DNA from: a virus
Length of the DNA: 64,000 nucleotides
Virus record (IMG/VR): IMGVR_UViG_3300010354_000065
Coordinates: 10,808-74,807 of that record
Strand: one strand, 5' to 3'
Shown here: piece after piece, positions 1 through 64,000 of the stretch
How positions within the stretch are numbered: the first letter of the stretch is position 1
How the letters are laid out: every line of letters starts with the position of its first letter
Made by a program: the position numbers and the translations under genes
The notes under the pieces: generated by a model
The model's database searches: none
Seen by the model: the letters and a program-made list of their open reading frames with translations, nothing else
What the model was told of the DNA's origin: nothing

Positions 1-118
1 ACAAGGTTACATGAGCTTCAGGATAGTTATCTTTTATAGTTGCAGCAAGAAAGTTTGCTGAATCCAAATATTCTTTTAGTTGCGAAGCAACAATCAAAAA
101 ACCATTACGAAGATCCAT
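1..118 (-). CDS. N-terminal fragment of a probable GT-A-fold glycosyltransferase (runs off window)
   Basis: ATG at 118 gives MDLRNGFLIVASQLKEYLDSANFLAATIKDNYPEAHVTL, a beta1-helix-beta2 start typical of GT8-like phage glycosyltransferases; only 39 codons visible. Confidence 0.45.
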   Translation of the reverse strand, partial: MDLRNGFLIVASQLKEYLDSANFLAATIKDNYPEAHVTL

Positions 119-120
119 TT

Positions 121-558
121 TCACTCCGATGTAGTTGCTGCTTCTTTTTGTGCAACATCAAGAAGCAATGCTGATGCCCAAGCCATTGCTTCGACGTCAC
201 TTTTTGACTTTCTGATCTTTGACTTCAACTGTCTGTTATCAGAATTTTTAATAGAATCAATCTCAAAAATTTTTAACTTAGCAGCAAACAGCTCTTCTTG
301 TTGCTTACGTTGTTGTTTTGCTAGTTCTTCTTGATGTTTTCGATCTCTCTCTGCATTGATCTCTTGAATTTTCTTACGCGTGTTAGCTTCTAATTGCTCG
401 TCCGTAAACTTTGCCTTGATCTCAACAAGATCTGGATTTGTTACATCGGACTCCGATATTGTTGCTTGTGCAACACGGCCATCATCATAATGAAATTCAG
501 CAGAGATGACAGTTCTTGCATTGTTAATCCAATGCGGATTTGCGATTGTACGTTTCAT
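121..558 (-). CDS. hypothetical protein with coiled coil (possible fibre assembly chaperone)
   Basis: ORF track 121..573; ATG at 558 overlaps the upstream TGA (ATGA), so it is the likelier start. Confidence 0.7.
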   Translation of the reverse strand: MKRTIANPHWINNARTVISAEFHYDDGRVAQATISESDVTNPDLVEIKAKFTDEQLEANTRKKIQEINAERDRKHQEELAKQQRKQQEELFAAKLKIFEIDSIKNSDNRQLKSKIRKSKSDVEAMAWASALLLDVAQKEAATTSE

Positions 559-3500
559 GCTGTTCTTACCCAAAGTTTAATTGATTGAATTGTCTCCGGA
601 GTTGACATAATGGTCAACCCTGACCAGGCTGCTAGATATTGCCCTAATGCACTATTATATAGGCCAGTAAATAAAGAAGAAAACGAAGATACTGTACCTG
701 TGAATGTTTTTGAGTATGATCCTGAAAAGCCAAGGATAGAAGTTCCTGTGTATGCGCCAGCGTAGTTTCCGGAATATGCCTGAGCGTACGTTGCTCCTGC
801 ATAAAGAGAGCTTGTAAACAACTTTCCATAAACACCAGCATATGTACCCGAGTATACATTAGTATACACTGGAAGTTGGTTATACAAGCCTGTAAAGAAA
901 TTTGAGAAGCTTCCGGTAAATAACCTACTATATGTGCTTGTGAACAAAGATCCAAAAGCCCCTGTAAACGCGCCGGTGAATTGTCCTACATATGTACCAC
1001 TAAATGCTCCGGTGAAATTTCTAGAGTACGCACCCGTATAGATTGACGTGTATCCCCCTGTAAATTGACCGGTGAAAGTCTGATTATAAGATCCACCAAA
1101 CACACCGCTGAATACTTGATTAAAGGATCCAGCATAAACTCCTGTGAAAGTCTGGTTGAATATACCAGTATACGCGCCTGTAAAATTCTGGTTAAACACC
1201 CCTGTATATGCACCACTGAATGCACCAGTAAATGCTTGACTGTAAATTCCTGTATAATTACCAGTAAACGCTCCTGTATAGACTCCTGTAAAGAATCTAC
1301 TAAACACCTGTGAATAAACACCAGTGAAAAAGCCCACATACCCTCCAGAAAACGCACCCGTATAATCAAAGGTGAAATTTCTTGAGAAGGCTTGGTTATA
1401 AACTCCTGTGAACGTTTGATTGAAAATACCTGTATAATTTCCAGAGAATGTGTTTGCGTATACGCCTGAATATATTCCAGTGAAGTTACCCTGATAACTT
1501 CCTACATAAGCTCCAGCATACACACCAGTGAAAGCTCCAGTGTATCCTCCACTGAAAGCCCCCGTAAAGTTTCCTTGATATCCCCCTACAAACACTCCCG
1601 TGAAGGCTCCTGTGTATGCTCCAGCGTATGCTCCTGTAAATGAACCAAGATAACTTCCTGCATATGCGCCAGCGTATATGCCTGTAAAGGCACCAGTGTA
1701 CCCGCCTGAATAATTTCCTGTGAAGTTACCAGCGTACCCTCCAACATATGCGCCAGCATATATTCCTGTAAAGGCACCTGTGTATCCGCCTGAATAATTT
1801 CCTGTAAAACTACCTTGATAGTTTCCTGCATATGCACCAGCATATATTCCTGTAAAGGCACCTGTGTATCCGCCTGAATAATTTCCTGTAAAACTACCTT
1901 GATAGTTTCCTGCATATGCACCAGCGTATATCCCTGTAAAGGCACCAGTGTACCCGCCTGAATACGACCCGGTGAAAGAACCCTTATAACTTCCTGCATA
2001 TGCACCAGCATATATTCCTGTAAACGACCCTACGTAACCACCCGAATAAATGCCTGTAAAGGTTTGTTGATACACTCCCGAATATAAACCAGTAAATGTT
2101 TGATTATATCCGCCAACGTATGCACCAGCGTACGAACCCACATATGACCCACTATACCCACCTGAATACGTACCGCTGAAAGCCTGTTGATACACACCTG
2201 CATATGTTCCTGTGAAATTACCAGCGTACCCACCTGAATATATTCCACTAAATGTTTGTGCGTAAGCTCCTGAATATATACCGGTAAAATATCCTATGTA
2301 ACCACCTGAATACGTACCAGTGTAAACTCCAGCATAAATGCCTGTATAAGAACCTGTGTACGCACCTGTAAATGCTCTTGTATACCCACCAGAATACGTA
2401 CCAGTGAAATACCCTACGTAACCACCTGAGTAAATACCGGTAAAATATCCTATGTAACCACCAGAATATATTCCGGTGAATGCTCGAGTGTATCCCCCAG
2501 AGTATAAACCAGTGAAGTACCCAACATAACTACCTAAGTACGTACCAGTGTAAACTCCGGCATAAATGCCTGTATAAGAACCTGTGTACGCACCTGTAAA
2601 TGCTCTTGTGTATCCACCTGAATATATTCCCGTGAATGTTTGGGCATACGCACCCGCGTAAGTTCCAGTAAAGTTACCTTGATATGATCCTGAGTAAAAC
2701 CCTTGGTATGCCCCAGTGAATAATCTACTATACGTACCAGAATAACCACCAGTAAAGTTGCCTTGGTAATTTCCCACATACGACCCTGTAAAGAATCCAG
2801 CATAAACAGCTGTGTATGGTCCTACGAAAAGGTCAGAATATACGCCTGTATAAGATCCTGTCCACACTCTTGTCCAGCTTGACCCATATACACCAATGTA
2901 GTTACCTGCATAGCTTCCGGAAAAAAATTGTCCTGTATAAGGATCTTGACGTGTTCGTGTATATGCTCCAGTAAATAGACGCGTGAAGGCTCCTTGATAA
3001 TACCCAGTAAACCATGTTGCATAATAACCAACATAATATGCTGAATAATAACCAAGATATGATACGCCTGTCCACGGACTAGCAAAATAACGAGGTCGCG
3101 ATCCCAAATAACCACCGGCGAAATACCCTATGTAACTACCTGCAAACGTTGGTGTGTAGGTGTTTTGATAGTTGCCTGCGTAAAATCCTTGGAAATTTCC
3201 TTGATACAATCCTGTAAAGACTCTTGAAAATCCTCGTGAGTATGTACCCGCATAAGCACCTGTAAACAGTCTACTGTATGTGCCAGAATATATGCCAGTA
3301 AAGTTACCTTGATAGCTGCCTGAATAAAAACCAGCGTACGCACCTGTAAACAGTCTACTATATGTGCCAGAATATATGCCAGTGAAATACCCTACATATC
3401 CTCCTGCATAAGCGCCGGTAAAGGTGTTGTTATACGCGCCAGAATATGTCCCAGCATAAGCGCCAGCATAGTATCCTGTGTAACCACCAGAGTATGCACC

Positions 3501-5945
3501 CGTGAATGACTGCGCATACGCTCCTGCATATGCCCCAGTAAACGTTTGATTGTATGCGCCAGAATATGCACCGGTGAATGTTTGAGCATACGCACCTGCA
3601 TATGCACCAGTAAACGTTTGAGCATACGCTCCTGCATATATTCCCGTGAAAGTATTATTATATGAGCCAGAATATGTCCCAGCATAAGCGCCAGCATAAT
3701 ATCCCGTATAACCACCCGAATATACCCCAGTAAAGGTCTGTGCATATGCACCTGCATATCCACCTGTAAAGAAACCCACATAACCGCCGGTGTAAGCACC
3801 TGTAAATACACGGCTGTATACCCCAGCATATACACCGGTGAAATTACCTACGTAGAAACCAACGTATGCCCCCGTATACACACCTGTATATGTTCCCGAG
3901 TACGCGCCAGTATATGATCCAGAAAAAACTCGCGTGTATCCCCCTGAGTATGTTCCAGTAAATGATCCAACATACCCACCCGCATATGCGCCGGTAAACG
4001 TTTGATTGTATACGCCCGTATAGTTGCCTGTGTACGATCCCGTGAACAATCTACTATACGTACCAGCAAACGTTCCTGTAAATGTTTGGTTGTAGATACC
4101 AGTGTAGTTACCTGTGTAGCTACCAGTAAATAAACTACTATATGTACCAGCAAACGTTCCTGTAAATGTTTGGTTGTAGATACCTGTGTAGTTACCCGTA
4201 TACGAACCTGTAAACAATCTACTATACGTGCCAGCAAAATTTCCCGTAAACGTCTGATTGTAAATACCAGTGTAATTGCCTGTATAGCTACCTGTAAAGA
4301 TCTGCGTGTATGTACCGGCAAATGTTCCTGTAAACGTCTGATTATAGACGCCGGTGTAGTTGCCGGTATAGGAGCCTGTAAATAAACTACTGTAAGTACC
4401 AACAAAACTACCAGTAAATGCTCGACTATACACACCTGTATAATTACCAGAAAATATAGTACTAAAGGTATTTAAAAATGTTCCTGTAAACGTTTGATTG
4501 TATATACCGGTGTAATTACCTGTATACGAACCTGTAAATAAACTACTGTATATGCTGGTGTAAGCCCCAGTGAAGAAACCTACATATCCACCAGTGTAAA
4601 TTCCTGTGAACGCACCCGTATACCCACCGGTGAATTGACCGGTAAAGGCACCGGTGTAAGCTGCGGTAAATATCCTGCTATAAATTCCCGTAAACGTTTG
4701 CGCATAAACACCACTGAAAGCACCAGTGAATCCACCTACATAATCTCCGCTGAAAGCCTGGTTGTATGTGCCCGCATATATCCCTGTAAACGCTCCTGTG
4801 AATTGTTGGTTGTATATACCTGTGTATATGCCTGTGAAATTGCCAACATATATCCCTGAATAAACACCCGAGAACTGTCCTGTATATGCTCCGGTGTATG
4901 TCCCTGAGAACGTTCCCGTATATCCGCCTGTGTATGCTCCTGTAAATGTTCCTGTGAAGCCTTGGTTATATGCGCCAGTATATGTTGTTGCATATTGTCC
5001 TGTAAATGTGCCTGTAAACTCGCTTGAATAAGCTCCGGTAAAGTTTGCAGAGAAGACATTGGTAAATTCACGTGAAAAAGTTGCACCATACGTTCCTGTG
5101 AAATCCCCAGTAAACTCACGAGAGAAAGCTTGTGTGTATGCACCAGTCCACGTAGCCGTGTAAGCTTGAGCGTTATAAGTTTGTGGTCTTATCTGTGAAC
5201 GGGTATCATCAAACCCGCTTCCTGCCTGAACCCAAGTACCACCCGATGAAGGCATTGTTGTTGATAATTGATACGTACCAATACCCGTGCTTACCATATA
5301 GTTTCGAGCGCGGTGAGTCAAAGACTGAATATTGGTATTTGACATCTCGCGCAAAGCACCAGAGTCCCATTTTAGTGGGCGTACAGATCCTCCTGAACCC
5401 TCAGAAGTTTTTTGCCAAAGAAAAGTCTCATTATCAAAATATGGTCGTTCAGTATTTTTTAACCGACCACGCGCTACCCAAGTACCTGTTGCTGGAGCCG
5501 TTGGCTGAAGAACATATGCTCCGACGCCTCCGTTAACAATGTAAGATACAGCTTTGGATATGATTGTGGTGTCGATGTCGGTGTTAGCCATTTGCTGAAC
5601 ACCATTCAAAGTACTATTCCAGCACACAGGACGAATCATTAACGGATCCGTTAGCGGACCACCGCCAGTTCTCTGATATATTGACGTATTTGAATAAACT
5701 AGGTTTGCTTCGGATACTGGATGATCACCTATTTGTTGATCATAATAACTATCGGACCATGTTCCTATCAACGTTGAATTTGCTGGTATAAGATCCCCAG
5801 GATTTTGAACAATTAATGATCCAATATCCTCTGACGAAGCAAAATCAGTACCAATAACATTGGACACAAGTCCGTCGATGTCCGTGTTAGACATCTCCTG
5901 AAGACTGGACGTAGTTGTATTATAATAGAGCGGACGGAGCGGCAT
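555..5945 (-). CDS. giant virion fibre-like protein, 1796 aa, with about 1500 aa of [FY]-[TSA]-G-x tetrapeptide repeats
   Basis: N-terminal domain of three RPL..EMS..GTWV..DT..LWxRT units, the third interrupted by the repeat tract and completed by C-terminal IKLWVRTA; lies in the late structural operon. Confidence 0.8.
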   Translation of the reverse strand: MPLRPLYYNTTTSSLQEMSNTDIDGLVSNVIGTDFASSEDIGSLIVQNPGDLIPANSTLIGTWSDSYYDQQIGDHPVSEANLVYSNTSIYQRTGGGPLTDPLMIRPVCWNSTLNGVQQMANTDIDTTIISKAVSYIVNGGVGAYVLQPTAPATGTWVARGRLKNTERPYFDNETFLWQKTSEGSGGSVRPLKWDSGALREMSNTNIQSLTHRARNYMVSTGIGTYQLSTTMPSSGGTWVQAGSGFDDTRSQIRPQTYNAQAYTATWTGAYTQAFSREFTGDFTGTYGATFSREFTNVFSANFTGAYSSEFTGTFTGQYATTYTGAYNQGFTGTFTGAYTGGYTGTFSGTYTGAYTGQFSGVYSGIYVGNFTGIYTGIYNQQFTGAFTGIYAGTYNQAFSGDYVGGFTGAFSGVYAQTFTGIYSRIFTAAYTGAFTGQFTGGYTGAFTGIYTGGYVGFFTGAYTSIYSSLFTGSYTGNYTGIYNQTFTGTFLNTFSTIFSGNYTGVYSRAFTGSFVGTYSSLFTGSYTGNYTGVYNQTFTGTFAGTYTQIFTGSYTGNYTGIYNQTFTGNFAGTYSRLFTGSYTGNYTGIYNQTFTGTFAGTYSSLFTGSYTGNYTGIYNQTFTGTFAGTYSRLFTGSYTGNYTGVYNQTFTGAYAGGYVGSFTGTYSGGYTRVFSGSYTGAYSGTYTGVYTGAYVGFYVGNFTGVYAGVYSRVFTGAYTGGYVGFFTGGYAGAYAQTFTGVYSGGYTGYYAGAYAGTYSGSYNNTFTGIYAGAYAQTFTGAYAGAYAQTFTGAYSGAYNQTFTGAYAGAYAQSFTGAYSGGYTGYYAGAYAGTYSGAYNNTFTGAYAGGYVGYFTGIYSGTYSRLFTGAYAGFYSGSYQGNFTGIYSGTYSRLFTGAYAGTYSRGFSRVFTGLYQGNFQGFYAGNYQNTYTPTFAGSYIGYFAGGYLGSRPRYFASPWTGVSYLGYYSAYYVGYYATWFTGYYQGAFTRLFTGAYTRTRQDPYTGQFFSGSYAGNYIGVYGSSWTRVWTGSYTGVYSDLFVGPYTAVYAGFFTGSYVGNYQGNFTGGYSGTYSRLFTGAYQGFYSGSYQGNFTGTYAGAYAQTFTGIYSGGYTRAFTGAYTGSYTGIYAGVYTGTYLGSYVGYFTGLYSGGYTRAFTGIYSGGYIGYFTGIYSGGYVGYFTGTYSGGYTRAFTGAYTGSYTGIYAGVYTGTYSGGYIGYFTGIYSGAYAQTFSGIYSGGYAGNFTGTYAGVYQQAFSGTYSGGYSGSYVGSYAGAYVGGYNQTFTGLYSGVYQQTFTGIYSGGYVGSFTGIYAGAYAGSYKGSFTGSYSGGYTGAFTGIYAGAYAGNYQGSFTGNYSGGYTGAFTGIYAGAYAGNYQGSFTGNYSGGYTGAFTGIYAGAYVGGYAGNFTGNYSGGYTGAFTGIYAGAYAGSYLGSFTGAYAGAYTGAFTGVFVGGYQGNFTGAFSGGYTGAFTGVYAGAYVGSYQGNFTGIYSGVYANTFSGNYTGIFNQTFTGVYNQAFSRNFTFDYTGAFSGGYVGFFTGVYSQVFSRFFTGVYTGAFTGNYTGIYSQAFTGAFSGAYTGVFNQNFTGAYTGIFNQTFTGVYAGSFNQVFSGVFGGSYNQTFTGQFTGGYTSIYTGAYSRNFTGAFSGTYVGQFTGAFTGAFGSLFTSTYSRLFTGSFSNFFTGLYNQLPVYTNVYSGTYAGVYGKLFTSSLYAGATYAQAYSGNYAGAYTGTSILGFSGSYSKTFTGTVSSFSSLFTGLYNSALGQYLAAWSGLTIMSTPETIQSIKLWVRTA
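650..5180 (-). repeat. coding tetrapeptide repeat tract with 12-, 16- and 28-aa higher-order units (near-exact 84-bp tandem copies around 1750-1930 and 4040-4210)
   Basis: FTGIYAGAYAGNYQGSFTGNYSGGYTGA and FTGSYTGNYTGIYNQTFTGTFAGTYSSL units visible in the translation. Confidence 0.9.
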
Positions 5946-5951
5946 TTTGTA

Positions 5952-8813
5952 TCAAGCTGTTCTAACCCATAATGTATATGTAGTCGTTGTCGTAGTACCG
6001 GTTACCGTCAACCCCGAATATGCTCCTGTAAATAAACGTGTAAATGTGTTTGCATAGTTGCCACTGAAAGCTCCCGAGTAAGCTCCTGAATAGCTTCCTG
6101 TAAACTGTCCAGTATATACGCCAGTAAACACTCGCGAGTATATACCAGTGTATGATCCCGTAAACTGACCGGTATAAGTTCCGCTGAATACGTTAGAGTA
6201 TATACCGGAAAATTGACCAGTGTATGCTCCTGTCCAAGTGTTCAAGAATCCGCCAGTATAGGCACCTGCATAGGTTCCCGAGAACGCTCCTGTATATGTG
6301 CCTACGTATCCACCCGAAAAGCTTGCAGTGTATGATCCTGTAAAAGCTGTTGTATACCCACCAGTAAATTGACCAGTGAACGCTCCTGTATAGGTTCCGG
6401 AAAAGGTTGCTGTGTAAGAACCAGTAAATGATCCCGTATAGTTACCGGTAAACGAACCAGTAAAAAATCTTGAATAGGCGCCTGTATATGTTCCCGTATA
6501 CCCACCCGTGTAAGCGCTTGTGTAGCCTCCGGAGAAAGCTCTAGTATATCCACCGCTGAAAGTTTGATTGTAGGCTCCACTAAACGTACCAATATAAGAA
6601 ATGCTTGCGTACGGTCCTTGGTAACTTCCTGTAAAAAATCCCGAATACACGCCAGTGAATTGACCAGTATACGTGCTTGCATAATTAGCTGTGAAGTTGC
6701 CTACAAAATCTCCTGTAAATATTCTTGACCAACTGTTATTGTAAATTCCTGTGTATGAACCAGTGAATCCTCTTGTAAACTGATTGGAGTAGAATCCTTG
6801 GTAGTTTTGCAAATATTCACCAGTAAAGCCTCTTGTAAAGCTTCCAGTGAAAAATCCTTGATAGGACCCTCCAAATGTGTTCTGTCGCGAACCACCATAC
6901 GTGTTCTGTCGCGAACCACCATAAGAGCCAGCATAAGCTTGTCCACCATAATAGCCTGTATAATACACAGCGTTATATGGGTTCTGATAACTTCCTACGT
7001 AGGCTCCTGCACCGGCATAATATCCAGTATAATACGTATTGTTGAAGGGGTTCAAATAAGAACCGGAATATATTGGTACCACATAGTTGCCTGTATACGA
7101 TCCAGCGTACGTGCCAGTGTATGATCCAGCATATGTACCGGTATAATTTCCAGTAAACGTGCCACTGAACTCTCTTGAAAACGCTCGCGAATACGTACCA
7201 ACCCAGGCGCCGGTATACAATCCTGTGAATGCACCACTGAATCCACCCGAGTAAGTACCTGCATATATTCCCGAGTAAGCAGCTGCATAACTACCTGTAA
7301 AACCGTTATTTGAAAAAACGCGTGAGAATGTAGGTGTTACAAGGCGTGAAAAAGCCTGGTTATAGACGCCAGTAAAAAAGTTTGAGTAGCTTCCTGCGTA
7401 TGATCCTGTCCACACCGTACCAAACGCTCTTTGAAAGGCACCAGTAAAAAATCCTACATAACCTCCTGTGAAAGCCTGGTTGTAGGATCCCGCAAACGTT
7501 TGATTATATGCACCAGCAAATACTGAACCTTGGTAAGACCCAGAATATGTTGCAGTAAAGTTCTGATTATACGTACCAGCAAACGTTTGATTATACGCAC
7601 CAGCAAACGCCGAGCCTTGAAAAGATCCAGCGAAAACTCTTGAGAAAGCTTGGTTATAGGTGCCAGCAAACGTTTGATTATATGCACCAGCAAACGCTGA
7701 ACCCTGATACGTTCCACCATACTGTCCCGTAAATAAACGAGAGTACGTACCTCCATATACCCCGGTATAAGCTCCTGAATATATGTTTTGATATACACCG
7801 GTGAATGTTTGATTGAATCCACCCGTGAAATTGCCTACATATGGACCTGTAAATGCCTGATTATATGTGCCAGCGTATGCACCGGTAAATTTTGTAACGT
7901 CTAAGAAGTTACCTGTAAAGCCTTGGTTAAATGTACCTACATACGCTCCAGTAAACGCTTGAGTATATGCACCTGTAAACGCACCGGTAAATGTACCCAA
8001 ATAACTACCAGCATATGCTGTATCAACCAGTCCGTTTGAAGTATCGGTAAACGTACCACGAGCTACCCATGTTCCCGGTGTTGGTGTAGTCGTAGATATT
8101 TGATATCTACCAATTCCTGAATTACTAATATAATCACGAATAGCCGGAAGCAGAGATTGTATTTCTGCATTTGTCATCTCCGTTAAGCTATTAGCAGCTC
8201 CTTTGAGAGGACGCTTTGTACCTGTACCTGTATTTGTAGTACGTTGATAAAGGTTGTATGTTGTAGTTAATGTTGTATTACTTACACTATCAACATACGT
8301 ATCTACGATAGAAGATTTAACAACCCAAGTACCAGTTCCTGGTGCTGTTGTTCCAAGCCAATATGCACCTTGAGCTCCTGCTGAAACTTCAGCAACTACT
8401 TTACTAAGGATGTCATCACGAATTTCGTTATTTGAAAACTGCTTTACTTGCTGCACACCACCTATGACCTCTACCTTAAGAGGCCGAGTCATCGCGTTGA
8501 AGTTAGTCGTTAGCGATGTATCTAAGTTTTGATATAGAGTCCACGTTGTTGATGAAGAAGTAACAGGATGTGTACCAATTGGAGGTAAACTTGTTGGATA
8601 TACATCAACAACTGTACCGCCAGTGACATTGTTCCACGTTGGTGCTGTTGTTCTTAACTCAAGAACATTACCATAACCAGAGACGTTTGAAGAACTATAA
8701 AATTGATCAGTTATTAACGGAACGATATGATTGAGGATGTCTGCATCAGACATCTCTTGTACACCATCGCTCGTACTCGCCGTAACATATCTTGCTCTAA
8801 GTGGTCTTGCCAT
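5952..8813 (-). CDS. paralogous repeat fibre-like protein, 953 aa
   Basis: same N-terminal architecture (RPL, QEMS, GTWV), FTG/YTG repeat tract and identical C-terminus LWVRTA as 555..5945. Confidence 0.8.
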   Translation of the reverse strand: MARPLRARYVTASTSDGVQEMSDADILNHIVPLITDQFYSSSNVSGYGNVLELRTTAPTWNNVTGGTVVDVYPTSLPPIGTHPVTSSSTTWTLYQNLDTSLTTNFNAMTRPLKVEVIGGVQQVKQFSNNEIRDDILSKVVAEVSAGAQGAYWLGTTAPGTGTWVVKSSIVDTYVDSVSNTTLTTTYNLYQRTTNTGTGTKRPLKGAANSLTEMTNAEIQSLLPAIRDYISNSGIGRYQISTTTPTPGTWVARGTFTDTSNGLVDTAYAGSYLGTFTGAFTGAYTQAFTGAYVGTFNQGFTGNFLDVTKFTGAYAGTYNQAFTGPYVGNFTGGFNQTFTGVYQNIYSGAYTGVYGGTYSRLFTGQYGGTYQGSAFAGAYNQTFAGTYNQAFSRVFAGSFQGSAFAGAYNQTFAGTYNQNFTATYSGSYQGSVFAGAYNQTFAGSYNQAFTGGYVGFFTGAFQRAFGTVWTGSYAGSYSNFFTGVYNQAFSRLVTPTFSRVFSNNGFTGSYAAAYSGIYAGTYSGGFSGAFTGLYTGAWVGTYSRAFSREFSGTFTGNYTGTYAGSYTGTYAGSYTGNYVVPIYSGSYLNPFNNTYYTGYYAGAGAYVGSYQNPYNAVYYTGYYGGQAYAGSYGGSRQNTYGGSRQNTFGGSYQGFFTGSFTRGFTGEYLQNYQGFYSNQFTRGFTGSYTGIYNNSWSRIFTGDFVGNFTANYASTYTGQFTGVYSGFFTGSYQGPYASISYIGTFSGAYNQTFSGGYTRAFSGGYTSAYTGGYTGTYTGAYSRFFTGSFTGNYTGSFTGSYTATFSGTYTGAFTGQFTGGYTTAFTGSYTASFSGGYVGTYTGAFSGTYAGAYTGGFLNTWTGAYTGQFSGIYSNVFSGTYTGQFTGSYTGIYSRVFTGVYTGQFTGSYSGAYSGAFSGNYANTFTRLFTGAYSGLTVTGTTTTTTYTLWVRTA

Positions 8814-8814
8814 C

Positions 8815-10104
8815 TCATGGTCCCAGGCGTGTTCCGCTTACATCGTAAATCCCAAAGTTGCCTGCATGAGCAACGTTTCCTGCTTTATATTTAAACTCCG
8901 CCTGATTAAACTGCAGCACTGCTGTTGTAGCAGTTGAGTTAACAGATTGAAACAAGAAACCCCCGTCTCCTGCTGTTGCATTCGCTTCATATGTTGTAAC
9001 AGTTAAACGCGTATTTGTTGTATTACCGGCTAACGAAACGTGTGCATTATGTGTTGCGTTTCCTGACAGAAAACGAATAGCTGCATTAGCACTCGTTATT
9101 ACTGTATTACCATTTATTGAAATTAGATCAGAGGTTGGTGATGCATTTTTAAAACCCACACGGTTGTTAACACCGTCTAAGAACAACAAGTCAGTATCAA
9201 ACGTTGCGTTTGCTGCAAAAGTTGCAACACTTGTTACGTTAACAAAGCCTGTAATTGTTGTGTTACCAAGTCCAGCAGTATTATTTACTAGAAATGCACC
9301 GTTTACTGTAGCTGCACCTGTTAAACTTGTAGCGCCTAACACTCTTAAAGAACCAACGTTCGCTAAACCTATTGATGTATCAATATTACCGGCTGTAGAA
9401 AATCTTATTCTCTGTGGAGTTAAAGTGTGCCCCGTTTCTGTCACACCTGCTGTTAGATCAATAGCTGATCCATTGTAAGTAGCTGACAGCTTGAAAGCTG
9501 TTGTGTTTGAGCTAACAACAAAATAACTGCTTCCGTTTGTCAATCCTGTTACAGCTGTGTTTCCTGTTGAAACAACATATCTAACAAGATCGCCATCGCT
9601 GAAACCATGAACTGCTGTCGTTGTAATAAAGTCTGTTGTGTTAGCAACACCAGTTAAGGCATTAAATGTCGCTGACGAACCGACAACATTTGCAAATCCC
9701 GAAAAGGTAGTATTACCGACAGCTAAAGTATTTGCAATGGTAACAGCACCATTTACATCCAACGTACCTCTTAAATTAGTTGCTCCACCAACGTTTGCTG
9801 TAGAAGATACATTAATGAAACCTGTTATTGTTGTGTTACCTGCCGCTAACGTATTACTTACGTTAACAGCCCCAACAAAATCCCCACCCATTGCGTTGAT
9901 AGTCCAACGCGCTGTACTGTTACCAAGAGAGTATGTGTTGTTTACAGGTAGAACATTACTTTGCAGATTTGCAGTGATAGAAAGATACGTTCCGTTGATA
10001 TCAACGTTACCATTGAAGCCTGCAGGGCCGGCAATGTTAGCGGTACCTAGAGCAAGAAAGCCGTTCTCGACCTTAAATTGTACATTGCTTGACGTATCAG
10101 CCAT
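8815..10104 (-). CDS. virion structural / tail fibre-associated protein
   Basis: GNTTITGFxNVS repeats shared with the next gene, plus one copy of the about 85-aa FNA..HxF..GNTAV.GL.NG..Y.V..TGH domain that recurs in the gp7-like gene. Confidence 0.65.
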   Translation of the reverse strand: MADTSSNVQFKVENGFLALGTANIAGPAGFNGNVDINGTYLSITANLQSNVLPVNNTYSLGNSTARWTINAMGGDFVGAVNVSNTLAAGNTTITGFINVSSTANVGGATNLRGTLDVNGAVTIANTLAVGNTTFSGFANVVGSSATFNALTGVANTTDFITTTAVHGFSDGDLVRYVVSTGNTAVTGLTNGSSYFVVSSNTTAFKLSATYNGSAIDLTAGVTETGHTLTPQRIRFSTAGNIDTSIGLANVGSLRVLGATSLTGAATVNGAFLVNNTAGLGNTTITGFVNVTSVATFAANATFDTDLLFLDGVNNRVGFKNASPTSDLISINGNTVITSANAAIRFLSGNATHNAHVSLAGNTTNTRLTVTTYEANATAGDGGFLFQSVNSTATTAVLQFNQAEFKYKAGNVAHAGNFGIYDVSGTRLGP

Positions 10105-10112
10105 TACTTACC

Positions 10113-12218
10113 TTACTTGATGAACTGTATAAACATTTTAACAGACGAGTTAGCAGTTGTCTGTTGGAATTTTATTGCAAGAGCTGTTGTATTTATCGCA
10201 GTAGAAAAGTTACCTAAATTAGCTGTTGCTGGAGCAGCAACGGTACCGTAAATGGTAAGCGTTACATCGTTTGCTGAAGCAGAGTGAGCAAATATCATCT
10301 CTTGTGTTGATACGTTAGCTCCACTGAAGGATGTTACTGTAGCTGTTATTTTTGCAGCTCTGTATCCAACCGGTTTCGTTAAAACAAGAACGTCTACTGG
10401 GGACGCTGTTGTTGTACCAAGATTTGAGTTAGCGACAACGTGTAGAACAACGTCTGATTGCAGAGTGGTGTTTCCACCAACACTTAATGCACCACCAACA
10501 TTAGCGGTTGATGAAACGTTGATAAACCCTGTTACGGTTGTATTACCTGTTGCTAATGTGTTATTGATAGTAGCTACACCATTAACAGTTGCAGCACCAA
10601 CAACATTCAGCGTCGAACTTACGTTAGCAAAACCAGTTATTGTTGTATTACCGACAGCAGCGGTGTTATTAACTGTAAATGCTCCATTAACCGTTGCAGC
10701 ATCAACAACATTCAGCGTCGAACTTACGTTAGCAAAACCTGTGATTGAAGTGTTACCTGTTGCTAATGTGTTGTTAATTGTTGCAGCACCATTTACAGTT
10801 GCGGCGCCCACAACGTTTAGTGTTGTTGATACGTTTGCAAAGCCAGTAATAGATGTATTACCTGTTGCTAATGTATTGTTGATCGTTGCAGCACCGTTAA
10901 CTGTTGCAGCACCCACAACATTCAATGTTGAACTTACGTTAGCAAATCCTGTAATCGATGTGTTACCAGTTGCCAATGTATTATTAATAGTAGCTGCACC
11001 GTTAACAGTTGCAGCACCTACGACATTTAATGTCGATGATACATTTGCAAAACCTGTAATTGATGTGTTACCAGCTGCTAGTGTTGTTGATACGTTTGCA
11101 AAACCTGTTATGGTAACGTTACCTGATGCAACAGTGTTTGCTACAGTAACAGCACCGTTAACCGTTAACGTACTACGTAGATTAACAGCTCCACCAACGT
11201 TAGCTGTTGAGGAAATGTTTGCAAATCCAGTTATTGTTGTGTTTCCAACAGCTGCTGTGTTGTTAACCGTGAATGCTCCGTTAACAGTTGCAGCACCTAC
11301 AACGTTTAATGTGGAAGATACGTTAGCAAATCCTGTTACAGTTGTATTACCAACCGCTGCTGTGTTGTTAACTGTCAGAGCACCATTTACTGTTGCTGGA
11401 CCGACCACATTTAACGCTGTTGTAACGTTTGCTGTTGTTAGAGTCGTAATACCGATTACGTTTAATGTATTTGATAACGACGTAGCATTAACAACTGTTA
11501 AATTGCCTGTGACCGAAACACTGTTGACACTTACCGTCAAAGCGGTTACAGTACTGTTGCCAGTGAGCTGAATACTATTAACAGAGGTATTGCCTTTTAG
11601 AGTGGTGTTACCCGTGATAGTGCTTACAGCTTGAACGCCAAACGCTGTTGCGTTAATATTTGTATTTGCATTTTGTAAGGATACATTTGAGGTAACTGAC
11701 ACGTTACCCGTTTGTATTGTCATTAGTGCGGTGTTGACAAATACATTAGAGCTATTTAAATACGCGTTTGAAGAGAGCTCTATTCTACCGCCACTAAAAA
11801 TAGTTGCGACTGTATTGCCTATCATGTAGGTAGAGTCAATAATTACATTAGCCTGCACATTGGCTAATGTACCTTCAACTATGAAGCTCTGTGTGTTAGA
11901 GTAAAAGTATCCTGTTGAATTATAAATTGCAACGTTACTAGAAAACGAAGTATTACTTCCAGTGAAATTTGCGTTTGATGTTACACCCAGATTGGCCGAC
12001 GTGCTAACGTTACCACCACGAAGCGTTGTTCCAACGCCAATAGTATTTGCTGCAAATACACCTATTAGTTGCGAATTACCCGATACTTGAGCGCCACCAG
12101 CAGTGTTATTGGCTGTAAGAGCCTGAGTAGTGAAAGTGTCAGCCATCTGGTTGGTAATACCAATCCAGGTCGCAAAAGAGTCTGTCGATATAACAACGTT
12201 AGCTATTGATCTTGCCAT
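10113..12218 (-). CDS. tail fibre-like beta-helix repeat protein
   Basis: N-terminal TDSFATWIGITN motif resembles T4-like fibre/baseplate attachment segments; 35-aa tandem repeats. Confidence 0.7.
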   Translation of the reverse strand: MARSIANVVISTDSFATWIGITNQMADTFTTQALTANNTAGGAQVSGNSQLIGVFAANTIGVGTTLRGGNVSTSANLGVTSNANFTGSNTSFSSNVAIYNSTGYFYSNTQSFIVEGTLANVQANVIIDSTYMIGNTVATIFSGGRIELSSNAYLNSSNVFVNTALMTIQTGNVSVTSNVSLQNANTNINATAFGVQAVSTITGNTTLKGNTSVNSIQLTGNSTVTALTVSVNSVSVTGNLTVVNATSLSNTLNVIGITTLTTANVTTALNVVGPATVNGALTVNNTAAVGNTTVTGFANVSSTLNVVGAATVNGAFTVNNTAAVGNTTITGFANISSTANVGGAVNLRSTLTVNGAVTVANTVASGNVTITGFANVSTTLAAGNTSITGFANVSSTLNVVGAATVNGAATINNTLATGNTSITGFANVSSTLNVVGAATVNGAATINNTLATGNTSITGFANVSTTLNVVGAATVNGAATINNTLATGNTSITGFANVSSTLNVVDAATVNGAFTVNNTAAVGNTTITGFANVSSTLNVVGAATVNGVATINNTLATGNTTVTGFINVSSTANVGGALSVGGNTTLQSDVVLHVVANSNLGTTTASPVDVLVLTKPVGYRAAKITATVTSFSGANVSTQEMIFAHSASANDVTLTIYGTVAAPATANLGNFSTAINTTALAIKFQQTTANSSVKMFIQFIK
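10500..11460 (-). repeat. 35-aa (105-bp) coding tandem repeat TGNTSITGFANVSSTLNVVGAATVNGAATINNTLA
   Basis: about 8-9 degenerate copies in the translation. Confidence 0.85.
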
Positions 12219-12432
12219 TTGTATTTCCGTTAATTAACTGTTTCAGTAAATCCTTAAACTCTCTTACGTCTTTTTGAAGATCAGAAACTGTTTCTTCAAG
12301 CTGCTGCTGTCTTAATACAAACGCTCTTTCACTTTTAAAACGCTCGTAGCCAGCCTTATCAATATTTAGAATTGCTTTTGAGCTGGGATCCTTGACATAG
12401 TTTGGATCATCGGTACCTAACAGTTGCCTCAT
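12199..12432 (-). CDS. small T4-like hypothetical protein with C-terminal coiled coil
   Basis: YVKDPSSKAILN motif then coiled coil; follows the DUF4815-like gene as in T4-like cyanophages. Confidence 0.65.
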   Translation of the reverse strand: MRQLLGTDDPNYVKDPSSKAILNIDKAGYERFKSERAFVLRQQQLEETVSDLQKDVREFKDLLKQLINGNTNGKINS

Positions 12433-14462
12433 GCCGAGACCGCCACTGCTTGAAGATCGTCAACAAAAGGTATACTTGTATTATCACTAGACAATAATAC
12501 AACCTTAACAGCAAAGCTGTCATAAGATTGGAACTTTGCTAACTGTCCATTAAAATACGTAAGCATATTGAAATTTTGCTTATCTAGATATGCAGTGTTT
12601 TTATCTGTTACTTTATCTACGTAGAAACCGGACTCTAGATTTGTAACGGTTGTATTAGAAATGGCTTTTGATAAAGTTAAAGATGACGTGTTAGCAGCAA
12701 TAACCGTATCAACGATATAAACCATACTATTGCCTGAATGATACACTCTTACAACATCATCGACTGTAATATCGGTATTAACAGTTCCTGATGAACCACG
12801 AATAAGACCGTTTGCATTAACAGCAAAATTACCTGATATTTTTGTGCCTGGCGGGGAAAATGGAACATCATACCCCAAATCTCTGAAATCATTTATGTTT
12901 GAGGGGTTTGATGTAACCCCTATGGAAGCAGAGTTTAAAGATAATTCTGTCCAATTCTTTTTATCAAACGCCTCGTTGTCCGCGGAGTTGTAAAACTTTG
13001 CATATACCTTTACGTCCGAATTTGCTGGTTTAAATGCCTTAAGATATACTTTTAAATCTTCAGCAAATTGGTTATCAATTAATTGAACTTGATTTCCAAC
13101 ATACCGCGCTTGTGCTACACCGCGGTTTACAGCTTCATTTGTGGTGCTATTGTTTATGTTATAACGTTCTACAAACACATCAAGGTCTTCTTTACGGATG
13201 AAAGGACTTGTATAAGGGTTAGAAGAGCTCAGTGTCATTTCACCATGAAATGATTTGAATGGTGTTGCAGCTGTTACTTCGTTTGTACGAGATGCAAGAG
13301 AGGCATCATAAGTATTAATATACTCGCGCTTACCTAATTTTGTTTCTACTTTACGGCTCGTGCTTACTGAACCGCCAACATTAGCAAAATTAGCTGTCAA
13401 GGAAATAGATGTTTGTGGGGGTGTTGTAGCGTTGTAATTAGGTACCACATTGTTGACTCTCGTGTTTGCAATAGCTGTTATGTTAGCTGTTGCCCCGGAG
13501 TCCAATCCACGAATAGTAGTTCCTGTTGTAAGATATAGAGTAGATGTTGCTGTTGAATCTTGAATAACAAACCTATCGTTTATTGTAGAATATTCAAACA
13601 ACCTACCAGTTACAGTTTTGTAGTATTGAGCACTCGCAACAGTAAAACTTGGTGGCTGCGTTAGTACAAGGTGTGTTGCATTAGTAACGGAATTTACTGT
13701 ACGAATATTTACATTGCTACCACCATCTGTGATAACGATCTTGTCACCAACAACTACGTCAGTGGTAAAGAGTGTGCTCGTACCAACCAAATTTGTTGAA
13801 ACAGCTGATACGTTAACATTGCCTGTTAAAGCAGATCTTTGTTGAAAGACTTCTTCACCACCTAAAAATGTACCTGACACAGAACTAACTGTAAGAAGCT
13901 CATATGGACGGTTTTTAATCTTTATTGTTTTTGTCAAAGAGCTAAACTTTGCAACTCTGATTTGGAAATTTAAATCTGTATCTGTAAGAGGAGTTAAAAC
14001 ATAACCGTTTGTTATTTTGTAAGCATTACCATCAACAATACCAGACGAAACTTGTGTTATTGACGTTGATGAAACTGAAGTTTTGCCTGCTTTATTAGCA
14101 AATACCTGAAAGTCAGTATCACCACCATCAAACTTAATTAAAAAACAATATTTTCTGTCCGTACTAACACATAGCGGCTTTGAAAAAGTAAATGTCGTTG
14201 CTGTAGCTCCTGTTGTACTCACGGAAATATCATCATATTCTTTACGCGCTGTGTCTAAAGGAATGCTAGACAAATCAGGAGTCCCATCTTCTTTAACACT
14301 ACAAAGAGCTAACGTAACACCTGGACTCTCAATGCCCGTCGTTGTTTTACCAACTACTGGCTTTGCTCTGAAGTACAGATTTATAGAAGCAATAAAACAT
14401 ACTTCTGCGTTTTGTACAGCAGCTTTATCAAGAAAAAACGTTTGTCCTAAATCGTAGCTCAT
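12429..14462 (-). CDS. virion structural protein, C-terminal part of a DUF4815/VrlC-like baseplate protein
   Basis: starts YDLGQTFF (equivalent to the DPLAQTF motif), DLNFQIRVAKF, ends FAVKVVL..PFVDDLQAVA. Confidence 0.7.
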   Translation of the reverse strand: MSYDLGQTFFLDKAAVQNAEVCFIASINLYFRAKPVVGKTTTGIESPGVTLALCSVKEDGTPDLSSIPLDTARKEYDDISVSTTGATATTFTFSKPLCVSTDRKYCFLIKFDGGDTDFQVFANKAGKTSVSSTSITQVSSGIVDGNAYKITNGYVLTPLTDTDLNFQIRVAKFSSLTKTIKIKNRPYELLTVSSVSGTFLGGEEVFQQRSALTGNVNVSAVSTNLVGTSTLFTTDVVVGDKIVITDGGSNVNIRTVNSVTNATHLVLTQPPSFTVASAQYYKTVTGRLFEYSTINDRFVIQDSTATSTLYLTTGTTIRGLDSGATANITAIANTRVNNVVPNYNATTPPQTSISLTANFANVGGSVSTSRKVETKLGKREYINTYDASLASRTNEVTAATPFKSFHGEMTLSSSNPYTSPFIRKEDLDVFVERYNINNSTTNEAVNRGVAQARYVGNQVQLIDNQFAEDLKVYLKAFKPANSDVKVYAKFYNSADNEAFDKKNWTELSLNSASIGVTSNPSNINDFRDLGYDVPFSPPGTKISGNFAVNANGLIRGSSGTVNTDITVDDVVRVYHSGNSMVYIVDTVIAANTSSLTLSKAISNTTVTNLESGFYVDKVTDKNTAYLDKQNFNMLTYFNGQLAKFQSYDSFAVKVVLLSSDNTSIPFVDDLQAVAVSA

Positions 14463-14503
14463 TACTAGCCTTTGTTTTAAATATGTTTAAATAAACGATA
14501 TCT

Positions 14504-14989
14504 TTACCACGTAGACACCTGATATCCTGTATCAACAACAGGAGTGGTAGCAACTTCAACCGGTGCTTGATATGGTTTGTTAATTATTTGATATTCATTC
14601 TCTGGTGGAATATAAACTGATATTTGAAGCTGTGTTGTGAAAAAAGAGTCTGATGTCTCTTCAAAACCAACACCAAGAGAAGACTGGCTTTGATTAACAA
14701 CACTCAATTCTTTTGTACCAGCAATTGATGCAGCAATTCGCTGCCCTTCAGCTACAGTCGTTGCAGCTGTTGATGCACCACTCTGATAATAAAAATCAAA
14801 TGTTACTTTCCCATCACTATCTGTTACTATAGGATCGCCCAAGTTACCGTTGAGTGGCTTGATTTGTGTAGATGGAACAAGATTTCGTTCAAAGTAACAA
14901 TAGTGAGTTGTCAATGGCCTCATACCATAAAGAGTTACAGTAAAAACCTGATCTCTTACTGTAAAATATAAATTTGTTTCGGTTGCCAT
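14504..14989 (-). CDS. virion structural protein, middle part of the DUF4815-like protein
   Basis: GMRPLTTHYCYFE, IVTDSDGKVTFDF and GTKEL motifs match the central module of these proteins. Confidence 0.6.
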   Translation of the reverse strand: MATETNLYFTVRDQVFTVTLYGMRPLTTHYCYFERNLVPSTQIKPLNGNLGDPIVTDSDGKVTFDFYYQSGASTAATTVAEGQRIAASIAGTKELSVVNQSQSSLGVGFEETSDSFFTTQLQISVYIPPENEYQIINKPYQAPVEVATTPVVDTGYQVSTW

Positions 14990-15014
14990 GCTACTATATT
15001 TTCCTTGTTAGATT

Positions 15015-18000
15015 TTACCAAAACTTCCACCACGGTCTGCTTGGAGCAGGCGGTGGAGGTGGTGGTGCATCCTCGGTAATAATACGCTCACCACGAGATT
15101 TTATTGAAAAGGAGGCTGGTGAAACAGAACCCGAACCAATAAATCTTACATCCTGGCCATCGCCGTTAATTGCAATATTTTTAACACTTTGATTTACTAA
15201 TACTTCTGTTGTATACGGTAGCATTGCAAATCCGTTAACCACACAAGCATTAGTGTCTGTATCCGTTAAATCAAAATCAGACTCAATATTTAGCTGGGAA
15301 AACGAAGGTTGAAGAATACCTCTTTCGCCTGCTATATTAGTTGTAAACTCACGGTGTGTTGCATCTGACTTTGTATAATCACTGAATGGGTCAACAAAGA
15401 AAGCGTTTTTAAATCGATTTGTGGTTATAGTGACCCCACTCGGTATCACTAGTTCTTTTATTTTTTGTTCAATGAAATTAAGACTTACTTTGTTTTCAAC
15501 AATATCTAGTCGCTTGTCAATTAAACCAATATCCCTCATTGTGTAAACACGGTTCTGAGCATCGTTAATGTTCTTGGTTACATCAAGGGTAATCAACGAG
15601 CTACCATATCGTTGTGATACTAACGTGTCTTGTGATATGATTTCTTTACCCGCAAATTCCGTTGTTTGTGTGTTTAGAATCGAAGGAAGAGATGGGTATG
15701 GGGGAATAGAAAGAACAGCAAGCGTTACTGTGTGGGGCGGTTCATCAGGAGTGACAGGATCATTTAGAGCTGGTGTTCCCTCCAAGACTTTGAAACTTCC
15801 ATTACTTGTTACAACAACACGATCTTTTCTTCTGTTATAATAAGAAGCCTGGAAGGTTATTGTTGAATCTGGAGCAGGAAAGTATTTTGCTGCGCTGCTT
15901 AGGTTAAACGTATTTGACGGATTGACTGTAGCACCAGCAACGGTTGTAGATACGTTAGCTGTGTTTGCCGCATAAGGACGGAAATCAAACGTATTACGGA
16001 CATCAACATACTTGCCTTGGCTTGTATACAACTCAGGTATCTCTAAAAGATTCACTGTCGATGTTGAACTTGCTAAGTTCGCTGTATCGTTTATGTCATA
16101 TGAATCAATGGTAAATACACCTTCACCTCCACCATTAGTAAACACGTCAATCTTAGCTAAAATAAATTGATTTGTATTTACAGCAAGTGTTGATGGTGTT
16201 GTTTTTAGCTTCAACTGTGCTAAACGGTAAACGTTTTCATCATCAGCAGAATCAACAACGAAATATTTTGTAACATCAGAAACTGTCGTATTCGTTGTTG
16301 TACCAACGTTGGTCGCATTTCCTAAGTAAATATTTTTTATACGAACGGCGCCGGGTAATCCTAAAGACCATGGGCCAGTATTACTACCTGCGTTGTTACT
16401 TGTGTGAATTTTAACAAAAACGTCGCGATTAATAGTCTTTGCGACAGGCGTTGTAGTAACAGACTTCACATTGTATGTGACAACTGCATTAGCTGCAACG
16501 TTAGTAGAGACCCCTAAGCTTAGAGTTGCTGTCTTACTTGTTCCTGATATTGTTATAGTGCGTGATGTTCTACCAAACGACACAGGATACAGAGCTGGGA
16601 AATAAAGGGTAGCATTAGCAGCAGTCATTGCTGTTGGTGCTGTTGTCAGAAACGCATGTGTATTATTTGCAACCGACTTAATTTGCAAATGTTGGTTAGC
16701 TGTCGAATTGGCACATCTTATAAAATCACCAGGTGCAATATCAGAAATAAAGGTTGTACCAGTACCGACAATGAGAGTGTTTGCATATACCGCTATACTT
16801 GTGCCGGTTATGTTAGCACTCGCTTCAAATGGCTCCGTGGGGATAGCTATGAAATCTTTTTCCTGTGTAGCCGACAAAGCACCATCACTATAAGGGAATT
16901 CAAAACCAGATCCAAGAGGACCAATTGCTAAAGTTCCTCCTGTACCAAACGTAGGAGCTTCATCAGACACTGTTCTATACGTATATGATATGTTATCTAA
17001 CGAATTTACTGCATTTGCTTTGATTGGAAACAGCATCTGATTACGAGACACATCATAAAGCTTCGAAACGTTTGCTCCAATAGTTGCATCTTGTACGCGA
17101 ACCACGTCAGCAATTGCATCTTGCGTAGCTCCATTAGAGTATAGAGCTTTAACGTCACGGAACGAGTATCCGGAATTCATATCAATATCAAATAAGTAAG
17201 CTCTATAAGTGGCTTCTTTTGTCCCAGGATCACCTGAATCTAATACCAAAGAACGAATTCTTGCAGTTCCAATTTTACTACCGGCTGGAGTGATCGTTCC
17301 ATTTGTAGTGGTTATATTATTAAGACCCGTAATGATTGTTTTTGCAGTATCATACAAATCAATACTTGCACCAGTTTTAAAATCAAACACACCAGCAAGC
17401 TCGTTAACTATTGCATAATTACCATAGTTAACGGTGATTGATTGAGATGCTAGATTTGTTGTCGTTGAAGAACGAGCAACATTAAGATAATTATTGTAGC
17501 TTGTGGCTACCCTATATCCTTCAATATAAGCAATACCTGGATCAATCACTACATCAACATAGCTCGTGTTGGGAGTGGCCTTTTCTTTTGTTGTGACGTT
17601 AAAACGATCAATTACATAATTACCGCTCGTCTCGGAGGTACGACGCGCAAGCTCATCTGCGATTGTTGTAAAGACTGTTGTCCTGTTTTCTTTATAGGGT
17701 AGTCCGTTTTTCCACTCAGCGAGAGCAAAGAAATCTACATTTGCTGCTGCTTGATCTATTGTTAATGTTGTCAGTACAGGAGTCAGTTGTAAACGATCTG
17801 CTCCTGGTGCTGTAAAGTTTGTTGTTCCTGATGCATTATCTAAAAGAGATTCATCCTCATTGCTATCAACATAGTTTTCTATTGTTTTAAAACCAACCGT
17901 AATGTTGTTTGGTGTTGTTGTATACTTGTCAATAATAATACTCTGCTTATCAACACGCAAGAAATGTCCCTTCTGGTATATGATACCTTCTGAAACACCA

Positions 18001-19031
18001 AAAGCATAACCAGTACCAATAGCATTAACCGTAGAATTAGCGACTGTTATTTTTGCTTTATAATTCTGAGCAAGTAAGTCGAGGTTTTGAACCGTTGCTG
18101 TTGTATTTGAAGATTTAACAGTAATCCATGGCAAGAATACATAATCTTCTCCATTATCACTGAGAGTTAAAGCTTGTACAATACCACTTGTATCAGTTGT
18201 GAGTAATGCTGAAGCGCCTGATCCAATTAACGAAACTACGTTCGCTGTTGCACCAGAAGTTGCACCAACAACGGTGTAAGGAGATTCGAAAGTCCATGCA
18301 ACTGCATTAACGGCTGTGTTCGTCAAGTCCTGATTACGAGGAGCAACACTAAGGACTGTAGTACATGCAATTGCTGTTGTGTTGATAGCTTTAATAACAC
18401 CTTGAGCACCAGTCGTTGACTGTGTGATAACTTCGCCGTTAGAAAACGTACCTGTTACGTTTGCCAACTTGAGAGCACTTTGAATTACAACTGTGTCTGA
18501 ATTAGAAAATCCTACACCACCGTTCAAAACATTTATCTTGAACAATGGGTAATTTTCACCAAACACTGTAAGCTGTTCATTGGGTGAAAATGAAGTGTAC
18601 ACAGCGCTGCTGTTTGCAGGATCTGGGTCTGAGCTGTTTGTATAACGGACATAAATTGTTTTTAAGTCTGGATTACTTGATTCAAGTCCATCTTTATAGT
18701 CTAAAACTCGAGCTGTCAAATTAAGACTGCTTTTCACAAAATAGTTAACATAGCTTGAAGGCAACGAAGGTTGTCCATCTACCTGTACATCAAGTATTTT
18801 GACATATGAATATGTTGGGAGATAATTAAAGTTAACGCCACTTAGTATGGTGCCTGATTTGAAAACATGACTGCCAAATCTTTCTATTTGATTTTGCAGT
18901 AATGATTGTAACTGATTCAGTTCACGAGTTTGTACAGCTACACCAGGTTTAAAAAGGATTCTATAAAAATCCTTTTCTTCGTTTAAATCATCGTAATAAG
19001 GACTTACGTTGAGTGAATTTTCTAATGGCAT
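15015..19031 (-). CDS. DUF4815-like large baseplate/virion protein, N-terminal part
   Basis: LNVSPYYDD, FYRILFKPGVAVQTRELNQLQSLLQNQIERFG, APGADRL, LARRT.E.SGNY, NRFKNAFFVDPF. Confidence 0.8.
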   Translation of the reverse strand: MPLENSLNVSPYYDDLNEEKDFYRILFKPGVAVQTRELNQLQSLLQNQIERFGSHVFKSGTILSGVNFNYLPTYSYVKILDVQVDGQPSLPSSYVNYFVKSSLNLTARVLDYKDGLESSNPDLKTIYVRYTNSSDPDPANSSAVYTSFSPNEQLTVFGENYPLFKINVLNGGVGFSNSDTVVIQSALKLANVTGTFSNGEVITQSTTGAQGVIKAINTTAIACTTVLSVAPRNQDLTNTAVNAVAWTFESPYTVVGATSGATANVVSLIGSGASALLTTDTSGIVQALTLSDNGEDYVFLPWITVKSSNTTATVQNLDLLAQNYKAKITVANSTVNAIGTGYAFGVSEGIIYQKGHFLRVDKQSIIIDKYTTTPNNITVGFKTIENYVDSNEDESLLDNASGTTNFTAPGADRLQLTPVLTTLTIDQAAANVDFFALAEWKNGLPYKENRTTVFTTIADELARRTSETSGNYVIDRFNVTTKEKATPNTSYVDVVIDPGIAYIEGYRVATSYNNYLNVARSSTTTNLASQSITVNYGNYAIVNELAGVFDFKTGASIDLYDTAKTIITGLNNITTTNGTITPAGSKIGTARIRSLVLDSGDPGTKEATYRAYLFDIDMNSGYSFRDVKALYSNGATQDAIADVVRVQDATIGANVSKLYDVSRNQMLFPIKANAVNSLDNISYTYRTVSDEAPTFGTGGTLAIGPLGSGFEFPYSDGALSATQEKDFIAIPTEPFEASANITGTSIAVYANTLIVGTGTTFISDIAPGDFIRCANSTANQHLQIKSVANNTHAFLTTAPTAMTAANATLYFPALYPVSFGRTSRTITISGTSKTATLSLGVSTNVAANAVVTYNVKSVTTTPVAKTINRDVFVKIHTSNNAGSNTGPWSLGLPGAVRIKNIYLGNATNVGTTTNTTVSDVTKYFVVDSADDENVYRLAQLKLKTTPSTLAVNTNQFILAKIDVFTNGGGEGVFTIDSYDINDTANLASSTSTVNLLEIPELYTSQGKYVDVRNTFDFRPYAANTANVSTTVAGATVNPSNTFNLSSAAKYFPAPDSTITFQASYYNRRKDRVVVTSNGSFKVLEGTPALNDPVTPDEPPHTVTLAVLSIPPYPSLPSILNTQTTEFAGKEIISQDTLVSQRYGSSLITLDVTKNINDAQNRVYTMRDIGLIDKRLDIVENKVSLNFIEQKIKELVIPSGVTITTNRFKNAFFVDPFSDYTKSDATHREFTTNIAGERGILQPSFSQLNIESDFDLTDTDTNACVVNGFAMLPYTTEVLVNQSVKNIAINGDGQDVRFIGSGSVSPASFSIKSRGERIITEDAPPPPPPAPSRPWWKFW

Positions 19032-19041
19032 GTGTTATCTC

Positions 19042-20805
19042 TCAAAACTGCAGAATTAATTTGATGGTTTCTGACTGTGAACTCGATCGCGAAATTGGTG
19101 ACTCATTTTCCAAGTAAATTATTTCACCAGAATGTTTTACTAGATCAGGGGCGTATGCAAACAAAAGATTAGCGGTCGCGCTTGAGTTTACCCCGATAAG
19201 TGTGTTGCCTGTATTTAGAACACCCTTCACATGCGTAACATACAAGTTTGAGGATGTATTGCTGTGAAATACAGCATTGGCTAGTTGTAAATCAGTTTGA
19301 TACACCGTCTCATCTTGCTGGAATGTTCCTGTTATAGGAAGGAACGTGTATCGATACCTTTGATCAAAGGTATTGAAATTTTTCACCTGACCGTTTATCT
19401 GATACGAACTAACAGTACCTGAAGCATTGGATGAAGCGCCGGAAACAATTTGTGAGGTTACAAATATACCATTTACATTTGTTAATGTAAGTGTACTGAT
19501 TGTATCCCATTCTGTAACAACACCTGTTGCATTAGAAACGTTTTGAGACACTGTCTCGCCAATTGTAAATGAACCGCTTGGTGAAGAAAGTGTTAAAGCA
19601 ACATTTGAAAATAAAGGATCTTTAAGAAGTCCTAATGTTCTATAATCATTTACAACGGGGATAGTACCTACTTCACTATTAGCAAATGTTACACTTATAC
19701 ACAACGACGTACCAAGCAATTCATACTCTGGATTTGACCCATGACCACCTTTTGGACCCATATCAACTCGCAATATTGCAGCATTAGATGTGCCACCTGT
19801 ATTACCAGTAACTGTTGCTGATGCCCACGTGTAGTTCCGACCACGGTTTATAATTTCTATGCGAGAAATTGTGTTTGCAGCTGATGTGTTTACTATAGCA
19901 CGTGCTTCTGCATGATCCCCATCACCATCTATAACTACTGCTGGTGTTATTTCATATGTCGTACCTGCATTTGGATTGGTTGCAAATGCGCTTGCAAGAA
20001 CAATAGTCTTTGAACCGCCTATCACATAATAATCAACAATACGTCTACCTTGCCCTGCACCCGCACCCCCAGTGAGGTATATGTAACTTCCTGTGTAAAA
20101 ATTGTTTGCAGAGGAAGCATTGTTAGCAATGTAGTATAAAGTGTCATCACCACCAATACGAACATCGTCTGATTCAAATGTTCCATTTAAAGAAGTGTTA
20201 TAATTTGAACCACGATATGTTACGCCTATAACATCAATAGCACCCGCTACAGCATTACCTGTAACAGCAGAGTTAGCAAACACAGGAATCAGATTCGCTG
20301 TCCCAAACTTTGAAAGATTTGAGTTTGTAATACTATACATATACTTCCATTGATATCCATCATTGGTAGCATAATATTCATCGTTGGCTGATGTTTGATT
20401 TATATCTGGTGCATTCACCGATACTGCGTTACCGTTATTATCCAAACATTTGAAAACGTGGTGTGAGGATCCTCCATCTACTACAACAAAATATTGTTTT
20501 TCTGTTAAATCTTCATTACTTCTGTATGCAGCATATTGTGTGTTTGAAGTCCAATTATAACGTGGTATCATAACAGCTACATCGCTTGCTGCTACTCGTT
20601 TACCAAAAACCATTTCTTCAAAAGGATCAGTGAGTGTGTTTTCTAAAGTATTTGACAGACTTGGTATAACACCATCGCCGCCCGTATAGGGTACATGTCG
20701 TGCTGCAAAAACATAATAAACGCTATTCGCAGTCTCGTTAATAGACTCTTTGAACTGGTTTACGTTATGCAAACGAAAATAATTTGTAATTAATTGTGTT
20801 GACAT
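19042..20805 (-). CDS. gp8: baseplate wedge protein gp8-like
   Basis: IPRYNWTS, VFKCLDNN, DGYQWKYMYSI, PKGGHGSNP, SGEIIYLEN..E.IKLILQF; ATG at 20805 (MSTQ) preferred because it avoids overlap. Confidence 0.85.
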   Translation of the reverse strand: MSTQLITNYFRLHNVNQFKESINETANSVYYVFAARHVPYTGGDGVIPSLSNTLENTLTDPFEEMVFGKRVAASDVAVMIPRYNWTSNTQYAAYRSNEDLTEKQYFVVVDGGSSHHVFKCLDNNGNAVSVNAPDINQTSANDEYYATNDGYQWKYMYSITNSNLSKFGTANLIPVFANSAVTGNAVAGAIDVIGVTYRGSNYNTSLNGTFESDDVRIGGDDTLYYIANNASSANNFYTGSYIYLTGGAGAGQGRRIVDYYVIGGSKTIVLASAFATNPNAGTTYEITPAVVIDGDGDHAEARAIVNTSAANTISRIEIINRGRNYTWASATVTGNTGGTSNAAILRVDMGPKGGHGSNPEYELLGTSLCISVTFANSEVGTIPVVNDYRTLGLLKDPLFSNVALTLSSPSGSFTIGETVSQNVSNATGVVTEWDTISTLTLTNVNGIFVTSQIVSGASSNASGTVSSYQINGQVKNFNTFDQRYRYTFLPITGTFQQDETVYQTDLQLANAVFHSNTSSNLYVTHVKGVLNTGNTLIGVNSSATANLLFAYAPDLVKHSGEIIYLENESPISRSSSQSETIKLILQF

Positions 20806-20812
20806 ATTTCGC

Positions 20813-23800
20813 TTAGGTGTTTGAGGTTTCAATGCTATTTATAGCAGTCATAGCAAGGTTTGCTAACGACAATGTGTTAACCTTGCCAAAAGCTCTTGTT
20901 CCTGCAACGTGTGTTATTTGTTTTAAAACATCAAAGTATCTGTCAAAAGGAACTTTTGTTTGTACTTCATAGCTATATTCCTGATAATACTCGTTGTCTT
21001 GTAGCTTTTTATCATCACTTATAAAACCTCTTGTTGATGAATAGTATCCTGCTCCCACCCCTTGTTGACCCAATTCCACAATAGCAGTAACACTAAACAC
21101 CGAACCCTCTTTTGTTAGAGTAACTGTTTCTTGATCAAGATATCCAAACCCTGAATCAGCAACAGCCAACTTTTTAACGACATTATTAGCAGTTTGCACA
21201 TTAGCTTCTATGGCAGCATTGAGGCCGACAGGAATTGTGTTCGCATCCTCGACTATTGAAACAACATTGGCTGTTGTACCCGATGTTCTTCCTATGATAG
21301 CATTGTTCAATAAGAACGTGTTTTCTAAGTTTATACGTTTTAACTTTAATACGCTAGAGTTAGCAGATTTAACTAACGCACGTGCCGTTGTAGCATATGT
21401 TGTAGTTGTTACGGCAGAAACGTTTGATGTAGAACCTGAAGATAAGCCTTTGAGCAGCGTGCTCGATCCTGTTGTATTAACAAATGTACCCGTTGTATTA
21501 ATTAACTTTACGCTGCCGCTACCTGCACTTATAGCTGCTTCTTGAACAAAGCCAGAAGCCGTTGCAGTTGCAGGAGAAGTACCTTGATATACAAACTCAT
21601 TAATAACAAACGTTGAAGTTGATATACCATTAGCAGCTGTTCCGGAGAAGGTATTAACAGTTAACTGTATAGCAGGATTACTATATGACTGTTGTATTTG
21701 TTCGCCAACAACAAAAGCACCCACCGTGTTAGAAACTTGCATAACATAATCACGTGCGTTATACCCAACAACAAACGTGTCAACAACAGTGACGAACGGA
21801 TCAACGTTGTATTCTGAACCCGGATTAACAGCCACAATTGAAGCAATAGAACCTATTGTCGTTGAATCAAATCTCAACGCATCAAGTAATATTGTATCTA
21901 ATGAGGTACCAGGAAATTTGACAAATCCTAAACCTCTAAACATGGGCTCATTGTAACCAACGTTACTATAAGAAGAATTAGCTCCCGTAAGTATTTTCAG
22001 TGGACCATATAAACGATGTCCTGTCTGAGTTAACCCTTTTGTTAATGCAACCCGTGATCCCGTATAGGAGGTCTTTAGTGCTACGTGAGTAGCATTAGCC
22101 TGATCAATGTAGTAAACAGTATTGTTTGATAAACCACCGACAGCTGTATTACCTGAATCAGTGTAGTAAAGTACGGCTGTGTTTGGTACAAAGTCGATAG
22201 CGGTCGTGATTGCTATTGTATTATTAGAGCCAGTTACTCCGGCTCTTGTAAGAGAATGTCCAGTCTGTGTGAGTCCAGCTGTTATATTAATTGGCGCACC
22301 GCCAGAAGTTAATGATAACTGCAGCGTTGTCGATCCTGGTGTTGTGTTTATAACGTAATACGTAGATCCATTTGTCAACCCAGACACTGCTGTGTTTGTT
22401 GGATGAACAGCGTACGTAACAGTTTCGTTGTTACTAAATGGGTGTTTTGTTAGAAGAGTGATAACTTCTGTGGTGTTCGCAACACCGGTGTTTGCATTGA
22501 AGTAAATGGATGAGGGTAGTAATACACCTGTTCCACCCGTACCCCCTGTAACATCCGTATTGGCATTGAAAGTGGTGTTGGTCCCATACCCACCAGCTGA
22601 GACGTTTGAACCTCTTCCATTCAACATTATCCCACTGAAAGCAACATTGCCTGTGTTACGACTTTCAATAAAGTCTGGTGATAATAACACGTTTTCCGTG
22701 TCAGTTAACAAACCAATCTGGAAACCTGCACCTGTACCGGTACTAACGTTAGCAACACGAGCATAAGTGTTCGAAACATCTCCGACAATGTACGTGTATG
22801 GTGATCCTATAAATCCATTAACGCCTATATCAACAACACCTAAGAATCCTGTTGCATATGTAAATGTATGGCCATCTTCATTGCGATTGCTTGAAGATAT
22901 GTTAACAGGAGTGCCATTTCTTGTCGTTGCTAGTTGAAATGTCGCTGCTGTAGTATTAACTACGTAATAGGGGCGACCATTTACTAGTCCGTCAATAGCC
23001 GAATTTCCTGTCGCAACGCTGTAACGAACAACATAGTTATTTTCAAACGTGTGATTGCTTATTGTGATTGTATCGTTTGTATTTGATACGTCTGTTTGAG
23101 CATTGAAGGAAAAAGACGTGTAGGTTGCGTTTGAACCTGTCGTGTTACCTGTAGCTGTTCTATCCGTATAACCACTAATAACAGCTGTGCCATATGTTTT
23201 GATTAAATCATGCCCGGTTTCATTGCCACCTCTTGTCATTGATATAGTAGCACCACCTGGTGTAGACGACAAATAAAGAGATGTAGACCCTTGCACCGTA
23301 TTGACAACGTAATAAGCTACACCAATTTGTAGTTCAGCAATTGCTGTATTACCACTACGCACATGATAACGTACAAGATCGTTGTTACTGAAGTCATGAG
23401 CTTCAGTTGTGTTGATTCTGTTTCCACCAGATGTATACAATCCCGTATAAGAAAGTGTATAATTACCGGTAAAACCACCATAAACTCCAGTAAATGAAGC
23501 TGTGAATCCACCTGTGAATGATGGCGTGTACGTGCCTGTGAAGGATCCGGTGAACAATCCAGCAAAAGCTTTCGTATAAGCATCGCGTGTGTACACGCCT
23601 GTGAATGAATTATACGTTCCTGAAAAACTTGGAGCAAATGCTCCTGTAAATGACCCAGAGCTAGTAAATGTCGTTGTGAAAAACCCTGTATAAGTTGTGT
23701 TATAAGAGCCCGAAAAGCTTTGATTGAAAACACCTGTGAAGGTTGGTGTGAACGCACCTGTAAACGACTGAGAGAAGGTACCGGTAAAAAGACGTGAATA

Positions 23801-26230
23801 TCCACCAGTGAAAGCTCCGTATACCCCCGTAAACGTTCCCGTAAACGTCCTGCTAAAACCTCCTGTAAACGTTTGCGAATATGAAGCATTGAACGTACCT
23901 GTGTAGAGATTATTATAAGTTCCCGAGAACACATTGTACAGACCTGTATATTGGCTTGTAAATACCTTTGTGTAATCTCCAGTAAACACCTGTGAGAAAG
24001 TACCTGTCCACTCATTGGTAAACGTACTACTATAATTTCCAACATATACGGCACTATACGTGCCTGTCCAAGCTGATGTATATGAGTTAGTATACACAGA
24101 AGAGAAGGTAGTACCAAGATTATACGTTCCTGCGTATGTACTTGTATATGCAGAGGTAAAGGTACCCGTGTAGTTACCGGTAAAGGTTTGTAAATACGCA
24201 CCCGTGAATCCCTGACCTATGAAATATGATACACCACCTGTGTAAGGAGAAGGGGTTCCTGTAAAAACAGGATAATTTAAATATGAACCGCTGTAGGTCG
24301 TTGTATATACTGCAGAAATGTATTCTTTGACATTGAATGCGCCGGTAAACACACCATAAGAAACACCGCTGTACGGGTTAACGTACGACCCCGGATAAGT
24401 GCCCTGATAGCTTCCTACAAACGATCCCGTAAAGTACCCAGCATAATAACCGACATACGCTACACCATTGAAAGGGCTAACGCGTGAGCCTGTAAAATGA
24501 CTCACATATGCACCAGCGTACGTTCCTTGATATGTTCCTACAAATATACCGGGAACTGCTGATCCTGTGAAACTTTTTGTAAACGGTGCTGGGCCTGCAT
24601 ATGATGCACCTGTATAAGGATGCACGTAATTGATTGCTGAAGGAGCATACGCTCCTGTGTAAGAATTTACATAAAGACCTAAAAACCCAGCTGTTGTATA
24701 TGTGCCAGTATATGCACCCGTGTAGGCCAATCCTGAATATGGAACAGAACCATAACTTCCTACAAAATTACGGGTGAAATTTGAAATACCGCTCGTTGTA
24801 AAGGCTCGAGAAAATATACGTGAAAACGATCCACCGTAAGTAGATGAATACACTCCGGAAAATGAACCAGAAGCAAAACTTGCCGTCCACGCTCCTGTGT
24901 ATGTACCACCATATGTTGCTGTATATAAATTACCATAAGCACCGGAGAAGTTACCTGTGTAAATATTACTAAAATAATTAGTAAAGTTGCCTGTGTAGGC
25001 ACCGGTGTATACTTTAGAGTAAGATGCAGTGAAGGTGTTGTATGCAAATCCAACTAAAGAAGCATTGAATGATGATACATCCGGATCTTCTGAACGGATA
25101 GCAAATGTTGTATCCTGTGCTGCAATGTTCCCAACATTCGGAACAACAATTAAATACCCAGTCGTATTTGTTGTCTTGTTTGAGACAGCTATTGTAGCGT
25201 TCGCAACAACGCTTCCGTTAGCTGCATAGTTTTCTACAACAGCACCTGCATCAAAAAAGAAGTTATTTCCTTTTGCGGATATGTAAGCAATGTTCGTTAA
25301 CGGCTGAGTTACTGTCTCAAATTGGCTAAACGTGTTTATAGAACCATTGCCATTAATGATATTCGTTAATGTTAAAACTTTTTCTGAAACAATAACATTA
25401 GCGTGGTCTATACTGTATCCCCAACCACCACTCGTCAAAGCATTAATATAAATGAACGATACTTTACCTGTCTCATTTGAAACTTCTGTAACGCGTGCTT
25501 TTCCTTGTTTACCGTTAGAAGACGATACACTAAAAATATCTCCAACAGCAAATTCAGCACCGCCATCAAGCACCGTTAGAGATGTCATTGATCCAATAAC
25601 AGTTGGGGCATTTTCAAACGTTGTGTCTGCTGTTGATGTTATTAGTTCGCCAGTTTGAAATTTACCACGTAGATTACTTAAATAGGCTACTTGCTGATAC
25701 TTACCAGCAATACGACGAGTTACAAGACTTTCTAGAAAGGCTTTTGCTCCGCTTCGGGATCCAACTATTTCTTTGCCTACAAACGCTTGAGTGCGTTCAC
25801 TAACAGTCAGCTCAAGGTAAATTGGTTTGACCCATGTACCATCAGAACTCTTAAAAATATCCTCACCAGGAAAAGTAACTGTTGCTTCTTCGTTGAACAG
25901 ACCTTGAATTAAAAGCTGAACACCGCGCTCTGTGCCTTTTGATTTGTAAATATCAGAAGCATGCTTGATTAAAAACTGAGAGTTTGCTTCTGAACTTAGA
26001 GGAACTCCCGCAAGATATTTGTTTGTAAAATACTTTACAAAATCAGGCGAGGTTGCATCAATATTTCTATAGTCTAGTAAGTTTCTGGAAGCGTTTAAAG
26101 CTTCTCCCTCAGACTCCATCCACCTGTAATATTCTTTAACAAAACTAACAAAGCGAGGACCTTCATCCCTATAAAAATCAGGGAAGTGGGCTTCAACTAA
26201 AGGGAAAACTAATTCTTCTATTTGTTTCAT
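20813..26230 (-). CDS. gp7: baseplate wedge initiator gp7-like protein with large insertions
   Basis: FPDFYRDE, FVKEYYRWME, YKSKGTE, C-terminal LQDNEYYQEYSYE..HVAGTRAFG; lies between gp6 and gp8. Confidence 0.75.
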   Translation of the reverse strand: MKQIEELVFPLVEAHFPDFYRDEGPRFVSFVKEYYRWMESEGEALNASRNLLDYRNIDATSPDFVKYFTNKYLAGVPLSSEANSQFLIKHASDIYKSKGTERGVQLLIQGLFNEEATVTFPGEDIFKSSDGTWVKPIYLELTVSERTQAFVGKEIVGSRSGAKAFLESLVTRRIAGKYQQVAYLSNLRGKFQTGELITSTADTTFENAPTVIGSMTSLTVLDGGAEFAVGDIFSVSSSNGKQGKARVTEVSNETGKVSFIYINALTSGGWGYSIDHANVIVSEKVLTLTNIINGNGSINTFSQFETVTQPLTNIAYISAKGNNFFFDAGAVVENYAANGSVVANATIAVSNKTTNTTGYLIVVPNVGNIAAQDTTFAIRSEDPDVSSFNASLVGFAYNTFTASYSKVYTGAYTGNFTNYFSNIYTGNFSGAYGNLYTATYGGTYTGAWTASFASGSFSGVYSSTYGGSFSRIFSRAFTTSGISNFTRNFVGSYGSVPYSGLAYTGAYTGTYTTAGFLGLYVNSYTGAYAPSAINYVHPYTGASYAGPAPFTKSFTGSAVPGIFVGTYQGTYAGAYVSHFTGSRVSPFNGVAYVGYYAGYFTGSFVGSYQGTYPGSYVNPYSGVSYGVFTGAFNVKEYISAVYTTTYSGSYLNYPVFTGTPSPYTGGVSYFIGQGFTGAYLQTFTGNYTGTFTSAYTSTYAGTYNLGTTFSSVYTNSYTSAWTGTYSAVYVGNYSSTFTNEWTGTFSQVFTGDYTKVFTSQYTGLYNVFSGTYNNLYTGTFNASYSQTFTGGFSRTFTGTFTGVYGAFTGGYSRLFTGTFSQSFTGAFTPTFTGVFNQSFSGSYNTTYTGFFTTTFTSSGSFTGAFAPSFSGTYNSFTGVYTRDAYTKAFAGLFTGSFTGTYTPSFTGGFTASFTGVYGGFTGNYTLSYTGLYTSGGNRINTTEAHDFSNNDLVRYHVRSGNTAIAELQIGVAYYVVNTVQGSTSLYLSSTPGGATISMTRGGNETGHDLIKTYGTAVISGYTDRTATGNTTGSNATYTSFSFNAQTDVSNTNDTITISNHTFENNYVVRYSVATGNSAIDGLVNGRPYYVVNTTAATFQLATTRNGTPVNISSSNRNEDGHTFTYATGFLGVVDIGVNGFIGSPYTYIVGDVSNTYARVANVSTGTGAGFQIGLLTDTENVLLSPDFIESRNTGNVAFSGIMLNGRGSNVSAGGYGTNTTFNANTDVTGGTGGTGVLLPSSIYFNANTGVANTTEVITLLTKHPFSNNETVTYAVHPTNTAVSGLTNGSTYYVINTTPGSTTLQLSLTSGGAPINITAGLTQTGHSLTRAGVTGSNNTIAITTAIDFVPNTAVLYYTDSGNTAVGGLSNNTVYYIDQANATHVALKTSYTGSRVALTKGLTQTGHRLYGPLKILTGANSSYSNVGYNEPMFRGLGFVKFPGTSLDTILLDALRFDSTTIGSIASIVAVNPGSEYNVDPFVTVVDTFVVGYNARDYVMQVSNTVGAFVVGEQIQQSYSNPAIQLTVNTFSGTAANGISTSTFVINEFVYQGTSPATATASGFVQEAAISAGSGSVKLINTTGTFVNTTGSSTLLKGLSSGSTSNVSAVTTTTYATTARALVKSANSSVLKLKRINLENTFLLNNAIIGRTSGTTANVVSIVEDANTIPVGLNAAIEANVQTANNVVKKLAVADSGFGYLDQETVTLTKEGSVFSVTAIVELGQQGVGAGYYSSTRGFISDDKKLQDNEYYQEYSYEVQTKVPFDRYFDVLKQITHVAGTRAFGKVNTLSLANLAMTAINSIETSNT
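23430..25043 (-). repeat. about 540-aa [FY]-x-G-x repeat insert inside the gp7-like protein
   Basis: same tetrapeptide periodicity and P[YF][TSN]G turn motifs as 555..5945 and 5952..8813. Confidence 0.85.
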
Positions 26231-28014
26231 TCTTTGACACCAACAGCTGTAACAACCACATCCAGCGGGTCAATAGCCAGTATTGTATTTGTTTTACTTT
26301 GTATGTTTTTTGAACTTGTCTTAAAACGAAGCTCAATATAATTACCCTCATAAGCACTTATATTGAAAGAATCACTTACTGTTAATTGACCTGTTTCGTA
26401 GTTTATACTGCCAACAGATTTCAGTACACGTATGGTCAGAGCCTCTTGTAGTGCAATGTAAACGCTTCCTAGAGAATCATCAATCAGAACACACCTTGAG
26501 CCATCATAAGTGAACGATGAGCTCGTGAGAGTGTGTCCAAAATGGGTTTCTGATGTGGTTAACTTTTTACCTGTCTCTGTTTGCAATTTGTTACTAACAG
26601 TTGTTGTGAAAGGATATCCCTCATTTAACCTAGGCGTAATACGTTTAATAAGTGTCAATTCCGTGTCATTGCTTACTACGCTTGCGTCTGAGGCATCAAT
26701 TGCTTTGACGAGGTTACTGTAATGTAAAGTCTTTTTGAAATCAGATAAGTTTTGTTGGTTGAAACCACTGATGGCTGCTTTAGCGCTTGTTTCTATATCA
26801 CTTGATGTTTTGTTCGTAATATTTGTGTTGAAATAAACAGTTGTTTGTACATCAACATAGAGGAATTCAGGATCGACAAACACCACTTGCATACTCAATG
26901 GTGTTTTATCTTTAATGTAGTTATGGTAAGCCTGTTTACGTAACTCCGGAGCTCCATCAGCTTCAGCTACATCAACACAAACAAACACTTTACCATATTG
27001 AGGAGGCGTAGCTTCCTCACCACCATACACACTTATTGCTTGAATATCCGAAAACTGTGCTTTTAATAACGTCTCATAATCTGAAGCGGTAACCGCTCTG
27101 TTTTGTGATTGAAATGAACGAGGTGCGTTATATCTAATAGATTCTGTAGTCTCAGCTACAGAACCTCCACTAGCAGAAGTAACTGTTGTCACCGACACAT
27201 TAGAGTGTCCATCTATTGGACCATCTTCTTGAAACACTCTTGCTCCGTTTGGTAGTTCACCTGAGCATGCACGATATTTCACAACAACAGTAGACCCGTC
27301 TTTCGGACGTCTGCCGAAAACATTATCACCAAAAATTATTTCATATTGTTGATTTTGTGCTGCTTGTAAAAAGAATACTCGTGATGATTCTGTAATATTA
27401 TACAGTTGCGAAGCAAATGTGTATGTTAAAGTAGTCTGACCACCATCCTCGTACACAGTGACATCAAGAGAAGAAGTATCAATAGTTGGATTTGATAATA
27501 CAAATCGCTGTGAGGTGTTTGAATAATTTAAAACAAAAGCTTCTGTTTTTATTGCGCCTTCATAAACATCCATTGTCTGTACAAAACTTGCTCCGTTTGC
27601 GGAAAGTACGTACGATTCGTTTGTGACGAAGGTATAATTATTTGAACCCACTCGTGAGCTAAAAGATGTATACTTTGGAACATACACCGAAGCAGCACCT
27701 GAAGATGGCGTAACATTTATTGTTATTGTTGCTTTAGCCGAGTTAAACGAGCGTGGTGTATAGTTTAATTCTTTCGCATGAGAAACAACGCTGTCCCGGA
27801 GCTGGGCCGTGTCCAAAAACATCTCACTTGCTACCATATTAGTGTAGAAAGCATTTAAATATGCATTGTATGCGAGGACGTCTAACAACACATTCATATT
27901 AGACCCTTCATAATTCAGGTCTTTGAACTGTGTGTTATTTTTTAAGAATGTTTTTAGATTGTTTTTTAGACTTGCAAAATCTAAACCAACCAAGTCTATG
28001 TTTGTGTTGGCCAT
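26227..28014 (-). CDS. gp6: baseplate wedge subunit gp6
   Basis: LDFASLKNNL, EGSNMNVLLDVLAYN, EMFLDTAQLRDSVVSHAKELNYTPRS, QNRAVTASDY. Confidence 0.92.
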   Translation of the reverse strand: MANTNIDLVGLDFASLKNNLKTFLKNNTQFKDLNYEGSNMNVLLDVLAYNAYLNAFYTNMVASEMFLDTAQLRDSVVSHAKELNYTPRSFNSAKATITINVTPSSGAASVYVPKYTSFSSRVGSNNYTFVTNESYVLSANGASFVQTMDVYEGAIKTEAFVLNYSNTSQRFVLSNPTIDTSSLDVTVYEDGGQTTLTYTFASQLYNITESSRVFFLQAAQNQQYEIIFGDNVFGRRPKDGSTVVVKYRACSGELPNGARVFQEDGPIDGHSNVSVTTVTSASGGSVAETTESIRYNAPRSFQSQNRAVTASDYETLLKAQFSDIQAISVYGGEEATPPQYGKVFVCVDVAEADGAPELRKQAYHNYIKDKTPLSMQVVFVDPEFLYVDVQTTVYFNTNITNKTSSDIETSAKAAISGFNQQNLSDFKKTLHYSNLVKAIDASDASVVSNDTELTLIKRITPRLNEGYPFTTTVSNKLQTETGKKLTTSETHFGHTLTSSSFTYDGSRCVLIDDSLGSVYIALQEALTIRVLKSVGSINYETGQLTVSDSFNISAYEGNYIELRFKTSSKNIQSKTNTILAIDPLDVVVTAVGVKE

Positions 28015-28442
28015 TATCGGATCCTATTTAAAACTAGCTCAAGAACAACGGGCTCGGAATTATTTATTACACGGAAAACTATAGTTACATATGCCTGATG
28101 CTCATCGACCTCAAGGTTTGTTATAACATCTAAAACGTTTGCTCGGGGTTCGTAGTTCTCAATGGTTTTTTTAACGTAGTCAGATACTATTTGCTCTGTC
28201 GCCGGTCCAGCATTCTCAAACAACAAAGCTCTTATGTCGCTTCCTAACGAATTATTAAAGAGGCGGTCTCCTCTATTTGTTAACAAAAGATTACGGATAG
28301 AACTCTTCACAGCATCCTCGTTTACAAGACGAGCTATGTCTCGTGTTGTTTCATAAGAAACAAAATCAGTAAAAAAGTCAGAATATAATTCTTGTTTTAA
28401 CCTTATAGGGGTAAATGCTTGTTTTTGAGTAACTAACGCCAT
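28014..28442 (-). CDS. gp25: baseplate wedge subunit gp25
   Basis: YSD, NEDAVKSSIRNLLLT.RGDR.F, IENYEPRA, LNRIR. Confidence 0.92.
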   Translation of the reverse strand: MALVTQKQAFTPIRLKQELYSDFFTDFVSYETTRDIARLVNEDAVKSSIRNLLLTNRGDRLFNNSLGSDIRALLFENAGPATEQIVSDYVKKTIENYEPRANVLDVITNLEVDEHQAYVTIVFRVINNSEPVVLELVLNRIR

Positions 28443-28457
28443 TACTTTTCCTTACTG

Positions 28458-29279
28458 TTAACCTGAAGGACCGCCTGTTGAACTGGGTCCACCCTGTACG
28501 CCTGTGTGGGTGTGAGTAGACAGTCCCACTCCTGCCCCAGTTATTGTTCCTGATGCTGTTATGCTTGATGGTGTTGTTATACTACCTGACACTTTCAGTT
28601 GTCCGTTAATTTGCACTATTGGTGTTGTTATAGTTACCGATTGTGGCGAAGTTACAGATATAGAACCACGTGCTTCAATATTAATATTGCCTTGTACAAA
28701 AAGCGTTTTATCTTTCACTACTATTTCGAAATCATCTCCAACGATTTTGCTTACTTTCCTACCATCTACGTTAATCTCTTCATACGTTCCAGAGCGATGA
28801 TAGTTATGAATACGCTGTGCGTTGGGTGTATCATCTACCTCAAACACATGCCCAGATTCTGTTCTTACAACCTTATTGTAAGGAAATTTGGCTGCAAATG
28901 CTGAAGGTGGCTCTGGTCCAGTCTGTTCTTTATTTATTAACGGCTGATCAGATGCAAGTTGTGGAATATCTCCGATCCCTGGAATTGATCCAAATATAAC
29001 AGGTATATTTGCTTCACGGCCGTCTAAGAAAAACCCTAAAACAGTTGACCCCACTGCTAATCCTGTTGCAGATATACCAACTTGCTTTAGGCTTGCACTA
29101 ATAGGCGGTAAAATGACAGTCGCCCAGGGCAAATTCTCTGTTGGAGCATTTGCTTTGTTTTCATCATGGAGATTGTAAACCCTAACACGAACTCTGCCTC
29201 TTTTTTCAGGATCGTCACGGTCTTCAACTATACCAATAAACCACTTGAAACCCTCTTCACCTATAATTTTTGTTGTCAT
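28458..29279 (-). CDS. gp5: baseplate central spike gp5 (OB-fold plus beta-helix, no lysozyme domain)
   Basis: WFIGIVEDRDDPEKRGRVRVR, LPWA, GFFLDG, PYNKV..TESGHVFEVDDTP, C-terminal THTH apex. Confidence 0.9.
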   Translation of the reverse strand: MTTKIIGEEGFKWFIGIVEDRDDPEKRGRVRVRVYNLHDENKANAPTENLPWATVILPPISASLKQVGISATGLAVGSTVLGFFLDGREANIPVIFGSIPGIGDIPQLASDQPLINKEQTGPEPPSAFAAKFPYNKVVRTESGHVFEVDDTPNAQRIHNYHRSGTYEEINVDGRKVSKIVGDDFEIVVKDKTLFVQGNINIEARGSISVTSPQSVTITTPIVQINGQLKVSGSITTPSSITASGTITGAGVGLSTHTHTGVQGGPSSTGGPSG

Positions 29280-29280
29280 C

Positions 29281-30525
29281 TTATGATCCTAGCTGCACGC
29301 AATCAAAAACAATCCGATGTTTTGATGCATTTTGAAACGTAATCATATGTCTGAGTCTTACAATTAAGTAATCACCAGTACGAACTTTATCTAACTTCTT
29401 TTGAGCTGATAAACCATCAATTTCAGGCATGTTCAATCGGACCACGTGGCCTACAGCTAATCCACTGTCTCCTGGCACCATAACACGTGTTACATCGTCA
29501 TTTAACAACAATGAGAAAGAGTTTTTACCTGCTAGATTTTCCAAGACAAAAATAGGGGGACGTGATGTATCTTTCACACCAAAAAGAATTTGTGGTACGT
29601 TTTGTGCAAACTCATTCATCCATTCGCCTGAGTTTGGCCTGGCTTTCTTTTTATCAGGGGCAAACGAGGAAAACATTTCCTCTAAATTAAAATCTATTGT
29701 CTCAATATTTTTTGTTGCAAGATCAAACATTTGGGTTTTCATTCGGTAAGCACCCTGTTGAAGCTTACGATAAGATTCGCCGTTATAAACTAGCTGATAA
29801 TCTAAAATAGCTCGAAATGACTCCACCTCTTTTTGAGGAGATCCCATTGGATTCTGTTTGAAAGTAAAATCGCGTCCGGTTGACTCAACTTCTTTGAGGC
29901 CCCTCTCGAATAACCCTTTTATAGTTGTGAAATTGAACCCATATTGATTTTCAAAAAAGACATAAGGAGACATTTTATGTTCCGCGCCAACAGCTCGTTG
30001 TCTCAAAAAATCTATTGCTGCAAGGGGCTTTAGTTTTGGAAAGTTTAAAAGTTCGTTGCCAACAGTTGGCTCTTGATAAAATTTCTTTTTTGTAGAGAGA
30101 GAATTAACCAATATTCTTTGAACCATGTCGCTTATCAAACCGCTCATGTGAGAACGTATAGTTGAAGTGTTATTCAAATGCTCTTCACTTACACAATGTA
30201 ACGTGTATGTGATACCTTTGCTGTTTCTGAAAGGTTCGACATTTGTTACTTGAAAACATCTAAAAATAAATGTTGAAGGCTCTGTAATACCAGGTGTCTC
30301 GATTGTCAACTCTACCTTCTCTTCACCTATTATAGGTAACTTTGTTAAAAGATCGAGAGCATCAACAACTTCAATGGTAGCATACAGGGTTGGTTTCGTA
30401 ACGTCTTCGTAAATATCAATAGTCAGTAACTGACTCATATCAAATATACCACCATCCCCTTTATGGGTTTGAATGGAGAGGTTTATTACCTTTACATCAT
30501 TAGTCTTATAACTATATTGTGTCAT
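29281..30525 (-). CDS. baseplate hub protein gp27-like
   Basis: IYED, LPIIGEE, YVFFEN..GFNF, PGDSGL.VG, GDYLI..LRH motifs; lies between gp53 and gp5. Confidence 0.7.
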   Translation of the reverse strand: MTQYSYKTNDVKVINLSIQTHKGDGGIFDMSQLLTIDIYEDVTKPTLYATIEVVDALDLLTKLPIIGEEKVELTIETPGITEPSTFIFRCFQVTNVEPFRNSKGITYTLHCVSEEHLNNTSTIRSHMSGLISDMVQRILVNSLSTKKKFYQEPTVGNELLNFPKLKPLAAIDFLRQRAVGAEHKMSPYVFFENQYGFNFTTIKGLFERGLKEVESTGRDFTFKQNPMGSPQKEVESFRAILDYQLVYNGESYRKLQQGAYRMKTQMFDLATKNIETIDFNLEEMFSSFAPDKKKARPNSGEWMNEFAQNVPQILFGVKDTSRPPIFVLENLAGKNSFSLLLNDDVTRVMVPGDSGLAVGHVVRLNMPEIDGLSAQKKLDKVRTGDYLIVRLRHMITFQNASKHRIVFDCVQLGS

Positions 30526-31370
30526 GACGTCATCAAATCCTTCATATCCTTTTCAATTTGATTGACGTATGCACTGCTCAAAAGAACAATATGTCTCTTT
30601 GCCTCATTCAATTCAAACTCAACATCGTATTGACTCACTGATGTCCAATATGTTTGCTCTTCGGGACTTATAGGCGTTGCTATAGTACTAACACTAGTTA
30701 TAGTAGCGTTAGCAGCTGCATCAGTCGTCATATGATAAACAGCCGTGTTTGCTTGCCAGGTTCCGGATACATGCTTTATAACAAGGTTGGTACTATTGGC
30801 AAAAGAAATACTACCTGTTACAGATGATGACTGTTTAATCATATCATTTTCTGTGAAAGTGCCAAACGTTCCTGTCAGCGACACAATCTTATTGGTTTCA
30901 ACAGCGTCAGAAAGTTCTTTACGCTCATAGTTGATAACACGGTTATTGTAACTAAGGATAGGAGCCCAGTATTGTTTTTGTACTGTTCCCAAAGCGTCAT
31001 ACGCTGAGGTTGAAATAACTCGGTCGTCTGTTTCGTGATTCACACGATAGTACGCAATCTGCTGTTGTGCATTTGCAATGCTACCGTATTTGGCAGTGAT
31101 AAAACTCTCAAAAATATCCTGTGATTTTGGCCACTGATGCAACGGATCGGTAATATTATTGCTAAGATATATAATCCAATCGTACGTGGAATCGTTGTAA
31201 TACTGTTCAGCTATTTGATCTGCTCGTTGACCGTCTTGTACTTGATATGGCAAAAATAAAGCAAGATTTTTTGCAACACTTTCCTCAAATCTGATGCGTG
31301 CAATAATATTTGTAGCAACTGTGTTACTATGAAAGAGCGTAGGGAAGTATTTAAAAAAACCTGACATCAC
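30522..31370 (-). CDS. gp53: baseplate wedge subunit gp53
   Basis: FFKYFP, LysM-like YQVQDGQRADQIAEQYY, WIIYLSNNI.DP..QWP, ELNEAKRHI. Confidence 0.9.
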   Translation of the reverse strand: MMSGFFKYFPTLFHSNTVATNIIARIRFEESVAKNLALFLPYQVQDGQRADQIAEQYYNDSTYDWIIYLSNNITDPLHQWPKSQDIFESFITAKYGSIANAQQQIAYYRVNHETDDRVISTSAYDALGTVQKQYWAPILSYNNRVINYERKELSDAVETNKIVSLTGTFGTFTENDMIKQSSSVTGSISFANSTNLVIKHVSGTWQANTAVYHMTTDAAANATITSVSTIATPISPEEQTYWTSVSQYDVEFELNEAKRHIVLLSSAYVNQIEKDMKDLMTS

Positions 31371-32566
31371 GGAGCTCCATTGAACGTACTATTACCTGGT
31401 GGTAGATTTGCATCTGCAACTGCACCAGCTCTCTGATTAACATTAGCTTGCTCATCAGCTTTTTTCTTTGCTTCTACTGCCTTCTTTACATTCTCAGCAC
31501 TAAACGCTTTGTCCTCTTTATCTTCCTCGCCTTCATCTCTTCTCGTGTAAGGTTCAATTTCTTTAAACGACATAGACACGTCAACAATTACAGGATCACC
31601 TGTCTTGAAGAAAGCAGGACCGTTGGGGGAATAGTTGACAGCCATGCCGGTCATAACACACTTTTTAAATTTGTATGGAACTTCTTTATTAGGACCAAAA
31701 GAGATTTCACAAGTATCAGGAAAGCTAAAAGCAGTGTCTGCACTTCCTTTAATAAAACTAGGCAACATGGCTTTTTTCAATTGCTTAATTATTTTCTTAA
31801 CTGTTTCGAGCTCAGCCCTCGAATTGGGAGCAAACCTGTATTGAAAGGAATGAGTTCTTAGCTCCACGTTATTAAAAATCACTGCTTGATATGGATTTGG
31901 TGTAAGACCTGATGCAATTCTTGCTACATCTTTAGCAACAGATTTTTGACCCAGAGCAGCTGCACCTGCTGCTGTGATAGCACCTACAGCAACACCCGCC
32001 ATTGTAACGTCATCTGCTCCTCCCCTAACGCCACCTCCCGGTGCACCTTGTAATTCTCGAGTCCTTCTTATAAGTTGATCAGCCCCTGCACCTGCAAGTC
32101 CCAACTCAGCTGTATCATACCCTACTGTAAACACTTCGTTTAAATTACTTGGCATCGGTAAAACAATAGTCGCTGTGTATTGTTCTTTGGGTTTGTCTGT
32201 AGCGAGTATACGTTGATATGTTGCAAACTTGAACATAGTGAAATATTTTAAGTCTGTTGGATAAGTTAATGCGCTGGCAGGAACAGTAGGCTTTAAACTG
32301 GGAGGGGGTCCAGGATCTGCCTTTTCTGGGGCTATTCTTGGCAACCCATTAGTTGGGAATTGGGTTTGTATTTGGGCGGCGGGACTTTTTTCAAATAACC
32401 CACTTGCTGCTTTTGATAGTCCTGCTACACCTTTGTTAGCTACATCCTTCAATCCGTTCAGACTGACTTTATTTGCCAACGACGCCAGGCCACCTTGAAG
32501 GTTGCTAAATTGTGCTTGTGCACCTGCTGTAATATCCGAAATTAAACCTGAACCTGGGAAAGACAT
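31367..32566 (-). CDS. gp48: baseplate tail tube cap gp48
   Basis: LTYP, IVLPMP, NPYQAVIFNNVELRTHSFQYRFAP, C..T.M.VNYSPNG, FKEIE. Confidence 0.85.
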   Translation of the reverse strand: MSFPGSGLISDITAGAQAQFSNLQGGLASLANKVSLNGLKDVANKGVAGLSKAASGLFEKSPAAQIQTQFPTNGLPRIAPEKADPGPPPSLKPTVPASALTYPTDLKYFTMFKFATYQRILATDKPKEQYTATIVLPMPSNLNEVFTVGYDTAELGLAGAGADQLIRRTRELQGAPGGGVRGGADDVTMAGVAVGAITAAGAAALGQKSVAKDVARIASGLTPNPYQAVIFNNVELRTHSFQYRFAPNSRAELETVKKIIKQLKKAMLPSFIKGSADTAFSFPDTCEISFGPNKEVPYKFKKCVMTGMAVNYSPNGPAFFKTGDPVIVDVSMSFKEIEPYTRRDEGEEDKEDKAFSAENVKKAVEAKKKADEQANVNQRAGAVADANLPPGNSTFNGAP

Positions 32567-32573
32567 ATAAATA
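32566..32573 (+). promoter_or_regulatory. T4-type late promoter TATAAATA
   Basis: exact gp55 consensus 5 nt upstream of the gp4 ATG, overlapping the divergent gp48 start codon. Confidence 0.75.
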
Positions 32574-32578
32574 TTCCT

Positions 32579-33022
32579 ATGAGTTACAAAGGATTTTTTA
32601 AACCTTCCAACCCTGCTAAGTATCGAGGCGATCCTTCTAACATCGTATATCGTAGTAGTTGGGAGTTAAAATTTATGAAGTATTTAGACGCTCACAAAGA
32701 CGTCTTAGAATGGTCTAGCGAGGAATTCGCTATTCCTTACCGTTCTCCTTTGGATAATCAAATACATAGATACTTCCCTGACTTCAAGCTAAAAAAAAGG
32801 AATCCTGAGGGTGTGATGGAAACTCTTGTGGTGGAAATAAAACCGGAAAAGGAAACTAAGCCGCCTAAACCTCAAACCATGAAGACAAAACAGTATCTTC
32901 GTGAAGTGTATACGTGGGGTATCAACAGCGCTAAATGGAAAGCAGCTAGGACATTCTGTGAAGATAGAAAATGGAAATTTATTATAATGACGGAACACGA
33001 ACTAGGGATTAAATCACTCTGA
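32579..33022 (+). CDS. gp4: head completion nuclease gp4 (TnsA-like)
   Basis: YKG.FKP.NP.KY.GD, YRSSWE, HRYFPDF, EIKP, N.AKW.AA. Confidence 0.93.
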   Translation: MSYKGFFKPSNPAKYRGDPSNIVYRSSWELKFMKYLDAHKDVLEWSSEEFAIPYRSPLDNQIHRYFPDFKLKKRNPEGVMETLVVEIKPEKETKPPKPQTMKTKQYLREVYTWGINSAKWKAARTFCEDRKWKFIIMTEHELGIKSL

Positions 33023-33621
33023 TGGCTACACAACCTTTTACCGAAGCTCTGCAAAACGTACCTAACCCTACACAGGTGCAAAACAACTCACGTACGTGGC
33101 TACGAGAGCAGATGCAGAACTTCAGCTCGACAACAGACCCTCGTAGGTTATTAAGAGCGGCACCAGAGCAAAAAGAAAGTAGACTTGTTTCAAAGTTGAC
33201 TGTGGGCCGTATGTATTTGTTTTACTACGATCCAAAAATGAAAGAGGAATTACCATATTATGATAGGTTTCCTCTTATCTTCCCTTTTCAAAAGGTCGAT
33301 GACGGTTTTTATGGTATAAACATGCACTACCTGCCGCACGTCCTGCGTGCACGTTTAATGGACAGCTTGTATTCATTAGCCAACAATGCAAACAACGATG
33401 ATAGCACGAAACTAAAGCTATCTTACCAAATACTCAACTCTTCGAGCCGATTCAAGTACTTTAAACCTTGTGTCAAGCACTATCTAAATAACCACGTAAG
33501 AAGTAGGTTTCTCTGGGTACCAGCAGAAGAATGGAAGACAGCATTGTTTTTACCATTAGAGAGATTTGCAAAAGCAAATAAAAATAAAGTGTGGCAAGAC
33601 AGTAGGAGATCGGTAAAATAA
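33022..33621 (+). CDS. gp2: DNA end protector gp2
   Basis: GRMYLFYYDPK, LPYYDRFPL, GINMHYLP, KPCVKHYL, VWQDS. Confidence 0.93.
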   Translation: MATQPFTEALQNVPNPTQVQNNSRTWLREQMQNFSSTTDPRRLLRAAPEQKESRLVSKLTVGRMYLFYYDPKMKEELPYYDRFPLIFPFQKVDDGFYGINMHYLPHVLRARLMDSLYSLANNANNDDSTKLKLSYQILNSSSRFKYFKPCVKHYLNNHVRSRFLWVPAEEWKTALFLPLERFAKANKNKVWQDSRRSVK

Positions 33622-34470
33622 ATGGGATTACTTAACACAGGTATGAATGCTCTTGGCACCTTTTCAGTGCTTAAGGGCCTTCTCGGTAAAAAAAAGCAAG
33701 GACCTTCCGGACGTTTTAACACGTTTATGTCCGAACTTCGTGCCGGCGGAGTAGCAAGGTCTAACTATTTTGATGTTGTGTTTGGCGTACCCTTAGTTTT
33801 TTACGATGATGAGCCCAATCTTGTCCCTTCAGCACAAAAACTCTCCCTTTTTGCTGACAGCGTATCAATGCCAGGTTTGAATATTCAAACAGACTCGATA
33901 AAACGGTACGGAATTGGTCCTACGGAAAATGTTCCGTATTCAACACAATTTAACGACATTACAATCAACTTCATTGGTGATGGTAGAGGAGAGGTCTACA
34001 AATTTTTTTACAATTGGATGCACGGAATTGTCAGCGCTGATAAATTTATTCCCGCGGGAAAGCTCTCTCCTGGAGGGCTTGCACCGTATGAGGTAGAGTT
34101 TAAGAACAGATATGAGACAATCATATCAATCACTACATATAACGAACAAAACGATACTGTGCTTGAATATAAACTATACGGTGCTTTTCCAAAAACAGTT
34201 CCGGATATCCAGCTTTCTTGGAAAGACGCTGATGGATACATGCAGTTTGGAATAACCTTTTGTTATATGTACGCCGAGCTTACAAATGCTTCAAAACAAT
34301 TTCAAGCTGGACCAAACGGCGTTAAAGGACTATCCCTTTTACAAAAGGCTCTCAAACTTGGTACTGCTTTGCAGACTCTCAAATCATTGAAGAGACCACG
34401 AAGCATCCAAGACGCACTTGCCTCTTCCACATCAATCAAAAATATTGCCTCTGGCTCTGGTTTATTTTAA
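33622..34470 (+). CDS. tail tube initiator gp54 / gp19-family protein
   Basis: ARSNYF.V, SMPG, ITINF, FFYNWM, L.GAFP..V..I.LSW tube-fold motifs. Confidence 0.75.
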   Translation: MGLLNTGMNALGTFSVLKGLLGKKKQGPSGRFNTFMSELRAGGVARSNYFDVVFGVPLVFYDDEPNLVPSAQKLSLFADSVSMPGLNIQTDSIKRYGIGPTENVPYSTQFNDITINFIGDGRGEVYKFFYNWMHGIVSADKFIPAGKLSPGGLAPYEVEFKNRYETIISITTYNEQNDTVLEYKLYGAFPKTVPDIQLSWKDADGYMQFGITFCYMYAELTNASKQFQAGPNGVKGLSLLQKALKLGTALQTLKSLKRPRSIQDALASSTSIKNIASGSGLF

Positions 34471-34485
34471 TTTTAGGAGTTTATT

Positions 34486-35196
34486 ATGAGATTGCCAGTG
34501 ATACAACATCCTGTGTTTAGTCTTACGTTACCATCAACACAACGAACAGTACACTTTCGTCCTTTCCTCGTTAAAGAAGAAAAGATTCTTCTTGTAGCGC
34601 AGTCTAGTGGAGATCAGACTGACGTACTTCGTGCTGTAAAACAAGTGATTACTAATTGTATCACTGACGAAAACGTTAACGTTGACGACTTCACCACATA
34701 TGATCTCGAGTACTTCTTTATTAAACTAAGATCAAAATCAATCCAAAACATTATTAAACTCGTATACCGTGACAATGAGGATGATCAGCTATACGATGTT
34801 CATGTTGATCTTGAGGAAGTTGAGGTAAAAAGGGGATCAGAGGTTTCTGATACTTTTGAAATCAATGAGGGATGTAAGATAAAACTACGCCATCCTCGTC
34901 TCGAGATCATTAATCAAGCCGACAGTCTTGAAGAAGGTGTAGACTTCAATTTCTTTATAATTCAATCGTGTATCGATAAGGTTATCGTAAACGATATTGC
35001 ACATGACCCAGGCCAATACAGTAAAGAGGAGCTTGCAGAGTTTGTAGAAAACTTACCTGTTCCTGCATACCAACATATTCAACAATATATTGATTCAATG
35101 CCAAAGATCGAACACGAGATTAAATATACAAACTCAACAGGACGAGAAGTTAAAATTGTTTTACGGACATTAACCGATTTTTTCACGTTGGGCTGA
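34486..35196 (+). CDS. gp26: baseplate hub assembly protein gp26
   Basis: LPST, FRPFLVKEEKILL, DLEYFFIKLRSKS, MPKI, C-terminal DFF. Confidence 0.92.
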   Translation: MRLPVIQHPVFSLTLPSTQRTVHFRPFLVKEEKILLVAQSSGDQTDVLRAVKQVITNCITDENVNVDDFTTYDLEYFFIKLRSKSIQNIIKLVYRDNEDDQLYDVHVDLEEVEVKRGSEVSDTFEINEGCKIKLRHPRLEIINQADSLEEGVDFNFFIIQSCIDKVIVNDIAHDPGQYSKEELAEFVENLPVPAYQHIQQYIDSMPKIEHEIKYTNSTGREVKIVLRTLTDFFTLG

Positions 35197-35366
35197 GCCA
35201 TAACACCTTAGCAAACTATTATCAGTTCTTGTTTGCTATGGCTCAGCATCATAAATATTCGCTATCTGAGCTTGAAAATTTGTATCCTTATGAACGTGAT
35301 CTTTATGGTGATATGCTCAAAGATTATCTCCAAAATGAACAACAAAGGCTTCAGCAGCGACAATAA
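35178..35366 (+). CDS. gp51: gp51 baseplate hub assembly catalyst, probably reached by -1 frameshift from gp26
   Basis: the -1 frame reads LSHNTLANYYQFLFAMAQHHKYSLSELENLYPYERDLYGDML..., the gp51 signature; no in-frame ATG/GTG/TTG before the conserved part; TAA at 35364-35366 overlaps the next ATG. Confidence 0.8.
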   Translation, partial: FFHVGLSHNTLANYYQFLFAMAQHHKYSLSELENLYPYERDLYGDMLKDYLQNEQQRLQQRQ

Positions 35367-36997
35367 TGGCAACCTCTTCATCAGATTTAGTAAGCGAATT
35401 AAAAAAAGCGGCTCAACAAAAATTAACAACCTCGTTTCTTGGAACGGGTATTGTTGGCCGCACTATCGCAAAGAGAATTGCTGACAAAAACAAAGACAGG
35501 GACAACCCTGTCAGCAAAGCTATGTCTGAACAAAACGCTGTTCAGAATCAAGTCAATTCAACCGCTGTAAGAATAGAGCCAATTGTACGTAGTATTGCTC
35601 GCACGATCAATATGCTTGCTAGAGTGTGGGCAAAGCATGTTTATGCTAAACAAGAAGCATTGCGTCTACAACGAGAAAGATTGACGAAAGCGAGAGCTTT
35701 AGCTGAGGAAGAGGAAAATGAACGTAAACAAGCTGAGCAACAAGCCGTAACAAAAGAATCTATTTCCGGAACCCGAACCGAAGAAGGCAAGGGAATACTG
35801 GGATCTATTTTAGGATACACCAAGTCAACAAGAAGCCTTATGTTCAAGGCTTTCAAAGAACTTGGTGCTCTTTTACTCAAAGTGGGAATAGGCGGGGCCG
35901 CAGCAGCGTATGCGATGAGCGTTGCTAATGCACAGGACGAAGGCAATCAACCTCCACCATCAGCAGAAACGCAACCATCATCAGCTCCTGGAGCTCAATT
36001 ACAAAGTGCAGCTCCTGTAACAGGACAAGTACCACAAGAGTCAACACCACCTACACCATCAACTAATTTAGCCGTCGGTACCACACCAACCGCGTCGACA
36101 TTGACTCCTGCACTTACTCCTGATATAAAACCAGGAGTTGTAGGTGGTTCAATGCCTGACAATCCTGCTAAGTATCTTAAACCAAACCCTCCTCTTGACG
36201 CAAGTGGAAAACCAATTCCATTTACTCCAGGACCACAATCGTATCCTTCAGTAAATATTCAACAGGGTGTTCCTTATACTCCAACACCTCCTGTAGTACC
36301 CGGGCATCACCTATGGCCACCTAAACCTTCAACACCAGGTGCGCCTTCAGCATCTGTTGTTAGTCAGCCACAGCTGTCATCAAATGCTGATAACACACGA
36401 GGTACGACAGAAACTACAACTAACGAACCAAACCCAACAGACATGAGACTGGCTAGAGGAACACAGACTCCTCCGATGATGAGTGCAATGCCAGGTACTA
36501 CGCCGCCTTCAACCACAATGGCAGCTGCACCTCAGCCAGAACAAGGTATGCAAGCAGCGGGACAATCAAGCATGCCACCAAGTATACAACAGTTTGTCTC
36601 GCAAGTACAGCAGAGTACAAGAAGTACAACAAGCCCACCTAATACAGCTGATAATATGGGCCGTCCTGGTGCTTCTCTTGCGGGAATTCCGACTTCTACA
36701 TCCGGAAACGATGTAACAGGTGGACTGTCTGGTGTTCCTCAAGGCTCTCCTAGCACAATTGGCGGTCTAAGCGGCATCATTGGATCATCAGCTAGTTCTG
36801 GTAACCAATTGTCTTCACTTTCTACCTTAATTGATTCCCTTGTTGAAAAAGGTATACAAAGCATTGCTCCAATTTTTAATTCTTCTCCAACAACAAATGC
36901 AGATTTGATGGGTGAAGGAACGTCGCCTTTGTTACCTTCTCCTGTAGCCAACCGAGGATCCTTAGATATTGGCACAACTTTCGATGCACATGCGTGA
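35366..36997 (+). CDS. tape-measure/hub-like virion protein with Pro/Thr/Ser-rich C-terminal half
   Basis: gp29 position after gp26-gp51; helical N-terminus, hydrophobic segment, low-complexity tail. Confidence 0.5.
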   Translation: MATSSSDLVSELKKAAQQKLTTSFLGTGIVGRTIAKRIADKNKDRDNPVSKAMSEQNAVQNQVNSTAVRIEPIVRSIARTINMLARVWAKHVYAKQEALRLQRERLTKARALAEEEENERKQAEQQAVTKESISGTRTEEGKGILGSILGYTKSTRSLMFKAFKELGALLLKVGIGGAAAAYAMSVANAQDEGNQPPPSAETQPSSAPGAQLQSAAPVTGQVPQESTPPTPSTNLAVGTTPTASTLTPALTPDIKPGVVGGSMPDNPAKYLKPNPPLDASGKPIPFTPGPQSYPSVNIQQGVPYTPTPPVVPGHHLWPPKPSTPGAPSASVVSQPQLSSNADNTRGTTETTTNEPNPTDMRLARGTQTPPMMSAMPGTTPPSTTMAAAPQPEQGMQAAGQSSMPPSIQQFVSQVQQSTRSTTSPPNTADNMGRPGASLAGIPTSTSGNDVTGGLSGVPQGSPSTIGGLSGIIGSSASSGNQLSSLSTLIDSLVEKGIQSIAPIFNSSPTTNADLMGEGTSPLLPSPVANRGSLDIGTTFDAHA

Positions 36998-37004
36998 GGG
37001 TTAA

Positions 37005-39881
37005 ATGGCAAGTATTCCTTCACTAGTATTACGCGAATATCTTGAAAGTAACATGGGCCTCTTCGGTGAGGCTATGAAAAATGCTCGCATACGCCGCGAG
37101 CAGCGACAAGAGATACAAAAGCAAGTCGATATTATAGAAGAAAAAACACAAGAGATAAAAGCTGTTCGTTCTTCACTCGCGGTAACTTATAAGAACTTTC
37201 AGCAAATTGATCGCGATCTGAAGATTTTAGCTAGAGCTATGGCCGCCCACATCGGGCTTGAAGACGAAGACTTTAATTTACAAAAGTCGTATGACTCTCC
37301 TCGTGGTAAAAAGAAATCATTGATCCCTCAAGGTCTTGAACAACAGATTAAAGAAGATGAGGATAATTTAAGCGGTCTTCTCCGCTTTTTCAGGCTTCCT
37401 GGTCGTACACCTCCAAGACGTAGGCCACCAACAAGAAAGCCGCCGAGAGGAGTAGCAAGACCACCAAGAGTACCACCAAGAGTACCACCAAGAGTACCAC
37501 CAAGAGTACCACCAAGAGTACCTCCCGGTCAAAGACCTCCCCTTGGAACGGGTAAACCTCCAGTAAGAGTTCCTCCAATTGTAGGTGGTGTTCCGAGCGA
37601 AGATGAAATAAAAAGAGCTCGGGCTGCTACTGCTGCGCTTGATGCCGAGCAAAAAAGAATTACCGATCTACAAGAAAGAGTTAGAACTCAACAAGCTGCA
37701 TTACAACAAGAACGAGCAAGATTTGCTGTTGAAACGGAAGAATTTAAAAAGCAAACCGTACAACTAGAACAACAACGTGCAACTCTACAAAAACAAATTG
37801 CTGAGCTTGAAACAAAACGAGCGGGTGCCGCTATGGCTCTTGAAAGAGTCGCTGCTGATGCGGAGCGTAGCCGTACAAACGTAGCACGATTACAGGCTGA
37901 AATATCAAACGTCGAACAAGAAAGATTAAAGCTCGAACAACGAAGAACACAAGCTCTCGTGGATGCACGTAACGCGTCTCTTGATGCTGCAAAAGCAAGA
38001 TATGCAGAGATACGTGCTAATTGGGAAAGTTACAACAAGACCGCTGACGAGCTTGGTCGACCAAGACGAAGCGTTGACAGTTTGATTGCTCAACAAGAGC
38101 TGGTTAAACCGAATCTCGAAGCTTCTGATCGTCGTGTAAATGCTGAGTTTGATAGAAAAGTAGCAGAATTTGACTCAAAAATTAATAGCACTAATGCAGC
38201 AATTGCAGCAGAACGACAAGCCCTGGCACAACATGCTCGCGTATATGAGCATATTAATAACAACTTAACACGTGCAGAGGTGCAACAAAACGCGGTTCGT
38301 AATCAAGTGGCAGAGACTGTACAACGTCAGGCCGCAGCAAGCGAAGCTATAAGAACTGCTCCTGATAGAGAAATGTCGTTGATGGCAAGAGAAAGGGCTC
38401 TAGCAGACAGTGCGAGGTATGCCGAAGAACTAGCAAGAAGACCACCAGCTATTCTTCCTACACCACCAGCCGCTGTACCACCAGCCGCTGTACCACCAGC
38501 AGCAGCTGCTCCTCCTGTTAAACCGCCACCTCCAACAAGAGTTGTCCATGTACCTCTCAATGGTCAAGCGTTAGCCGCTGCACAAGCCTTTGCAAAGAAC
38601 GCTATTGTACAAAAACTTGGTGCAGCAATTTACAAAAAGCTGCCTGTGATTGGTATAGGTATTGTAGCTGGCATTGCTGTTTGGCAATTAGCACAAGGTA
38701 AAGTTACACAAGCTGCAATATCAGTAGCAGAAGGTTTTGATCCTACTTTTGTTGGTGTCACTGCGGCTACATTAAAGTATCAAGTAAAACTTGAAACATA
38801 CTTCAACTCACATAAAATTGATTATCACGTTGAGAAAATAATAAATCCAGAACTGGCTGAACAACGTTGGGACGAAGTTACCAAAATTGTCGATGCGCAG
38901 TGGGCAAAGGTTCAAGAGGAACTGGCCAACACTTGGAAGACATTCAAAGAAGGCCTTAAAGAACAATGGCGTCGTGACCTTGATAAAGGGTTACTGAACG
39001 TTCTTCGCGAAAGTATCACATCACAGCCAACAGAAGGTAGAGAGGTAGATAGGTTAGGGCGACGTCGTGGCAGAGGTCGTAATGTTACGCCTTATGTGGC
39101 AGGCGATGGTCAACCTGCTCCTCCTACACCTGTTGACATCCCCACTATAACGGGTCGAGCAATATCTGTTGCAGGTGCGATCAGAGAGGCTTCAAAACTA
39201 ATAGGTGTTGATGAAGCATTAATGCTTGCCATGGCAAGGCAAGAAAGTGGATTCGTTGCTGATATAGTCAACCCCGATTCAAAAGCAACAGGTCTATTTC
39301 AGTTTTTAGATAGCACATGGCGTGAAATAACGTCGAAGAATCCACAATATGCAGAAATCTTTGCAAGAGGTCCTAAAGATCCTTTTGCAAACTCCATCGC
39401 TGGTGCCATTTTTCTTAAAAACAATATTCAAGCTTTAAAGTCAAATGGGCTTGAGGTTAATCATCGTAACCTCTACGCTGCCCATTTCTTTGGTGCTACT
39501 GGAGCAGCAGCGCTGCTTAGAGCTAATCCAAACAAAATAGCAGCCGACGTAATCAAACCACTGATACCAAAAGGTCCTGAACAAAACTTAAACACTTTTT
39601 ATATTGGTGGAGATAAATCAAAACCAAGAACTGTTGGTCAATTACTAGAACTTCTACAGATTAAAGTTGGTAATTACGTTCCTGAGTACTCACGTGAATT
39701 GCAGCAAGGTGGTTCGGGTGAGGAAATTGTTGGTAGAACGCTAGCTTTAAGAGCAGCAAAACAACAGGGGCAGCAAAGACCTGCCCCTGTTGTACAACCA
39801 TCACACACTACCACATACGTTCCTGTTCAAAATGGCCCTGGAGCCAGTCGTTCAGAGAACATTCCTATGGTAGGAAGGTAA
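37005..39881 (+). CDS. tape-measure-like protein with lytic transglycosylase (SLT) domain
   Basis: long coiled coil, hydrophobic helix, AMARQESG...ATGLFQF..STW and LYAAHFFG SLT motifs. Confidence 0.75.
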   Translation: MASIPSLVLREYLESNMGLFGEAMKNARIRREQRQEIQKQVDIIEEKTQEIKAVRSSLAVTYKNFQQIDRDLKILARAMAAHIGLEDEDFNLQKSYDSPRGKKKSLIPQGLEQQIKEDEDNLSGLLRFFRLPGRTPPRRRPPTRKPPRGVARPPRVPPRVPPRVPPRVPPRVPPGQRPPLGTGKPPVRVPPIVGGVPSEDEIKRARAATAALDAEQKRITDLQERVRTQQAALQQERARFAVETEEFKKQTVQLEQQRATLQKQIAELETKRAGAAMALERVAADAERSRTNVARLQAEISNVEQERLKLEQRRTQALVDARNASLDAAKARYAEIRANWESYNKTADELGRPRRSVDSLIAQQELVKPNLEASDRRVNAEFDRKVAEFDSKINSTNAAIAAERQALAQHARVYEHINNNLTRAEVQQNAVRNQVAETVQRQAAASEAIRTAPDREMSLMARERALADSARYAEELARRPPAILPTPPAAVPPAAVPPAAAAPPVKPPPPTRVVHVPLNGQALAAAQAFAKNAIVQKLGAAIYKKLPVIGIGIVAGIAVWQLAQGKVTQAAISVAEGFDPTFVGVTAATLKYQVKLETYFNSHKIDYHVEKIINPELAEQRWDEVTKIVDAQWAKVQEELANTWKTFKEGLKEQWRRDLDKGLLNVLRESITSQPTEGREVDRLGRRRGRGRNVTPYVAGDGQPAPPTPVDIPTITGRAISVAGAIREASKLIGVDEALMLAMARQESGFVADIVNPDSKATGLFQFLDSTWREITSKNPQYAEIFARGPKDPFANSIAGAIFLKNNIQALKSNGLEVNHRNLYAAHFFGATGAAALLRANPNKIAADVIKPLIPKGPEQNLNTFYIGGDKSKPRTVGQLLELLQIKVGNYVPEYSRELQQGGSGEEIVGRTLALRAAKQQGQQRPAPVVQPSHTTTYVPVQNGPGASRSENIPMVGR
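37461..37520 (+). repeat. perfect 12-bp tandem repeat CCACCAAGAGTA x5 (PPRV)
   Basis: directly visible. Confidence 0.95.
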
Positions 39882-39886
39882 GTTGT

Positions 39887-40819
39887 TTACTCTCCATCAG
39901 CAAGACGCTGGAACATTGCCATGTCCTCGTCTTCTTGGTCATCCCAAGGAAGATCGGCTTTAGGAATAGGCTTCGCAGCTTTAGCAGGAGCCGCCTTTGG
40001 AGCAGCACTACGCATTTCCGGAGCCTCTTCCCACATATCCTGCTTTGATGCTGGCCGCTCTGAAGCACCAACTCCAAGTGCAAGCACCTTATTGAGGCGA
40101 CTCTTCACCTCATCATAGGTCTTAAAGTTACTACGCTCAAGGAAAGCAGCCAGCGGATACTCCTTTTTCCACACTGCCTCAAGTTCATCATCATCCTCCA
40201 ACAGAGCAGAAGGACTATCAAACTCAGATTTATCGTAGTTTGAGTAACCATCAACCTTACGAATCTTCAGTTTGAAGTTAGCACCACTCCAGAGATCAAA
40301 TGGGTTGAGAGGAGTCTCATCCTCGAACTCAGGATTCATAGCAGCGTTTAGCTTATCAAAGATTTTCTTGCCATACTTGAACAAGAACACCTTACCTTCG
40401 TTGTCAGGATTAGAAGGATCTTTCACAACATATACATTGCTAATGAAAGACAGCTTACGCTTACGCTTACGAACCGTATCTTGGTTCTCTTTGATGTTGG
40501 TATTCCACAACTCACTATTGTGTTCGCAGACGGGGCACTTCTCATTAACAGAAGTCAAGCACCCATCAATCAACCAACCACCAGGACCCTGGAAGGCGTG
40601 ATCAAACAAACGGACAAAAGGAACGTCTTCACCACCAGGAGCTGGAAGAAAACGAATAACAGCATAACCGTTACCAGCTTTATCCACTTCTGGACGCCAA
40701 AAGCGATCGTCGTCTTGAGGTTTGTTAGAGGGAGCTGCTAGCTTTTCTACGGCGCTGTGAATGTTTGCAAGAGAAGAGGCGCCACTAGCTTTTTTGAGCG
40801 ATTTGAAATCGATTGTCAT
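39887..40819 (-). CDS. gp32: single-stranded DNA-binding protein gp32
   Basis: DDRFW, GNGYAVIRFLP, HAFQGPGGW, CPVC, GKKIFDK, GANFKLKIR, NYDKSEF, acidic tail. Confidence 0.96.
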   Translation of the reverse strand: MTIDFKSLKKASGASSLANIHSAVEKLAAPSNKPQDDDRFWRPEVDKAGNGYAVIRFLPAPGGEDVPFVRLFDHAFQGPGGWLIDGCLTSVNEKCPVCEHNSELWNTNIKENQDTVRKRKRKLSFISNVYVVKDPSNPDNEGKVFLFKYGKKIFDKLNAAMNPEFEDETPLNPFDLWSGANFKLKIRKVDGYSNYDKSEFDSPSALLEDDDELEAVWKKEYPLAAFLERSNFKTYDEVKSRLNKVLALGVGASERPASKQDMWEEAPEMRSAAPKAAPAKAAKPIPKADLPWDDQEDEDMAMFQRLADGE

Positions 40820-40890
40820 ACGTATATCCTTGTATAAAATGTGTTGAATGTATAAGTCGTATCCACAGTATCATAACGATACAGGTATTT

Positions 40891-40919
40891 ATCTTACAGC
40901 TTTATGTTGAACTTGTCAA
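40891..40919 (-). promoter_or_regulatory. sigma70-type promoter for gp32 (TTGACA-17-TAAGAT) with overlapping late-like ATAAATA
   Basis: motif and 17-nt spacer seen directly. Confidence 0.6.
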
Positions 40920-41496
40920 CAAGAACTTTTTTAAAGGTCTCTTTTTCATAATGCATGAAGGGATGATACTTCTTGCATTTTTGCCTTACATCAGGCCATA
41001 TTACCTGGTCGGTAATCTCTTTATTCCACATCGGTGTAAAGCGAAGAATGTCATTAAGTATAATGAAAGTCTCGATGTGAATTTCTTTTCTTAGTAACAT
41101 CTTCAGCGCTTGGGGGTGTTGCCCATCGACAACAATAAAATTATCAATAATAGAATCGCCAAATTTGTCAAGATCGTTTGTAAACACATATGTAAGTGAT
41201 TCCTTTACACGAAGCCATTCCTTGTAAAGCTTTTCGGATTCCTCATTACGAAGAAGGTCTCCTACCCATACATCTTGCTTGCCATACACAAATAAAGCAA
41301 CAAGGAAATTAGTCAGGTCCTTATGTTTTGAGAGTTTGTGAAAAAAATACTTGTCGTTGCGAGAGTCAAATTTGTCTCTACGTGCTTTGACAGCGCCGTT
41401 GTATTTAAAAAAGTCATAACTCTTTGTCGTGAAATGACTCTTTAACGCAAGATAGTGCTTGTAAGCTTCAAATGCGTCCATTCTCAATGTAAACAT
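40894..41496 (-). CDS. gp59: helicase loader gp59
   Basis: Y..YLALKSHF...YDFFKYNG, RNDKYFF.KL, GQHP, I.IET, KYHPF; start may be 41481. Confidence 0.92.
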   Translation of the reverse strand: MFTLRMDAFEAYKHYLALKSHFTTKSYDFFKYNGAVKARRDKFDSRNDKYFFHKLSKHKDLTNFLVALFVYGKQDVWVGDLLRNEESEKLYKEWLRVKESLTYVFTNDLDKFGDSIIDNFIVVDGQHPQALKMLLRKEIHIETFIILNDILRFTPMWNKEITDQVIWPDVRQKCKKYHPFMHYEKETFKKVLVDKFNIKL

Positions 41497-41732
41497 TATA
41501 AAGGTAGTTTGTCCGTTTTTGGAAAGTAGTTGAGAGCTTCTGCTTCGTCTTGTATACGTGCTTTCATTTTTGCACTGGAGCGAATCAAACTGCCTGCTGT
41601 CTCGATCTCCATGCCTGTTTGTTCACAATACAAAAGCACAGCTTCCATAAAATCAATTCTTTTTTCAAATGCCAACTGCTCAATCTCACGCTGAAAGTCT
41701 TTTAACGATTTAACTGGATTGAATTCTGTCAT
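41496..41732 (-). CDS. gp33: late transcription coactivator gp33
   Basis: F..EIE, MEAV..YC, K..I..EA..LN, KLPL; ATG at 41732 has AGGA SD. Confidence 0.88.
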   Translation of the reverse strand: MTEFNPVKSLKDFQREIEQLAFEKRIDFMEAVLLYCEQTGMEIETAGSLIRSSAKMKARIQDEAEALNYFPKTDKLPL

Positions 41733-42336
41733 TATTTCCTGTGTAGCGTTCGAAAGTGGGTTTAGCTCCTTCTTTGTATGGAGCATAAAAAACTCGCTGG
41801 CGAGTGTTTCTGTAGTAAACTTCATAATCTAATTCCCTAAAGTCATGGAGATGTTTCAAATCATTTTCACTTAAATTTCTGTACACATAAACACGGTCAG
41901 ATTTTTGGTTAAAAAGACTGAGTGTACGTTTTTCTTCGCTGTTGTATGCAACAGCCATTCCTTCAACCTTATCGCCAAGAAATTTTCTCAGAAAAGGAGC
42001 AATGACGACGGCAGCGATGGGTTCTATTTTCTTTGTATGCTTGATGTAGCGTGTACCAATAGCCCAGCCATTATATAGGGTCAGTCCAAACGAAGCTACA
42101 ACAGCATCATCGCGCTCGACAATGAAGAATCCTAAATCAAACCGTTGTGCTCTGATTGTGCGTGTAAGAGCTTCTTCTGTGTAGTTTTTCTTTAGCCGCT
42201 CCCCTTCGTAGCTACTCCACAAATTCCATATACGATTTACGTTCTCTTTATCAAAGGTGGTAAGGATTGTGAATTTGTAAGACTGTCCTAGAGCTTCAAA
42301 ATACTCAACCTTGTTTTTGGAAATATCGTTGGTCAT
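41710..42336 (-). CDS. hypothetical protein, possibly GNAT-like fold
   Basis: 208-aa ORF; FFIVERDDAVVASFG..TRY resembles GNAT strands (weak). Confidence 0.5.
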   Translation of the reverse strand: MTNDISKNKVEYFEALGQSYKFTILTTFDKENVNRIWNLWSSYEGERLKKNYTEEALTRTIRAQRFDLGFFIVERDDAVVASFGLTLYNGWAIGTRYIKHTKKIEPIAAVVIAPFLRKFLGDKVEGMAVAYNSEEKRTLSLFNQKSDRVYVYRNLSENDLKHLHDFRELDYEVYYRNTRQRVFYAPYKEGAKPTFERYTGNNDRIQSS

Positions 42337-42952
42337 AATATCTGTCTAAATCCTCAGGGAGAAGGTTCAAGTTTTGATAGATCAGTTGATGTCCAAGATT
42401 ATCATACTGTTCTAATCCCGTCCAAGGTGCGCCTACTGCGACTGTATACTTCTCTTCGCTTGTAAAATTATGCATACCATGTGGCCAACTACCGTCCATT
42501 ATGAATGGATCTTCAGTATCAAACAAACGGACGTGTCCGTATTTCAAAACGAAGTATAAACTGTCTGTTTTGCCTTGTAGCACAACGCGGAATTTGTGTT
42601 GTCTTGTACCAAATGCTTGTGGTGAACAGTCAATATGTTCATGATTACGTTGACCTGGTTGTGTCTTCAAAATGCTTATCCGCGTCTTCATCCCCATCCA
42701 CGGAAAGACGTGTGTTTCAAACCATTCAACAAGAGTAGGAGAAGCAAAAGGCGTCCAAACATATTCTTCTTTTGTTCGAAAGTTAGACGCCCCCTGTTCC
42801 CCTGTCTTACCGCCCATTGTCATGAGTGGCATCATGTTTGTATGTCTGTAGGCATCATAAAACCATGCCTTCTCATTGACAGCCTTTACCTCTGCAAGTG
42901 CTTTTTGTTTGTCAAGAGCAGGAAATTTCAACGAAGCCGCAAGAATATTCAT
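42305..42952 (-). CDS. 2OG-Fe(II) oxygenase, Asp/Asn beta-hydroxylase-like
   Basis: HID ... HKFR ... WPHGMHN (HxD..H facial triad). Confidence 0.7.
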   Translation of the reverse strand: MNILAASLKFPALDKQKALAEVKAVNEKAWFYDAYRHTNMMPLMTMGGKTGEQGASNFRTKEEYVWTPFASPTLVEWFETHVFPWMGMKTRISILKTQPGQRNHEHIDCSPQAFGTRQHKFRVVLQGKTDSLYFVLKYGHVRLFDTEDPFIMDGSWPHGMHNFTSEEKYTVAVGAPWTGLEQYDNLGHQLIYQNLNLLPEDLDRYYDQRYFQKQG

Positions 42953-43419
42953 GCTGCCAGTACCTCTTTCAAACGATCAGCCGCATACGAAGCAGCAAAT
43001 GCGTTTGGTTTTACCATAGGAACAATATTACACGTTCCTTTAATGTAACCAATAGCTTGCTGCACAACGCAGCTAGAACCGTACCGTTCATCGGGGTTAA
43101 TGTCCAAATGTACCTCAACATGACGGTCCTCTAACACATCAATTAAGCTCTGAAATAACTCAGATACTTTGTACACTTCATTCATTAAACGGACTGCGGG
43201 TTTGTTCTTTTTTTGATCATAATCTGGCTCTCTTTGAACTTCACCGAATATTTTACAACCATGCCGACCATCCACGTGCACAACAACTGCAAGTGTATAA
43301 TCTGCATACCAATTACGACCTTCTTTGAAGCGAACAGAATCTGCCCCAATGTAAATCTTTGTAGATGGTGATTGTTTTCTAATGAATTCTTTTACTTCTT
43401 CAATGTTCATTTTTTGCAT
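42949..43419 (-). CDS. RNase H-like YkuK (DUF458) family protein
   Basis: IYIGADS, RLMNEV, EVHLDIN, KP.AFAASYAAD. Confidence 0.85.
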   Translation of the reverse strand: MQKMNIEEVKEFIRKQSPSTKIYIGADSVRFKEGRNWYADYTLAVVVHVDGRHGCKIFGEVQREPDYDQKKNKPAVRLMNEVYKVSELFQSLIDVLEDRHVEVHLDINPDERYGSSCVVQQAIGYIKGTCNIVPMVKPNAFAASYAADRLKEVLAA

Positions 43420-43433
43420 AAAGCACCTCGCCG

Positions 43434-43507
43434 TGGAGCGGGTGAAGGGAATCGAACCCTCGTCGTAAGCTTGGAAGGCTTCTGCTCTACCATTGAGCTA
43501 CACCCGC
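43434..43507 (-). tRNA. tRNA-Gly(UCC)
   Basis: cloverleaf, loop CT-TCC-AA, encoded CCA. Confidence 0.95.
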
Positions 43508-43510
43508 TTA

Positions 43511-43681
43511 TTAATTATAACCCAAAATAATATTATCCCCAATATCAGTATCCTCATCAACAAAACAATCTTCTGTTGAAAGTATATCACAGTATTCGTT
43601 TTTTCCAATCCCCGTATTATCTTCAACTTCTTTTTTTTGTTTTATTGTTTTGGCAGCTGTAAAGCTTTGATTGAATTTCAC
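43511..43681 (-). CDS. small acidic hypothetical protein (56 aa, GTG start)
   Basis: GTG overlaps the upstream TGA; ...EYCDILSTEDCFVDEDTDIGDNIILGYN; below ORF-track cutoff. Confidence 0.5.
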   Translation of the reverse strand: MKFNQSFTAAKTIKQKKEVEDNTGIGKNEYCDILSTEDCFVDEDTDIGDNIILGYN

Positions 43682-44262
43682 ATGATTCCTTTTTGTTTGC
43701 TTATTGAAGAAAAATAATCTTCAAAAGAAAGATTTTCTTGAAATCTCAGTGATGCTATTGTTCTTTCTTTTGGTCCTGTTGACGCACGATGAAAGGAATC
43801 AACTTTAACAAAGTGTGGACGCTCAAAACAAAGACGATCAACAATAAAAGGACCTTTAACCCATTCAGGATGTGTATGACCATATCCAGGGTCGGGACGT
43901 TTTATTTCAATAACTTCCCCCTCAGCCCACTCCATAAAACAATCAACACAACCTTCAATGGGTATATTATACGCTGTGCTTTTTCCAAAAACCCTCCCAT
44001 CTTTCATACTATATAAATCTTTATGCCAGTTTTGTGTGAAAAAAGGAGGTCTTGTAAAAAGATGTAACGCAAACAATTGAGGAAGTTTGTAATATGACAG
44101 CTCATTATTAATTGTGGCACATACATCTGATGGTAAGTCTGAAGCAAATAATACGTTGGCTTGACGTTGTGGTGTTGGTGCAGCCTTTATTGATTCAAGC
44201 TTTTTTTTACAAAAAGCCTGCACAGCAGGAACAAATTCAAAATTAAACGAAAAATAATACAT
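43678..44262 (-). CDS. 2OG-Fe(II) oxygenase/cupin-like protein
   Basis: WHKD, AYNIPI, FHR, R..ASLRF pattern shared with other paralogs here. Confidence 0.6.
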   Translation of the reverse strand: MYYFSFNFEFVPAVQAFCKKKLESIKAAPTPQRQANVLFASDLPSDVCATINNELSYYKLPQLFALHLFTRPPFFTQNWHKDLYSMKDGRVFGKSTAYNIPIEGCVDCFMEWAEGEVIEIKRPDPGYGHTHPEWVKGPFIVDRLCFERPHFVKVDSFHRASTGPKERTIASLRFQENLSFEDYFSSISKQKGIM

Positions 44263-44370
44263 TTATTTTTGTAGTCTGGAAAGAACAAAATCAAACTTTT
44301 CTAACGATTTCAAAGCCAGTTGTTTTATTCTAGATTCAAAATTAAAATTGAAAGGAATACTATTTAACAT
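44263..44370 (-). pseudogene. 35-codon remnant resembling the N-terminus of the downstream oxygenase-like gene
   Basis: MLNSIPFNFNFESRIKQLALKSLEK versus MYYFSFNFEFVPAVQAFCKKKLES. Confidence 0.3.
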
Positions 44371-44408
44371 TTGGAAGCATGAAGTATGTTAGGTTACTGT
44401 TATATATC

Positions 44409-44483
44409 TGGCCCGGCCGGAGGGAATCGAACCCCCATTCGCGCTTTAGAAGAACGCTGTCCTATCCATTGAACGACGGCCAG
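44409..44483 (-). tRNA. tRNA-Arg(UCU)
   Basis: cloverleaf, loop CT-TCT-AA, CCA. Confidence 0.92.
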
Positions 44484-44487
44484 AAAA

Positions 44488-44578
44488 TGGTGCCCGGAGC
44501 CGGGATCGAACCGGCACGCCGCTTTCGCTAAACGAGAGATTTTAAGTCTCTTGTGTCTACCTATTTCACCACCCGGGC
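44488..44578 (-). tRNA. tRNA-Leu(UAA)
   Basis: AGAGA-CT-TAA-AA-TCTCT, long variable arm, CCA. Confidence 0.95.
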
Positions 44579-44583
44579 TATAC

Positions 44584-44674
44584 TGGTACCTCTGGCGAGA
44601 TTCGAACTCACATCAGCCGCTTATCTGGCGCTACGGGGTATAAATCCGCTGTTTTACCATTAAACTACAGAGGT
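44584..44674 (-). tRNA. atypical tRNA with UAU (Ile) anticodon and long variable arm
   Basis: acceptor ACCTCTG/CAGAGGT-A-CCA, loop TT-TAT-AC, 21-nt variable region. Confidence 0.8.
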
Positions 44675-45201
44675 TTTGAAACATCAAACACTAATGTTAT
44701 TCTATCTTCGTTATTTAAATTTTGTGTACCGTGCATTTTTTGCGTGTTAAAACAAAATAACGTTCCTGGTGTAATATCGCGACTACTATCCCCTACAAAA
44801 TATCGATATCTTCCTTTTATACACAAATGATACCGCTCTATTGTATGAAAATATTTTCCAGGATCTTTATGTAACGGAACCTTTTGTAATGGTTGCAGTT
44901 TAAGAAAAAAAGATCTTTGCAGGTTTACTGTGTTTTGATGTAACCAATCTAATGTTGAGGGAAATAATCCTTGAGAAAGATCTTCAACTTCTGTACTATT
45001 AAAAAAATTATCCGCTGACCTATTGGTGGTGTCAACATCACCAGGCCCAAAAAGTCTTAAGGTTTCTGTTTTTCGAAAAGCGTACAACAAATCCCCATAG
45101 TGTCTCCACAAATGAGAAGCTCGAGGGTGGACTACTTCATTTAAAATACATGATACATCGATGTTGGTTTTTTTTATTTCTATTTCAAAAGAGGGGTCCA
45201 T
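44665..45201 (-). CDS. aspartyl/asparaginyl beta-hydroxylase family oxygenase
   Basis: VPLHKD.G.YF...ERYHL, HGTQN...DRITLVFD. Confidence 0.85.
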   Translation of the reverse strand: MDPSFEIEIKKTNIDVSCILNEVVHPRASHLWRHYGDLLYAFRKTETLRLFGPGDVDTTNRSADNFFNSTEVEDLSQGLFPSTLDWLHQNTVNLQRSFFLKLQPLQKVPLHKDPGKYFHTIERYHLCIKGRYRYFVGDSSRDITPGTLFCFNTQKMHGTQNLNNEDRITLVFDVSKPL

Positions 45202-46028
45202 GTGTCTATAACTTCCTTCTTTAATTTTTGGTTGCCAGTTGCATTACACGTGTCGCACGGGACGCCACCCTTTGTTCTATTATGAAACATTAGCTTTTTA
45301 CGAATACTATTCATCTCTTCAGAAAGCCACAGCTTGTGAAAAGGTGTCGTGTTTACATTACCAAACTTTCCTGCTGCCCTTGCCCAATCATTACAACATA
45401 ACAGTAAACTACCGTCCCAGTCAACGAAAGCTTTTGTATGGGGGAGAAAGCACGGCTTATTTAAAACGTCTTGAGGAATCCCATCTGTTTTAACCGTACC
45501 AGCTCTATTTGTAAAAATTTGTATTGGAAAAGTGTACTTGGCGGAAAGGTGAATTGGTATACGATCCACAAAAGGCGCGACTTTACGCTTCCATTGTTTG
45601 TATTGCTCTTCACTATCATACACATCTACAAAGATACTAGTTACTCCTGCATCGATGAAATCCTCAATGGTGTACCAATCATCATCAAGAATCTTATCTC
45701 CATTGGTATAAATTTGTATATCGCGGATTTTACCTTTTGCGACTTTTATATGCTCAAGAATATTTTTGTTGAGTGTTGGTTCTCCCATACCAGAAAAAAC
45801 TATTCTACCTTTGTAGTTATTTTTGTACAAATCCTCTACAAGAGCAGTAATAGTATCCAGAGACATATGTAAGTTTTGATTAGGATAAATTTCTGGATCA
45901 ACACGTGGACAAAACGCACAAGTTCTATTGCATAGCTCTGTTGGATTTACTTCAACCACGGTCAGACCAATAAGAGGATCTGTTGGTTCAAAGTGTTCGA
46001 GGGTACGTATTTTATGCATTTCTTTCAT
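45180..46028 (-). CDS. radical SAM protein with SPASM/twitch domain
   Basis: CNRTCAFC, GMGEP, TNG, NRAG, PC..P, CCND, C..C. Confidence 0.92.
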   Translation of the reverse strand: MKEMHKIRTLEHFEPTDPLIGLTVVEVNPTELCNRTCAFCPRVDPEIYPNQNLHMSLDTITALVEDLYKNNYKGRIVFSGMGEPTLNKNILEHIKVAKGKIRDIQIYTNGDKILDDDWYTIEDFIDAGVTSIFVDVYDSEEQYKQWKRKVAPFVDRIPIHLSAKYTFPIQIFTNRAGTVKTDGIPQDVLNKPCFLPHTKAFVDWDGSLLLCCNDWARAAGKFGNVNTTPFHKLWLSEEMNSIRKKLMFHNRTKGGVPCDTCNATGNQKLKKEVIDTWTPLLK

Positions 46029-46043
46029 ATGTTCACTCTTTTA

Positions 46044-46135
46044 TGGCAGTGAGAGTGGGATTCGAACCCACGGTCCCGATTTCTCGAGACGACGGTTTAG
46101 CAAACCGTTGATTTAAGCCACTCATCCATCTCACT
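46044..46135 (-). tRNA. tRNA-Ser(GCU)
   Basis: ACGGT-TT-GCT-AA-ACCGT, long arm, CCA. Confidence 0.95.
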
Positions 46136-46142
46136 TTTTATT

Positions 46143-46232
46143 TGGTGGAAGCGGTGAGATTCGAACTCACGGACCCTTTCGGATCGTCTGTTTTCAAGAC
46201 AGGTGCAATAAACCGGACTCTGCCACACTTCC
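46143..46232 (-). tRNA. tRNA-Ser(UGA)
   Basis: loop CT-TGA-AA, long arm, CCA (A73). Confidence 0.93.
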
Positions 46233-46239
46233 ATTTTTT

Positions 46240-46314
46240 TGGCATCCCGCGAGGGATTCGAACCCCCACCCACGGTTTTGGAGACCGTCATGCTGCCGTT
46301 AACACCAGCGAGAT
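46240..46314 (-). tRNA. tRNA-Trp(CCA)
   Basis: ACGGT-CT-CCA-AA-ACCGT. Confidence 0.93.
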
Positions 46315-46326
46315 GTGTTGTATGTA

Positions 46327-46401
46327 TGGTGCATCGTGAGAGGATTGAACTCCCGACCTTCGCCTTGTAAGGGCGCAGCTCTACCGCTGAGCTAACGATG
46401 C
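46327..46401 (-). tRNA. tRNA-Val(UAC)
   Basis: loop CT-TAC-AA, CCA. Confidence 0.95.
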
Positions 46402-46417
46402 ATATATATTTTCATTT

Positions 46418-46969
46418 ATGAAACACGAATATTCTGAAGTTATTGATTTTCAATACGATCGCAATCTTCTTTACAAGACTGTAAAAGAGATAGTCGAAGA
46501 AAACAACCTTTTTAACAAGGCTGTTCCAATTTCTGCATTTAAAAATTTACAGAAGATTAAAATATTATCAGCTCTTAATCTTAAATTCAGAGATACCCTT
46601 TTTGACATATACATGAATAGTGTAACTGTTGCCTGTTTACAACCCAAACAAAGATCCGCTATACACGTTGATAGAGATGTTGACAACACATTTACAACGA
46701 AGGCATTGAATGTACCTGTTACAGAATGTAGCAATGTTGTAATGAACTGGTATAAGGTAAAACCAGGTGGTGTTATCAAAACTATTAGGTCTGCTCGTGG
46801 GTGGGAAATACCTGGTCTTTCTTTAGATCAGAGCGTAATAATACACTCACAAACAGCTAACAAACCTTTTTTGGTGAATCCTTCTACATTTCACGACATA
46901 ATTAATAATGGAGACAAACCAGAATTAATTATTAGTATTCGAACAGGAAACGAAAATTGGAGCGGGTAG
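46418..46969 (+). CDS. 2OG-Fe(II) oxygenase/cupin-like protein, antisense to the tRNA array
   Basis: IHVD, ALNVPV, FHDI.N, ISIR. Confidence 0.65.
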   Translation: MKHEYSEVIDFQYDRNLLYKTVKEIVEENNLFNKAVPISAFKNLQKIKILSALNLKFRDTLFDIYMNSVTVACLQPKQRSAIHVDRDVDNTFTTKALNVPVTECSNVVMNWYKVKPGGVIKTIRSARGWEIPGLSLDQSVIIHSQTANKPFLVNPSTFHDIINNGDKPELIISIRTGNENWSG

Positions 46970-47035
46970 TGGGATTCGAACCCATCACTTCGAGTTTGGA
47001 AGACTAGCGTGCTAACCGTTAAACACTATACCCGC
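46958..47035 (-). tRNA. tRNA-Gly(UCC), second copy
   Basis: loop CT-TCC-AA, U73-CCA. Confidence 0.9.
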
Positions 47036-47038
47036 AGA

Positions 47039-47112
47039 TGGTAGGGGCACCGAGAATCGAACTCGGGTTTGCTGGTTAAAAGCCAGCTACTTTACCACTA
47101 AGTTATGCCCCC
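47039..47112 (-). tRNA. tRNA-Lys(UUU)
   Basis: GCTGG-CT-TTT-AA-CCAGC. Confidence 0.95.
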
Positions 47113-47117
47113 GAAAA

Positions 47118-47191
47118 TGGTACCGGATACTGGTAACGATCCAGTGTCGCACGATTATCAGTCGTGTGCTCTACCTTTGAGCTAATCCGGT
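47118..47191 (-). tRNA. tRNA-Ile(GAU)
   Basis: CACGA-CT-GAT-AA-TCGTG; T-loop ATCGTTA. Confidence 0.92.
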
Positions 47192-47193
47192 AT

Positions 47194-47267
47194 TGGCAGA
47201 GGGTATTGGAATCGAACCAATAATAACGGAATCAAAATCCGTGGTTATACCATTTAACTAACCCCCA
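47194..47267 (-). tRNA. tRNA-Gln(UUG)
   Basis: ACGGA-TT-TTG-AT-TCCGT. Confidence 0.93.
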
Positions 47268-47276
47268 ACAAAACTA

Positions 47277-47352
47277 TGGTACCGCCTTCTGGGATCGAAC
47301 CAGATTCCACGGTTCTTCAGACCGTTGCTATGACCACATCAGCTAAAGCGGC
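47277..47352 (-). tRNA. tRNA-Phe(GAA)
   Basis: ACGGT-CT-GAA-GA-ACCGT. Confidence 0.93.
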
Positions 47353-47362
47353 TTATGATAAT

Positions 47363-47438
47363 TGGGCAGGAGAACGGGAGTTGAACCCTGTCTTACTGTT
47401 TCACAGACAGTCGTGCGCACCGGTACACTATTCCCTGC
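47363..47438 (-). tRNA. tRNA-His(GUG)
   Basis: ACTGT-CT-GTG-AA-ACAGT, G-1/C73; imperfect T-stem. Confidence 0.85.
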
Positions 47439-47444
47439 ACTGTA

Positions 47445-47520
47445 TGGAACCACCTGAGAGAGTCGAACTCCCGCCTCTTCGTTCGTAGCGAAGTGTTCTG
47501 ATCCATTGAACTAAGGTGGT
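47445..47520 (-). tRNA. tRNA-Arg(ACG)
   Basis: CTTCG-CT-ACG-AA-CGAAG. Confidence 0.95.
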
Positions 47521-47524
47521 GGAT

Positions 47525-47601
47525 TGGTGCCCAAGGAGGGATTCGAACCCACACTGTATGGCTTCTAAGACCATTGCCTCTACCAATTGCGCTACTTGGG
47601 C
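47525..47601 (-). tRNA. tRNA-Leu(UAG) with short variable loop
   Basis: ATGGT-CT-TAG-AA-GCCAT, variable region ACAGT only. Confidence 0.9.
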
Positions 47602-47616
47602 TTGCTATATACTTTT

Positions 47617-48150
47617 ATGCACAATCGCCAAACTTTTATACACACACAACGACTTGAGCAAGCAACCGCGAATATTAAAGATGACTTCTTTAGAATATAC
47701 GGCGGTGTTGATAAGCTCAAAATTATAAAGTCACCCAAGCAAGACAAAGGAGTCTCCGCTGAGTGGGTTGGATCATTTGCATACTTTCAAAAACGTAATC
47801 CTCAATGGGACCCTCTTTGTCAGTTTCGCTCACGTTTTCTCAAACCTTTTGTTGAGTCTTTTCCTCAAAACCACCTATTTGGTATATGGTTCAGTGCTAT
47901 ATTACCAGGTGGAGTTATACAGTGGCACACTGACAAATATGACGAGGGGGAAGACTATATCAGAGTACACTTGCCTCTCATTGTACCACAAGGCGACATA
48001 GGTATCACTGTAGAAGAGACAACATATAAATGGGACGAAGGTAAAGTGTTTTGTTTTGATCCTTTTGTAATGCATACCGCATGGAATAAAACAAACAACC
48101 TTCGTCTAAACTTAAATTTTAATTTTTCCAAAAAAGCTTTTATTTGTTGA
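47617..48150 (+). CDS. aspartyl/asparaginyl beta-hydroxylase family oxygenase, antisense to the tRNA array
   Basis: FS.I.PG..I.WHTD, RVHLPL.VP, W.EGK..FD...HTAWN....R; ATG at 47617. Confidence 0.88.
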   Translation: MHNRQTFIHTQRLEQATANIKDDFFRIYGGVDKLKIIKSPKQDKGVSAEWVGSFAYFQKRNPQWDPLCQFRSRFLKPFVESFPQNHLFGIWFSAILPGGVIQWHTDKYDEGEDYIRVHLPLIVPQGDIGITVEETTYKWDEGKVFCFDPFVMHTAWNKTNNLRLNLNFNFSKKAFIC

Positions 48151-48318
48151 AAGCACTCCAGTCTGTTTAAGGATCCGGTGATCCCCTCTTATCTTTGCTA
48201 TACGCTCAAAAGCCCTAGTGCCACCACAGCACATCGAGGGACTCGATAGAGGTCGGTATTACCTTTGGAGTCAGGCAGCTGGTTAGGCTTTTTGCTCACA
48301 GGCTTTCAACAAATAAAA
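48138..48318 (-). ncRNA. structured RNA element A in the tRNA array
   Basis: perfect 17-bp terminal inverted repeat TTTTATTTGTTGAAAGC/GCTTTCAACAAATAAAA enclosing several helices (ACTCCA/TGGAGT, ATCGAG/CTCGAT, AAAAGCC/GGCTTTT). Confidence 0.65.
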
Positions 48319-48320
48319 CA

Positions 48321-48398
<78 letters not shown>

Positions 48399-48403
48399 AA
48401 TAG

Positions 48404-48604
48404 GATTTGCAAGTAGTGCCACCACGTTATTGGCACCATTCACCCGATTATACTAGTCCGGACGGGAGTCGGTAAGTCACTTGAAATACTCAACACAGTG
48501 TCCCTTATTTTTTGCTAGGGATTCGCGCCCCCCACTGCTTTACTCTATTTGGCTCTTCGAAGTAACCTTATAGAGTGTCTTTCTCCTGCTGACACTTGCA
48601 AAAC
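48404..48604 (-). ncRNA. structured RNA element B in the tRNA array
   Basis: closing helix TTTGCAAGT/ACTTGCAAA; internal GTGTC/GACAC, ACTCTAT/ATAGAGT, GTGCCA/TGGCAC, TCCCT/AGGGA. Confidence 0.6.
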
Positions 48605-48605
48605 T

Positions 48606-48682
48606 TGGCTGGCCTGGTAGGGATCGAACCCACGACATCTTGATTAACAGTCAAGCGCAACTACCAACTGTGCTACAGGCCA
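48606..48682 (-). tRNA. tRNA-Asn(GUU)
   Basis: CTTGA-CT-GTT-AA-TCAAG. Confidence 0.95.
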
Positions 48683-48693
48683 ATATTCAACAT

Positions 48694-48767
48694 TGGTGCC
48701 CCCACCATGAATCGAACAAGGAATTGATGCTTACAAGGCAACTGTTATACCATTTAACTATAGGGGC
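48694..48767 (-). tRNA. tRNA-Thr(UGU)
   Basis: loop CT-TGT-AA, CCA. Confidence 0.9.
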
Positions 48768-48785
48768 AAATCTTTTCTACTTATT

Positions 48786-48861
48786 TGGTCTCCGACACTG
48801 GACTCGAACCAGCACCTTCTGCACCCCAAATGCAGTGGACTACCTATTATCCCAATCGGAG
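48786..48861 (-). tRNA. tRNA-Pro(UGG)
   Basis: CTGCA-TT-TGG-GG-TGCAG. Confidence 0.93.
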
Positions 48862-48865
48862 GTAT

Positions 48866-48939
48866 TGGTAGCAGGTCGGGGTAACGCTCCCCGCTCGGAT
48901 GGGCTTATGAGACCCACCGGATCACTTGATCTACCTGCA
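48866..48939 (-). tRNA. atypical tRNA-Met(CAU), initiator-like
   Basis: 1:72 mismatch, GGG/CCC in the anticodon stem, very short D-arm, T-loop AGCGTTA. Confidence 0.75.
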
Positions 48940-48946
48940 ATTGTTT

Positions 48947-49021
48947 TGGTGGACCGCTGGAGAATCGAACTCCAACCTCCGCCGTGCAAAGGCGGCGTGC
49001 TCCCATTATCACTAGCAGCCC
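48947..49021 (-). tRNA. tRNA-Ala(UGC)
   Basis: CCGCC-TT-TGC-AC-GGCGG, G3:U70. Confidence 0.95.
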
Positions 49022-49024
49022 TTT

Positions 49025-49099
49025 TGGCGGTTTCAAGGGGTAACGATCCCCTTCTTCATGCGTGACAGGCATGCGTGCGTCCATGAACACTTTGAAACC
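49025..49099 (-). tRNA. tRNA-Asp(GUC)
   Basis: CATGC-CT-GTC-AC-GCATG; T-loop ATCGTTA. Confidence 0.92.
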
Positions 49100-49176
49100 T
49101 TATAGAAGCACATTACTGTTAACCTTGCCTCAACTCTTGTGTTAAGGATCCAAAGGATAATGTGCTTTTATAAGGT
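49097..49176. ncRNA. structured element C (long hairpin)
   Basis: 19-bp inverted repeat ACCTTATAGAAGCACATTA/TAATGTGCTTTTATAAGGT with one non-Watson-Crick pair around a 42-nt loop. Confidence 0.55.
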
Positions 49177-49350
49177 GTAGGCTACGTTTCCACATCGCCC
49201 CTACTTGAGTTGACACCCTGTCGTCACCTTTGCTTCTTCGGCTGTGTGAATCATCCTAGCAGTTCCTAAGTTGTTTAGACTTGCTAACGGTGTACTGCCA
49301 CCGGGAATCTACGTTTATCCATCGCCTCTGTCACGCCGAGGAAGCGGGAT
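49176..49350. ncRNA. structured element D
   Basis: GCTTCTTCGGC/GCCGAGGAAGC helix, CGGTG/CACCG, TAGCA/TGCTA, GTAGG/CCTAC; duplicated motif GGCGATG-N3-AAACGTAG on the minus strand. Confidence 0.55.
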
Positions 49351-49352
49351 TA

Positions 49353-49445
49353 TGGTGGAGGTCCACGGATTCGAACCGCGAATGTTTACCACGAGGGACC
49401 GGATTTACAGTCCAGTGCAGCACACGCCATAGCTGCAAGACCTCC
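49353..49445 (-). tRNA. tRNA-Tyr(GUA)
   Basis: CTGGA-CT-GTA-AA-TCCGG, long arm, extended D-stem GCAGC/GCTGC. Confidence 0.9.
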
Positions 49446-49452
49446 TAAAAAC

Positions 49453-49530
49453 TGGAGTACCGGGTCAGATTCGAACTGACGGTTGTAGAGTTTTGCAGAC
49501 TCTTGCATTGGGCCACTCTGCCACCGATAC
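49453..49530 (-). tRNA. tRNA-Cys(GCA)
   Basis: AGAGT-CT-GCA-AA-ACTCT, U73. Confidence 0.95.
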
Positions 49531-49533
49531 ATT

Positions 49534-49688
49534 TACCATTTGTTTAATGCTATCGCGCCAATTTGTCAACAAAGTAGCTAACTCTGACAAGCGAATAGCG
49601 GTTGTATCAGGACCTGTTCCTCGCACAGTTAGGCCCGCATAGTCTATGCGTCCATAGACGATACCCTGATAGCATTAAACAAATGGTA
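49534..49688 (-). ncRNA. structured RNA element E
   Basis: perfect 21-bp terminal inverted repeat TACCATTTGTTTAATGCTATC/GATAGCATTAAACAAATGGTA; internal GTATC/GATAC, GTCTATG/CATAGAC, GGGCC/GGTCC, TTGTCA/TGACAA. Confidence 0.7.
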
Positions 49689-49759
49689 CACCTAGGGAGA
49701 ATCGAACTCCTCGTTTCCGCCTTGAAAGGGCAGCGTCCTAGCCGTTAGACGATAGGTGC
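49684..49759 (-). tRNA. tRNA-Glu(UUC), first gene of the array
   Basis: CTGCC-CT-TTC-AA-GGCGG, CCA. Confidence 0.95.
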
Positions 49760-49823
49760 ACGTAACCATCTACAAATTGTAAAAGAGCAAAGTAGTCAAT
49801 GTTGTTAACTACTCAATATGAAC

Positions 49824-49852
49824 ATTATATGACAAAACAAACATCTTGTCAA
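49824..49852 (-). promoter_or_regulatory. consensus sigma70 promoter TTGACA-17-TATAAT upstream of the tRNA array
   Basis: exact consensus hexamers, 17-nt spacer. Confidence 0.85.
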
Positions 49853-49877
49853 CAGTCCATTTTTGGTTAAATAACCA

Positions 49878-49914
49878 CAAACAAAAAACCCCGGTTTCTT
49901 TCGATTCCGGGGTT
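49878..49914 (-). terminator. intrinsic terminator (attenuator terminator hairpin)
   Basis: AACCCCGG-AATCGAAAGAAA-CCGGGGTT followed by TTTTGTTTG. Confidence 0.85.
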
Positions 49915-49954
49915 CCTGGTTTGTAGATACTTGTGCTACAGCTTCAGGTTCCCC
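49909..49954 (-). promoter_or_regulatory. candidate antiterminator hairpin
   Basis: GGGG-AA-CCTG-AAGC-TGTAG..CTACA-AAC-CAGG-AA-CCCC; its 3' arm uses the terminator 5' arm and its 5' arm spans the leader stop codon. Confidence 0.7.
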
Positions 49955-50051
49955 TCACTCCAATCCATGTATTATAGGCGCATGGGCGAGCGACGGTCAA
50001 CAGACCGGGCTGCTTGCGCTCAATAAACGATGATATGTGAAGGTGAACCAT
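49944..50051 (-). CDS. candidate attenuator leader peptide MVHLHISSFIERKQPGLLTVARPCAYNTWIGVRGT
   Basis: GAGG SD 6 nt before the ATG; 35 codons, 19 amino-acid types; stop lies inside the antiterminator 5' arm. Confidence 0.65.
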   Translation of the reverse strand: MVHLHISSFIERKQPGLLTVARPCAYNTWIGVRGT

Positions 50052-50086
50052 TTTTTTCCTCATAGTACTACTATATATGTCTTCTT

Positions 50087-50647
50087 TTAGTCGACAATAC
50101 AATCCTCAAAAATTTTTTTTGCCTTGTCCCACTGTAGCCTTTGTTTGGTTTCTAAGTCACCGAGCACCACGCACGCAACGTATCTCGGATACTTACTGTT
50201 ATGGACAGCATGAATCCTACCAACGTTAACAAGGCTTGGTGTACCAATAGATGCTGAGTAGGCGTGAATAAGATCTTCTCGTGGTGCGTAAGAATATTGT
50301 GTGTTAATAACTGTTGTGTTTGTTTTAAGAGTGGCACCTGGCCGTAGCTCGTACCAATCCATTGTGCTATTTTCACCACCTCTCATCCAGTTGAGTTTTA
50401 CAACATCGTTAATTTCCGGACTATCTGAATGAGGCTCTAAAGTCCGGCCTGGTGGAGTGTAGAAGTACTCACCAGCAATAACAAACAAGCTTCTTAGACT
50501 CAACCATCCTTTAAATTCATCATCCATATCTGCTTTGTGAAAGCGAGTATGGTAGTGCAGCTGCGTATTGGGAACCGGATATTCAGGAAATGTAAATGAT
50601 ACCGGTATTTTCAGATGATGGTGATACTTGTTTATAAAAGAGGCCAT
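50087..50647 (-). CDS. 2OG-Fe(II) oxygenase/cupin-like protein
   Basis: YTPPG...PHSD, KLNW, LVNVG.IHAV.N...R; ATG at 50647 preferred. Confidence 0.65.
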   Translation of the reverse strand: MASFINKYHHHLKIPVSFTFPEYPVPNTQLHYHTRFHKADMDDEFKGWLSLRSLFVIAGEYFYTPPGRTLEPHSDSPEINDVVKLNWMRGGENSTMDWYELRPGATLKTNTTVINTQYSYAPREDLIHAYSASIGTPSLVNVGRIHAVHNSKYPRYVACVVLGDLETKQRLQWDKAKKIFEDCIVD

Positions 50648-51261
50648 TTGACTATTGAACGATGAAGGTCGATCAAGAACACGAGACGTCGGTACGATGA
50701 GTTGTTCCACGCACTATGTTCACATTGATTGTCAAAAGCAAACACGTTGTCCCAATGAATAAAGATTGTCCGCTCAATTTCAAATGTGATATCCCCTTCA
50801 GGTACTATTAGAGGGATATGACATCTCACGTACTGTTTACGTCGATTTTCAATTCCAGTATGACGACCTATACGACTATGAGCTTCCATAATGCTATATG
50901 TCGCGATCGGACAAGCAATCTGTCCACCTTCAACTCCATCTGGATAAAGATTGTCAAAATGATCAACAAGCTTCCAGGCAGCAGGATATTTGTCTCGGTT
51001 CGTAGCCGATTTGGTATTAACACCAGGATCCGTATACCGTAACCCCTCAACTTTCCATGCATCACCTGCAGCTGCATTACCAGCTGTCTTCCACTGACCA
51101 ACGGTTTTCATTTTATATTTTGGATCAAGCTCGCGTTCTTCAGGTGTTGGTTGTTTGTCACTAAAATTAGGAAAAATTTTCAAAAAATCCGCCGTCATTC
51201 CTTCACGAAAAGTATTGAAAAAATCAGTGAATATGAATTCGTCTGCTAGTTGATACTTCAT
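50632..51261 (-). CDS. aspartyl/asparaginyl beta-hydroxylase family oxygenase
   Basis: YS.M...S.I.RHTG.EN, RCHIPL.VP.G, FDN...HSAWN....RLVFLID; ATG at 51261. Confidence 0.88.
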   Translation of the reverse strand: MKYQLADEFIFTDFFNTFREGMTADFLKIFPNFSDKQPTPEERELDPKYKMKTVGQWKTAGNAAAGDAWKVEGLRYTDPGVNTKSATNRDKYPAAWKLVDHFDNLYPDGVEGGQIACPIATYSIMEAHSRIGRHTGIENRRKQYVRCHIPLIVPEGDITFEIERTIFIHWDNVFAFDNQCEHSAWNNSSYRRLVFLIDLHRSIVKWPLL

Positions 51262-51778
51262 GTCGATCTCTCGCTTGTCTATAAAATATATGATTACCAA
51301 TTTGTGTAGTTCTATACAGCCGCCACTTTGGATTTATAGCCACACTGTGAAAGTATGTAGCTCCTTTTGTAACATCATCAATTAGCTCATGGTAAAGTAA
51401 GACTAAAATAGAGAAGTCCACAATATCATGATACAACTGCGTGTGTTTGATAGCGTTCCGTCGCTTCGTAATAGAAGGATCACACAACCAGCTGAATTGG
51501 CATACGCCGTTTTGCTTTTGATGAACAACATTACATATTGTACTTGGGAATTTGTACGACAAGACCCTGTTGATAGTCACAAAAGCAACTGCTAACTTAC
51601 CATTTACTGACTCAGAAGCCGCCTCGAAGTAAATATTTTCAGCAAGACACGTTACTTGTCGTTGTGATTCTTTACTTAACTCATGAAAACTCGGTGAGAG
51701 TGGCAAGTTTGAAGGAATTGCCGCGGCTGCTGAGAGTATAAATGTTGAAAGCAGAAATCCTGTCAGGATAGCTCTCAT
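51224..51778 (-). CDS. cell wall hydrolase, SleB (Hydrolase_2) family
   Basis: signal peptide, CLAENIYFEA, AVA.VT.NRV, CQFSW, GATYFH, IGNHIFY. Confidence 0.92.
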   Translation of the reverse strand: MRAILTGFLLSTFILSAAAAIPSNLPLSPSFHELSKESQRQVTCLAENIYFEAASESVNGKLAVAFVTINRVLSYKFPSTICNVVHQKQNGVCQFSWLCDPSITKRRNAIKHTQLYHDIVDFSILVLLYHELIDDVTKGATYFHSVAINPKWRLYRTTQIGNHIFYRQARDRHEVSTSRRIHIH

Positions 51779-51795
51779 TTATCTCTCCTTTTAAA

Positions 51796-52096
51796 GAGGT
51801 GGGTTATTCTGTTACGAGGAAACCCACCGAAACCCTAAGCCGTGTTTAGGCGGCTAATGCGAAACGTTCATCGTTTGCGTTTACTTAATTTACTTTTAAC
51901 GACTCTCTGTGTCGGATCGTCCATATTTCTACTCTTTGCCCTGTCGAAACCAGGTCAGGCCCATCAAAAGCATACACAATTCCTCACCTTGTAGGAGTCT
52001 CATATTTCAGAGCCGATCCCTGTATGCTTTTGGTGGACCTGGGCGGAATCGAACCGCCGTCCAGAACACCTTTCGATCTACTTCATACGATCGTAA
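51796..52096 (-). ncRNA. ssrA: circularly permuted two-piece tmRNA; tag (A)ANDERFALAA
   Basis: acceptor piece ...GGCGGTTCGATTCCGCC-CAGGTCC-A-CCA (CCA at 52033-52031) precedes the coding piece GGGCCTGA.. (G1 at 51962), G3:U70 pair; tag ORF 51878-51846; outer ends approximate. Confidence 0.92.
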
Positions 52097-52098
52097 AA

Positions 52099-52473
52099 CT
52101 ACTTATCTACCTTCTGATGATACGGCACAGTCATTTTTCTTTCTGTGCTTGTCTTCATATGGCTATGTGCCTTCGCACTATTCCGGATTATATCATAAGA
52201 TACGTGATGAGTAAACCCATCTTTGTCTTCATGAGAAGACGCTGCCTGTACAGTATGTGTTTTATAATTGCCATACGACTTTGTATGAATCCGGTAATGT
52301 AGATTACCACTACCTCCATGCGCAAGGTCATGGTTTGTAATAATGCCATGCTCTTTACTCTGCTTGATGTGTTTCACAGCTGTCTTTGGAATATGCTTTG
52401 CAAGCTCATGACCAGACATCCACTCGGATGTAGTCTTGTTTTCTTCCGTAATAAACTCTGTAAAAGTTAACAT
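52099..52473 (-). CDS. probable internal head (virion) protein
   Basis: N-terminus MLTFTEFITEE resembles the T4 internal-protein capsid-targeting/protease-cleavage leader; TAAATA upstream; His/Lys rich. Confidence 0.5.
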   Translation of the reverse strand: MLTFTEFITEENKTTSEWMSGHELAKHIPKTAVKHIKQSKEHGIITNHDLAHGGSGNLHYRIHTKSYGNYKTHTVQAASSHEDKDGFTHHVSYDIIRNSAKAHSHMKTSTERKMTVPYHQKVDK

Positions 52474-52496
52474 GCAGCGTCCTTTGTTTGTAATAT

Positions 52497-53282
52497 TTAT
52501 TTAACAAAGAATTTTTGCACAATCCATCCACAAAAATCCCATTCACCGGGTTTGTTTGCATACGCAAAATTATACTCATACGGACGAGCGTGGTGATTAT
52601 TATGTAGACCTTCACCTAAAGTCAACGCATTCCAAAGTTTATTGTTGATACTGTCATCTTTGGTATCAAAATTCTTGTATCCCCACATATGACCTAAGCT
52701 AAGTTGCGTTCCTGCAACAAATTGAACATACCCACATGGAATGACGTAGCAGAACAAAAACAAGTAAGGGTCAATAATAAGCAAGAGCACACAATACAAT
52801 GCAATAGTTGGCCAATACCAATTATGAAAAAACGTGACCGGCTTTTTGGCAAGAAGATCACGAATATGTTTGGTCTGTATTGCCTTTGTTTTTTCTTGAT
52901 CAACAAAACTAAAAAACGATCGCCAAAAACCTAGCTGCTTAGGACAGTGTGGATCAAGATCGGTATCGCTGTGAGCGTGGTGATAGCGATGGAGAGCAGA
53001 ATAGTGTATCGCTGTATGTGTTGTTCCCAACGTAGCAAGCAGCGCCATCAACCACTCACGTTTCGATCCAGTCTGAAAACTACGATGACTGAAGTACCGA
53101 TGTTGTCCAATTGAGTGTCCTACCTTAGAAATCAGCAACACTGCCACTACGGTTACGAGCACGTACCAAAAACTTACATTAACTGCAAGCATATACAACG
53201 CGACAGGCAACATTAAAAGATTCGTTGCCTGTACAAACTTTAACAGCTCGTAGCTGTGCCAGCCTTTTATTTTTTTAAGCAT
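52497..53282 (-). CDS. fatty acid desaturase (delta-9-like, membrane di-iron)
   Basis: His boxes HRYFSH, HRYHH, HNNHH; DPH.P; TM helices. Confidence 0.92.
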   Translation of the reverse strand: MLKKIKGWHSYELLKFVQATNLLMLPVALYMLAVNVSFWYVLVTVVAVLLISKVGHSIGQHRYFSHRSFQTGSKREWLMALLATLGTTHTAIHYSALHRYHHAHSDTDLDPHCPKQLGFWRSFFSFVDQEKTKAIQTKHIRDLLAKKPVTFFHNWYWPTIALYCVLLLIIDPYLFLFCYVIPCGYVQFVAGTQLSLGHMWGYKNFDTKDDSINNKLWNALTLGEGLHNNHHARPYEYNFAYANKPGEWDFCGWIVQKFFVK

Positions 53283-54231
53283 CGAGAACCCTTATTACAG
53301 ACAAGACATTTTTGCCTCCAAACCCCATATTGAACTTTATGAACTGATCCTTAACAAAGGGAACATCGTTCTTGATGATTCTTTCATCATCAACAATAGG
53401 GTCTACCAGTTTTTCGTTAGCAGGAGCTAATCCGTTACGGACACTATCTAGTGCTCCTCCAAGCTCGAGTAAGTACGAACTAGCAAGAGCATGACCATAA
53501 CGACCTTTTAGGGAAGATATGGGAATATCCATTCCAAAAGAATCAAACAACTTAAACTCGGCCGCATCACCTAAAGGAGTACCAGGGGAGTGTGCATTCC
53601 ACCAACCAATTGAAGGCATGTGGACACCGTGGAACATCTCTTTTATTTCGTCCAAAGACCCAATTGCTGTCTTCTCGTTGGGCTGTGTCATAAACCTCAT
53701 CGTTTGAACACACGCGACAGGATTTTTTGGTCTAGCAGACACAACAAAAAACGCCTGTGCCTTGCTCGGTCTAAATCCTTTGCTGTTTTTATCGAACGGA
53801 ATTCCTGTCTCTGGTGACACGGCACCTAGTGAATTGAACCAATGCATGTCAACAGGAGAGAAAAGATCAGCGCACGCAACAATTGCCGGCGTACCCATTG
53901 TCTCGCTCATAAGACCAGCTTGGTACAAACCGTAAGCTGAGGATGTACATGCTGACAGAACGGAGAATGTAGCCCCACGTAATCCAAGTATACGAGCGAT
54001 TTCCGCATGTACAGACTCCAATCCGCCAGAAAGACACAAAGACGGCTTAGAACGCTTTTTACCCGCTTTATAATCATCCATCATCGCTTCGTGGCCAGCG
54101 AAGTTGGCACGAGAAGAGGAGACCAAAACAGCAGGCCAGTCCGGCTGGTAATCAATACCAGGCCGGAACTGACCAAAGAACAGCCCGAGATCGAAATTGT
54201 TTTCGTACTTGTACTGTTCGATATAGATCAT
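53275..54231 (-). CDS. beta-ketoacyl synthase (FabB/FabF-like), compact
   Basis: SACTSS, AHSPGT..GD..E, SSLKG.YGH, GFGG.N: intact Cys-His-His triad. Confidence 0.85.
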   Translation of the reverse strand: MIYIEQYKYENNFDLGLFFGQFRPGIDYQPDWPAVLVSSSRANFAGHEAMMDDYKAGKKRSKPSLCLSGGLESVHAEIARILGLRGATFSVLSACTSSAYGLYQAGLMSETMGTPAIVACADLFSPVDMHWFNSLGAVSPETGIPFDKNSKGFRPSKAQAFFVVSARPKNPVACVQTMRFMTQPNEKTAIGSLDEIKEMFHGVHMPSIGWWNAHSPGTPLGDAAEFKLFDSFGMDIPISSLKGRYGHALASSYLLELGGALDSVRNGLAPANEKLVDPIVDDERIIKNDVPFVKDQFIKFNMGFGGKNVLSVIRVLDA

Positions 54232-54234
54232 GGA

Positions 54235-55185
54235 TTATGCAGCCTCCGCAAACTCAATAGCAGTCTCAAGAGCCTTCACTTTGAGGTTCTTATTAGGACC
54301 AAACCAAGCGGAAGTCAGCCGATTGTCAGCAGACTTACCAATCTCGTGATCAGTCAAGTATGTGACAGCATTGAACGCTTGCCACCAGCTACCCTCAGCG
54401 TACTGAGCACCGGGCTGAGTATGAACAACTTCCAAAGCACGAGTCGCCGATTTAGACAACTCCTTACGCTGAGGACCCTTTTCCTTGTTGTAAGCCAACA
54501 CAGGAAACACTTTGTTGAAGTACTCTTTCAGAGATTCGCCATTGTAACGCTTAGAACCAAGGAATTCAGCCATCTCTTTATACTTAGCGAGCTTGTCGGT
54601 AGCAATGCCCAGCTGCTCTTTTACTTGAGCAGCATCGAACTCAGTACGGTGGCTCTTTTTGACCATCCGATCAACTTGTTGATTCAGCGACAAAGTCAGT
54701 GTGTTATTACAAACAACCCGGATAGGAGTGAAACGCACGTCAGTAGACTGACCAAACTTATGAGGATTTGTAAACAAGAGGAATGAGTCAACACGATCAC
54801 CCTTAAACAGCTCGAATGATTCTTTGACTTTTGCCAGTACCCAAACAATTTGACCGTCGCGAAGCGCACCGGCAGTATGCATTTCCATGTCACCTGCAGC
54901 GCAGTACTCATGGAAGAACTCAAAGGCTTCCGTATTTTGCACAGGATTCCAGTCATTGGACACTACCGACAGCACACGATCGTCGGTATTACGAACAAGA
55001 GCGGACCAACCAACGTTTACTTGTTTACCATTGATGTTGGAAAACGCTGGGACTTTTTGAACTTGCCAGTTAAGGCCAGCCTTTTCCAGCATTTGATCAG
55101 GTGAAAGATCGCTAGGAACGCGAACACCAAGACCGTGCCAAGGAACTTCGCCTGCATACGCCATTGTTTCGACCATGTGTGCCAT
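54235..55185 (-). CDS. DUF932 phage/plasmid-like protein
   Basis: MAY.GE.PWHGLG, PVQN.EAF.FF, TAGAL..G, FTPIRVVCNNTL, W.AFNAVT. Confidence 0.9.
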   Translation of the reverse strand: MAHMVETMAYAGEVPWHGLGVRVPSDLSPDQMLEKAGLNWQVQKVPAFSNINGKQVNVGWSALVRNTDDRVLSVVSNDWNPVQNTEAFEFFHEYCAAGDMEMHTAGALRDGQIVWVLAKVKESFELFKGDRVDSFLLFTNPHKFGQSTDVRFTPIRVVCNNTLTLSLNQQVDRMVKKSHRTEFDAAQVKEQLGIATDKLAKYKEMAEFLGSKRYNGESLKEYFNKVFPVLAYNKEKGPQRKELSKSATRALEVVHTQPGAQYAEGSWWQAFNAVTYLTDHEIGKSADNRLTSAWFGPNKNLKVKALETAIEFAEAA

Positions 55186-55219
55186 AATTAAACCTCACTA
55201 AGTTGTTGAAAGAACGCCC

Positions 55220-55248
55220 AGTATATGTGTTTTTCAGAAACAAGTCAA
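55220..55248 (-). promoter_or_regulatory. sigma70-type early promoter TTGACT-17-TATACT
   Basis: motif and spacing seen directly. Confidence 0.7.
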
Positions 55249-55256
55249 CGGGTTAA

Positions 55257-55988
55257 TCAAAAACTTTTCAAATTTTCAAGGTCATCTTGATTTTTGACGT
55301 CGATAAGCATATGAACTCGCCATGTATCGCCATGATTTACAGCCCAATGCTTGATTCCTGAGTTCAAAAAATACACTCTACCGTCTGCTGGCATGTGTTT
55401 TTCTGTCAAAACACCCTTGTACTCAGTAAAAAACATGCATTTTTCGTTCGTCACAATGGGCAAGTGGAAGCGAGTGATGTAGGTTGGGTCGTAATCCGTG
55501 TGTGGTTTGATCTCAAACCCGGGTGCCATTGCCGCAAAACGCACTCTTGCAAGAGGTGCTTTAAACGAATCGAGGAATTTTTCCAAAGGACCTGCTACTC
55601 TTTCGTTTCTAACACCGTAGTTATGCTCGTCAGCTTCAGGAAGGTAATGAGGACTATCCTTTTTCAGTCGTTGAAAACGGATTTTGACGTTGTCTTCCTC
55701 GAGTTTGAACTCTTTTGAACGTTTTGAAGGGTCCATCCCTGTCAAATACAGCTGTACGTACTTCTCGCCTTCAAGCGGAGGCGCTTCATCTTCTTTAAAG
55801 AAGTTGTTTTTTGCGTAGTGATTAGCTTCGAGAATTTGTTTTATGTCACTGTTTGCGCTTGCTTTGACATCATTGTACAGATTCATATCAAGAAATCCCT
55901 GCTGCTCGCAGTAAGAACGAATTTCTTCAATGTCAAACGCAGGGATGTTCAGGACTCCAAAAGGAGGCAACTGTTTTCTGTTAAGCAT
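55257..55988 (-). CDS. aspartyl/asparaginyl beta-hydroxylase family oxygenase
   Basis: RVRFA.M.PG..IKPHTD, RFHLPI.TN, HWAVN.G...R.H. Confidence 0.88.
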   Translation of the reverse strand: MLNRKQLPPFGVLNIPAFDIEEIRSYCEQQGFLDMNLYNDVKASANSDIKQILEANHYAKNNFFKEDEAPPLEGEKYVQLYLTGMDPSKRSKEFKLEEDNVKIRFQRLKKDSPHYLPEADEHNYGVRNERVAGPLEKFLDSFKAPLARVRFAAMAPGFEIKPHTDYDPTYITRFHLPIVTNEKCMFFTEYKGVLTEKHMPADGRVYFLNSGIKHWAVNHGDTWRVHMLIDVKNQDDLENLKSF

Positions 55989-56715
55989 CTTTACGTACCA
56001 ACTTGATCACTTGATAACCTAGGTCAAACTCCCACCATTTACGTTGGAATTTTTCCGATGCCGGCTCTGCATGGTGGTTGTTATGCCACCCTTCTCCGAA
56101 CACAAGATATCCTGTAACAAAATTACACGTACTATTGTCTTTGGTTTCGTAATTACGATAACCAAGCATGTGGTTTACCGTATTAATGGCACTGCCAGCG
56201 TTCCATACAAGGGCAGCAGGTACCAGGTACACATAAACAACAGCAAAAGGATCAACAAAAAAAAGAAAAAGTGCGATGAAGGCATGGATGTGAAAGTATT
56301 TTTGATGAACGGTTAAATGGAATTTGTCTCGAAGAAGATCGACCGCATACTTAATATTAACTGGTTCAAACATACTGAACCATTGCACGCACCACCAAGG
56401 TCGAGTATTAGGTGAATGAGGATCACCTTGCTTATCTGTATACCTGTGATGCTGACGGTGGGTTGCAACCCAACCTATTGAGCTGCCCACCGCAATGTAA
56501 GTACTCAACAGCGTACCAACTATTTCAAACCACCGTGGTGCTACCCATGCTTTATGAGACAACAATCTATGATATGTAACAGTTATAGACGTACCGCATA
56601 AAAAGTACACCACGATTGCAGCTACCCAATGATACCACTGGGCATAAATAATCATGGGAAGGATTGCTAAGTGAGCAATTAATTGGAGAGTAAAAAGTTT
56701 GTAGCTATCTTTCAT
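55981..56715 (-). CDS. fatty acid desaturase (delta-9-like), second copy
   Basis: HRLLSH, HRQHH, GDPHSP, GEGWHNNHH, WWEFD. Confidence 0.94.
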   Translation of the reverse strand: MKDSYKLFTLQLIAHLAILPMIIYAQWYHWVAAIVVYFLCGTSITVTYHRLLSHKAWVAPRWFEIVGTLLSTYIAVGSSIGWVATHRQHHRYTDKQGDPHSPNTRPWWCVQWFSMFEPVNIKYAVDLLRDKFHLTVHQKYFHIHAFIALFLFFVDPFAVVYVYLVPAALVWNAGSAINTVNHMLGYRNYETKDNSTCNFVTGYLVFGEGWHNNHHAEPASEKFQRKWWEFDLGYQVIKLVRKDA

Positions 56716-56753
56716 AATATACCTGCAGGTTAACCTACAAGTATATAGATGGT

Positions 56754-56942
56754 CTAACTTGAGTGTTCAGTAGGTACATGACGAATAGTACTTTTAATGA
56801 GCATTGGGACGTTCCTTTCTACATAATTACAGTAAACGTAACTAACAAACGTATCATCACGAGCTTCATTAAACAGTTGGATTTGACCAGACAAATAGTC
56901 GCACATATAAGTCCAAGCAAAATTACCAAAGTCTTCTTTCAT
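56754..56942 (-). CDS. hypothetical protein
   Basis: 62-aa ORF with GAGGAG SD. Confidence 0.55.
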   Translation of the reverse strand: MKEDFGNFAWTYMCDYLSGQIQLFNEARDDTFVSYVYCNYVERNVPMLIKSTIRHVPTEHSS

Positions 56943-56955
56943 AAAATCTCCTCAG

Positions 56956-56963
56956 TATAAATA
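56956..56963 (+). promoter_or_regulatory. T4-type late promoter TATAAATA
   Basis: exact consensus 28 nt upstream of ATG 56992. Confidence 0.7.
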
Positions 56964-56991
56964 GTCAATAATAACCCTAGGAAGGTATAAC

Positions 56992-57381
56992 ATGGCAAAG
57001 CAACTTTTCAACGCTATAATTCATACTGGAACACAAATTTTTTCAGATGAAGCTTAGTACACGTCTTTTCTTAAAGGACTAAACACGTCAGGTTCACCTA
57101 TGGAACAGATAGATCAGTATGTACAATCGTTAATATCGGCTGGTGATATTATTAAACAAAAACATCATAAAACTCTTGCTGGAAATGTTCCAACTTTCAC
57201 TACGAGTAAAATTTTTGCTTCCGAAGATGCGGCGTCAAGTTATCTTGAATGGCTTGGACAAGGGGAAGGTAAATCTTTGGCACTACAATGGATGCAACCT
57301 TTAGGATGGACATTTGTCAGTATAGTTTGCCGACCATTGGGAGACGAGGAATATGCCGCAATCGCTGCTACCGCGGATTAA
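56992..57381 (+). pseudogene. late gene interrupted by an in-frame TAG at codon 22 (nonsense allele or readthrough)
   Basis: promoter, GGAAGG SD and ATG 56992 in frame with ORF 57100..57381; single TAG at 57055-57057. Confidence 0.55.
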
Positions 57382-57851
57382 TTTAAATCAATATCATCGT
57401 AGTTAATTCCAGGAATAGATTTAACAATCATTTTTTCTGCCATATCATCGCCAAACGACATATTTTCGCGAAAGATTTCGACAAGCCCACGCCTTGCTAA
57501 TCCTTCACAAGCAAGAAAAGAACAAAGTGCGTTTGTTCGCCGAGCTACTTCGTGATCATTGGCGCTTATAAGACCCTCTGCTCGGACAAGCATTTCACTT
57601 ATTAGTACCAAATCTCTGCCGTAAGCACACATCTCGTGGTTTGCCATCATTTCATCAGCAACTTCGAGTAAATCAAACACCTCTTCGTCTGATAGTCCTT
57701 CAAGGAAATCTTTGACAGTCAGATAAGGAGTGTTTTGAAGTCGACTTGCCAGCAATCTTGTAGCTGGCAACATTTTTGTGTCCGAAACAATTCTATCATA
57801 TGCAATGCTAAAAGCATCTAGATTGTTGATTGATGTCATACGCGGACCCAT
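57378..57851 (-). CDS. hypothetical protein
   Basis: 157-aa ORF in the early gene run; start may be 57839. Confidence 0.7.
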   Translation of the reverse strand: MGPRMTSINNLDAFSIAYDRIVSDTKMLPATRLLASRLQNTPYLTVKDFLEGLSDEEVFDLLEVADEMMANHEMCAYGRDLVLISEMLVRAEGLISANDHEVARRTNALCSFLACEGLARRGLVEIFRENMSFGDDMAEKMIVKSIPGINYDDIDLN

Positions 57852-57973
57852 TGGTCAATCTTACTTTCACTAACAACCCACGTTTTCCAATCTTTGCGTT
57901 GGATAGTGTTTGTCGGAATTTTGTGATCCATGCAATAGCGCCAAGCGTCCAGAAAAAAAGCAAATTCAAGCAT
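57836..57973 (-). CDS. small hypothetical protein (45 aa)
   Basis: MLEFAFFLDAWRYCMDHKIP...; fills the gap with overlapping start/stop. Confidence 0.45.
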   Translation of the reverse strand: MLEFAFFLDAWRYCMDHKIPTNTIQRKDWKTWVVSESKIDQWVRV

Positions 57974-58199
57974 TGTTGTTCTCCTTAATTTTATTAATCA
58001 CGGTTGCGGCAAGGGAAACATCTTCTACATCATCTTGCAATTCTAGTTCTTTCACCATCATCATCGATGTATGTGTTTGGAGTAATTCAAGAGCATAATT
58101 GATATCATCAAGTGGAACAGAGCTAATAAATTTATCAAACTCTTCTCCATCACCAATGGCAAGTAAGAAATCAAGGTTGCGTTGATCATGCTCGTTCAT
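57966..58199 (-). CDS. hypothetical protein
   Basis: ATGA-coupled small ORF. Confidence 0.65.
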   Translation of the reverse strand: MNEHDQRNLDFLLAIGDGEEFDKFISSVPLDDINYALELLQTHTSMMMVKELELQDDVEDVSLAATVINKIKENNNA

Positions 58200-58399
58200 G
58201 AATAATCTCCATTAAATTGACCCAACAAGTATTGTACTACACGTCCTGGATTTTCGTCAAGCATTTGTTCTGGTGTCTTATTATCAAACGCTCGATTAGG
58301 ACTAAGCCACCACCGCTCTTGAAGTTCTATTTGTCCTGGAAAAAGAATCTCCAACAGCTTGTTACATTTATCAACTGTTTTCATATTCCCACTCATCAT
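58196..58399 (-). CDS. MbcA/ParS/Xre antitoxin C-terminal domain-like protein
   Basis: F.......WW.SPNRAFDNKTP..ML.....V..YL motif. Confidence 0.6.
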   Translation of the reverse strand: MMSGNMKTVDKCNKLLEILFPGQIELQERWWLSPNRAFDNKTPEQMLDENPGRVVQYLLGQFNGDYS

Positions 58400-58643
58400 G
58401 TATGACTACGACTCGTGCCCAACCACAGCGTTGTTCAGGACATGGAACATACCTATGAATATTTTCAGGTTGGTCTTCACGATATTGTCTATGGCCAGGA
58501 TACACGGGAATGAAATCAACTCTATTGACTGGACCTTCAATAGTAAGTCGATCTGGTACTCCAACTTGTTTCCTGCTTATGTGAAGAGAAAGGTCGCGGC
58601 GACTGAATTGGAAGGATCTTAAAGGAACAACAGGATGTGTCAT
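58371..58643 (-). CDS. hypothetical protein
   Basis: ORF track 58371..58670; ATG at 58643 follows the upstream stop. Confidence 0.55.
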   Translation of the reverse strand: MTHPVVPLRSFQFSRRDLSLHISRKQVGVPDRLTIEGPVNRVDFIPVYPGHRQYREDQPENIHRYVPCPEQRCGWARVVVIHDEWEYENS

Positions 58644-58644
58644 A

Positions 58645-58917
58645 TTAAACACCCAAGCCCATTCCTGCAAGAATAAAATTTTGTGCTTTAGTCAAAACTT
58701 GTGATTTAGTTGCAGTCGGTGAATACATGCTATTGATAATTTCGAGCTTACGTGGCTGCTTACCGCCACCTGCCATAACCACACCCTCCGCAAACACACG
58801 GAAGTTATCAAAATTCATTACTTCATATGCTTTGTACAGCTCGGTCAGCGCATCGTTACCAAGCGTCTCGTTTTTGAGCCGGGGTGAGCTTGACGACTGA
58901 GTGTGAAGGACTGGCAT
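58645..58917 (-). CDS. hypothetical protein
   Basis: 90-aa ORF in a tightly packed run. Confidence 0.65.
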   Translation of the reverse strand: MPVLHTQSSSSPRLKNETLGNDALTELYKAYEVMNFDNFRVFAEGVVMAGGGKQPRKLEIINSMYSPTATKSQVLTKAQNFILAGMGLGV

Positions 58918-59166
58918 TTACTTCTCCTGCTTAGGTTGTGTCCATGGATTAGTTCCGAACACCTGTTCGAACTTGTAACTATTATCACCGCTTTCCTTGT
59001 TAGAGACAACTTCCATATCATAAGCTGATGGATAGTGACGAAGACACCACAGAGCCTGTCGTCGTATTGCACGAGGAATACGAGGAGTAGCTTTTGGATT
59101 GATCAGGTCCTCAAGAAAGCTGCGTGTAGTGTTGACAGCGTTTGTACGTTCATATGGAAGTGTCAT
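58918..59166 (-). CDS. BPSL0761-family-like protein
   Basis: MTLPYERT.AV...R.FL..L, PR.P..IR..A...LRHYP. Confidence 0.7.
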   Translation of the reverse strand: MTLPYERTNAVNTTRSFLEDLINPKATPRIPRAIRRQALWCLRHYPSAYDMEVVSNKESGDNSYKFEQVFGTNPWTQPKQEK

Positions 59167-59540
59167 ATCAAAAACTCCGTAACTTTGTTGTCAGCGTCCT
59201 CAATATTGTACTTAACACAGAACGCTTTGAGTAGCCTACTTTCATGTTCATGATCAAAAATACTATTGTGGATTGCTAGGTAACCAGCCATTTGTGCAGG
59301 TGCATAGCTCTCAGGTCCAAAACCAAATACGTTGTAGAGAGCATAACGGTACGAACCTTTATCGACAAGCTCCGCCTTATGGATACGCCGCGTTACGGCA
59401 CAGAAGACTTGTAGTTGTTGTTCTTTAGACAGAGAGTTCCAGTACGCCTCACTTTGTTGTTCAATCTCGTCCATGACTTCGTTAAACACTCTGGAAATTT
59501 CTTCCAATGATTTCAAAGCTTCTCGTTTATCGTCATCCAT
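59163..59540 (-). CDS. hypothetical protein
   Basis: GSYRY.LY.VFGF motif; ATG at 59540 coupled to the upstream TAA. Confidence 0.7.
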   Translation of the reverse strand: MDDDKREALKSLEEISRVFNEVMDEIEQQSEAYWNSLSKEQQLQVFCAVTRRIHKAELVDKGSYRYALYNVFGFGPESYAPAQMAGYLAIHNSIFDHEHESRLLKAFCVKYNIEDADNKVTEFLI

Positions 59541-59875
59541 TATTGTGCTCCTTGTGCAATTGCAATGTGCTTGCATTCTCCGCGATACTTGAAGGACTGG
59601 CAAGAACATTTTGGACTCGAACCAGACAGATCAACCTTATATACATCACCTTTGCTGCCGCGGACAGATATAACCCTACCCGATACGTCACCAAAGTCGT
59701 GCTCGAGTTTGAGCTTGCGACCCTTCTCCACAAAAGGGATAGGAGTGCGAAGAAGAGTTACCTCGCCCTGACCAAATTTACGGTAGCCAAAAATAGTCGT
59801 CCGTGAGTCATCGAGCAAGTACCAGTGATTGACACCGCCGCCGGTCCATTGTGTGTGTTCGCTGTATAGCTTCAT
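59540..59875 (-). CDS. SWIM-type zinc finger protein
   Basis: GSKG..Y.V, CSC..F.YRG.CKH; GGAGG SD before the MKLY start (start approximate). Confidence 0.75.
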   Translation of the reverse strand: MKLYSEHTQWTGGGVNHWYLLDDSRTTIFGYRKFGQGEVTLLRTPIPFVEKGRKLKLEHDFGDVSGRVISVRGSKGDVYKVDLSGSSPKCSCQSFKYRGECKHIAIAQGAQ

Positions 59876-59896
59876 GGTGACCTCCAATGAATCACC

Positions 59897-59925
59897 ATTA
59901 TATTACAAACACGTTCATCAGTCAA
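59897..59925 (-). promoter_or_regulatory. sigma70-type early promoter TTGACT-17-TATAAT
   Basis: motif and spacing seen directly. Confidence 0.75.
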
Positions 59926-60087
59926 CCTATTACTTTACAAGGTCACCGCACACCCCAATAATGTACACATCAACAAGGTGTCGGTGTTGTGTCAAGCAGT
60001 TGTCATTGATTCGCCAATTTTCATACTCGGTGCCAGCAACAAATGCAATGATGATCAGCACCGTATAAATTGTATATTTCATTACCT

Positions 60088-60537
60088 TCATGCGCTTTTT
60101 TGTGCATGTAGATCACATAATGTACGAATCCATCCCCCGCCGCGACATTCTCCAGGGGAGCCACACACCTCGCACGTCACGGCGGACATAGCTTCAGCCA
60201 TGCGGATCATGCCGTCCGTTGTATCATCCCCTCCGTCAACGTAGAAACGAAGGGTACCAAACTTTTCTTTAACCTGGACAGCAACCACTTGAGGTACTTC
60301 GTCGTTGATCTTTACATTGTAAGGATTATTCTTGAGTAGAGCTTCTCTCTGACTGTTACGCCAATCAATATGTGATTGAATTTGGAAGCACAAGGCATTG
60401 ATGATGTTATACCATCCGTCACTACATTCGAATCCCCAACACATAGCTGTTGTCTGCATCGAAGCATGACGATCCTTAAAAATAAGTGGATATTTCTCCA
60501 CAAGCTTTACATCTAGTTCAGGACTCATTTTGAACAC
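60088..60537 (-). CDS. conserved phage hypothetical protein
   Basis: C.DGW..II, QVKEKFG.LRFY, CE.CG..G, W..TLC..H. Confidence 0.8.
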   Translation of the reverse strand: MFKMSPELDVKLVEKYPLIFKDRHASMQTTAMCWGFECSDGWYNIINALCFQIQSHIDWRNSQREALLKNNPYNVKINDEVPQVVAVQVKEKFGTLRFYVDGGDDTTDGMIRMAEAMSAVTCEVCGSPGECRGGGWIRTLCDLHAQKSA

Positions 60538-60658
60538 TCGCCAGGAGGTTTAATACATAAATGATAATCGACAATATCCATTGTCCCAAGTAGGCCGGCG
60601 ACAAGGTGCACAACGCCCACCACGAGGATGAACTTGTGCACCAGAAACTCGATAGCCT

Positions 60659-61075
60659 TCACGCCAGTTTCTTTGCGTTATAAAAGTAGGTAGTAGCACC
60701 AGCAAGCGACATGCCGAGCTCAGCTTGGATCATCTGGATAACATCACCCTTGACACCGTTGAGGCGTTTATAGATCTCGACTGCACGGTCTTGCTTGGAG
60801 GGACCAGAACCTTCTTTACGAGCACGAACCTTACGCTCCTTGCGAGGAGGAGCGCCGCGGTCAGCTTTAGCGGTTTCCTTAGCTACCTTACGAGCATTCA
60901 TCTCAGCAGCAAGCTGCTTACGACCCTGTACAAGAGCAATTTCCTCAGGAAAGCCAGGATACGGACCGTCTTCAACAGAACGGTTAGGATCCAGAAGCCA
61001 TTGATTGTAGTGAGCGAGCTTGCGGGTAAGAAAGTCGTTATGCTCGTTAGTACCAGGTTGTGGATATGATTGCAT
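60659..61075 (-). CDS. basic early protein with possible C-terminal DNA-binding helices
   Basis: AAGGAG SD before ATG 61075; SK..RA..IY, LGMS.AGA.TY.YN. Confidence 0.7.
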   Translation of the reverse strand: MQSYPQPGTNEHNDFLTRKLAHYNQWLLDPNRSVEDGPYPGFPEEIALVQGRKQLAAEMNARKVAKETAKADRGAPPRKERKVRARKEGSGPSKQDRAVEIYKRLNGVKGDVIQMIQAELGMSLAGATTYFYNAKKLA

Positions 61076-61106
61076 TGTGAACTCCTTGTTTGTCAATTGA
61101 ACCTCT

Positions 61107-61135
61107 ATTATATGTGAAAACAGGATCTTGGTCAA
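61107..61135 (-). promoter_or_regulatory. sigma70-type early promoter TTGACC-17-TATAAT
   Basis: motif and spacing seen directly. Confidence 0.75.
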
Positions 61136-61138
61136 CTA

Positions 61139-61294
61139 TTAAATTAGGAATGCCAAGGCCGCAGCGGCGTTGAGAGCACTCAACGCAATGTACATCCAAC
61201 CGGCCGGATTGTCCTTTTCCGAAAACCGCTCGTCGGCCATCCTCCAGCTATACCAAGAAAAGAATATATTAAAGATTACAAGTACGGTTGACAT
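61139..61294 (-). CDS. small membrane protein (51 aa)
   Basis: MSTVLVIFNIFFSW...GWMYIALSALNAAAALAFLI; two hydrophobic segments. Confidence 0.5.
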   Translation of the reverse strand: MSTVLVIFNIFFSWYSWRMADERFSEKDNPAGWMYIALSALNAAAALAFLI

Positions 61295-61301
61295 TTTTCA
61301 A

Positions 61302-61778
61302 TCACTCCTTCCACTCTTTGTACTCTGTCTTAGGTGTATACGGGAAGGTCACAGACACGCGACTCTTATAGTTGGTAAAATGGCTCTTATACTTCTCACC
61401 CGTTTTTTCATCTGTGTGCCAATCATACCACACGATGCCTTGAATATCATATGCACCATTGCTATCTTTAAATACATGACTACAGCGTTTGTTCTGAAAC
61501 AGAGGACCATCAGTTTGAACCCCATATTCAGATACATCGCCCCATTCCCAATCTTCACCCGTCAATGGTGCGATTGGCTTGAACCGTGCCAGAGTGTCGA
61601 ATACATTCAAAGCATACGGTGCTGATGATCCTGAATGGCCTTCTTCAGCAAATACCTCAAGCAACTTCAATACATGCATGCAAATTGCTTCTTGCATCTC
61701 ATCATTAAATTTGTTGTTCTCATCAACCCAACCAGCTGCACGAAACTCTTGCCATGCATGACTGTCATAATTACTCAT
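61302..61778 (-). CDS. conserved phage hypothetical protein
   Basis: EGHSGSSA, PLTGED.EW, QNKRCS.VFK, TFPYTP. Confidence 0.8.
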   Translation of the reverse strand: MSNYDSHAWQEFRAAGWVDENNKFNDEMQEAICMHVLKLLEVFAEEGHSGSSAPYALNVFDTLARFKPIAPLTGEDWEWGDVSEYGVQTDGPLFQNKRCSHVFKDSNGAYDIQGIVWYDWHTDEKTGEKYKSHFTNYKSRVSVTFPYTPKTEYKEWKE

Positions 61779-61893
61779 TTGAATAAACTCCCTATCACAC
61801 CAAAAATTATTCCAAACATTGGTATTATAAGCAATGAAAACGAAAACATGAGTAGAACGGTAACAAGTACGCCTACAATTTTACCAATCATTA

Positions 61894-62076
61894 CTACTTT
61901 CCATAACAAATCTTTTTGATATCGTCAGCACTCTTTTCCATCTTTATGGCAATCATCACACACTCATGCTCTCTTTGTTCTTTATATGTTATGGATCCCA
62001 TCAGTGCAAATATACCAAGAGCAGCAAACACAATAAGTGCTAATGTTTCAACGCTAAATGAATCGTATCTCATCAC
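61894..62076 (-). CDS. small membrane-anchored hypothetical protein
   Basis: TM helix then C...C. Confidence 0.55.
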   Translation of the reverse strand: MMRYDSFSVETLALIVFAALGIFALMGSITYKEQREHECVMIAIKMEKSADDIKKICYGK

Positions 62077-62402
62077 TTCTCCAATATTTTCTTTAGACGA
62101 CGAATCTCTGCCTTGAGTCCACGGTTTTCGTAATCTGCCATTGCAGCGCGCTCCTGCATCTCCTTCATCTGTTTTGCAAAGTCTCGATCGCTAGGAGTCA
62201 GGGGTTCCTCAGGATGAAAGATGAACTTACCAGCATCCCAATCGAACCCCATCTGAACTGTCTTAACTTTAACAGCGGGATGTGCACCTACTGTACTGTA
62301 TGGTAATTTGATTTCAATGACAACTTCAGGGTCTTCGTAGTGTCCGTCGCGGTGGTACAAATCCACCAGTCGTTTCAGTTCGCTAAATTTCATGGCCGCC
62401 AC
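62073..62402 (-). CDS. hypothetical protein
   Basis: GFDWD motif, C-terminal coiled coil; start probably a few codons in. Confidence 0.65.
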   Translation of the reverse strand: MAAMKFSELKRLVDLYHRDGHYEDPEVVIEIKLPYSTVGAHPAVKVKTVQMGFDWDAGKFIFHPEEPLTPSDRDFAKQMKEMQERAAMADYENRGLKAEIRRLKKILEK

Positions 62403-62554
62403 TCCAATTTAATACACTTCCATCCTTGACGTTTTGCCCAGAACAAATTGTATAGAGCTTTGAGTAGACTCTCACCACGATAGATTTCTAGCCAGTAGTA
62501 GTGAGAGCTTTCACCAGCAGACTCCCATGCATGTACTTCAAATTTATTGCCCAT
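62390..62554 (-). CDS. hypothetical protein
   Basis: MGNKFEVHAW...KLEWRP; overlapping start/stop packing. Confidence 0.55.
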   Translation of the reverse strand: MGNKFEVHAWESAGESSHYYWLEIYRGESLLKALYNLFWAKRQGWKCIKLEWRP

Positions 62555-62792
62555 TTTCAATCCCAAAGGTTTCTTTAATATCGTCACGAATCTCTTTCAG
62601 CGCAGCATATGTCCACTCACATGCAAGTTCGCCAGAGCGACTATTGCCAACAGGAATACGGTACGTTTCGATCTTGTCGATACATTCCAGGACAACCAAC
62701 TCAACAAGTTTTTCCGCATGGAATTCATTCATCCATTTGCCGCTTGAGTCAGTGCCGGCTTTTTCCATTAGTTGTTTGATCCGTTCGTTCAT
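62544..62792 (-). CDS. MNERI-family small protein
   Basis: MNERIKQL...ELVV.EC...I...FGIE. Confidence 0.7.
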   Translation of the reverse strand: MNERIKQLMEKAGTDSSGKWMNEFHAEKLVELVVLECIDKIETYRIPVGNSRSGELACEWTYAALKEIRDDIKETFGIENGQ

Positions 62793-63106
62793 GACCATGT
62801 CCTATGAACTTCAGCAACCCATTCGGCACCATCGTACTCGTGGATAGACCATTTAACATCATCGGGGATCTCAACGATCTTCAGAGAAGAATAATTACCG
62901 TTTGCCTCTTCCCCAAGCTGTTCAACAACATCAACGAGGATGGGGTCATCGCGCTCCAGGTCAAGGTCATTGAAGTCCTTATAAAAACAATAGTCGGGGT
63001 GCCACTCGCCCGGATCAATTCCTTTTGCAGCGCAGTACATATCCTGTGCCTCTTTAGAAAGGGAGAAGCCGCCATACGTACTATTAATTACAACTTTGCG
63101 TGTCAT
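62789..63106 (-). CDS. conserved phage hypothetical protein
   Basis: KVVIN..YGGFSLS, R.DP.LV.VVE.LG, EYDG.EWV.E. Confidence 0.8.
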   Translation of the reverse strand: MTRKVVINSTYGGFSLSKEAQDMYCAAKGIDPGEWHPDYCFYKDFNDLDLERDDPILVDVVEQLGEEANGNYSSLKIVEIPDDVKWSIHEYDGAEWVAEVHRTWS

Positions 63107-63492
63107 TATGAAAACTCCCTTGAACTGAATGCATAGCCATCTTCATCGTCCCAATCATACTCAGGGTTGAACCATGGGTACTTGTCCTTCTTCCCAGCTT
63201 CGTTATGTTGCTGATTCTTTCGCCCGGTGTGTGGATTGATATACCCAGGCGCCTTATATGTTTCGACCATATCAACGAACGAATCATATGTCATGCTGTC
63301 TCCATATTCGTCCATGATAGTTTTATCTTTTAGGAATTCCTTCCACTGCTTCCACGACTCAAGCTTGAACGTGGGGTATCCCTGAAAGGTGAATGCCCAA
63401 CCTCCAGATGATTTGCCGATGTGGAATTCCTCATCATATCGTTTGCAGCATTCACAGTGGTTAGTAGCAACGTAGTAGTTGGTGCCCATCAT
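63106..63492 (-). CDS. conserved phage hypothetical protein
   Basis: MGTNYY, C.CC, HIGKSS.GW.F.F, DEYG. Confidence 0.78.
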   Translation of the reverse strand: MMGTNYYVATNHCECCKRYDEEFHIGKSSGGWAFTFQGYPTFKLESWKQWKEFLKDKTIMDEYGDSMTYDSFVDMVETYKAPGYINPHTGRKNQQHNEAGKKDKYPWFNPEYDWDDEDGYAFSSREFS

Positions 63493-63716
63493 TCAACTCC
63501 GAAATGTTGTTTAATTACAATTCCACAGTGTTCACCGAATGCAATCCTATGCCCATCAGCCTCCGAGAAACAGATATTAGCACATTCTCGAACAATCAAC
63601 TCGGCGAAGTCTTGAAGAACCAATAGGTCTTCTCTAGGCCATCCACCGGGATACATCCGTAGTTTTTCTACATCAAACCCAGCCTTGGTCATTAGTTCTA
63701 AAATTCGTTCGTTCAT
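63489..63716 (-). CDS. MNERI-family small protein
   Basis: MNERILEL...FAELIVREC...IKQHFGVE. Confidence 0.7.
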   Translation of the reverse strand: MNERILELMTKAGFDVEKLRMYPGGWPREDLLVLQDFAELIVRECANICFSEADGHRIAFGEHCGIVIKQHFGVE

Positions 63717-64000
63717 TCTCGATCTCCATACAAAGCAGCGTGTTGTCGCTCAATGCGTTCAGCAGCCATAATCAACAGCATTTTTAGTGCTATGTTATCT
63801 TGGCTTTCGCTGGCTTTACGCAAAGTATCAATTAGTTCTTGATTAGTCATTTTTCTTCAACTCCGAAATGTTCTTTGATCATCACTTCATTATCCCAACA
63901 TTTCTCAGCGCAGATTTCGAAATTACTGGCAAACAGTTCGTCTTTTTCTTCTGCTGATAATTTATAGAGTCTTTCGGATTCTGCTCTCAATACATTAACA

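What the first reader, a model, noticed from the sequence alone, without database searches (positions are those of the whole stretch)
555..5945. Mirror-symmetric (palindromic-register) repeat protein: a roughly 700-residue-per-arm antiparallel hairpin
Seen: the spacing of F versus Y in the [FY]xGx tract is mirrored about a centre near nt 3010, which holds the turn motifs SPWTG and DPYTG. Moving outward, both arms show the same series of unit lengths: 16, 12, 12, 28, four 12s, 28, and further out five 28-aa units, one short variant, then one more 28-aa unit. The arms use different sequences (FTGSYTGNYTGIYNQT.. at about 4000-4410 versus FTGIYAGAYAGNYQGS.. at about 1635-2030) at equal distance from the centre. 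The tract interrupts the third repeat of the N-terminal domain between GTWV..FDDT and the final strand IKLWVRTA, so its two ends must be adjacent in 3D. Inference: an out-and-back hairpin fibre, possibly on the order of 200 nm if extended. Each length change needs matched duplications at two loci 1-3 kb apart, which is an unusual evolutionary constraint.
Basis: partly seen in the sequence, partly recalled or inferred. Interest (0 to 1): 0.86.

Follow-up and report, generated by a model that had tools for sequence, protein, structure and literature searches.

The report
Giant fold-back hairpin phage fibre
A 1796-residue tail-region protein of an uncultured T4-like phage has two roughly 700-residue halves of a four-residue Phe/Tyr-Gly repeat that match rung for rung when one is read backwards, so the chain most likely runs out and back as one very long two-stranded fibre, a design I found in no database or paper.

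Summary
ORF 555-5945 (-) encodes a three-repeat base domain. About 1430 residues of [FY]xGx tetrads are inserted before its last strand (LWVRTA).

- **Mirror:** Phe and Tyr positions obey i+j=1958 over one ungapped block of 675 residues (FF 58, YY 95, mismatches 13; z=12.4). This holds in the aperiodic outer third too, so periodicity does not explain it.
- **Pairing rule:** Gln/Arg at tetrad position 3 always precedes Phe. It faces Gly in the other arm in 48 of 51 cases.
- **Orthologs:** four (1792-2089 aa) keep the mirror at other arm lengths. The 28-aa units number 5+5 here and 8+8 in one ortholog. There is also a matched 4-aa indel and FF/YY double changes.
- **Family:** 65 of 170 distant homologs show the mirror.
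- **Closest ortholog:** divergence is confined to aa 750-1215. Its two borders are mirror partners, so this is a swappable distal tip.

Best reading: an intramolecular antiparallel hairpin fibre, about 230 nm long if extended, in the baseplate/tail-fibre module. Fold, oligomer state and virion location are inferred, not shown. AlphaFold2 was confident only for the base and the hairpin root.

The base domain matched no Pfam, PHROG or PDB entry, and no paper turned up. This scan has already noted the same family on other DNA several times.

The parts
555..5945 (-). Whole gene, 1796 aa: base domain, outgoing arm, tip, return arm, closing strand
   Evidence: Intact orthologs of 1792, 1875, 2082 and 2089 aa.
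5196..5945 (-). Base domain, aa 1-250. Three tandem repeats of about 90 aa: aa 1-98, aa 99-186 and aa 187-250. The third is completed by the C-terminal strand.
   Evidence: Repeat alignments z=10, 15 and 5. 324 homologs at E<1e-3. In homolog P0133 pLDDT is above 90. No Pfam, PHROG or PDB sequence match.
3123..5147 (-). Outgoing arm, aa 267-941, [FY]xGx tetrads
   Evidence: Ungapped mirror block with the return arm, S=1958.
2898..3122 (-). Tip, aa 942-1016. The tetrad register breaks and shifts by 2. Turn-like SPWTG (aa 956-960) and DPYTG (aa 1001-1005) flank the mirror centre at aa 979.
   Evidence: At mirror centres across the family, 78% of aromatic spacings differ from 4, against 33% in the arms.
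873..2897 (-). Return arm, aa 1017-1691, tetrads in the shifted register
621..872 (-). Conserved irregular stretch of the return side, aa 1692-1775, with no counterpart on the outgoing side. Role unknown.
   Evidence: No internal mirror. Conserved in all orthologs.
555..620 (-). Closing strand of base-domain repeat 3 (aa 1776-1796, ending LWVRTA) plus the stop codon
   Evidence: The C-terminal LW.R.A end is conserved across the family. It pairs with the strand after GTW in the AlphaFold2 model of P0133, E247-269 with E494-517.
3994..4418 (-). Outgoing-arm tandem array, 84 nt x 5.1 (28-aa units of 16+4+8)
   Evidence: Unit starts at aa 522-634.
1655..2060 (-). Return-arm tandem array, 84 nt x 4.8 (28-aa units of 16+12), with a different consensus, at the mirror position of the outgoing array
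2301..3698 (-). Divergent distal cassette, aa 750-1215. Identity to ortholog L007 is 44-71% here and 95-100% in the flanking arms. The borders, aa 750 and about 1215, are mirror partners.
5952..8813 (-). Adjacent paralog, 953 aa: same base domain, tetrad tract and LWVRTA end, with a weaker mirror that has 1-aa register drifts
   Evidence: (z=4.3).

Best explanation
The gene encodes a structural fibre of a T4-like phage, built as one intramolecular antiparallel hairpin.

The base is a domain of three tandem repeats, each ending in a beta-hairpin. In the third repeat that hairpin is drawn out by about 1430 residues.

The chain leaves the base as [FY]xGx tetrads (aa 267-941) and turns in an irregular tip (aa 942-1016). 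It then returns alongside itself (aa 1017-1691) and closes the base domain with its last strand.

Aromatic and Gly positions lie on one face of the ribbon, and residue i faces residue 1958-i. Most rungs are Tyr:Tyr flanked by Gly:Gly. At intervals there are 'nodes' where Phe faces Phe and a Gln or Arg two residues upstream in one arm lies over a Gly of the other arm.

Because each node needs residues from both arms, only matched changes are viable. That explains the paired repeat expansions and the exchange of the tip as one contiguous cassette.

If fully extended the fibre would be about 230 nm long (about 700 residues at 0.33 nm each). The likely role is long-range host capture or adhesion, with the variable tip as the contact site.

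Shown here: the mirror, the pairing rule, the paired length changes, the base-domain topology and the genomic context. Inferred: beta-ribbon geometry, extension, oligomer state, virion attachment and function.
For: - **Mirror:** one 675-aa ungapped block at S=1958, p=5e-28 and z=12.4. It is also present in the aperiodic outer third.
- **Pairing rule:** Gln/Arg at tetrad position 3 precedes Phe 51 times and Tyr 0 times. Its mirror partner is Gly in 48 of 51 cases. 50 of 58 F:F nodes carry exactly one non-Gly at -2, and 92 of 95 Y:Y rungs carry none.
- **Orthologs:** the mirror is kept in single ungapped blocks of 639, 718 and 841 aa (z=14.3, 12.6, 19.2). Node spacing differs between orthologs in the inner part.
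- **Paired length changes:** 28-aa units number 5+5 here and in L007, and 8+8 in L005. There is a matched 4-aa indel and FF<->YY double changes at three alignable sites.
- **Family:** 65 of 170 complete distant homologs pass a permutation test at p<0.05. In 46 of these the centre lies where anchoring at the base predicts, S-L=240-249 (examples).
- **Topology:** the tract interrupts repeat 3. AlphaFold2 with an alignment gives pLDDT above 90 for the base of homolog P0133. It shows a long root hairpin, E247-269 with E494-517.
- **Turn at the centre:** the tetrad register breaks there. Ortholog L006 has a bare QDPYTG turn within 5 residues of its centre.
- **Tip cassette:** divergence from L007 is confined to aa 750-1215, with mirror-partner borders.
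- **Context:** the gene lies downstream of gp6-, gp7- and gp8-like baseplate wedge genes and repeat-rich fibre-like proteins. The one isolate homolog, Phage C48C1 (Kyanoviridae), lies between annotated tail-fibre and chaperone genes. Ortholog L002 carries a weak CBM_4_9-like domain in one arm.
Against: - There is no structure. AlphaFold2 on the centre alone gave pLDDT 42.
- With an alignment, AlphaFold2 drew aa 276-351 of homolog P0133 as a solenoid. That stretch resembles pentapeptide-repeat proteins (MfpA, Z=9.0), at pLDDT 50-68. The return arm was left unmodelled.
- The second face of the ribbon shows no size complementarity at the mirror register.
- About 80 extra conserved residues near the root of the return side are unexplained.
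- Matching is not absolute. L002 carries a 173-aa one-sided domain and a local 4-aa slip, and the paralog drifts by single residues.
- Virion incorporation and function are untested.
Confidence: 0.78

Rival explanations
1. Same out-and-back topology, but three chains bundle their hairpins into a six-stranded needle, as in the tip of the T4 long tail fibre. Aromatic residues would pack against Gly of neighbouring strands in a shared core.
For: - In the T4 gp37 needle the collar domain is formed by residues 811-881 and 1010-1026, so the chain goes out and returns.
- There a core Phe packs against a strand Gly of another subunit (PMC6957217, read).
- Most phage fibres are trimers (established knowledge).
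- Aromatic and Gly residues alternate on one face here.
Against: - The base domain already holds three repeats in one chain, which suggests a single chain imitating a trimer.
- Gln/Arg sit on the aromatic face at 51 nodes, which is hard to bury on a three-fold axis.
- The tract contains no His, so there are no iron sites.
- No sequence match to PDB fibre chains.
Confidence: 0.2
2. The mirror reflects pairing between two chains rather than within one. Two extended chains would lie antiparallel, with residue i of one facing 1958-i of the other. Each C-terminal strand would complete the partner's base domain, giving a filament twice as long with a base at each end.
For: Sequence mirror symmetry alone cannot separate a hairpin from a domain-swapped antiparallel dimer (reasoning).
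Against: - The tetrad register breaks and shifts by 2 exactly at the centre, which a continuous duplex would not need.
- L006 has a simple Pro-containing turn at its centre.
- AlphaFold2 closes the root hairpin within one chain at pLDDT above 90.
- A fibre needs one attachment end and one free tip.
- The centre is the most variable part.
Confidence: 0.07
3. Each arm folds on its own as a parallel beta-solenoid or another compact repeat fold. The mirror would then be a by-product of repeat periodicity.
For: The AlphaFold2 model of homolog P0133, aa 276-351, resembles pentapeptide-repeat beta-helices. MfpA gives Z=9.0 and rmsd 1.8 over 73 residues, and bactofilin gives Z=6.2.
Against: - That stretch has pLDDT 50-68, and the return arm is below 50.
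- Direct-lag F/Y agreement is 66-77%, against 88-98% for the mirror. In the aperiodic outer third the best lag gives p=0.03, against 1.4e-9 for the mirror.
- Node spacing varies from 4 to 28, so there is no constant coil length.
- A solenoid gives no reason for paired expansions or for the Gln/Arg-to-Gly rule across arms.
Confidence: 0.05

Closest known systems
Needle domain of the T4 long tail fibre tip, gp37 residues 811-1026 (PMC6957217; PDB 2XGF cited from my own knowledge)
   Same: It is a phage fibre part in which the chain runs out to a tip and returns, so N- and C-side segments form the same collar. Strands run along the fibre axis, Gly packs against an aromatic residue, and the tip binds the receptor.
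   Different: gp37 is an obligate trimer held by seven His-coordinated iron ions, with arms of about 70 residues and no tetrad repeat. Here the arms are about 700 residues, with no His, a four-residue repeat with a pairing rule, and a base domain with three repeats in one chain. There is no detectable sequence or fold relation.
Antiparallel intramolecular coiled-coil arms of SMC/Rad50 proteins (my own knowledge)
   Same: Two distant halves of one chain pair in reverse order to form a long rod with a distinct tip. Arm lengths must stay matched in evolution.
   Different: Those are alpha-helical heptad coiled coils of about 50 nm in chromosome ATPases. This is an all-beta, Gly-rich tetrad repeat (22% Gly) in a phage structural module.
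Stalk of streptococcal antigen I/II adhesins, where an alpha-helical A region is wound with a polyproline P region (my own knowledge)
   Same: It is a single-chain fold-back stalk made from two different repeat families lying far apart in sequence. It presents a tip domain and has matched repeat numbers.
   Different: It pairs a helix with a PPII helix, is about 50 nm long and is a bacterial surface protein. There is no aromatic/Gly tetrad and no mirror of residue identities.
Pentapeptide-repeat beta-helices (MfpA, Qnr, Rfr)
   Same: They are short-period repeats, and the low-confidence AlphaFold2 model of one arm of a homolog superposes on them (Z 6-9).
   Different: Their period is five residues with a constant 20-residue coil, and they need no second arm. 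They explain neither the mirror nor the paired indels.
MABP / perforin-like P2 beta-prism domains (PDB 3tow, 2qp2, 8b6v)
   Same: The base domain has three repeats. Its model aligns to these three-fold prisms over the whole base (model range 43-519; Z 5.5-6.2).
   Different: The scores are in the range of chance arrangements, and there is no sequence relation. None of these domains carries a drawn-out hairpin.

Membership tests
gp37-type trimeric out-and-back needle | The chain runs out to a tip and returns, so both ends meet in one collar | tested here: met
   Mirror block 267-941 <-> 1691-1017. The tract lies inside repeat 3 of the base.
gp37-type trimeric out-and-back needle | His-x-His iron-binding sites along the needle | tested here: not met
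   No His among the 1426 tract residues.
gp37-type trimeric out-and-back needle | Homotrimer | not testable with these tools
   The only complex job tested arm against arm and gave no answer. The three-repeat base argues for a single chain, but this is inference.
gp37-type trimeric out-and-back needle | Sequence or fold homology to solved fibre chains | tested here: inconclusive
   phmmer against PDB found only a weak IgA1 protease hit (E=0.0035) for the tract and nothing for the base. Foldseek found no match at E<=0.001.
Parallel beta-solenoid (pentapeptide-repeat-like) | Constant coil length, with like residues stacked at a fixed direct lag | tested here: not met
   Node spacings range from 4 to 28. 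The best direct lag is far weaker than the mirror, and gives p=0.03 in the outer third.
Parallel beta-solenoid (pentapeptide-repeat-like) | Fold similarity of a confident model | tested here: inconclusive
   Z=9.0 to MfpA, but over a stretch with pLDDT 50-68 in a homolog.
Phage tail fibre / adhesin (functional class) | Encoded in the baseplate/tail-fibre module | tested here: met
   gp6-, gp7- and gp8-like wedge PHROGs lie upstream. The C48C1 homolog lies among annotated tail-fibre and chaperone genes.
Phage tail fibre / adhesin (functional class) | Variable distal part with a conserved proximal part | tested here: met
   Identity to L007 is 44-71% in aa 750-1215 and 95-100% in the flanking arms.
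Phage tail fibre / adhesin (functional class) | Present in the virion and binds the host surface | not testable with these tools
   No isolate, proteome or image is available.
MABP-type three-fold beta-prism (base domain) | Three homologous repeats | tested here: met
   Repeat alignments z=10, 15 and 5. The secondary-structure pattern repeats three times.
MABP-type three-fold beta-prism (base domain) | Structural superposition clearly above background | tested here: inconclusive
   Z 5.5-6.2 to 3tow, 2qp2 and 8b6v, below the tool's stated level for trust.

The most novel reading that the evidence does not exclude
This would be a protein 'stem-loop'. One chain zips onto itself as a two-stranded beta-ribbon about 230 nm long, held by a simple residue-pairing rule: Tyr faces Tyr, Phe faces Phe, and Gln/Arg faces Gly. 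Length is tuned by matched repeat expansions in the two arms. The receptor-facing tip is one contiguous, swappable cassette. It would be a fibre architecture distinct from all known phage fibre folds, and a natural template for rods of programmable length.
Probability: 0.45. Interest if true: 0.9.

Novelty: categorically new. Interest (0 to 1): 0.8.

Why it matters
If the inference holds, this is a way of building a long thin protein rod that matches none of the known phage fibre folds (triple beta-helix, beta-spiral, coiled coil, collagen-like, iron-stapled needle).

- **Design:** a single chain is paired with itself over hundreds of residues by a readable code. That would make a natural scaffold for designed rods of set length.
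- **Evolution:** insertions must occur in matched pairs 1-3 kb apart, and orthologs show this happening (5+5 against 8+8 units). This resembles compensatory change in RNA stems more than ordinary protein evolution.
- **Modularity:** the distal tip is one contiguous DNA block, which simplifies host-range swapping.
- **Spread:** the family has hundreds of sequence clusters in uncultured aquatic T4-like phages and carries no annotation, so a whole class of virion appendage may be missing from current pictures of these phages.

Tried and rejected
- **AlphaFold2 on the centre alone** (aa 802-1156, no alignment): pLDDT 42, uninformative.
- **Complex prediction** of the outer outgoing arm (aa 274-470) with its mirror partner (aa 1488-1684): no answer, score 0.00, controls not run. 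This counts neither for nor against.
- **Size complementarity on the second ribbon face** (x2 against x4): r is about 0 at the mirror register and at shifted registers.
- **Database searches with the base domain:**
  - megablast and tblastn against isolate phages found no match.
  - The word-index search at near lengths found none.
  - There is no PHROG and no PDB sequence match.
  - The only Pfam hit for the whole protein is Gly-zipper_YMGG. It has no individually significant stretch, and I read it as compositional.
- **Fold searches:** Foldseek against PDB and BFVD gave nothing at E<=0.001. The ESM Atlas returned only unnamed viral clusters.
- **gp7-like baseplate protein insert** (aa 395-945 of ORF 20813-26230): no single-hairpin mirror, z=0.5.
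- **Twin xP[YFW] turn motif as a family-wide tip signature:** rejected. It flanks the centre in this gene, ortholog L007 and the paralog, but in only 1 of 55 distinct homolog centres.
- **Two-start antiparallel solenoid:** rejected. The secondary antidiagonals are symmetric (+/-12, -40, -52) and follow from internal periodicity, not from one coil length.
- **Compensatory-change counts in the 418-aa homolog group:** too little variation to add anything.
- **Literature:** four full-text searches found no description of such a fibre.
Full report
**What is there.**
The window is part of a 74.8-kb viral contig estimated at 44% complete. It carries T4-type baseplate wedge genes: PHROGs for gp6-, gp7- and gp8-like proteins. 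The nearest isolates are only 34-41% identical in gp6 (Sinorhizobium phiM12/phiN3, Caulobacter Cr30, Methylophilales Melnitz).

Downstream of the wedge genes lie large repeat-rich proteins. Then comes a 953-aa gene (5952-8813, -), followed by the gene in question (555-5945, -, 1796 aa).

**Anatomy.**
- Residues 1-250 are three tandem repeats of about 90 aa. Pairwise alignments score z=10, 15 and 5 against shuffles.
- The third repeat stops after its GTW...DDT strand and is completed only by the last residues of the protein (...IKLWVRTA).
- Between these lie about 1430 residues that are almost entirely four-residue units [FY]xGx. 338 of 397 aromatic spacings equal 4. The tract is 22% Gly, 16% Tyr, 15% Thr and 10% Phe, with no His and almost no charged residue except Arg.

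- Every Phe of the outgoing half has a Phe at position 1958-i in the returning half, from 274<->1684 in to 918<->1040.
- At this antidiagonal the counts are FF 58, FY 8, YF 8, YY 98 (Fisher p=5e-28). The next best antidiagonal reaches only p=8e-8.
- A gapped alignment of the N half against the reversed C half returns one ungapped block of 675 residues, 267-941 <-> 1691-1017. It scores z=12.4 against shuffling of the F/Y labels and is well above the non-reversed control.
- A periodic array is trivially palindromic, so I tested the aperiodic outer third (aa 274-470) alone. The mirror there gives 26 FF, 19 YY and 5 mismatches (p=1.4e-9). The best direct lag gives p=0.03 and the next best antidiagonal p=0.012.

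**A pairing rule.**
- The residue two before an aromatic is Gly 202 times before Tyr and never Gln or Arg. Before Phe it is Gln 30 times and Arg 21 times.
- The mirror partner of such a Gln/Arg is Gly in 48 of 51 cases.
- 50 of 58 F:F rungs carry exactly one non-Gly at -2 in one of the two arms, and 92 of 95 Y:Y rungs carry none.
- So a 'node' is a cluster of Phe, Phe and one long polar side chain lying over a Gly of the other arm. It needs residues from both arms. I infer this is why the two arms must stay matched.
- The other ribbon face (positions 2 and 4) shows no size complementarity.

**Relatives keep the mirror while changing length.**
Scans of viral and metagenome contigs gave four complete orthologs. 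Each has its own single ungapped mirror block:

| Ortholog | Length (aa) | Mirror block (aa) | z |
|---|---|---|---|
| L007 | 1792 | 639 | 14.3 |
| L006 | 1875 | 718 | 12.6 |
| L005 | 2082 | 841 | 19.2 |
| L002 | 2089 | two blocks split by a 173-aa globular domain in the outgoing arm | 9.2 |

- The inserted domain of L002 is weakly CBM_4_9-like (E=0.004, below the Pfam cut-off).
- The node-spacing series differ between orthologs in the inner part.
- The contiguous 28-aa units number five in each arm here and in L007, and eight in each arm in L005.
- L002 and L005 have one extra tetrad in the outgoing arm near aa 514, and L002 has one at the mirror position of its return arm.
- Three alignable rungs switch between FF and YY among orthologs.
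- These are the paired indels and compensatory changes that the hairpin reading predicts.

**The property is family-wide.**
- An exhaustive HMMER search with the base domain found 324 representatives at E<1e-3. A second search added about 110 more. All are unnamed or 'hypothetical'.
- Nearly all complete members end in LW.R.A and carry an aromatic/Gly tract of about 100 to over 1500 residues.
- Of 170 complete homologs, 65 pass a permutation test corrected for the choice of centre at p<0.05 (8.5 expected by chance), and 31 pass at p<0.01.
- In 46 of the 65 the centre falls where anchoring at the base predicts, S minus length = 240-249. Clean examples are P0123 (10 FF, 15 YY, 1 mismatch), P0081, P0059 and P0133. 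Many of these homologs are related, so the counts are not independent events.
- The only isolate hit is a 3347-aa protein of Phage C48C1 (Kyanoviridae). It has the same ends, YxRx tetrads and several inserted globular domains, and lies among annotated tail-fibre and chaperone genes.

**Structure prediction.**
- With a 75-sequence alignment, AlphaFold2 models the base of homolog P0133 at pLDDT above 90. The pattern strand-strand-helix-helix-hairpin occurs three times. The third hairpin is a long two-stranded root, E247-269 with E494-517.
- The rest of the tract is modelled at low confidence. Residues 276-351 (pLDDT 50-68) are drawn as a solenoid that superposes on pentapeptide-repeat proteins (MfpA Z=9.0), and the return arm is below 50.
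- I treat the solenoid as a typical repeat artefact. It explains neither the mirror, nor the cross-arm rule, nor the paired expansions. It remains the formal rival.
- The base aligns weakly to MABP/perforin-type three-fold prisms (Z 5.5-6.2).
- Foldseek found nothing in PDB or BFVD.

**Hairpin or antiparallel dimer.**
A mirror in sequence could also come from two extended chains lying head to tail. Several points argue against that:
- The tetrad register breaks at the mirror centre and shifts by two. Across the family, 78% of aromatic spacings differ from 4 at centres, against 33% in the arms.
- L006 has a bare QDPYTG turn within five residues of its centre.
- The root closes within one chain in the confident part of the model.
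- The centre is the most variable part.

**A swappable tip.**
Against its closest ortholog L007, the protein is 95-100% identical over aa 300-750 and 1215-1700, but only 44-71% identical over aa 750-1215. All indels fall in that block. Its borders, 750 and about 1215, are mirror partners (1958-750=1208).

In three dimensions this contiguous block would be the distal third of the fibre plus its tip. That is the pattern expected for a host-recognition module exchanged by a single recombination.

**Mechanism proposed.**
- The protein is a single-chain fold-back fibre anchored by a three-repeat base in the tail or baseplate region.
- An aromatic/Gly face zips the two arms together, with Phe/Gln-Arg nodes acting as register marks.
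- Length is about 0.33 nm per paired residue, so about 230 nm here if extended (established beta-strand rise; the extension itself is inferred).
- The variable tip contacts the host.
- Oligomer state is open. The three repeats within one chain and the polar residues on the aromatic face favour a single chain. The T4 gp37 needle is a precedent for three out-and-back chains sharing an aromatic/Gly core (PMC6957217).

**Novelty.**
The base domain has no Pfam, PHROG or PDB entry. Four literature searches found nothing that describes this family or design. This scan's own notes show that the same family was flagged and confirmed on other DNA several times. I used those notes only as leads.

**Unexplained.**
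- About 80 conserved residues near the root of the return side have no counterpart on the outgoing side.
- I have no reason for the 12/16/28 node spacing.
- The nature of the 540-aa aromatic/Gly insert in the gp7-like protein is unclear. It shows no single mirror.

Noticed in passing
window 5952-8813 (-): An adjacent 953-aa paralog has the same three-repeat base, a tetrad tract and a TLWVRTA end. Its mirror is weaker (z=4.3), and the register drifts by single residues (S=1203 to 1208). Its tip has two NP[FY] motifs around YYTGYYAGAGAY, like the tip of ortholog L007's large protein.
   Followed up: partly
window 20813-26230 (-), aa ~395-945: The gp7-like baseplate wedge protein (1805 aa) carries about 540 aa of similar aromatic/Gly repeats inserted after ...SSFNASLV. 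No single-hairpin mirror was detected (z=0.5). It may be several short hairpins or something else.
   Followed up: partly
L002:9942-10496 (+): An ortholog has a 173-aa globular domain, weakly CBM_4_9-like (E=0.004, below the cut-off), inserted in the outgoing arm only, about half-way up the predicted fibre. One-sided bulges are therefore tolerated.
   Followed up: partly
L003:11983-22026 (+) (Phage C48C1, OQ984149.1): A 3347-aa 'hypothetical protein' of a Kyanoviridae isolate has the same base and closing strand. Its tetrads are of the type Y-x-R-x, and it has at least five inserted globular domains. It is the only isolate-phage member found.
   Followed up: no
window 8815-10104 (-) and 10113-12218 (-): Two proteins (429 and 701 aa) are built from repeats of about 33 aa of the type TGFANVSSTLNVVGAATVNGA. 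They match only PHROGs of unknown function (701 aa) or none (429 aa), and are probably further fibre or beta-helix proteins.
   Followed up: no
window 121-573 (-) and L007:13816-14550: A 150-aa ORF overlaps the end of the fibre gene by 19 nt. In ortholog L007 the next gene has a weak glycosyltransferase family 2 hit (E=0.006, below the cut-off). Given 15% Thr and 8% Ser in the tract, glycosylation of the fibre is conceivable but untested.
   Followed up: partly
window 621-872 (-), aa 1692-1775: A conserved irregular stretch lies between the return arm and the closing strand, with no partner on the outgoing side and no internal mirror.
   Followed up: partly

Follow-up and report, generated by a model that had tools for sequence, protein, structure and literature searches.

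The closest described relatives of the element reported here are the ribosome-operated attenuators of the enterobacterial biosynthetic operons (trpL, hisL, leuL and pheL), in which a short ORF precedes RNA segments forming mutually exclusive 1:2, 2:3 and 3:4 pairings, the stop codon is located at segment 2 and the 3:4 pairing represents the intrinsic terminator. In the textbook trp leader the energies of the 2:3 and 3:4 pairings are about -12 and -20 kcal/mol, respectively. The phage element has the same layout, its translation being predicted, and similar relative energies. It differs from these leaders in several properties: their run of a single codon is replaced by 19-20 different amino acids, the whole ORF participates in the 1:2 hairpin, the genes downstream encode tRNAs in a phage instead of biosynthetic enzymes, and a strong promoter separates the terminator from the regulated genes.

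The ilvGMEDA (Ile/Leu/Val) and thr (Thr/Ile) leaders demonstrate that a single leader peptide can report on several amino acids. These, however, are repeats of two or three related amino acids arranged in clusters, while the phage leader contains the full or almost full alphabet, which selection on composition preserves even as the order of the residues shifts. The T-box riboswitches are likewise sensors of tRNA supply which switch between a terminator and an antiterminator upstream of translation-related genes but, in contrast to the phage element, they directly bind one specific uncharged tRNA, with neither a ribosome nor an ORF involved. Remodeling of the downstream RNA by a ribosome stalled on a short ORF is also known for ermCL, the cat leaders, the ABC-F attenuators and toiL of topAI, all of which are sensors of general problems in decoding and not of a single metabolite, albeit by responding to drug-bound ribosomes at specific peptide motifs. 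To our knowledge, no such translation-stress leader has been described as needing all amino acids to be covered or as regulating tRNA genes, and our literature searches brought none to light. Small structured RNAs encoded beside phage tRNA genes are represented by the species 1 and 2 RNAs of the T4 tRNA cluster, for which we know of no conserved ORF. Finally, Sinorhizobium rnTrpL/peTrpL is an attenuator whose terminated product acts alone, but it senses Trp only. No sequence similarity of the phage element to either the T4 species 1 and 2 RNAs or rnTrpL was found.

The element is located in a stretch of 64,000 nucleotides from a freshwater phage (referred to as the window), which is a fragment of the IMG/VR viral contig IMGVR_UViG_3300010354_000065. 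It directly precedes a tRNA array (43434-49759) consisting of 25 tRNA genes that serve all 20 amino acids; a permuted tmRNA gene of the betaproteobacterial type is also present in the window. The features of the locus are listed in Table 1. An earlier note, made from the sequence alone, had suggested that a short ORF at the head of the array is the leader of an attenuator sensing tRNAs of all kinds, and all of the parts on which it was built were recovered at the positions given there, among them the GAGG-preceded 35-codon ATG ORF (50051-49944), the intrinsic terminator with its U-tract (read directly; -18.2 kcal/mol), the alternative three-helix hairpin and the consensus promoter downstream of the terminator (49852-49824). 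The terminator had escaped a simple scan solely because its loop is longer than 8 nt. Two further parts had been missed in the earlier note, namely the folding of the ORF on itself and the upstream promoter P1, with a predicted transcription start at about 50063. The downstream promoter P2 is the only perfect TTGACA-17-TATAAT in the window. Neither a second copy of the element nor, long genes excepted, another short ORF with all 20 amino acids was found in the window.

Table 1. Features of the leader element and its surroundings in the window.
Feature	Position	Strand	Remarks
207-aa protein gene	end 50087	-	directly upstream of the leader element
Promoter P1, TTGTCG-16-TATAGT	50070..50097	-	promoter scan; conserved; overlaps the stop codon of the 207-aa gene
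A-rich 5' leader, 12 nt	50052..50063	-	GAGG at 50061-50058, six nt before the ATG; read from sequence
Leader ORF	49944..50051	-	ATG, 35 codons + TGA; 19 amino-acid kinds in the window
Segment 1, GGTTCACCTTCAC	50037..50049	-	5' arm of the stem closing the ORF hairpin; folds, compensatory changes
Segment 2, GTGAGGGGAACCTG	49945..49958	-	last four codons and two stop bases; pairs with segment 1 or 3
Small hairpin TGTAG/CTACA	49922..49940	-	between segments 2 and 3; folds
Segment 3, CAGGAACCCCGG	49907..49918	-	5' arm of the terminator; also 3' arm of the predicted antiterminator
Segment 4, CCGGGGTT + T-run	49883..49894	-	pairs with segment 3 to form the intrinsic terminator
Intrinsic terminator	49914-49883	-	AACCCCGG 49914-49907, 12-nt loop, CCGGGGTT 49894-49887, T-run to 49883
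Promoter P2, TTGACA-17-TATAAT	49824..49852	-	between the terminator and tRNA-Glu; promoter scan
Motif TCTTTTACAATTTGTAGATGGT	49765..49786	-	5' leader of tRNA-Glu; 22 nt, conserved across lineages
tRNA-Glu(UUC)	49684..49759	-	first gene of the tRNA array

Relatives of the locus were searched in metagenome and viral loci via homologues of the 207-aa protein, and DNA patterns composed of the conserved parts subsequently added L034, L037 and L057. Homologous elements were found in five lineages: the window with L004 (99% identical), L005 (about 78%), L009/L010/L012, L057 and L034/L037. Exact-pattern scans of the viral contigs with the terminator and the segment-3 motif produced zero matches, a gapped pattern yielded L034 and L037 besides about 20 chance matches, the tRNA-Glu-leader motif gained L057 together with a chance match in L056, and a final three-block pattern produced no additional elements. 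The GenBank phage collection gave a DNA match only to the tRNA-Glu and no protein match for the 207-aa neighbor; in the genome collection no relative of the 207-aa gene was found, and the single pattern match, L033 (a Dehalococcoidia MAG), was a chance one.

The order P1, leader ORF, long ORF hairpin, small hairpin, terminator, P2 and tRNA-Glu is common to all lineages, with the tRNA-Glu immediately following the element wherever the latter is present. The ORF has 34-35 codons in every lineage and its stop codon lies within GGGGAACCT(G/A)A. At the P1 position, a TATAnT -10 box is combined with a TTGTCx or TTGACA -35 box at a spacing of 16-18 nt in L009, L010, L057, L034 and L037, while in L005 the -10 box is kept and the -35 box is weak. 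The A-rich 5' leader varies from 12 to 25 nt, the small hairpin of L034 and L037 has a different sequence at the same place, and P2 is conserved throughout. In L037 the gene upstream of the element is a tmRNA gene instead of a protein gene, and P1 is still there. The promoter-like site TTGACC-18-TATAAT inside the ORF, which had also been pointed out in the earlier note, does exist; it is restricted to the window and the L005 clade and is probably fortuitous. Leaderless translation from the in-frame ATG at 50063 was rejected as well, since this codon is confined to the same clade. Some close relatives manage without the element: in L003, L006 and L008 (= L002), a promoter and tRNA-Cys come directly after the 207-aa gene, with neither the element nor tRNA-Glu at this position, which makes the element an accessory module. 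It was not found in the L002 record either, but this record is a 36%-complete fragment and, therefore, no proof of absence from the phage.

The leader ORF is conserved as a frame. From ATG to stop it is open in all lineages, in comparison with only 3 of 30 other frame-by-lineage combinations and a stop-free rate of 0.18-0.24 in a structure-preserving null. The four indels within the ORF each comprise 3 nt. Outside it, indel lengths vary between 1 and about 20 nt without consistently preserving the triplet phase. The peptide, on the other hand, drifts: the two deep clades have peptides that are about 25% identical, the nucleotide differences are spread over the three codon positions as 5/5/5 (window versus L005) and 9/9/12 (L009 versus L034), and 9 of 10 and 11 of 19 changed codons, respectively, are non-synonymous. 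Only M1, Q-P, A, W and the C-terminal RGT are invariant. Judging from these comparisons, the peptide sequence is barely constrained, though the frame is maintained. A clear Shine-Dalgarno match precedes the ORF only in the window and L034; in L005 the match lies at a distance, and in L009, L057 and L037 it is weak or lacking altogether. Of the long ORFs of the window phage, likewise only about half (26 of 56, against a background of 13%) show such a match.

What the drifting peptides retain is their amino-acid repertoire. A recount of the window ORF gave the same numbers as in the earlier note, i.e., 19 kinds of amino acids, with Asp lacking, and 30 distinct codons; L004 also has 19 kinds without Asp, while all 20 amino acids are present in L005, L009/L010/L012, L057 and L034/L037. 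The numbers of kinds per ORF (19, 20, 20, 20, 20 and 20) can be compared with 13-18 in the other five frames of the same RNAs. The ORFs contain 29-31 distinct codons, with most amino acids used once or twice and no codon runs. Two further peptides, known from a protein library and not as DNA, have 19 kinds, with Val missing. The coverage is, accordingly, not absolute: Asp is absent from the leader of the window and Val from these two peptides.

For 34-35 uniformly drawn codons the expected mean is 15.6-15.8 kinds and the probability of all 20 is 0.0014-0.0019; it is 0.0014-0.0022 with the base composition of the region itself and 0.0018-0.0027 for sequences keeping the hairpin (mean 15.8 kinds). 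Of 36,087 stretches of 34 residues without a stop, taken from all six frames of the window, 14 contained all 20 kinds. The chance of a full set is, overall, about 0.002 per lineage. The window taken alone is modestly unusual, as had been cautioned in the earlier note, with 19 kinds reached by 3 of its 151 short ATG ORFs; the signal is strong because the relatives, which are out-of-sample, show the same coverage. When shared ancestry was allowed for by randomly refilling only those positions that differ between lineages, the P-values were 0.002 (window to L009), 0.012 (L009 to L005), 0.013 (window to L005) and 0.04 (L009 to L034). In the latter pair, His and Asp were lost at one position and regained at another. 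The amino-acid coverage of the leader is thus under selection. Furthermore, in the DNA-verified lineages full coverage is attained no later than codon 29, with five or more codons left before the stop, and the last three invariant codons (RGT), which are inside segment 2, add no further kinds. Since the set is completed before the switch arm is reached, selection acts on the completeness of the amino-acid set in the portion of the ORF within which a ribosome could stall without occupying the switch arm.

Two more specific relations between the leader and the array were rejected. Matching of the leader codons to the anticodons of the array was not found, 74-88% of them being readable by the array's own tRNAs against a baseline of 75%. 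The same result gives no support to the proposal of the earlier note that the leader codons report specifically on host isoacceptors, and it suggests that a meter of this type would count amino acids rather than phage anticodons. Neither is the leader enriched in Glu codons with respect to the adjacent tRNA-Glu gene, with one or two per leader.

The 231-nt region folds far better than its shuffled versions (z = -5.3), with the first codons of the ORF pairing with the last four. Three pairings were found in every lineage. The 1:2 pairing, i.e., the ORF hairpin, has energies from -31 to -44 kcal/mol, the terminator 3:4 from -18 to -23 kcal/mol and the predicted antiterminator 2:3, in which GGGG/CCCC and CCT/AGG are arranged around the small hairpin, from -15 to -20 kcal/mol. 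When this segment is folded in isolation, the 2:3 pairing is its minimum-energy structure in each of the lineages; in the window it consists of GGGG/CCCC, CCTG/CAGG and TGTAG/CTACA (-15.7 kcal/mol). Hence, the mutually exclusive terminator and antiterminator proposed from the window alone can both be folded in all lineages, and the stop codon is always located on the 2:3 arm.

RNAalifold identified ten pairs with compensatory changes, most of them in the stem closing the ORF. The expectation of the earlier note that the hairpins of the relatives would covary was, therefore, borne out for this stem, while in the predicted antiterminator both arms of the 2:3 pairing are invariant and covariation is uninformative. 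Its other expectations for the relatives were confirmed: a short ORF with 19-20 kinds of amino acids and low peptide conservation was found in them, its stop codon fixed on the GGGGAACCT arm. In seven sequences GGGGAACCT is invariant although its partner in segment 1 changes completely, which fits a constraint imposed by a second partner. The only substitution in the pairing core of segment 3, an A to G change in L057, falls into the internal loop of 2:3 and is compensated in segment 4. A cmscan search against Rfam 15 (positions 43000-53000, E up to 5) gave no family match, T-box included, in 49876-50066.

Taken together, these properties make it somewhat more probable than an even guess that the element belongs to the trp type of ribosome-operated transcription attenuators and that its leader surveys almost the entire amino-acid alphabet. 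Its most likely role is to raise the transcription of the tRNA genes when ribosomes slow down at almost any codon. According to this scheme, P1 would start a transcript of about 185 nt. Without translation, 1:2 would form, followed by the terminator 3:4, and transcription would end. A ribosome smoothly reaching the stop codon would cover segment 2, which comprises the last four codons, and the terminator would again be formed. If the shortage of a charged tRNA detained a ribosome, or a queue behind it, at any of roughly the first 29 codons, segment 1 would be masked and segment 2 free; the latter would then pair with segment 3, the terminator would be blocked and RNA polymerase would pass P2 into tRNA-Glu and the rest of the array. 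Because the leader holds nearly every amino acid, a shortage of almost any charged tRNA would be sufficient as a trigger. The supply of tRNAs would consist of a basal part provided by P2 and an inducible supplement provided by readthrough from P1. From the arrangement of these parts we infer that the leader is translated, that the ribosome is coupled to RNA polymerase, that readthrough occurs and that the phage benefits from it. With a ribosome stalled midway along the ORF, segments 1 and 2 would both be free, so that sensing at such positions presupposes queued ribosomes.

In common with known attenuators, the locus has a short co-directional ORF, a terminator before the tRNA genes and a 1:2 pairing which sequesters segment 2, and the array downstream, which serves all 20 amino acids, is a context that supports the interpretation. 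Two attributes of the classical systems are replaced by others: 19-20 kinds of amino acids take the place of a cluster of regulatory codons, and the conserved P2 occupies what is usually a promoter-free stretch between the terminator and the genes. With a strong conserved promoter directly before the tRNAs, the array is independent of readthrough, which could only add to the basal supply. Of the contigs assembled from four RNA or RNA-labeled runs, three extend over tRNA-Glu and end at 49805-49809, a short distance downstream of P2, giving a faint hint that the array transcripts may start at this promoter. The leader itself is overlapped by none of these contigs, which carries no weight because contigs are not suited to demonstrating absence. 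The overall interpretation of the earlier note, in which readthrough into the array and a link to anticodon-nuclease defenses are hypothetical, is partly supported.

The most probable of the alternatives, although we consider it unlikely, is a free-standing mini-gene or small RNA, in which the transcript from P1 to the terminator is itself the product and the translated ORF senses decoding with an output other than readthrough, for example a structural change exposing RNA for action in trans or an altered stability. It is consistent with the promoter and the efficient-looking terminator that the element itself possesses in all lineages and retains when its upstream neighbor changes, with P2 freeing the array from the element and with the strong structure of the RNA (z = -5.3). 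There is also a precedent in Sinorhizobium, where an attenuator-derived sRNA and leader peptide are described as acting in trans (PMC7968998). However, no target or partner of such a product was identified, the element is always directly upstream of, and co-directional with, the tRNA-Glu module, and the switch arm overlaps the stop codon and the terminator arm exactly as the control of readthrough needs.

If the ORF were incidental, the element might be a structured non-coding small RNA gene of the tRNA/tmRNA region, comparable to the RNAs of the T4 tRNA cluster. A conserved hairpin with compensatory changes and an own promoter and terminator would be expected of such a gene, and the non-conserved Shine-Dalgarno sequence, the substitutions without third-position bias and the fact that gene callers almost never call the ORF point in the same direction. 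This explanation is, nevertheless, improbable, as it accounts neither for the frame open in five lineages and the 3-nt indels nor for the 19-20 kinds of amino acids (mean of 15.8 in the structure-preserving null), and an Rfam family match was lacking in the search above.

Still slightly less probable is the opposite possibility, that the ORF encodes a genuine micro-protein of 34-35 residues, which functions in a folded or bound state. The conserved start, stop and length, the few invariant residues (M1, Q-P, A, W and RGT) and some excess of synonymous changes between L009 and L034 (8 of 19) speak for it. But an identity of about 25% between the deep clades, with changes that are mostly non-synonymous and even over the codon positions, is not what such a protein would show; moreover, the invariant residues coincide with the invariant RNA elements CAGCCCG and GGGGAACC, and the relocation of His and Asp without loss fits selection on composition and not on a fold. 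An ordinary operon boundary, with a terminator ending the protein genes, P2 starting the tRNA operon and a 3' UTR with a chance ORF in between, is the least probable alternative: while the conserved order of terminator and promoter and the direct passage from gene to promoter in the element-less relatives agree with it, the L037 element follows a tmRNA gene instead of a protein operon and retains P1, and the conserved ORF properties and the hairpin are left unexplained.

Compared with the enterobacterial attenuators, the attenuator-like element described here differs in having no codon run, a complete or nearly complete alphabet, tRNA genes as targets and an intervening promoter. We know of no other attenuator in which selection targets the completeness of an amino-acid set, as opposed to a run of codons or the sequence of a peptide. 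Full-text searches of the literature yielded neither a leader of this kind nor a case of phage tRNA genes controlled by attenuation. With about equal chances of being right or wrong, the attenuator may be generalized into a decoding meter: phages with a full tRNA set would keep a leader with all 20 amino acids in a drifting order, in which a stall at almost any codon, caused by cleavage or degradation of the host tRNAs or by starvation, would lead to antitermination and extra transcription of tRNAs. The natural variants predict different responses in this respect: the leader of the window, which is devoid of Asp, and that of L005, which contains it through V20D, should differ upon depletion of Asp-tRNA.

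The reasons for which phages carry tRNA genes, and the control of these genes, have been a matter of debate for decades. Recent work connects phage tRNAs with the escape from tRNA-cleaving defenses (PMC10264068, PMC11555353, PMC11464382). A leader polling the whole aminoacyl-tRNA pool, if true, would provide this idea with a regulatory mechanism as well as a direct and inexpensive test and, if such a decoding meter is widespread, it would represent an undescribed principle of control for viral tRNA genes.

The 22-nt motif preceding tRNA-Glu, the first gene of the array, showed almost no variation across all lineages, and its TTTGTAG part is complementary to CTACAAA of the small hairpin situated between the leader ORF and the terminator. 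In the related locus L057 (10229-10400), an additional promoter-like site was present upstream of the motif, and a GC-rich insert of approximately 150 nt separated the motif from tRNA-Glu. The tRNA-Glu/tRNA-Cys spacer was 75-92% conserved in L003, L005 and L010, being kept in the close relative L003 despite the absence of tRNA-Glu; unlike sequence occupied this place in L009, L012, L034 and L057.

An ATG in frame with the leader ORF at the predicted start site of P1, the promoter-like site before this ORF, was found only in the window and in L005, with the other lineages lacking it. In L005 a 6-nt insertion leaves it in frame. This codon could serve as a leaderless start in both.

Features of the element and its surroundings in the window
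Feature	Position	Strand	Remarks
22-nt motif TCTTTTACAATTTGTAGATGGT	49765-49786	-	between tRNA-Glu and P2, the promoter downstream of the terminator
tRNA-Glu/tRNA-Cys spacer, 153 nt	49531-49683	-	nested inverted repeats inside
ATG exactly at predicted P1 start	50061-50063	-	L005:1352-1354
207-aa gene	50087-50710	-	adjoins element
SleB-type cell-wall hydrolase	51224-51778	-	PF07486; upstream of tmRNA
tmRNA gene, circularly permuted (two-piece), betaproteobacterial type	51792-52143	-	RF01850, 138.8 bits
Fatty-acid desaturase	52497-53282	-	PF00487; upstream of tmRNA
Beta-ketoacyl-synthase-like gene	53275-54231	-	PF00109/PF02801; upstream of tmRNA
PF05118-matching ORF	47587-48150	+	within tRNA array, opposite strand
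PF05118-matching ORF	50632-51300	-	
tRNA-Ile (TAT)	44584-44674	-	predicted by ARAGORN

The 207-aa gene had no Pfam match and at least 31 homologues in metagenomes. Two ORFs matched Asp/Asn beta-hydroxylase. Genes of lipid metabolism, such as those for the desaturase and the beta-ketoacyl-synthase-like protein, are uncommon in phages. Within the array, the predicted tRNA-Ile is large for its kind (91 nt).

The tmRNA of the window encodes the tag ANDERFALAA, and relatives likewise have this permuted gene, with the tags ANEERFALAA, ANDEKFALAA and ANEESFLMAA. The phage gene, of the permuted betaproteobacterial type, points to a possible betaproteobacterial host.
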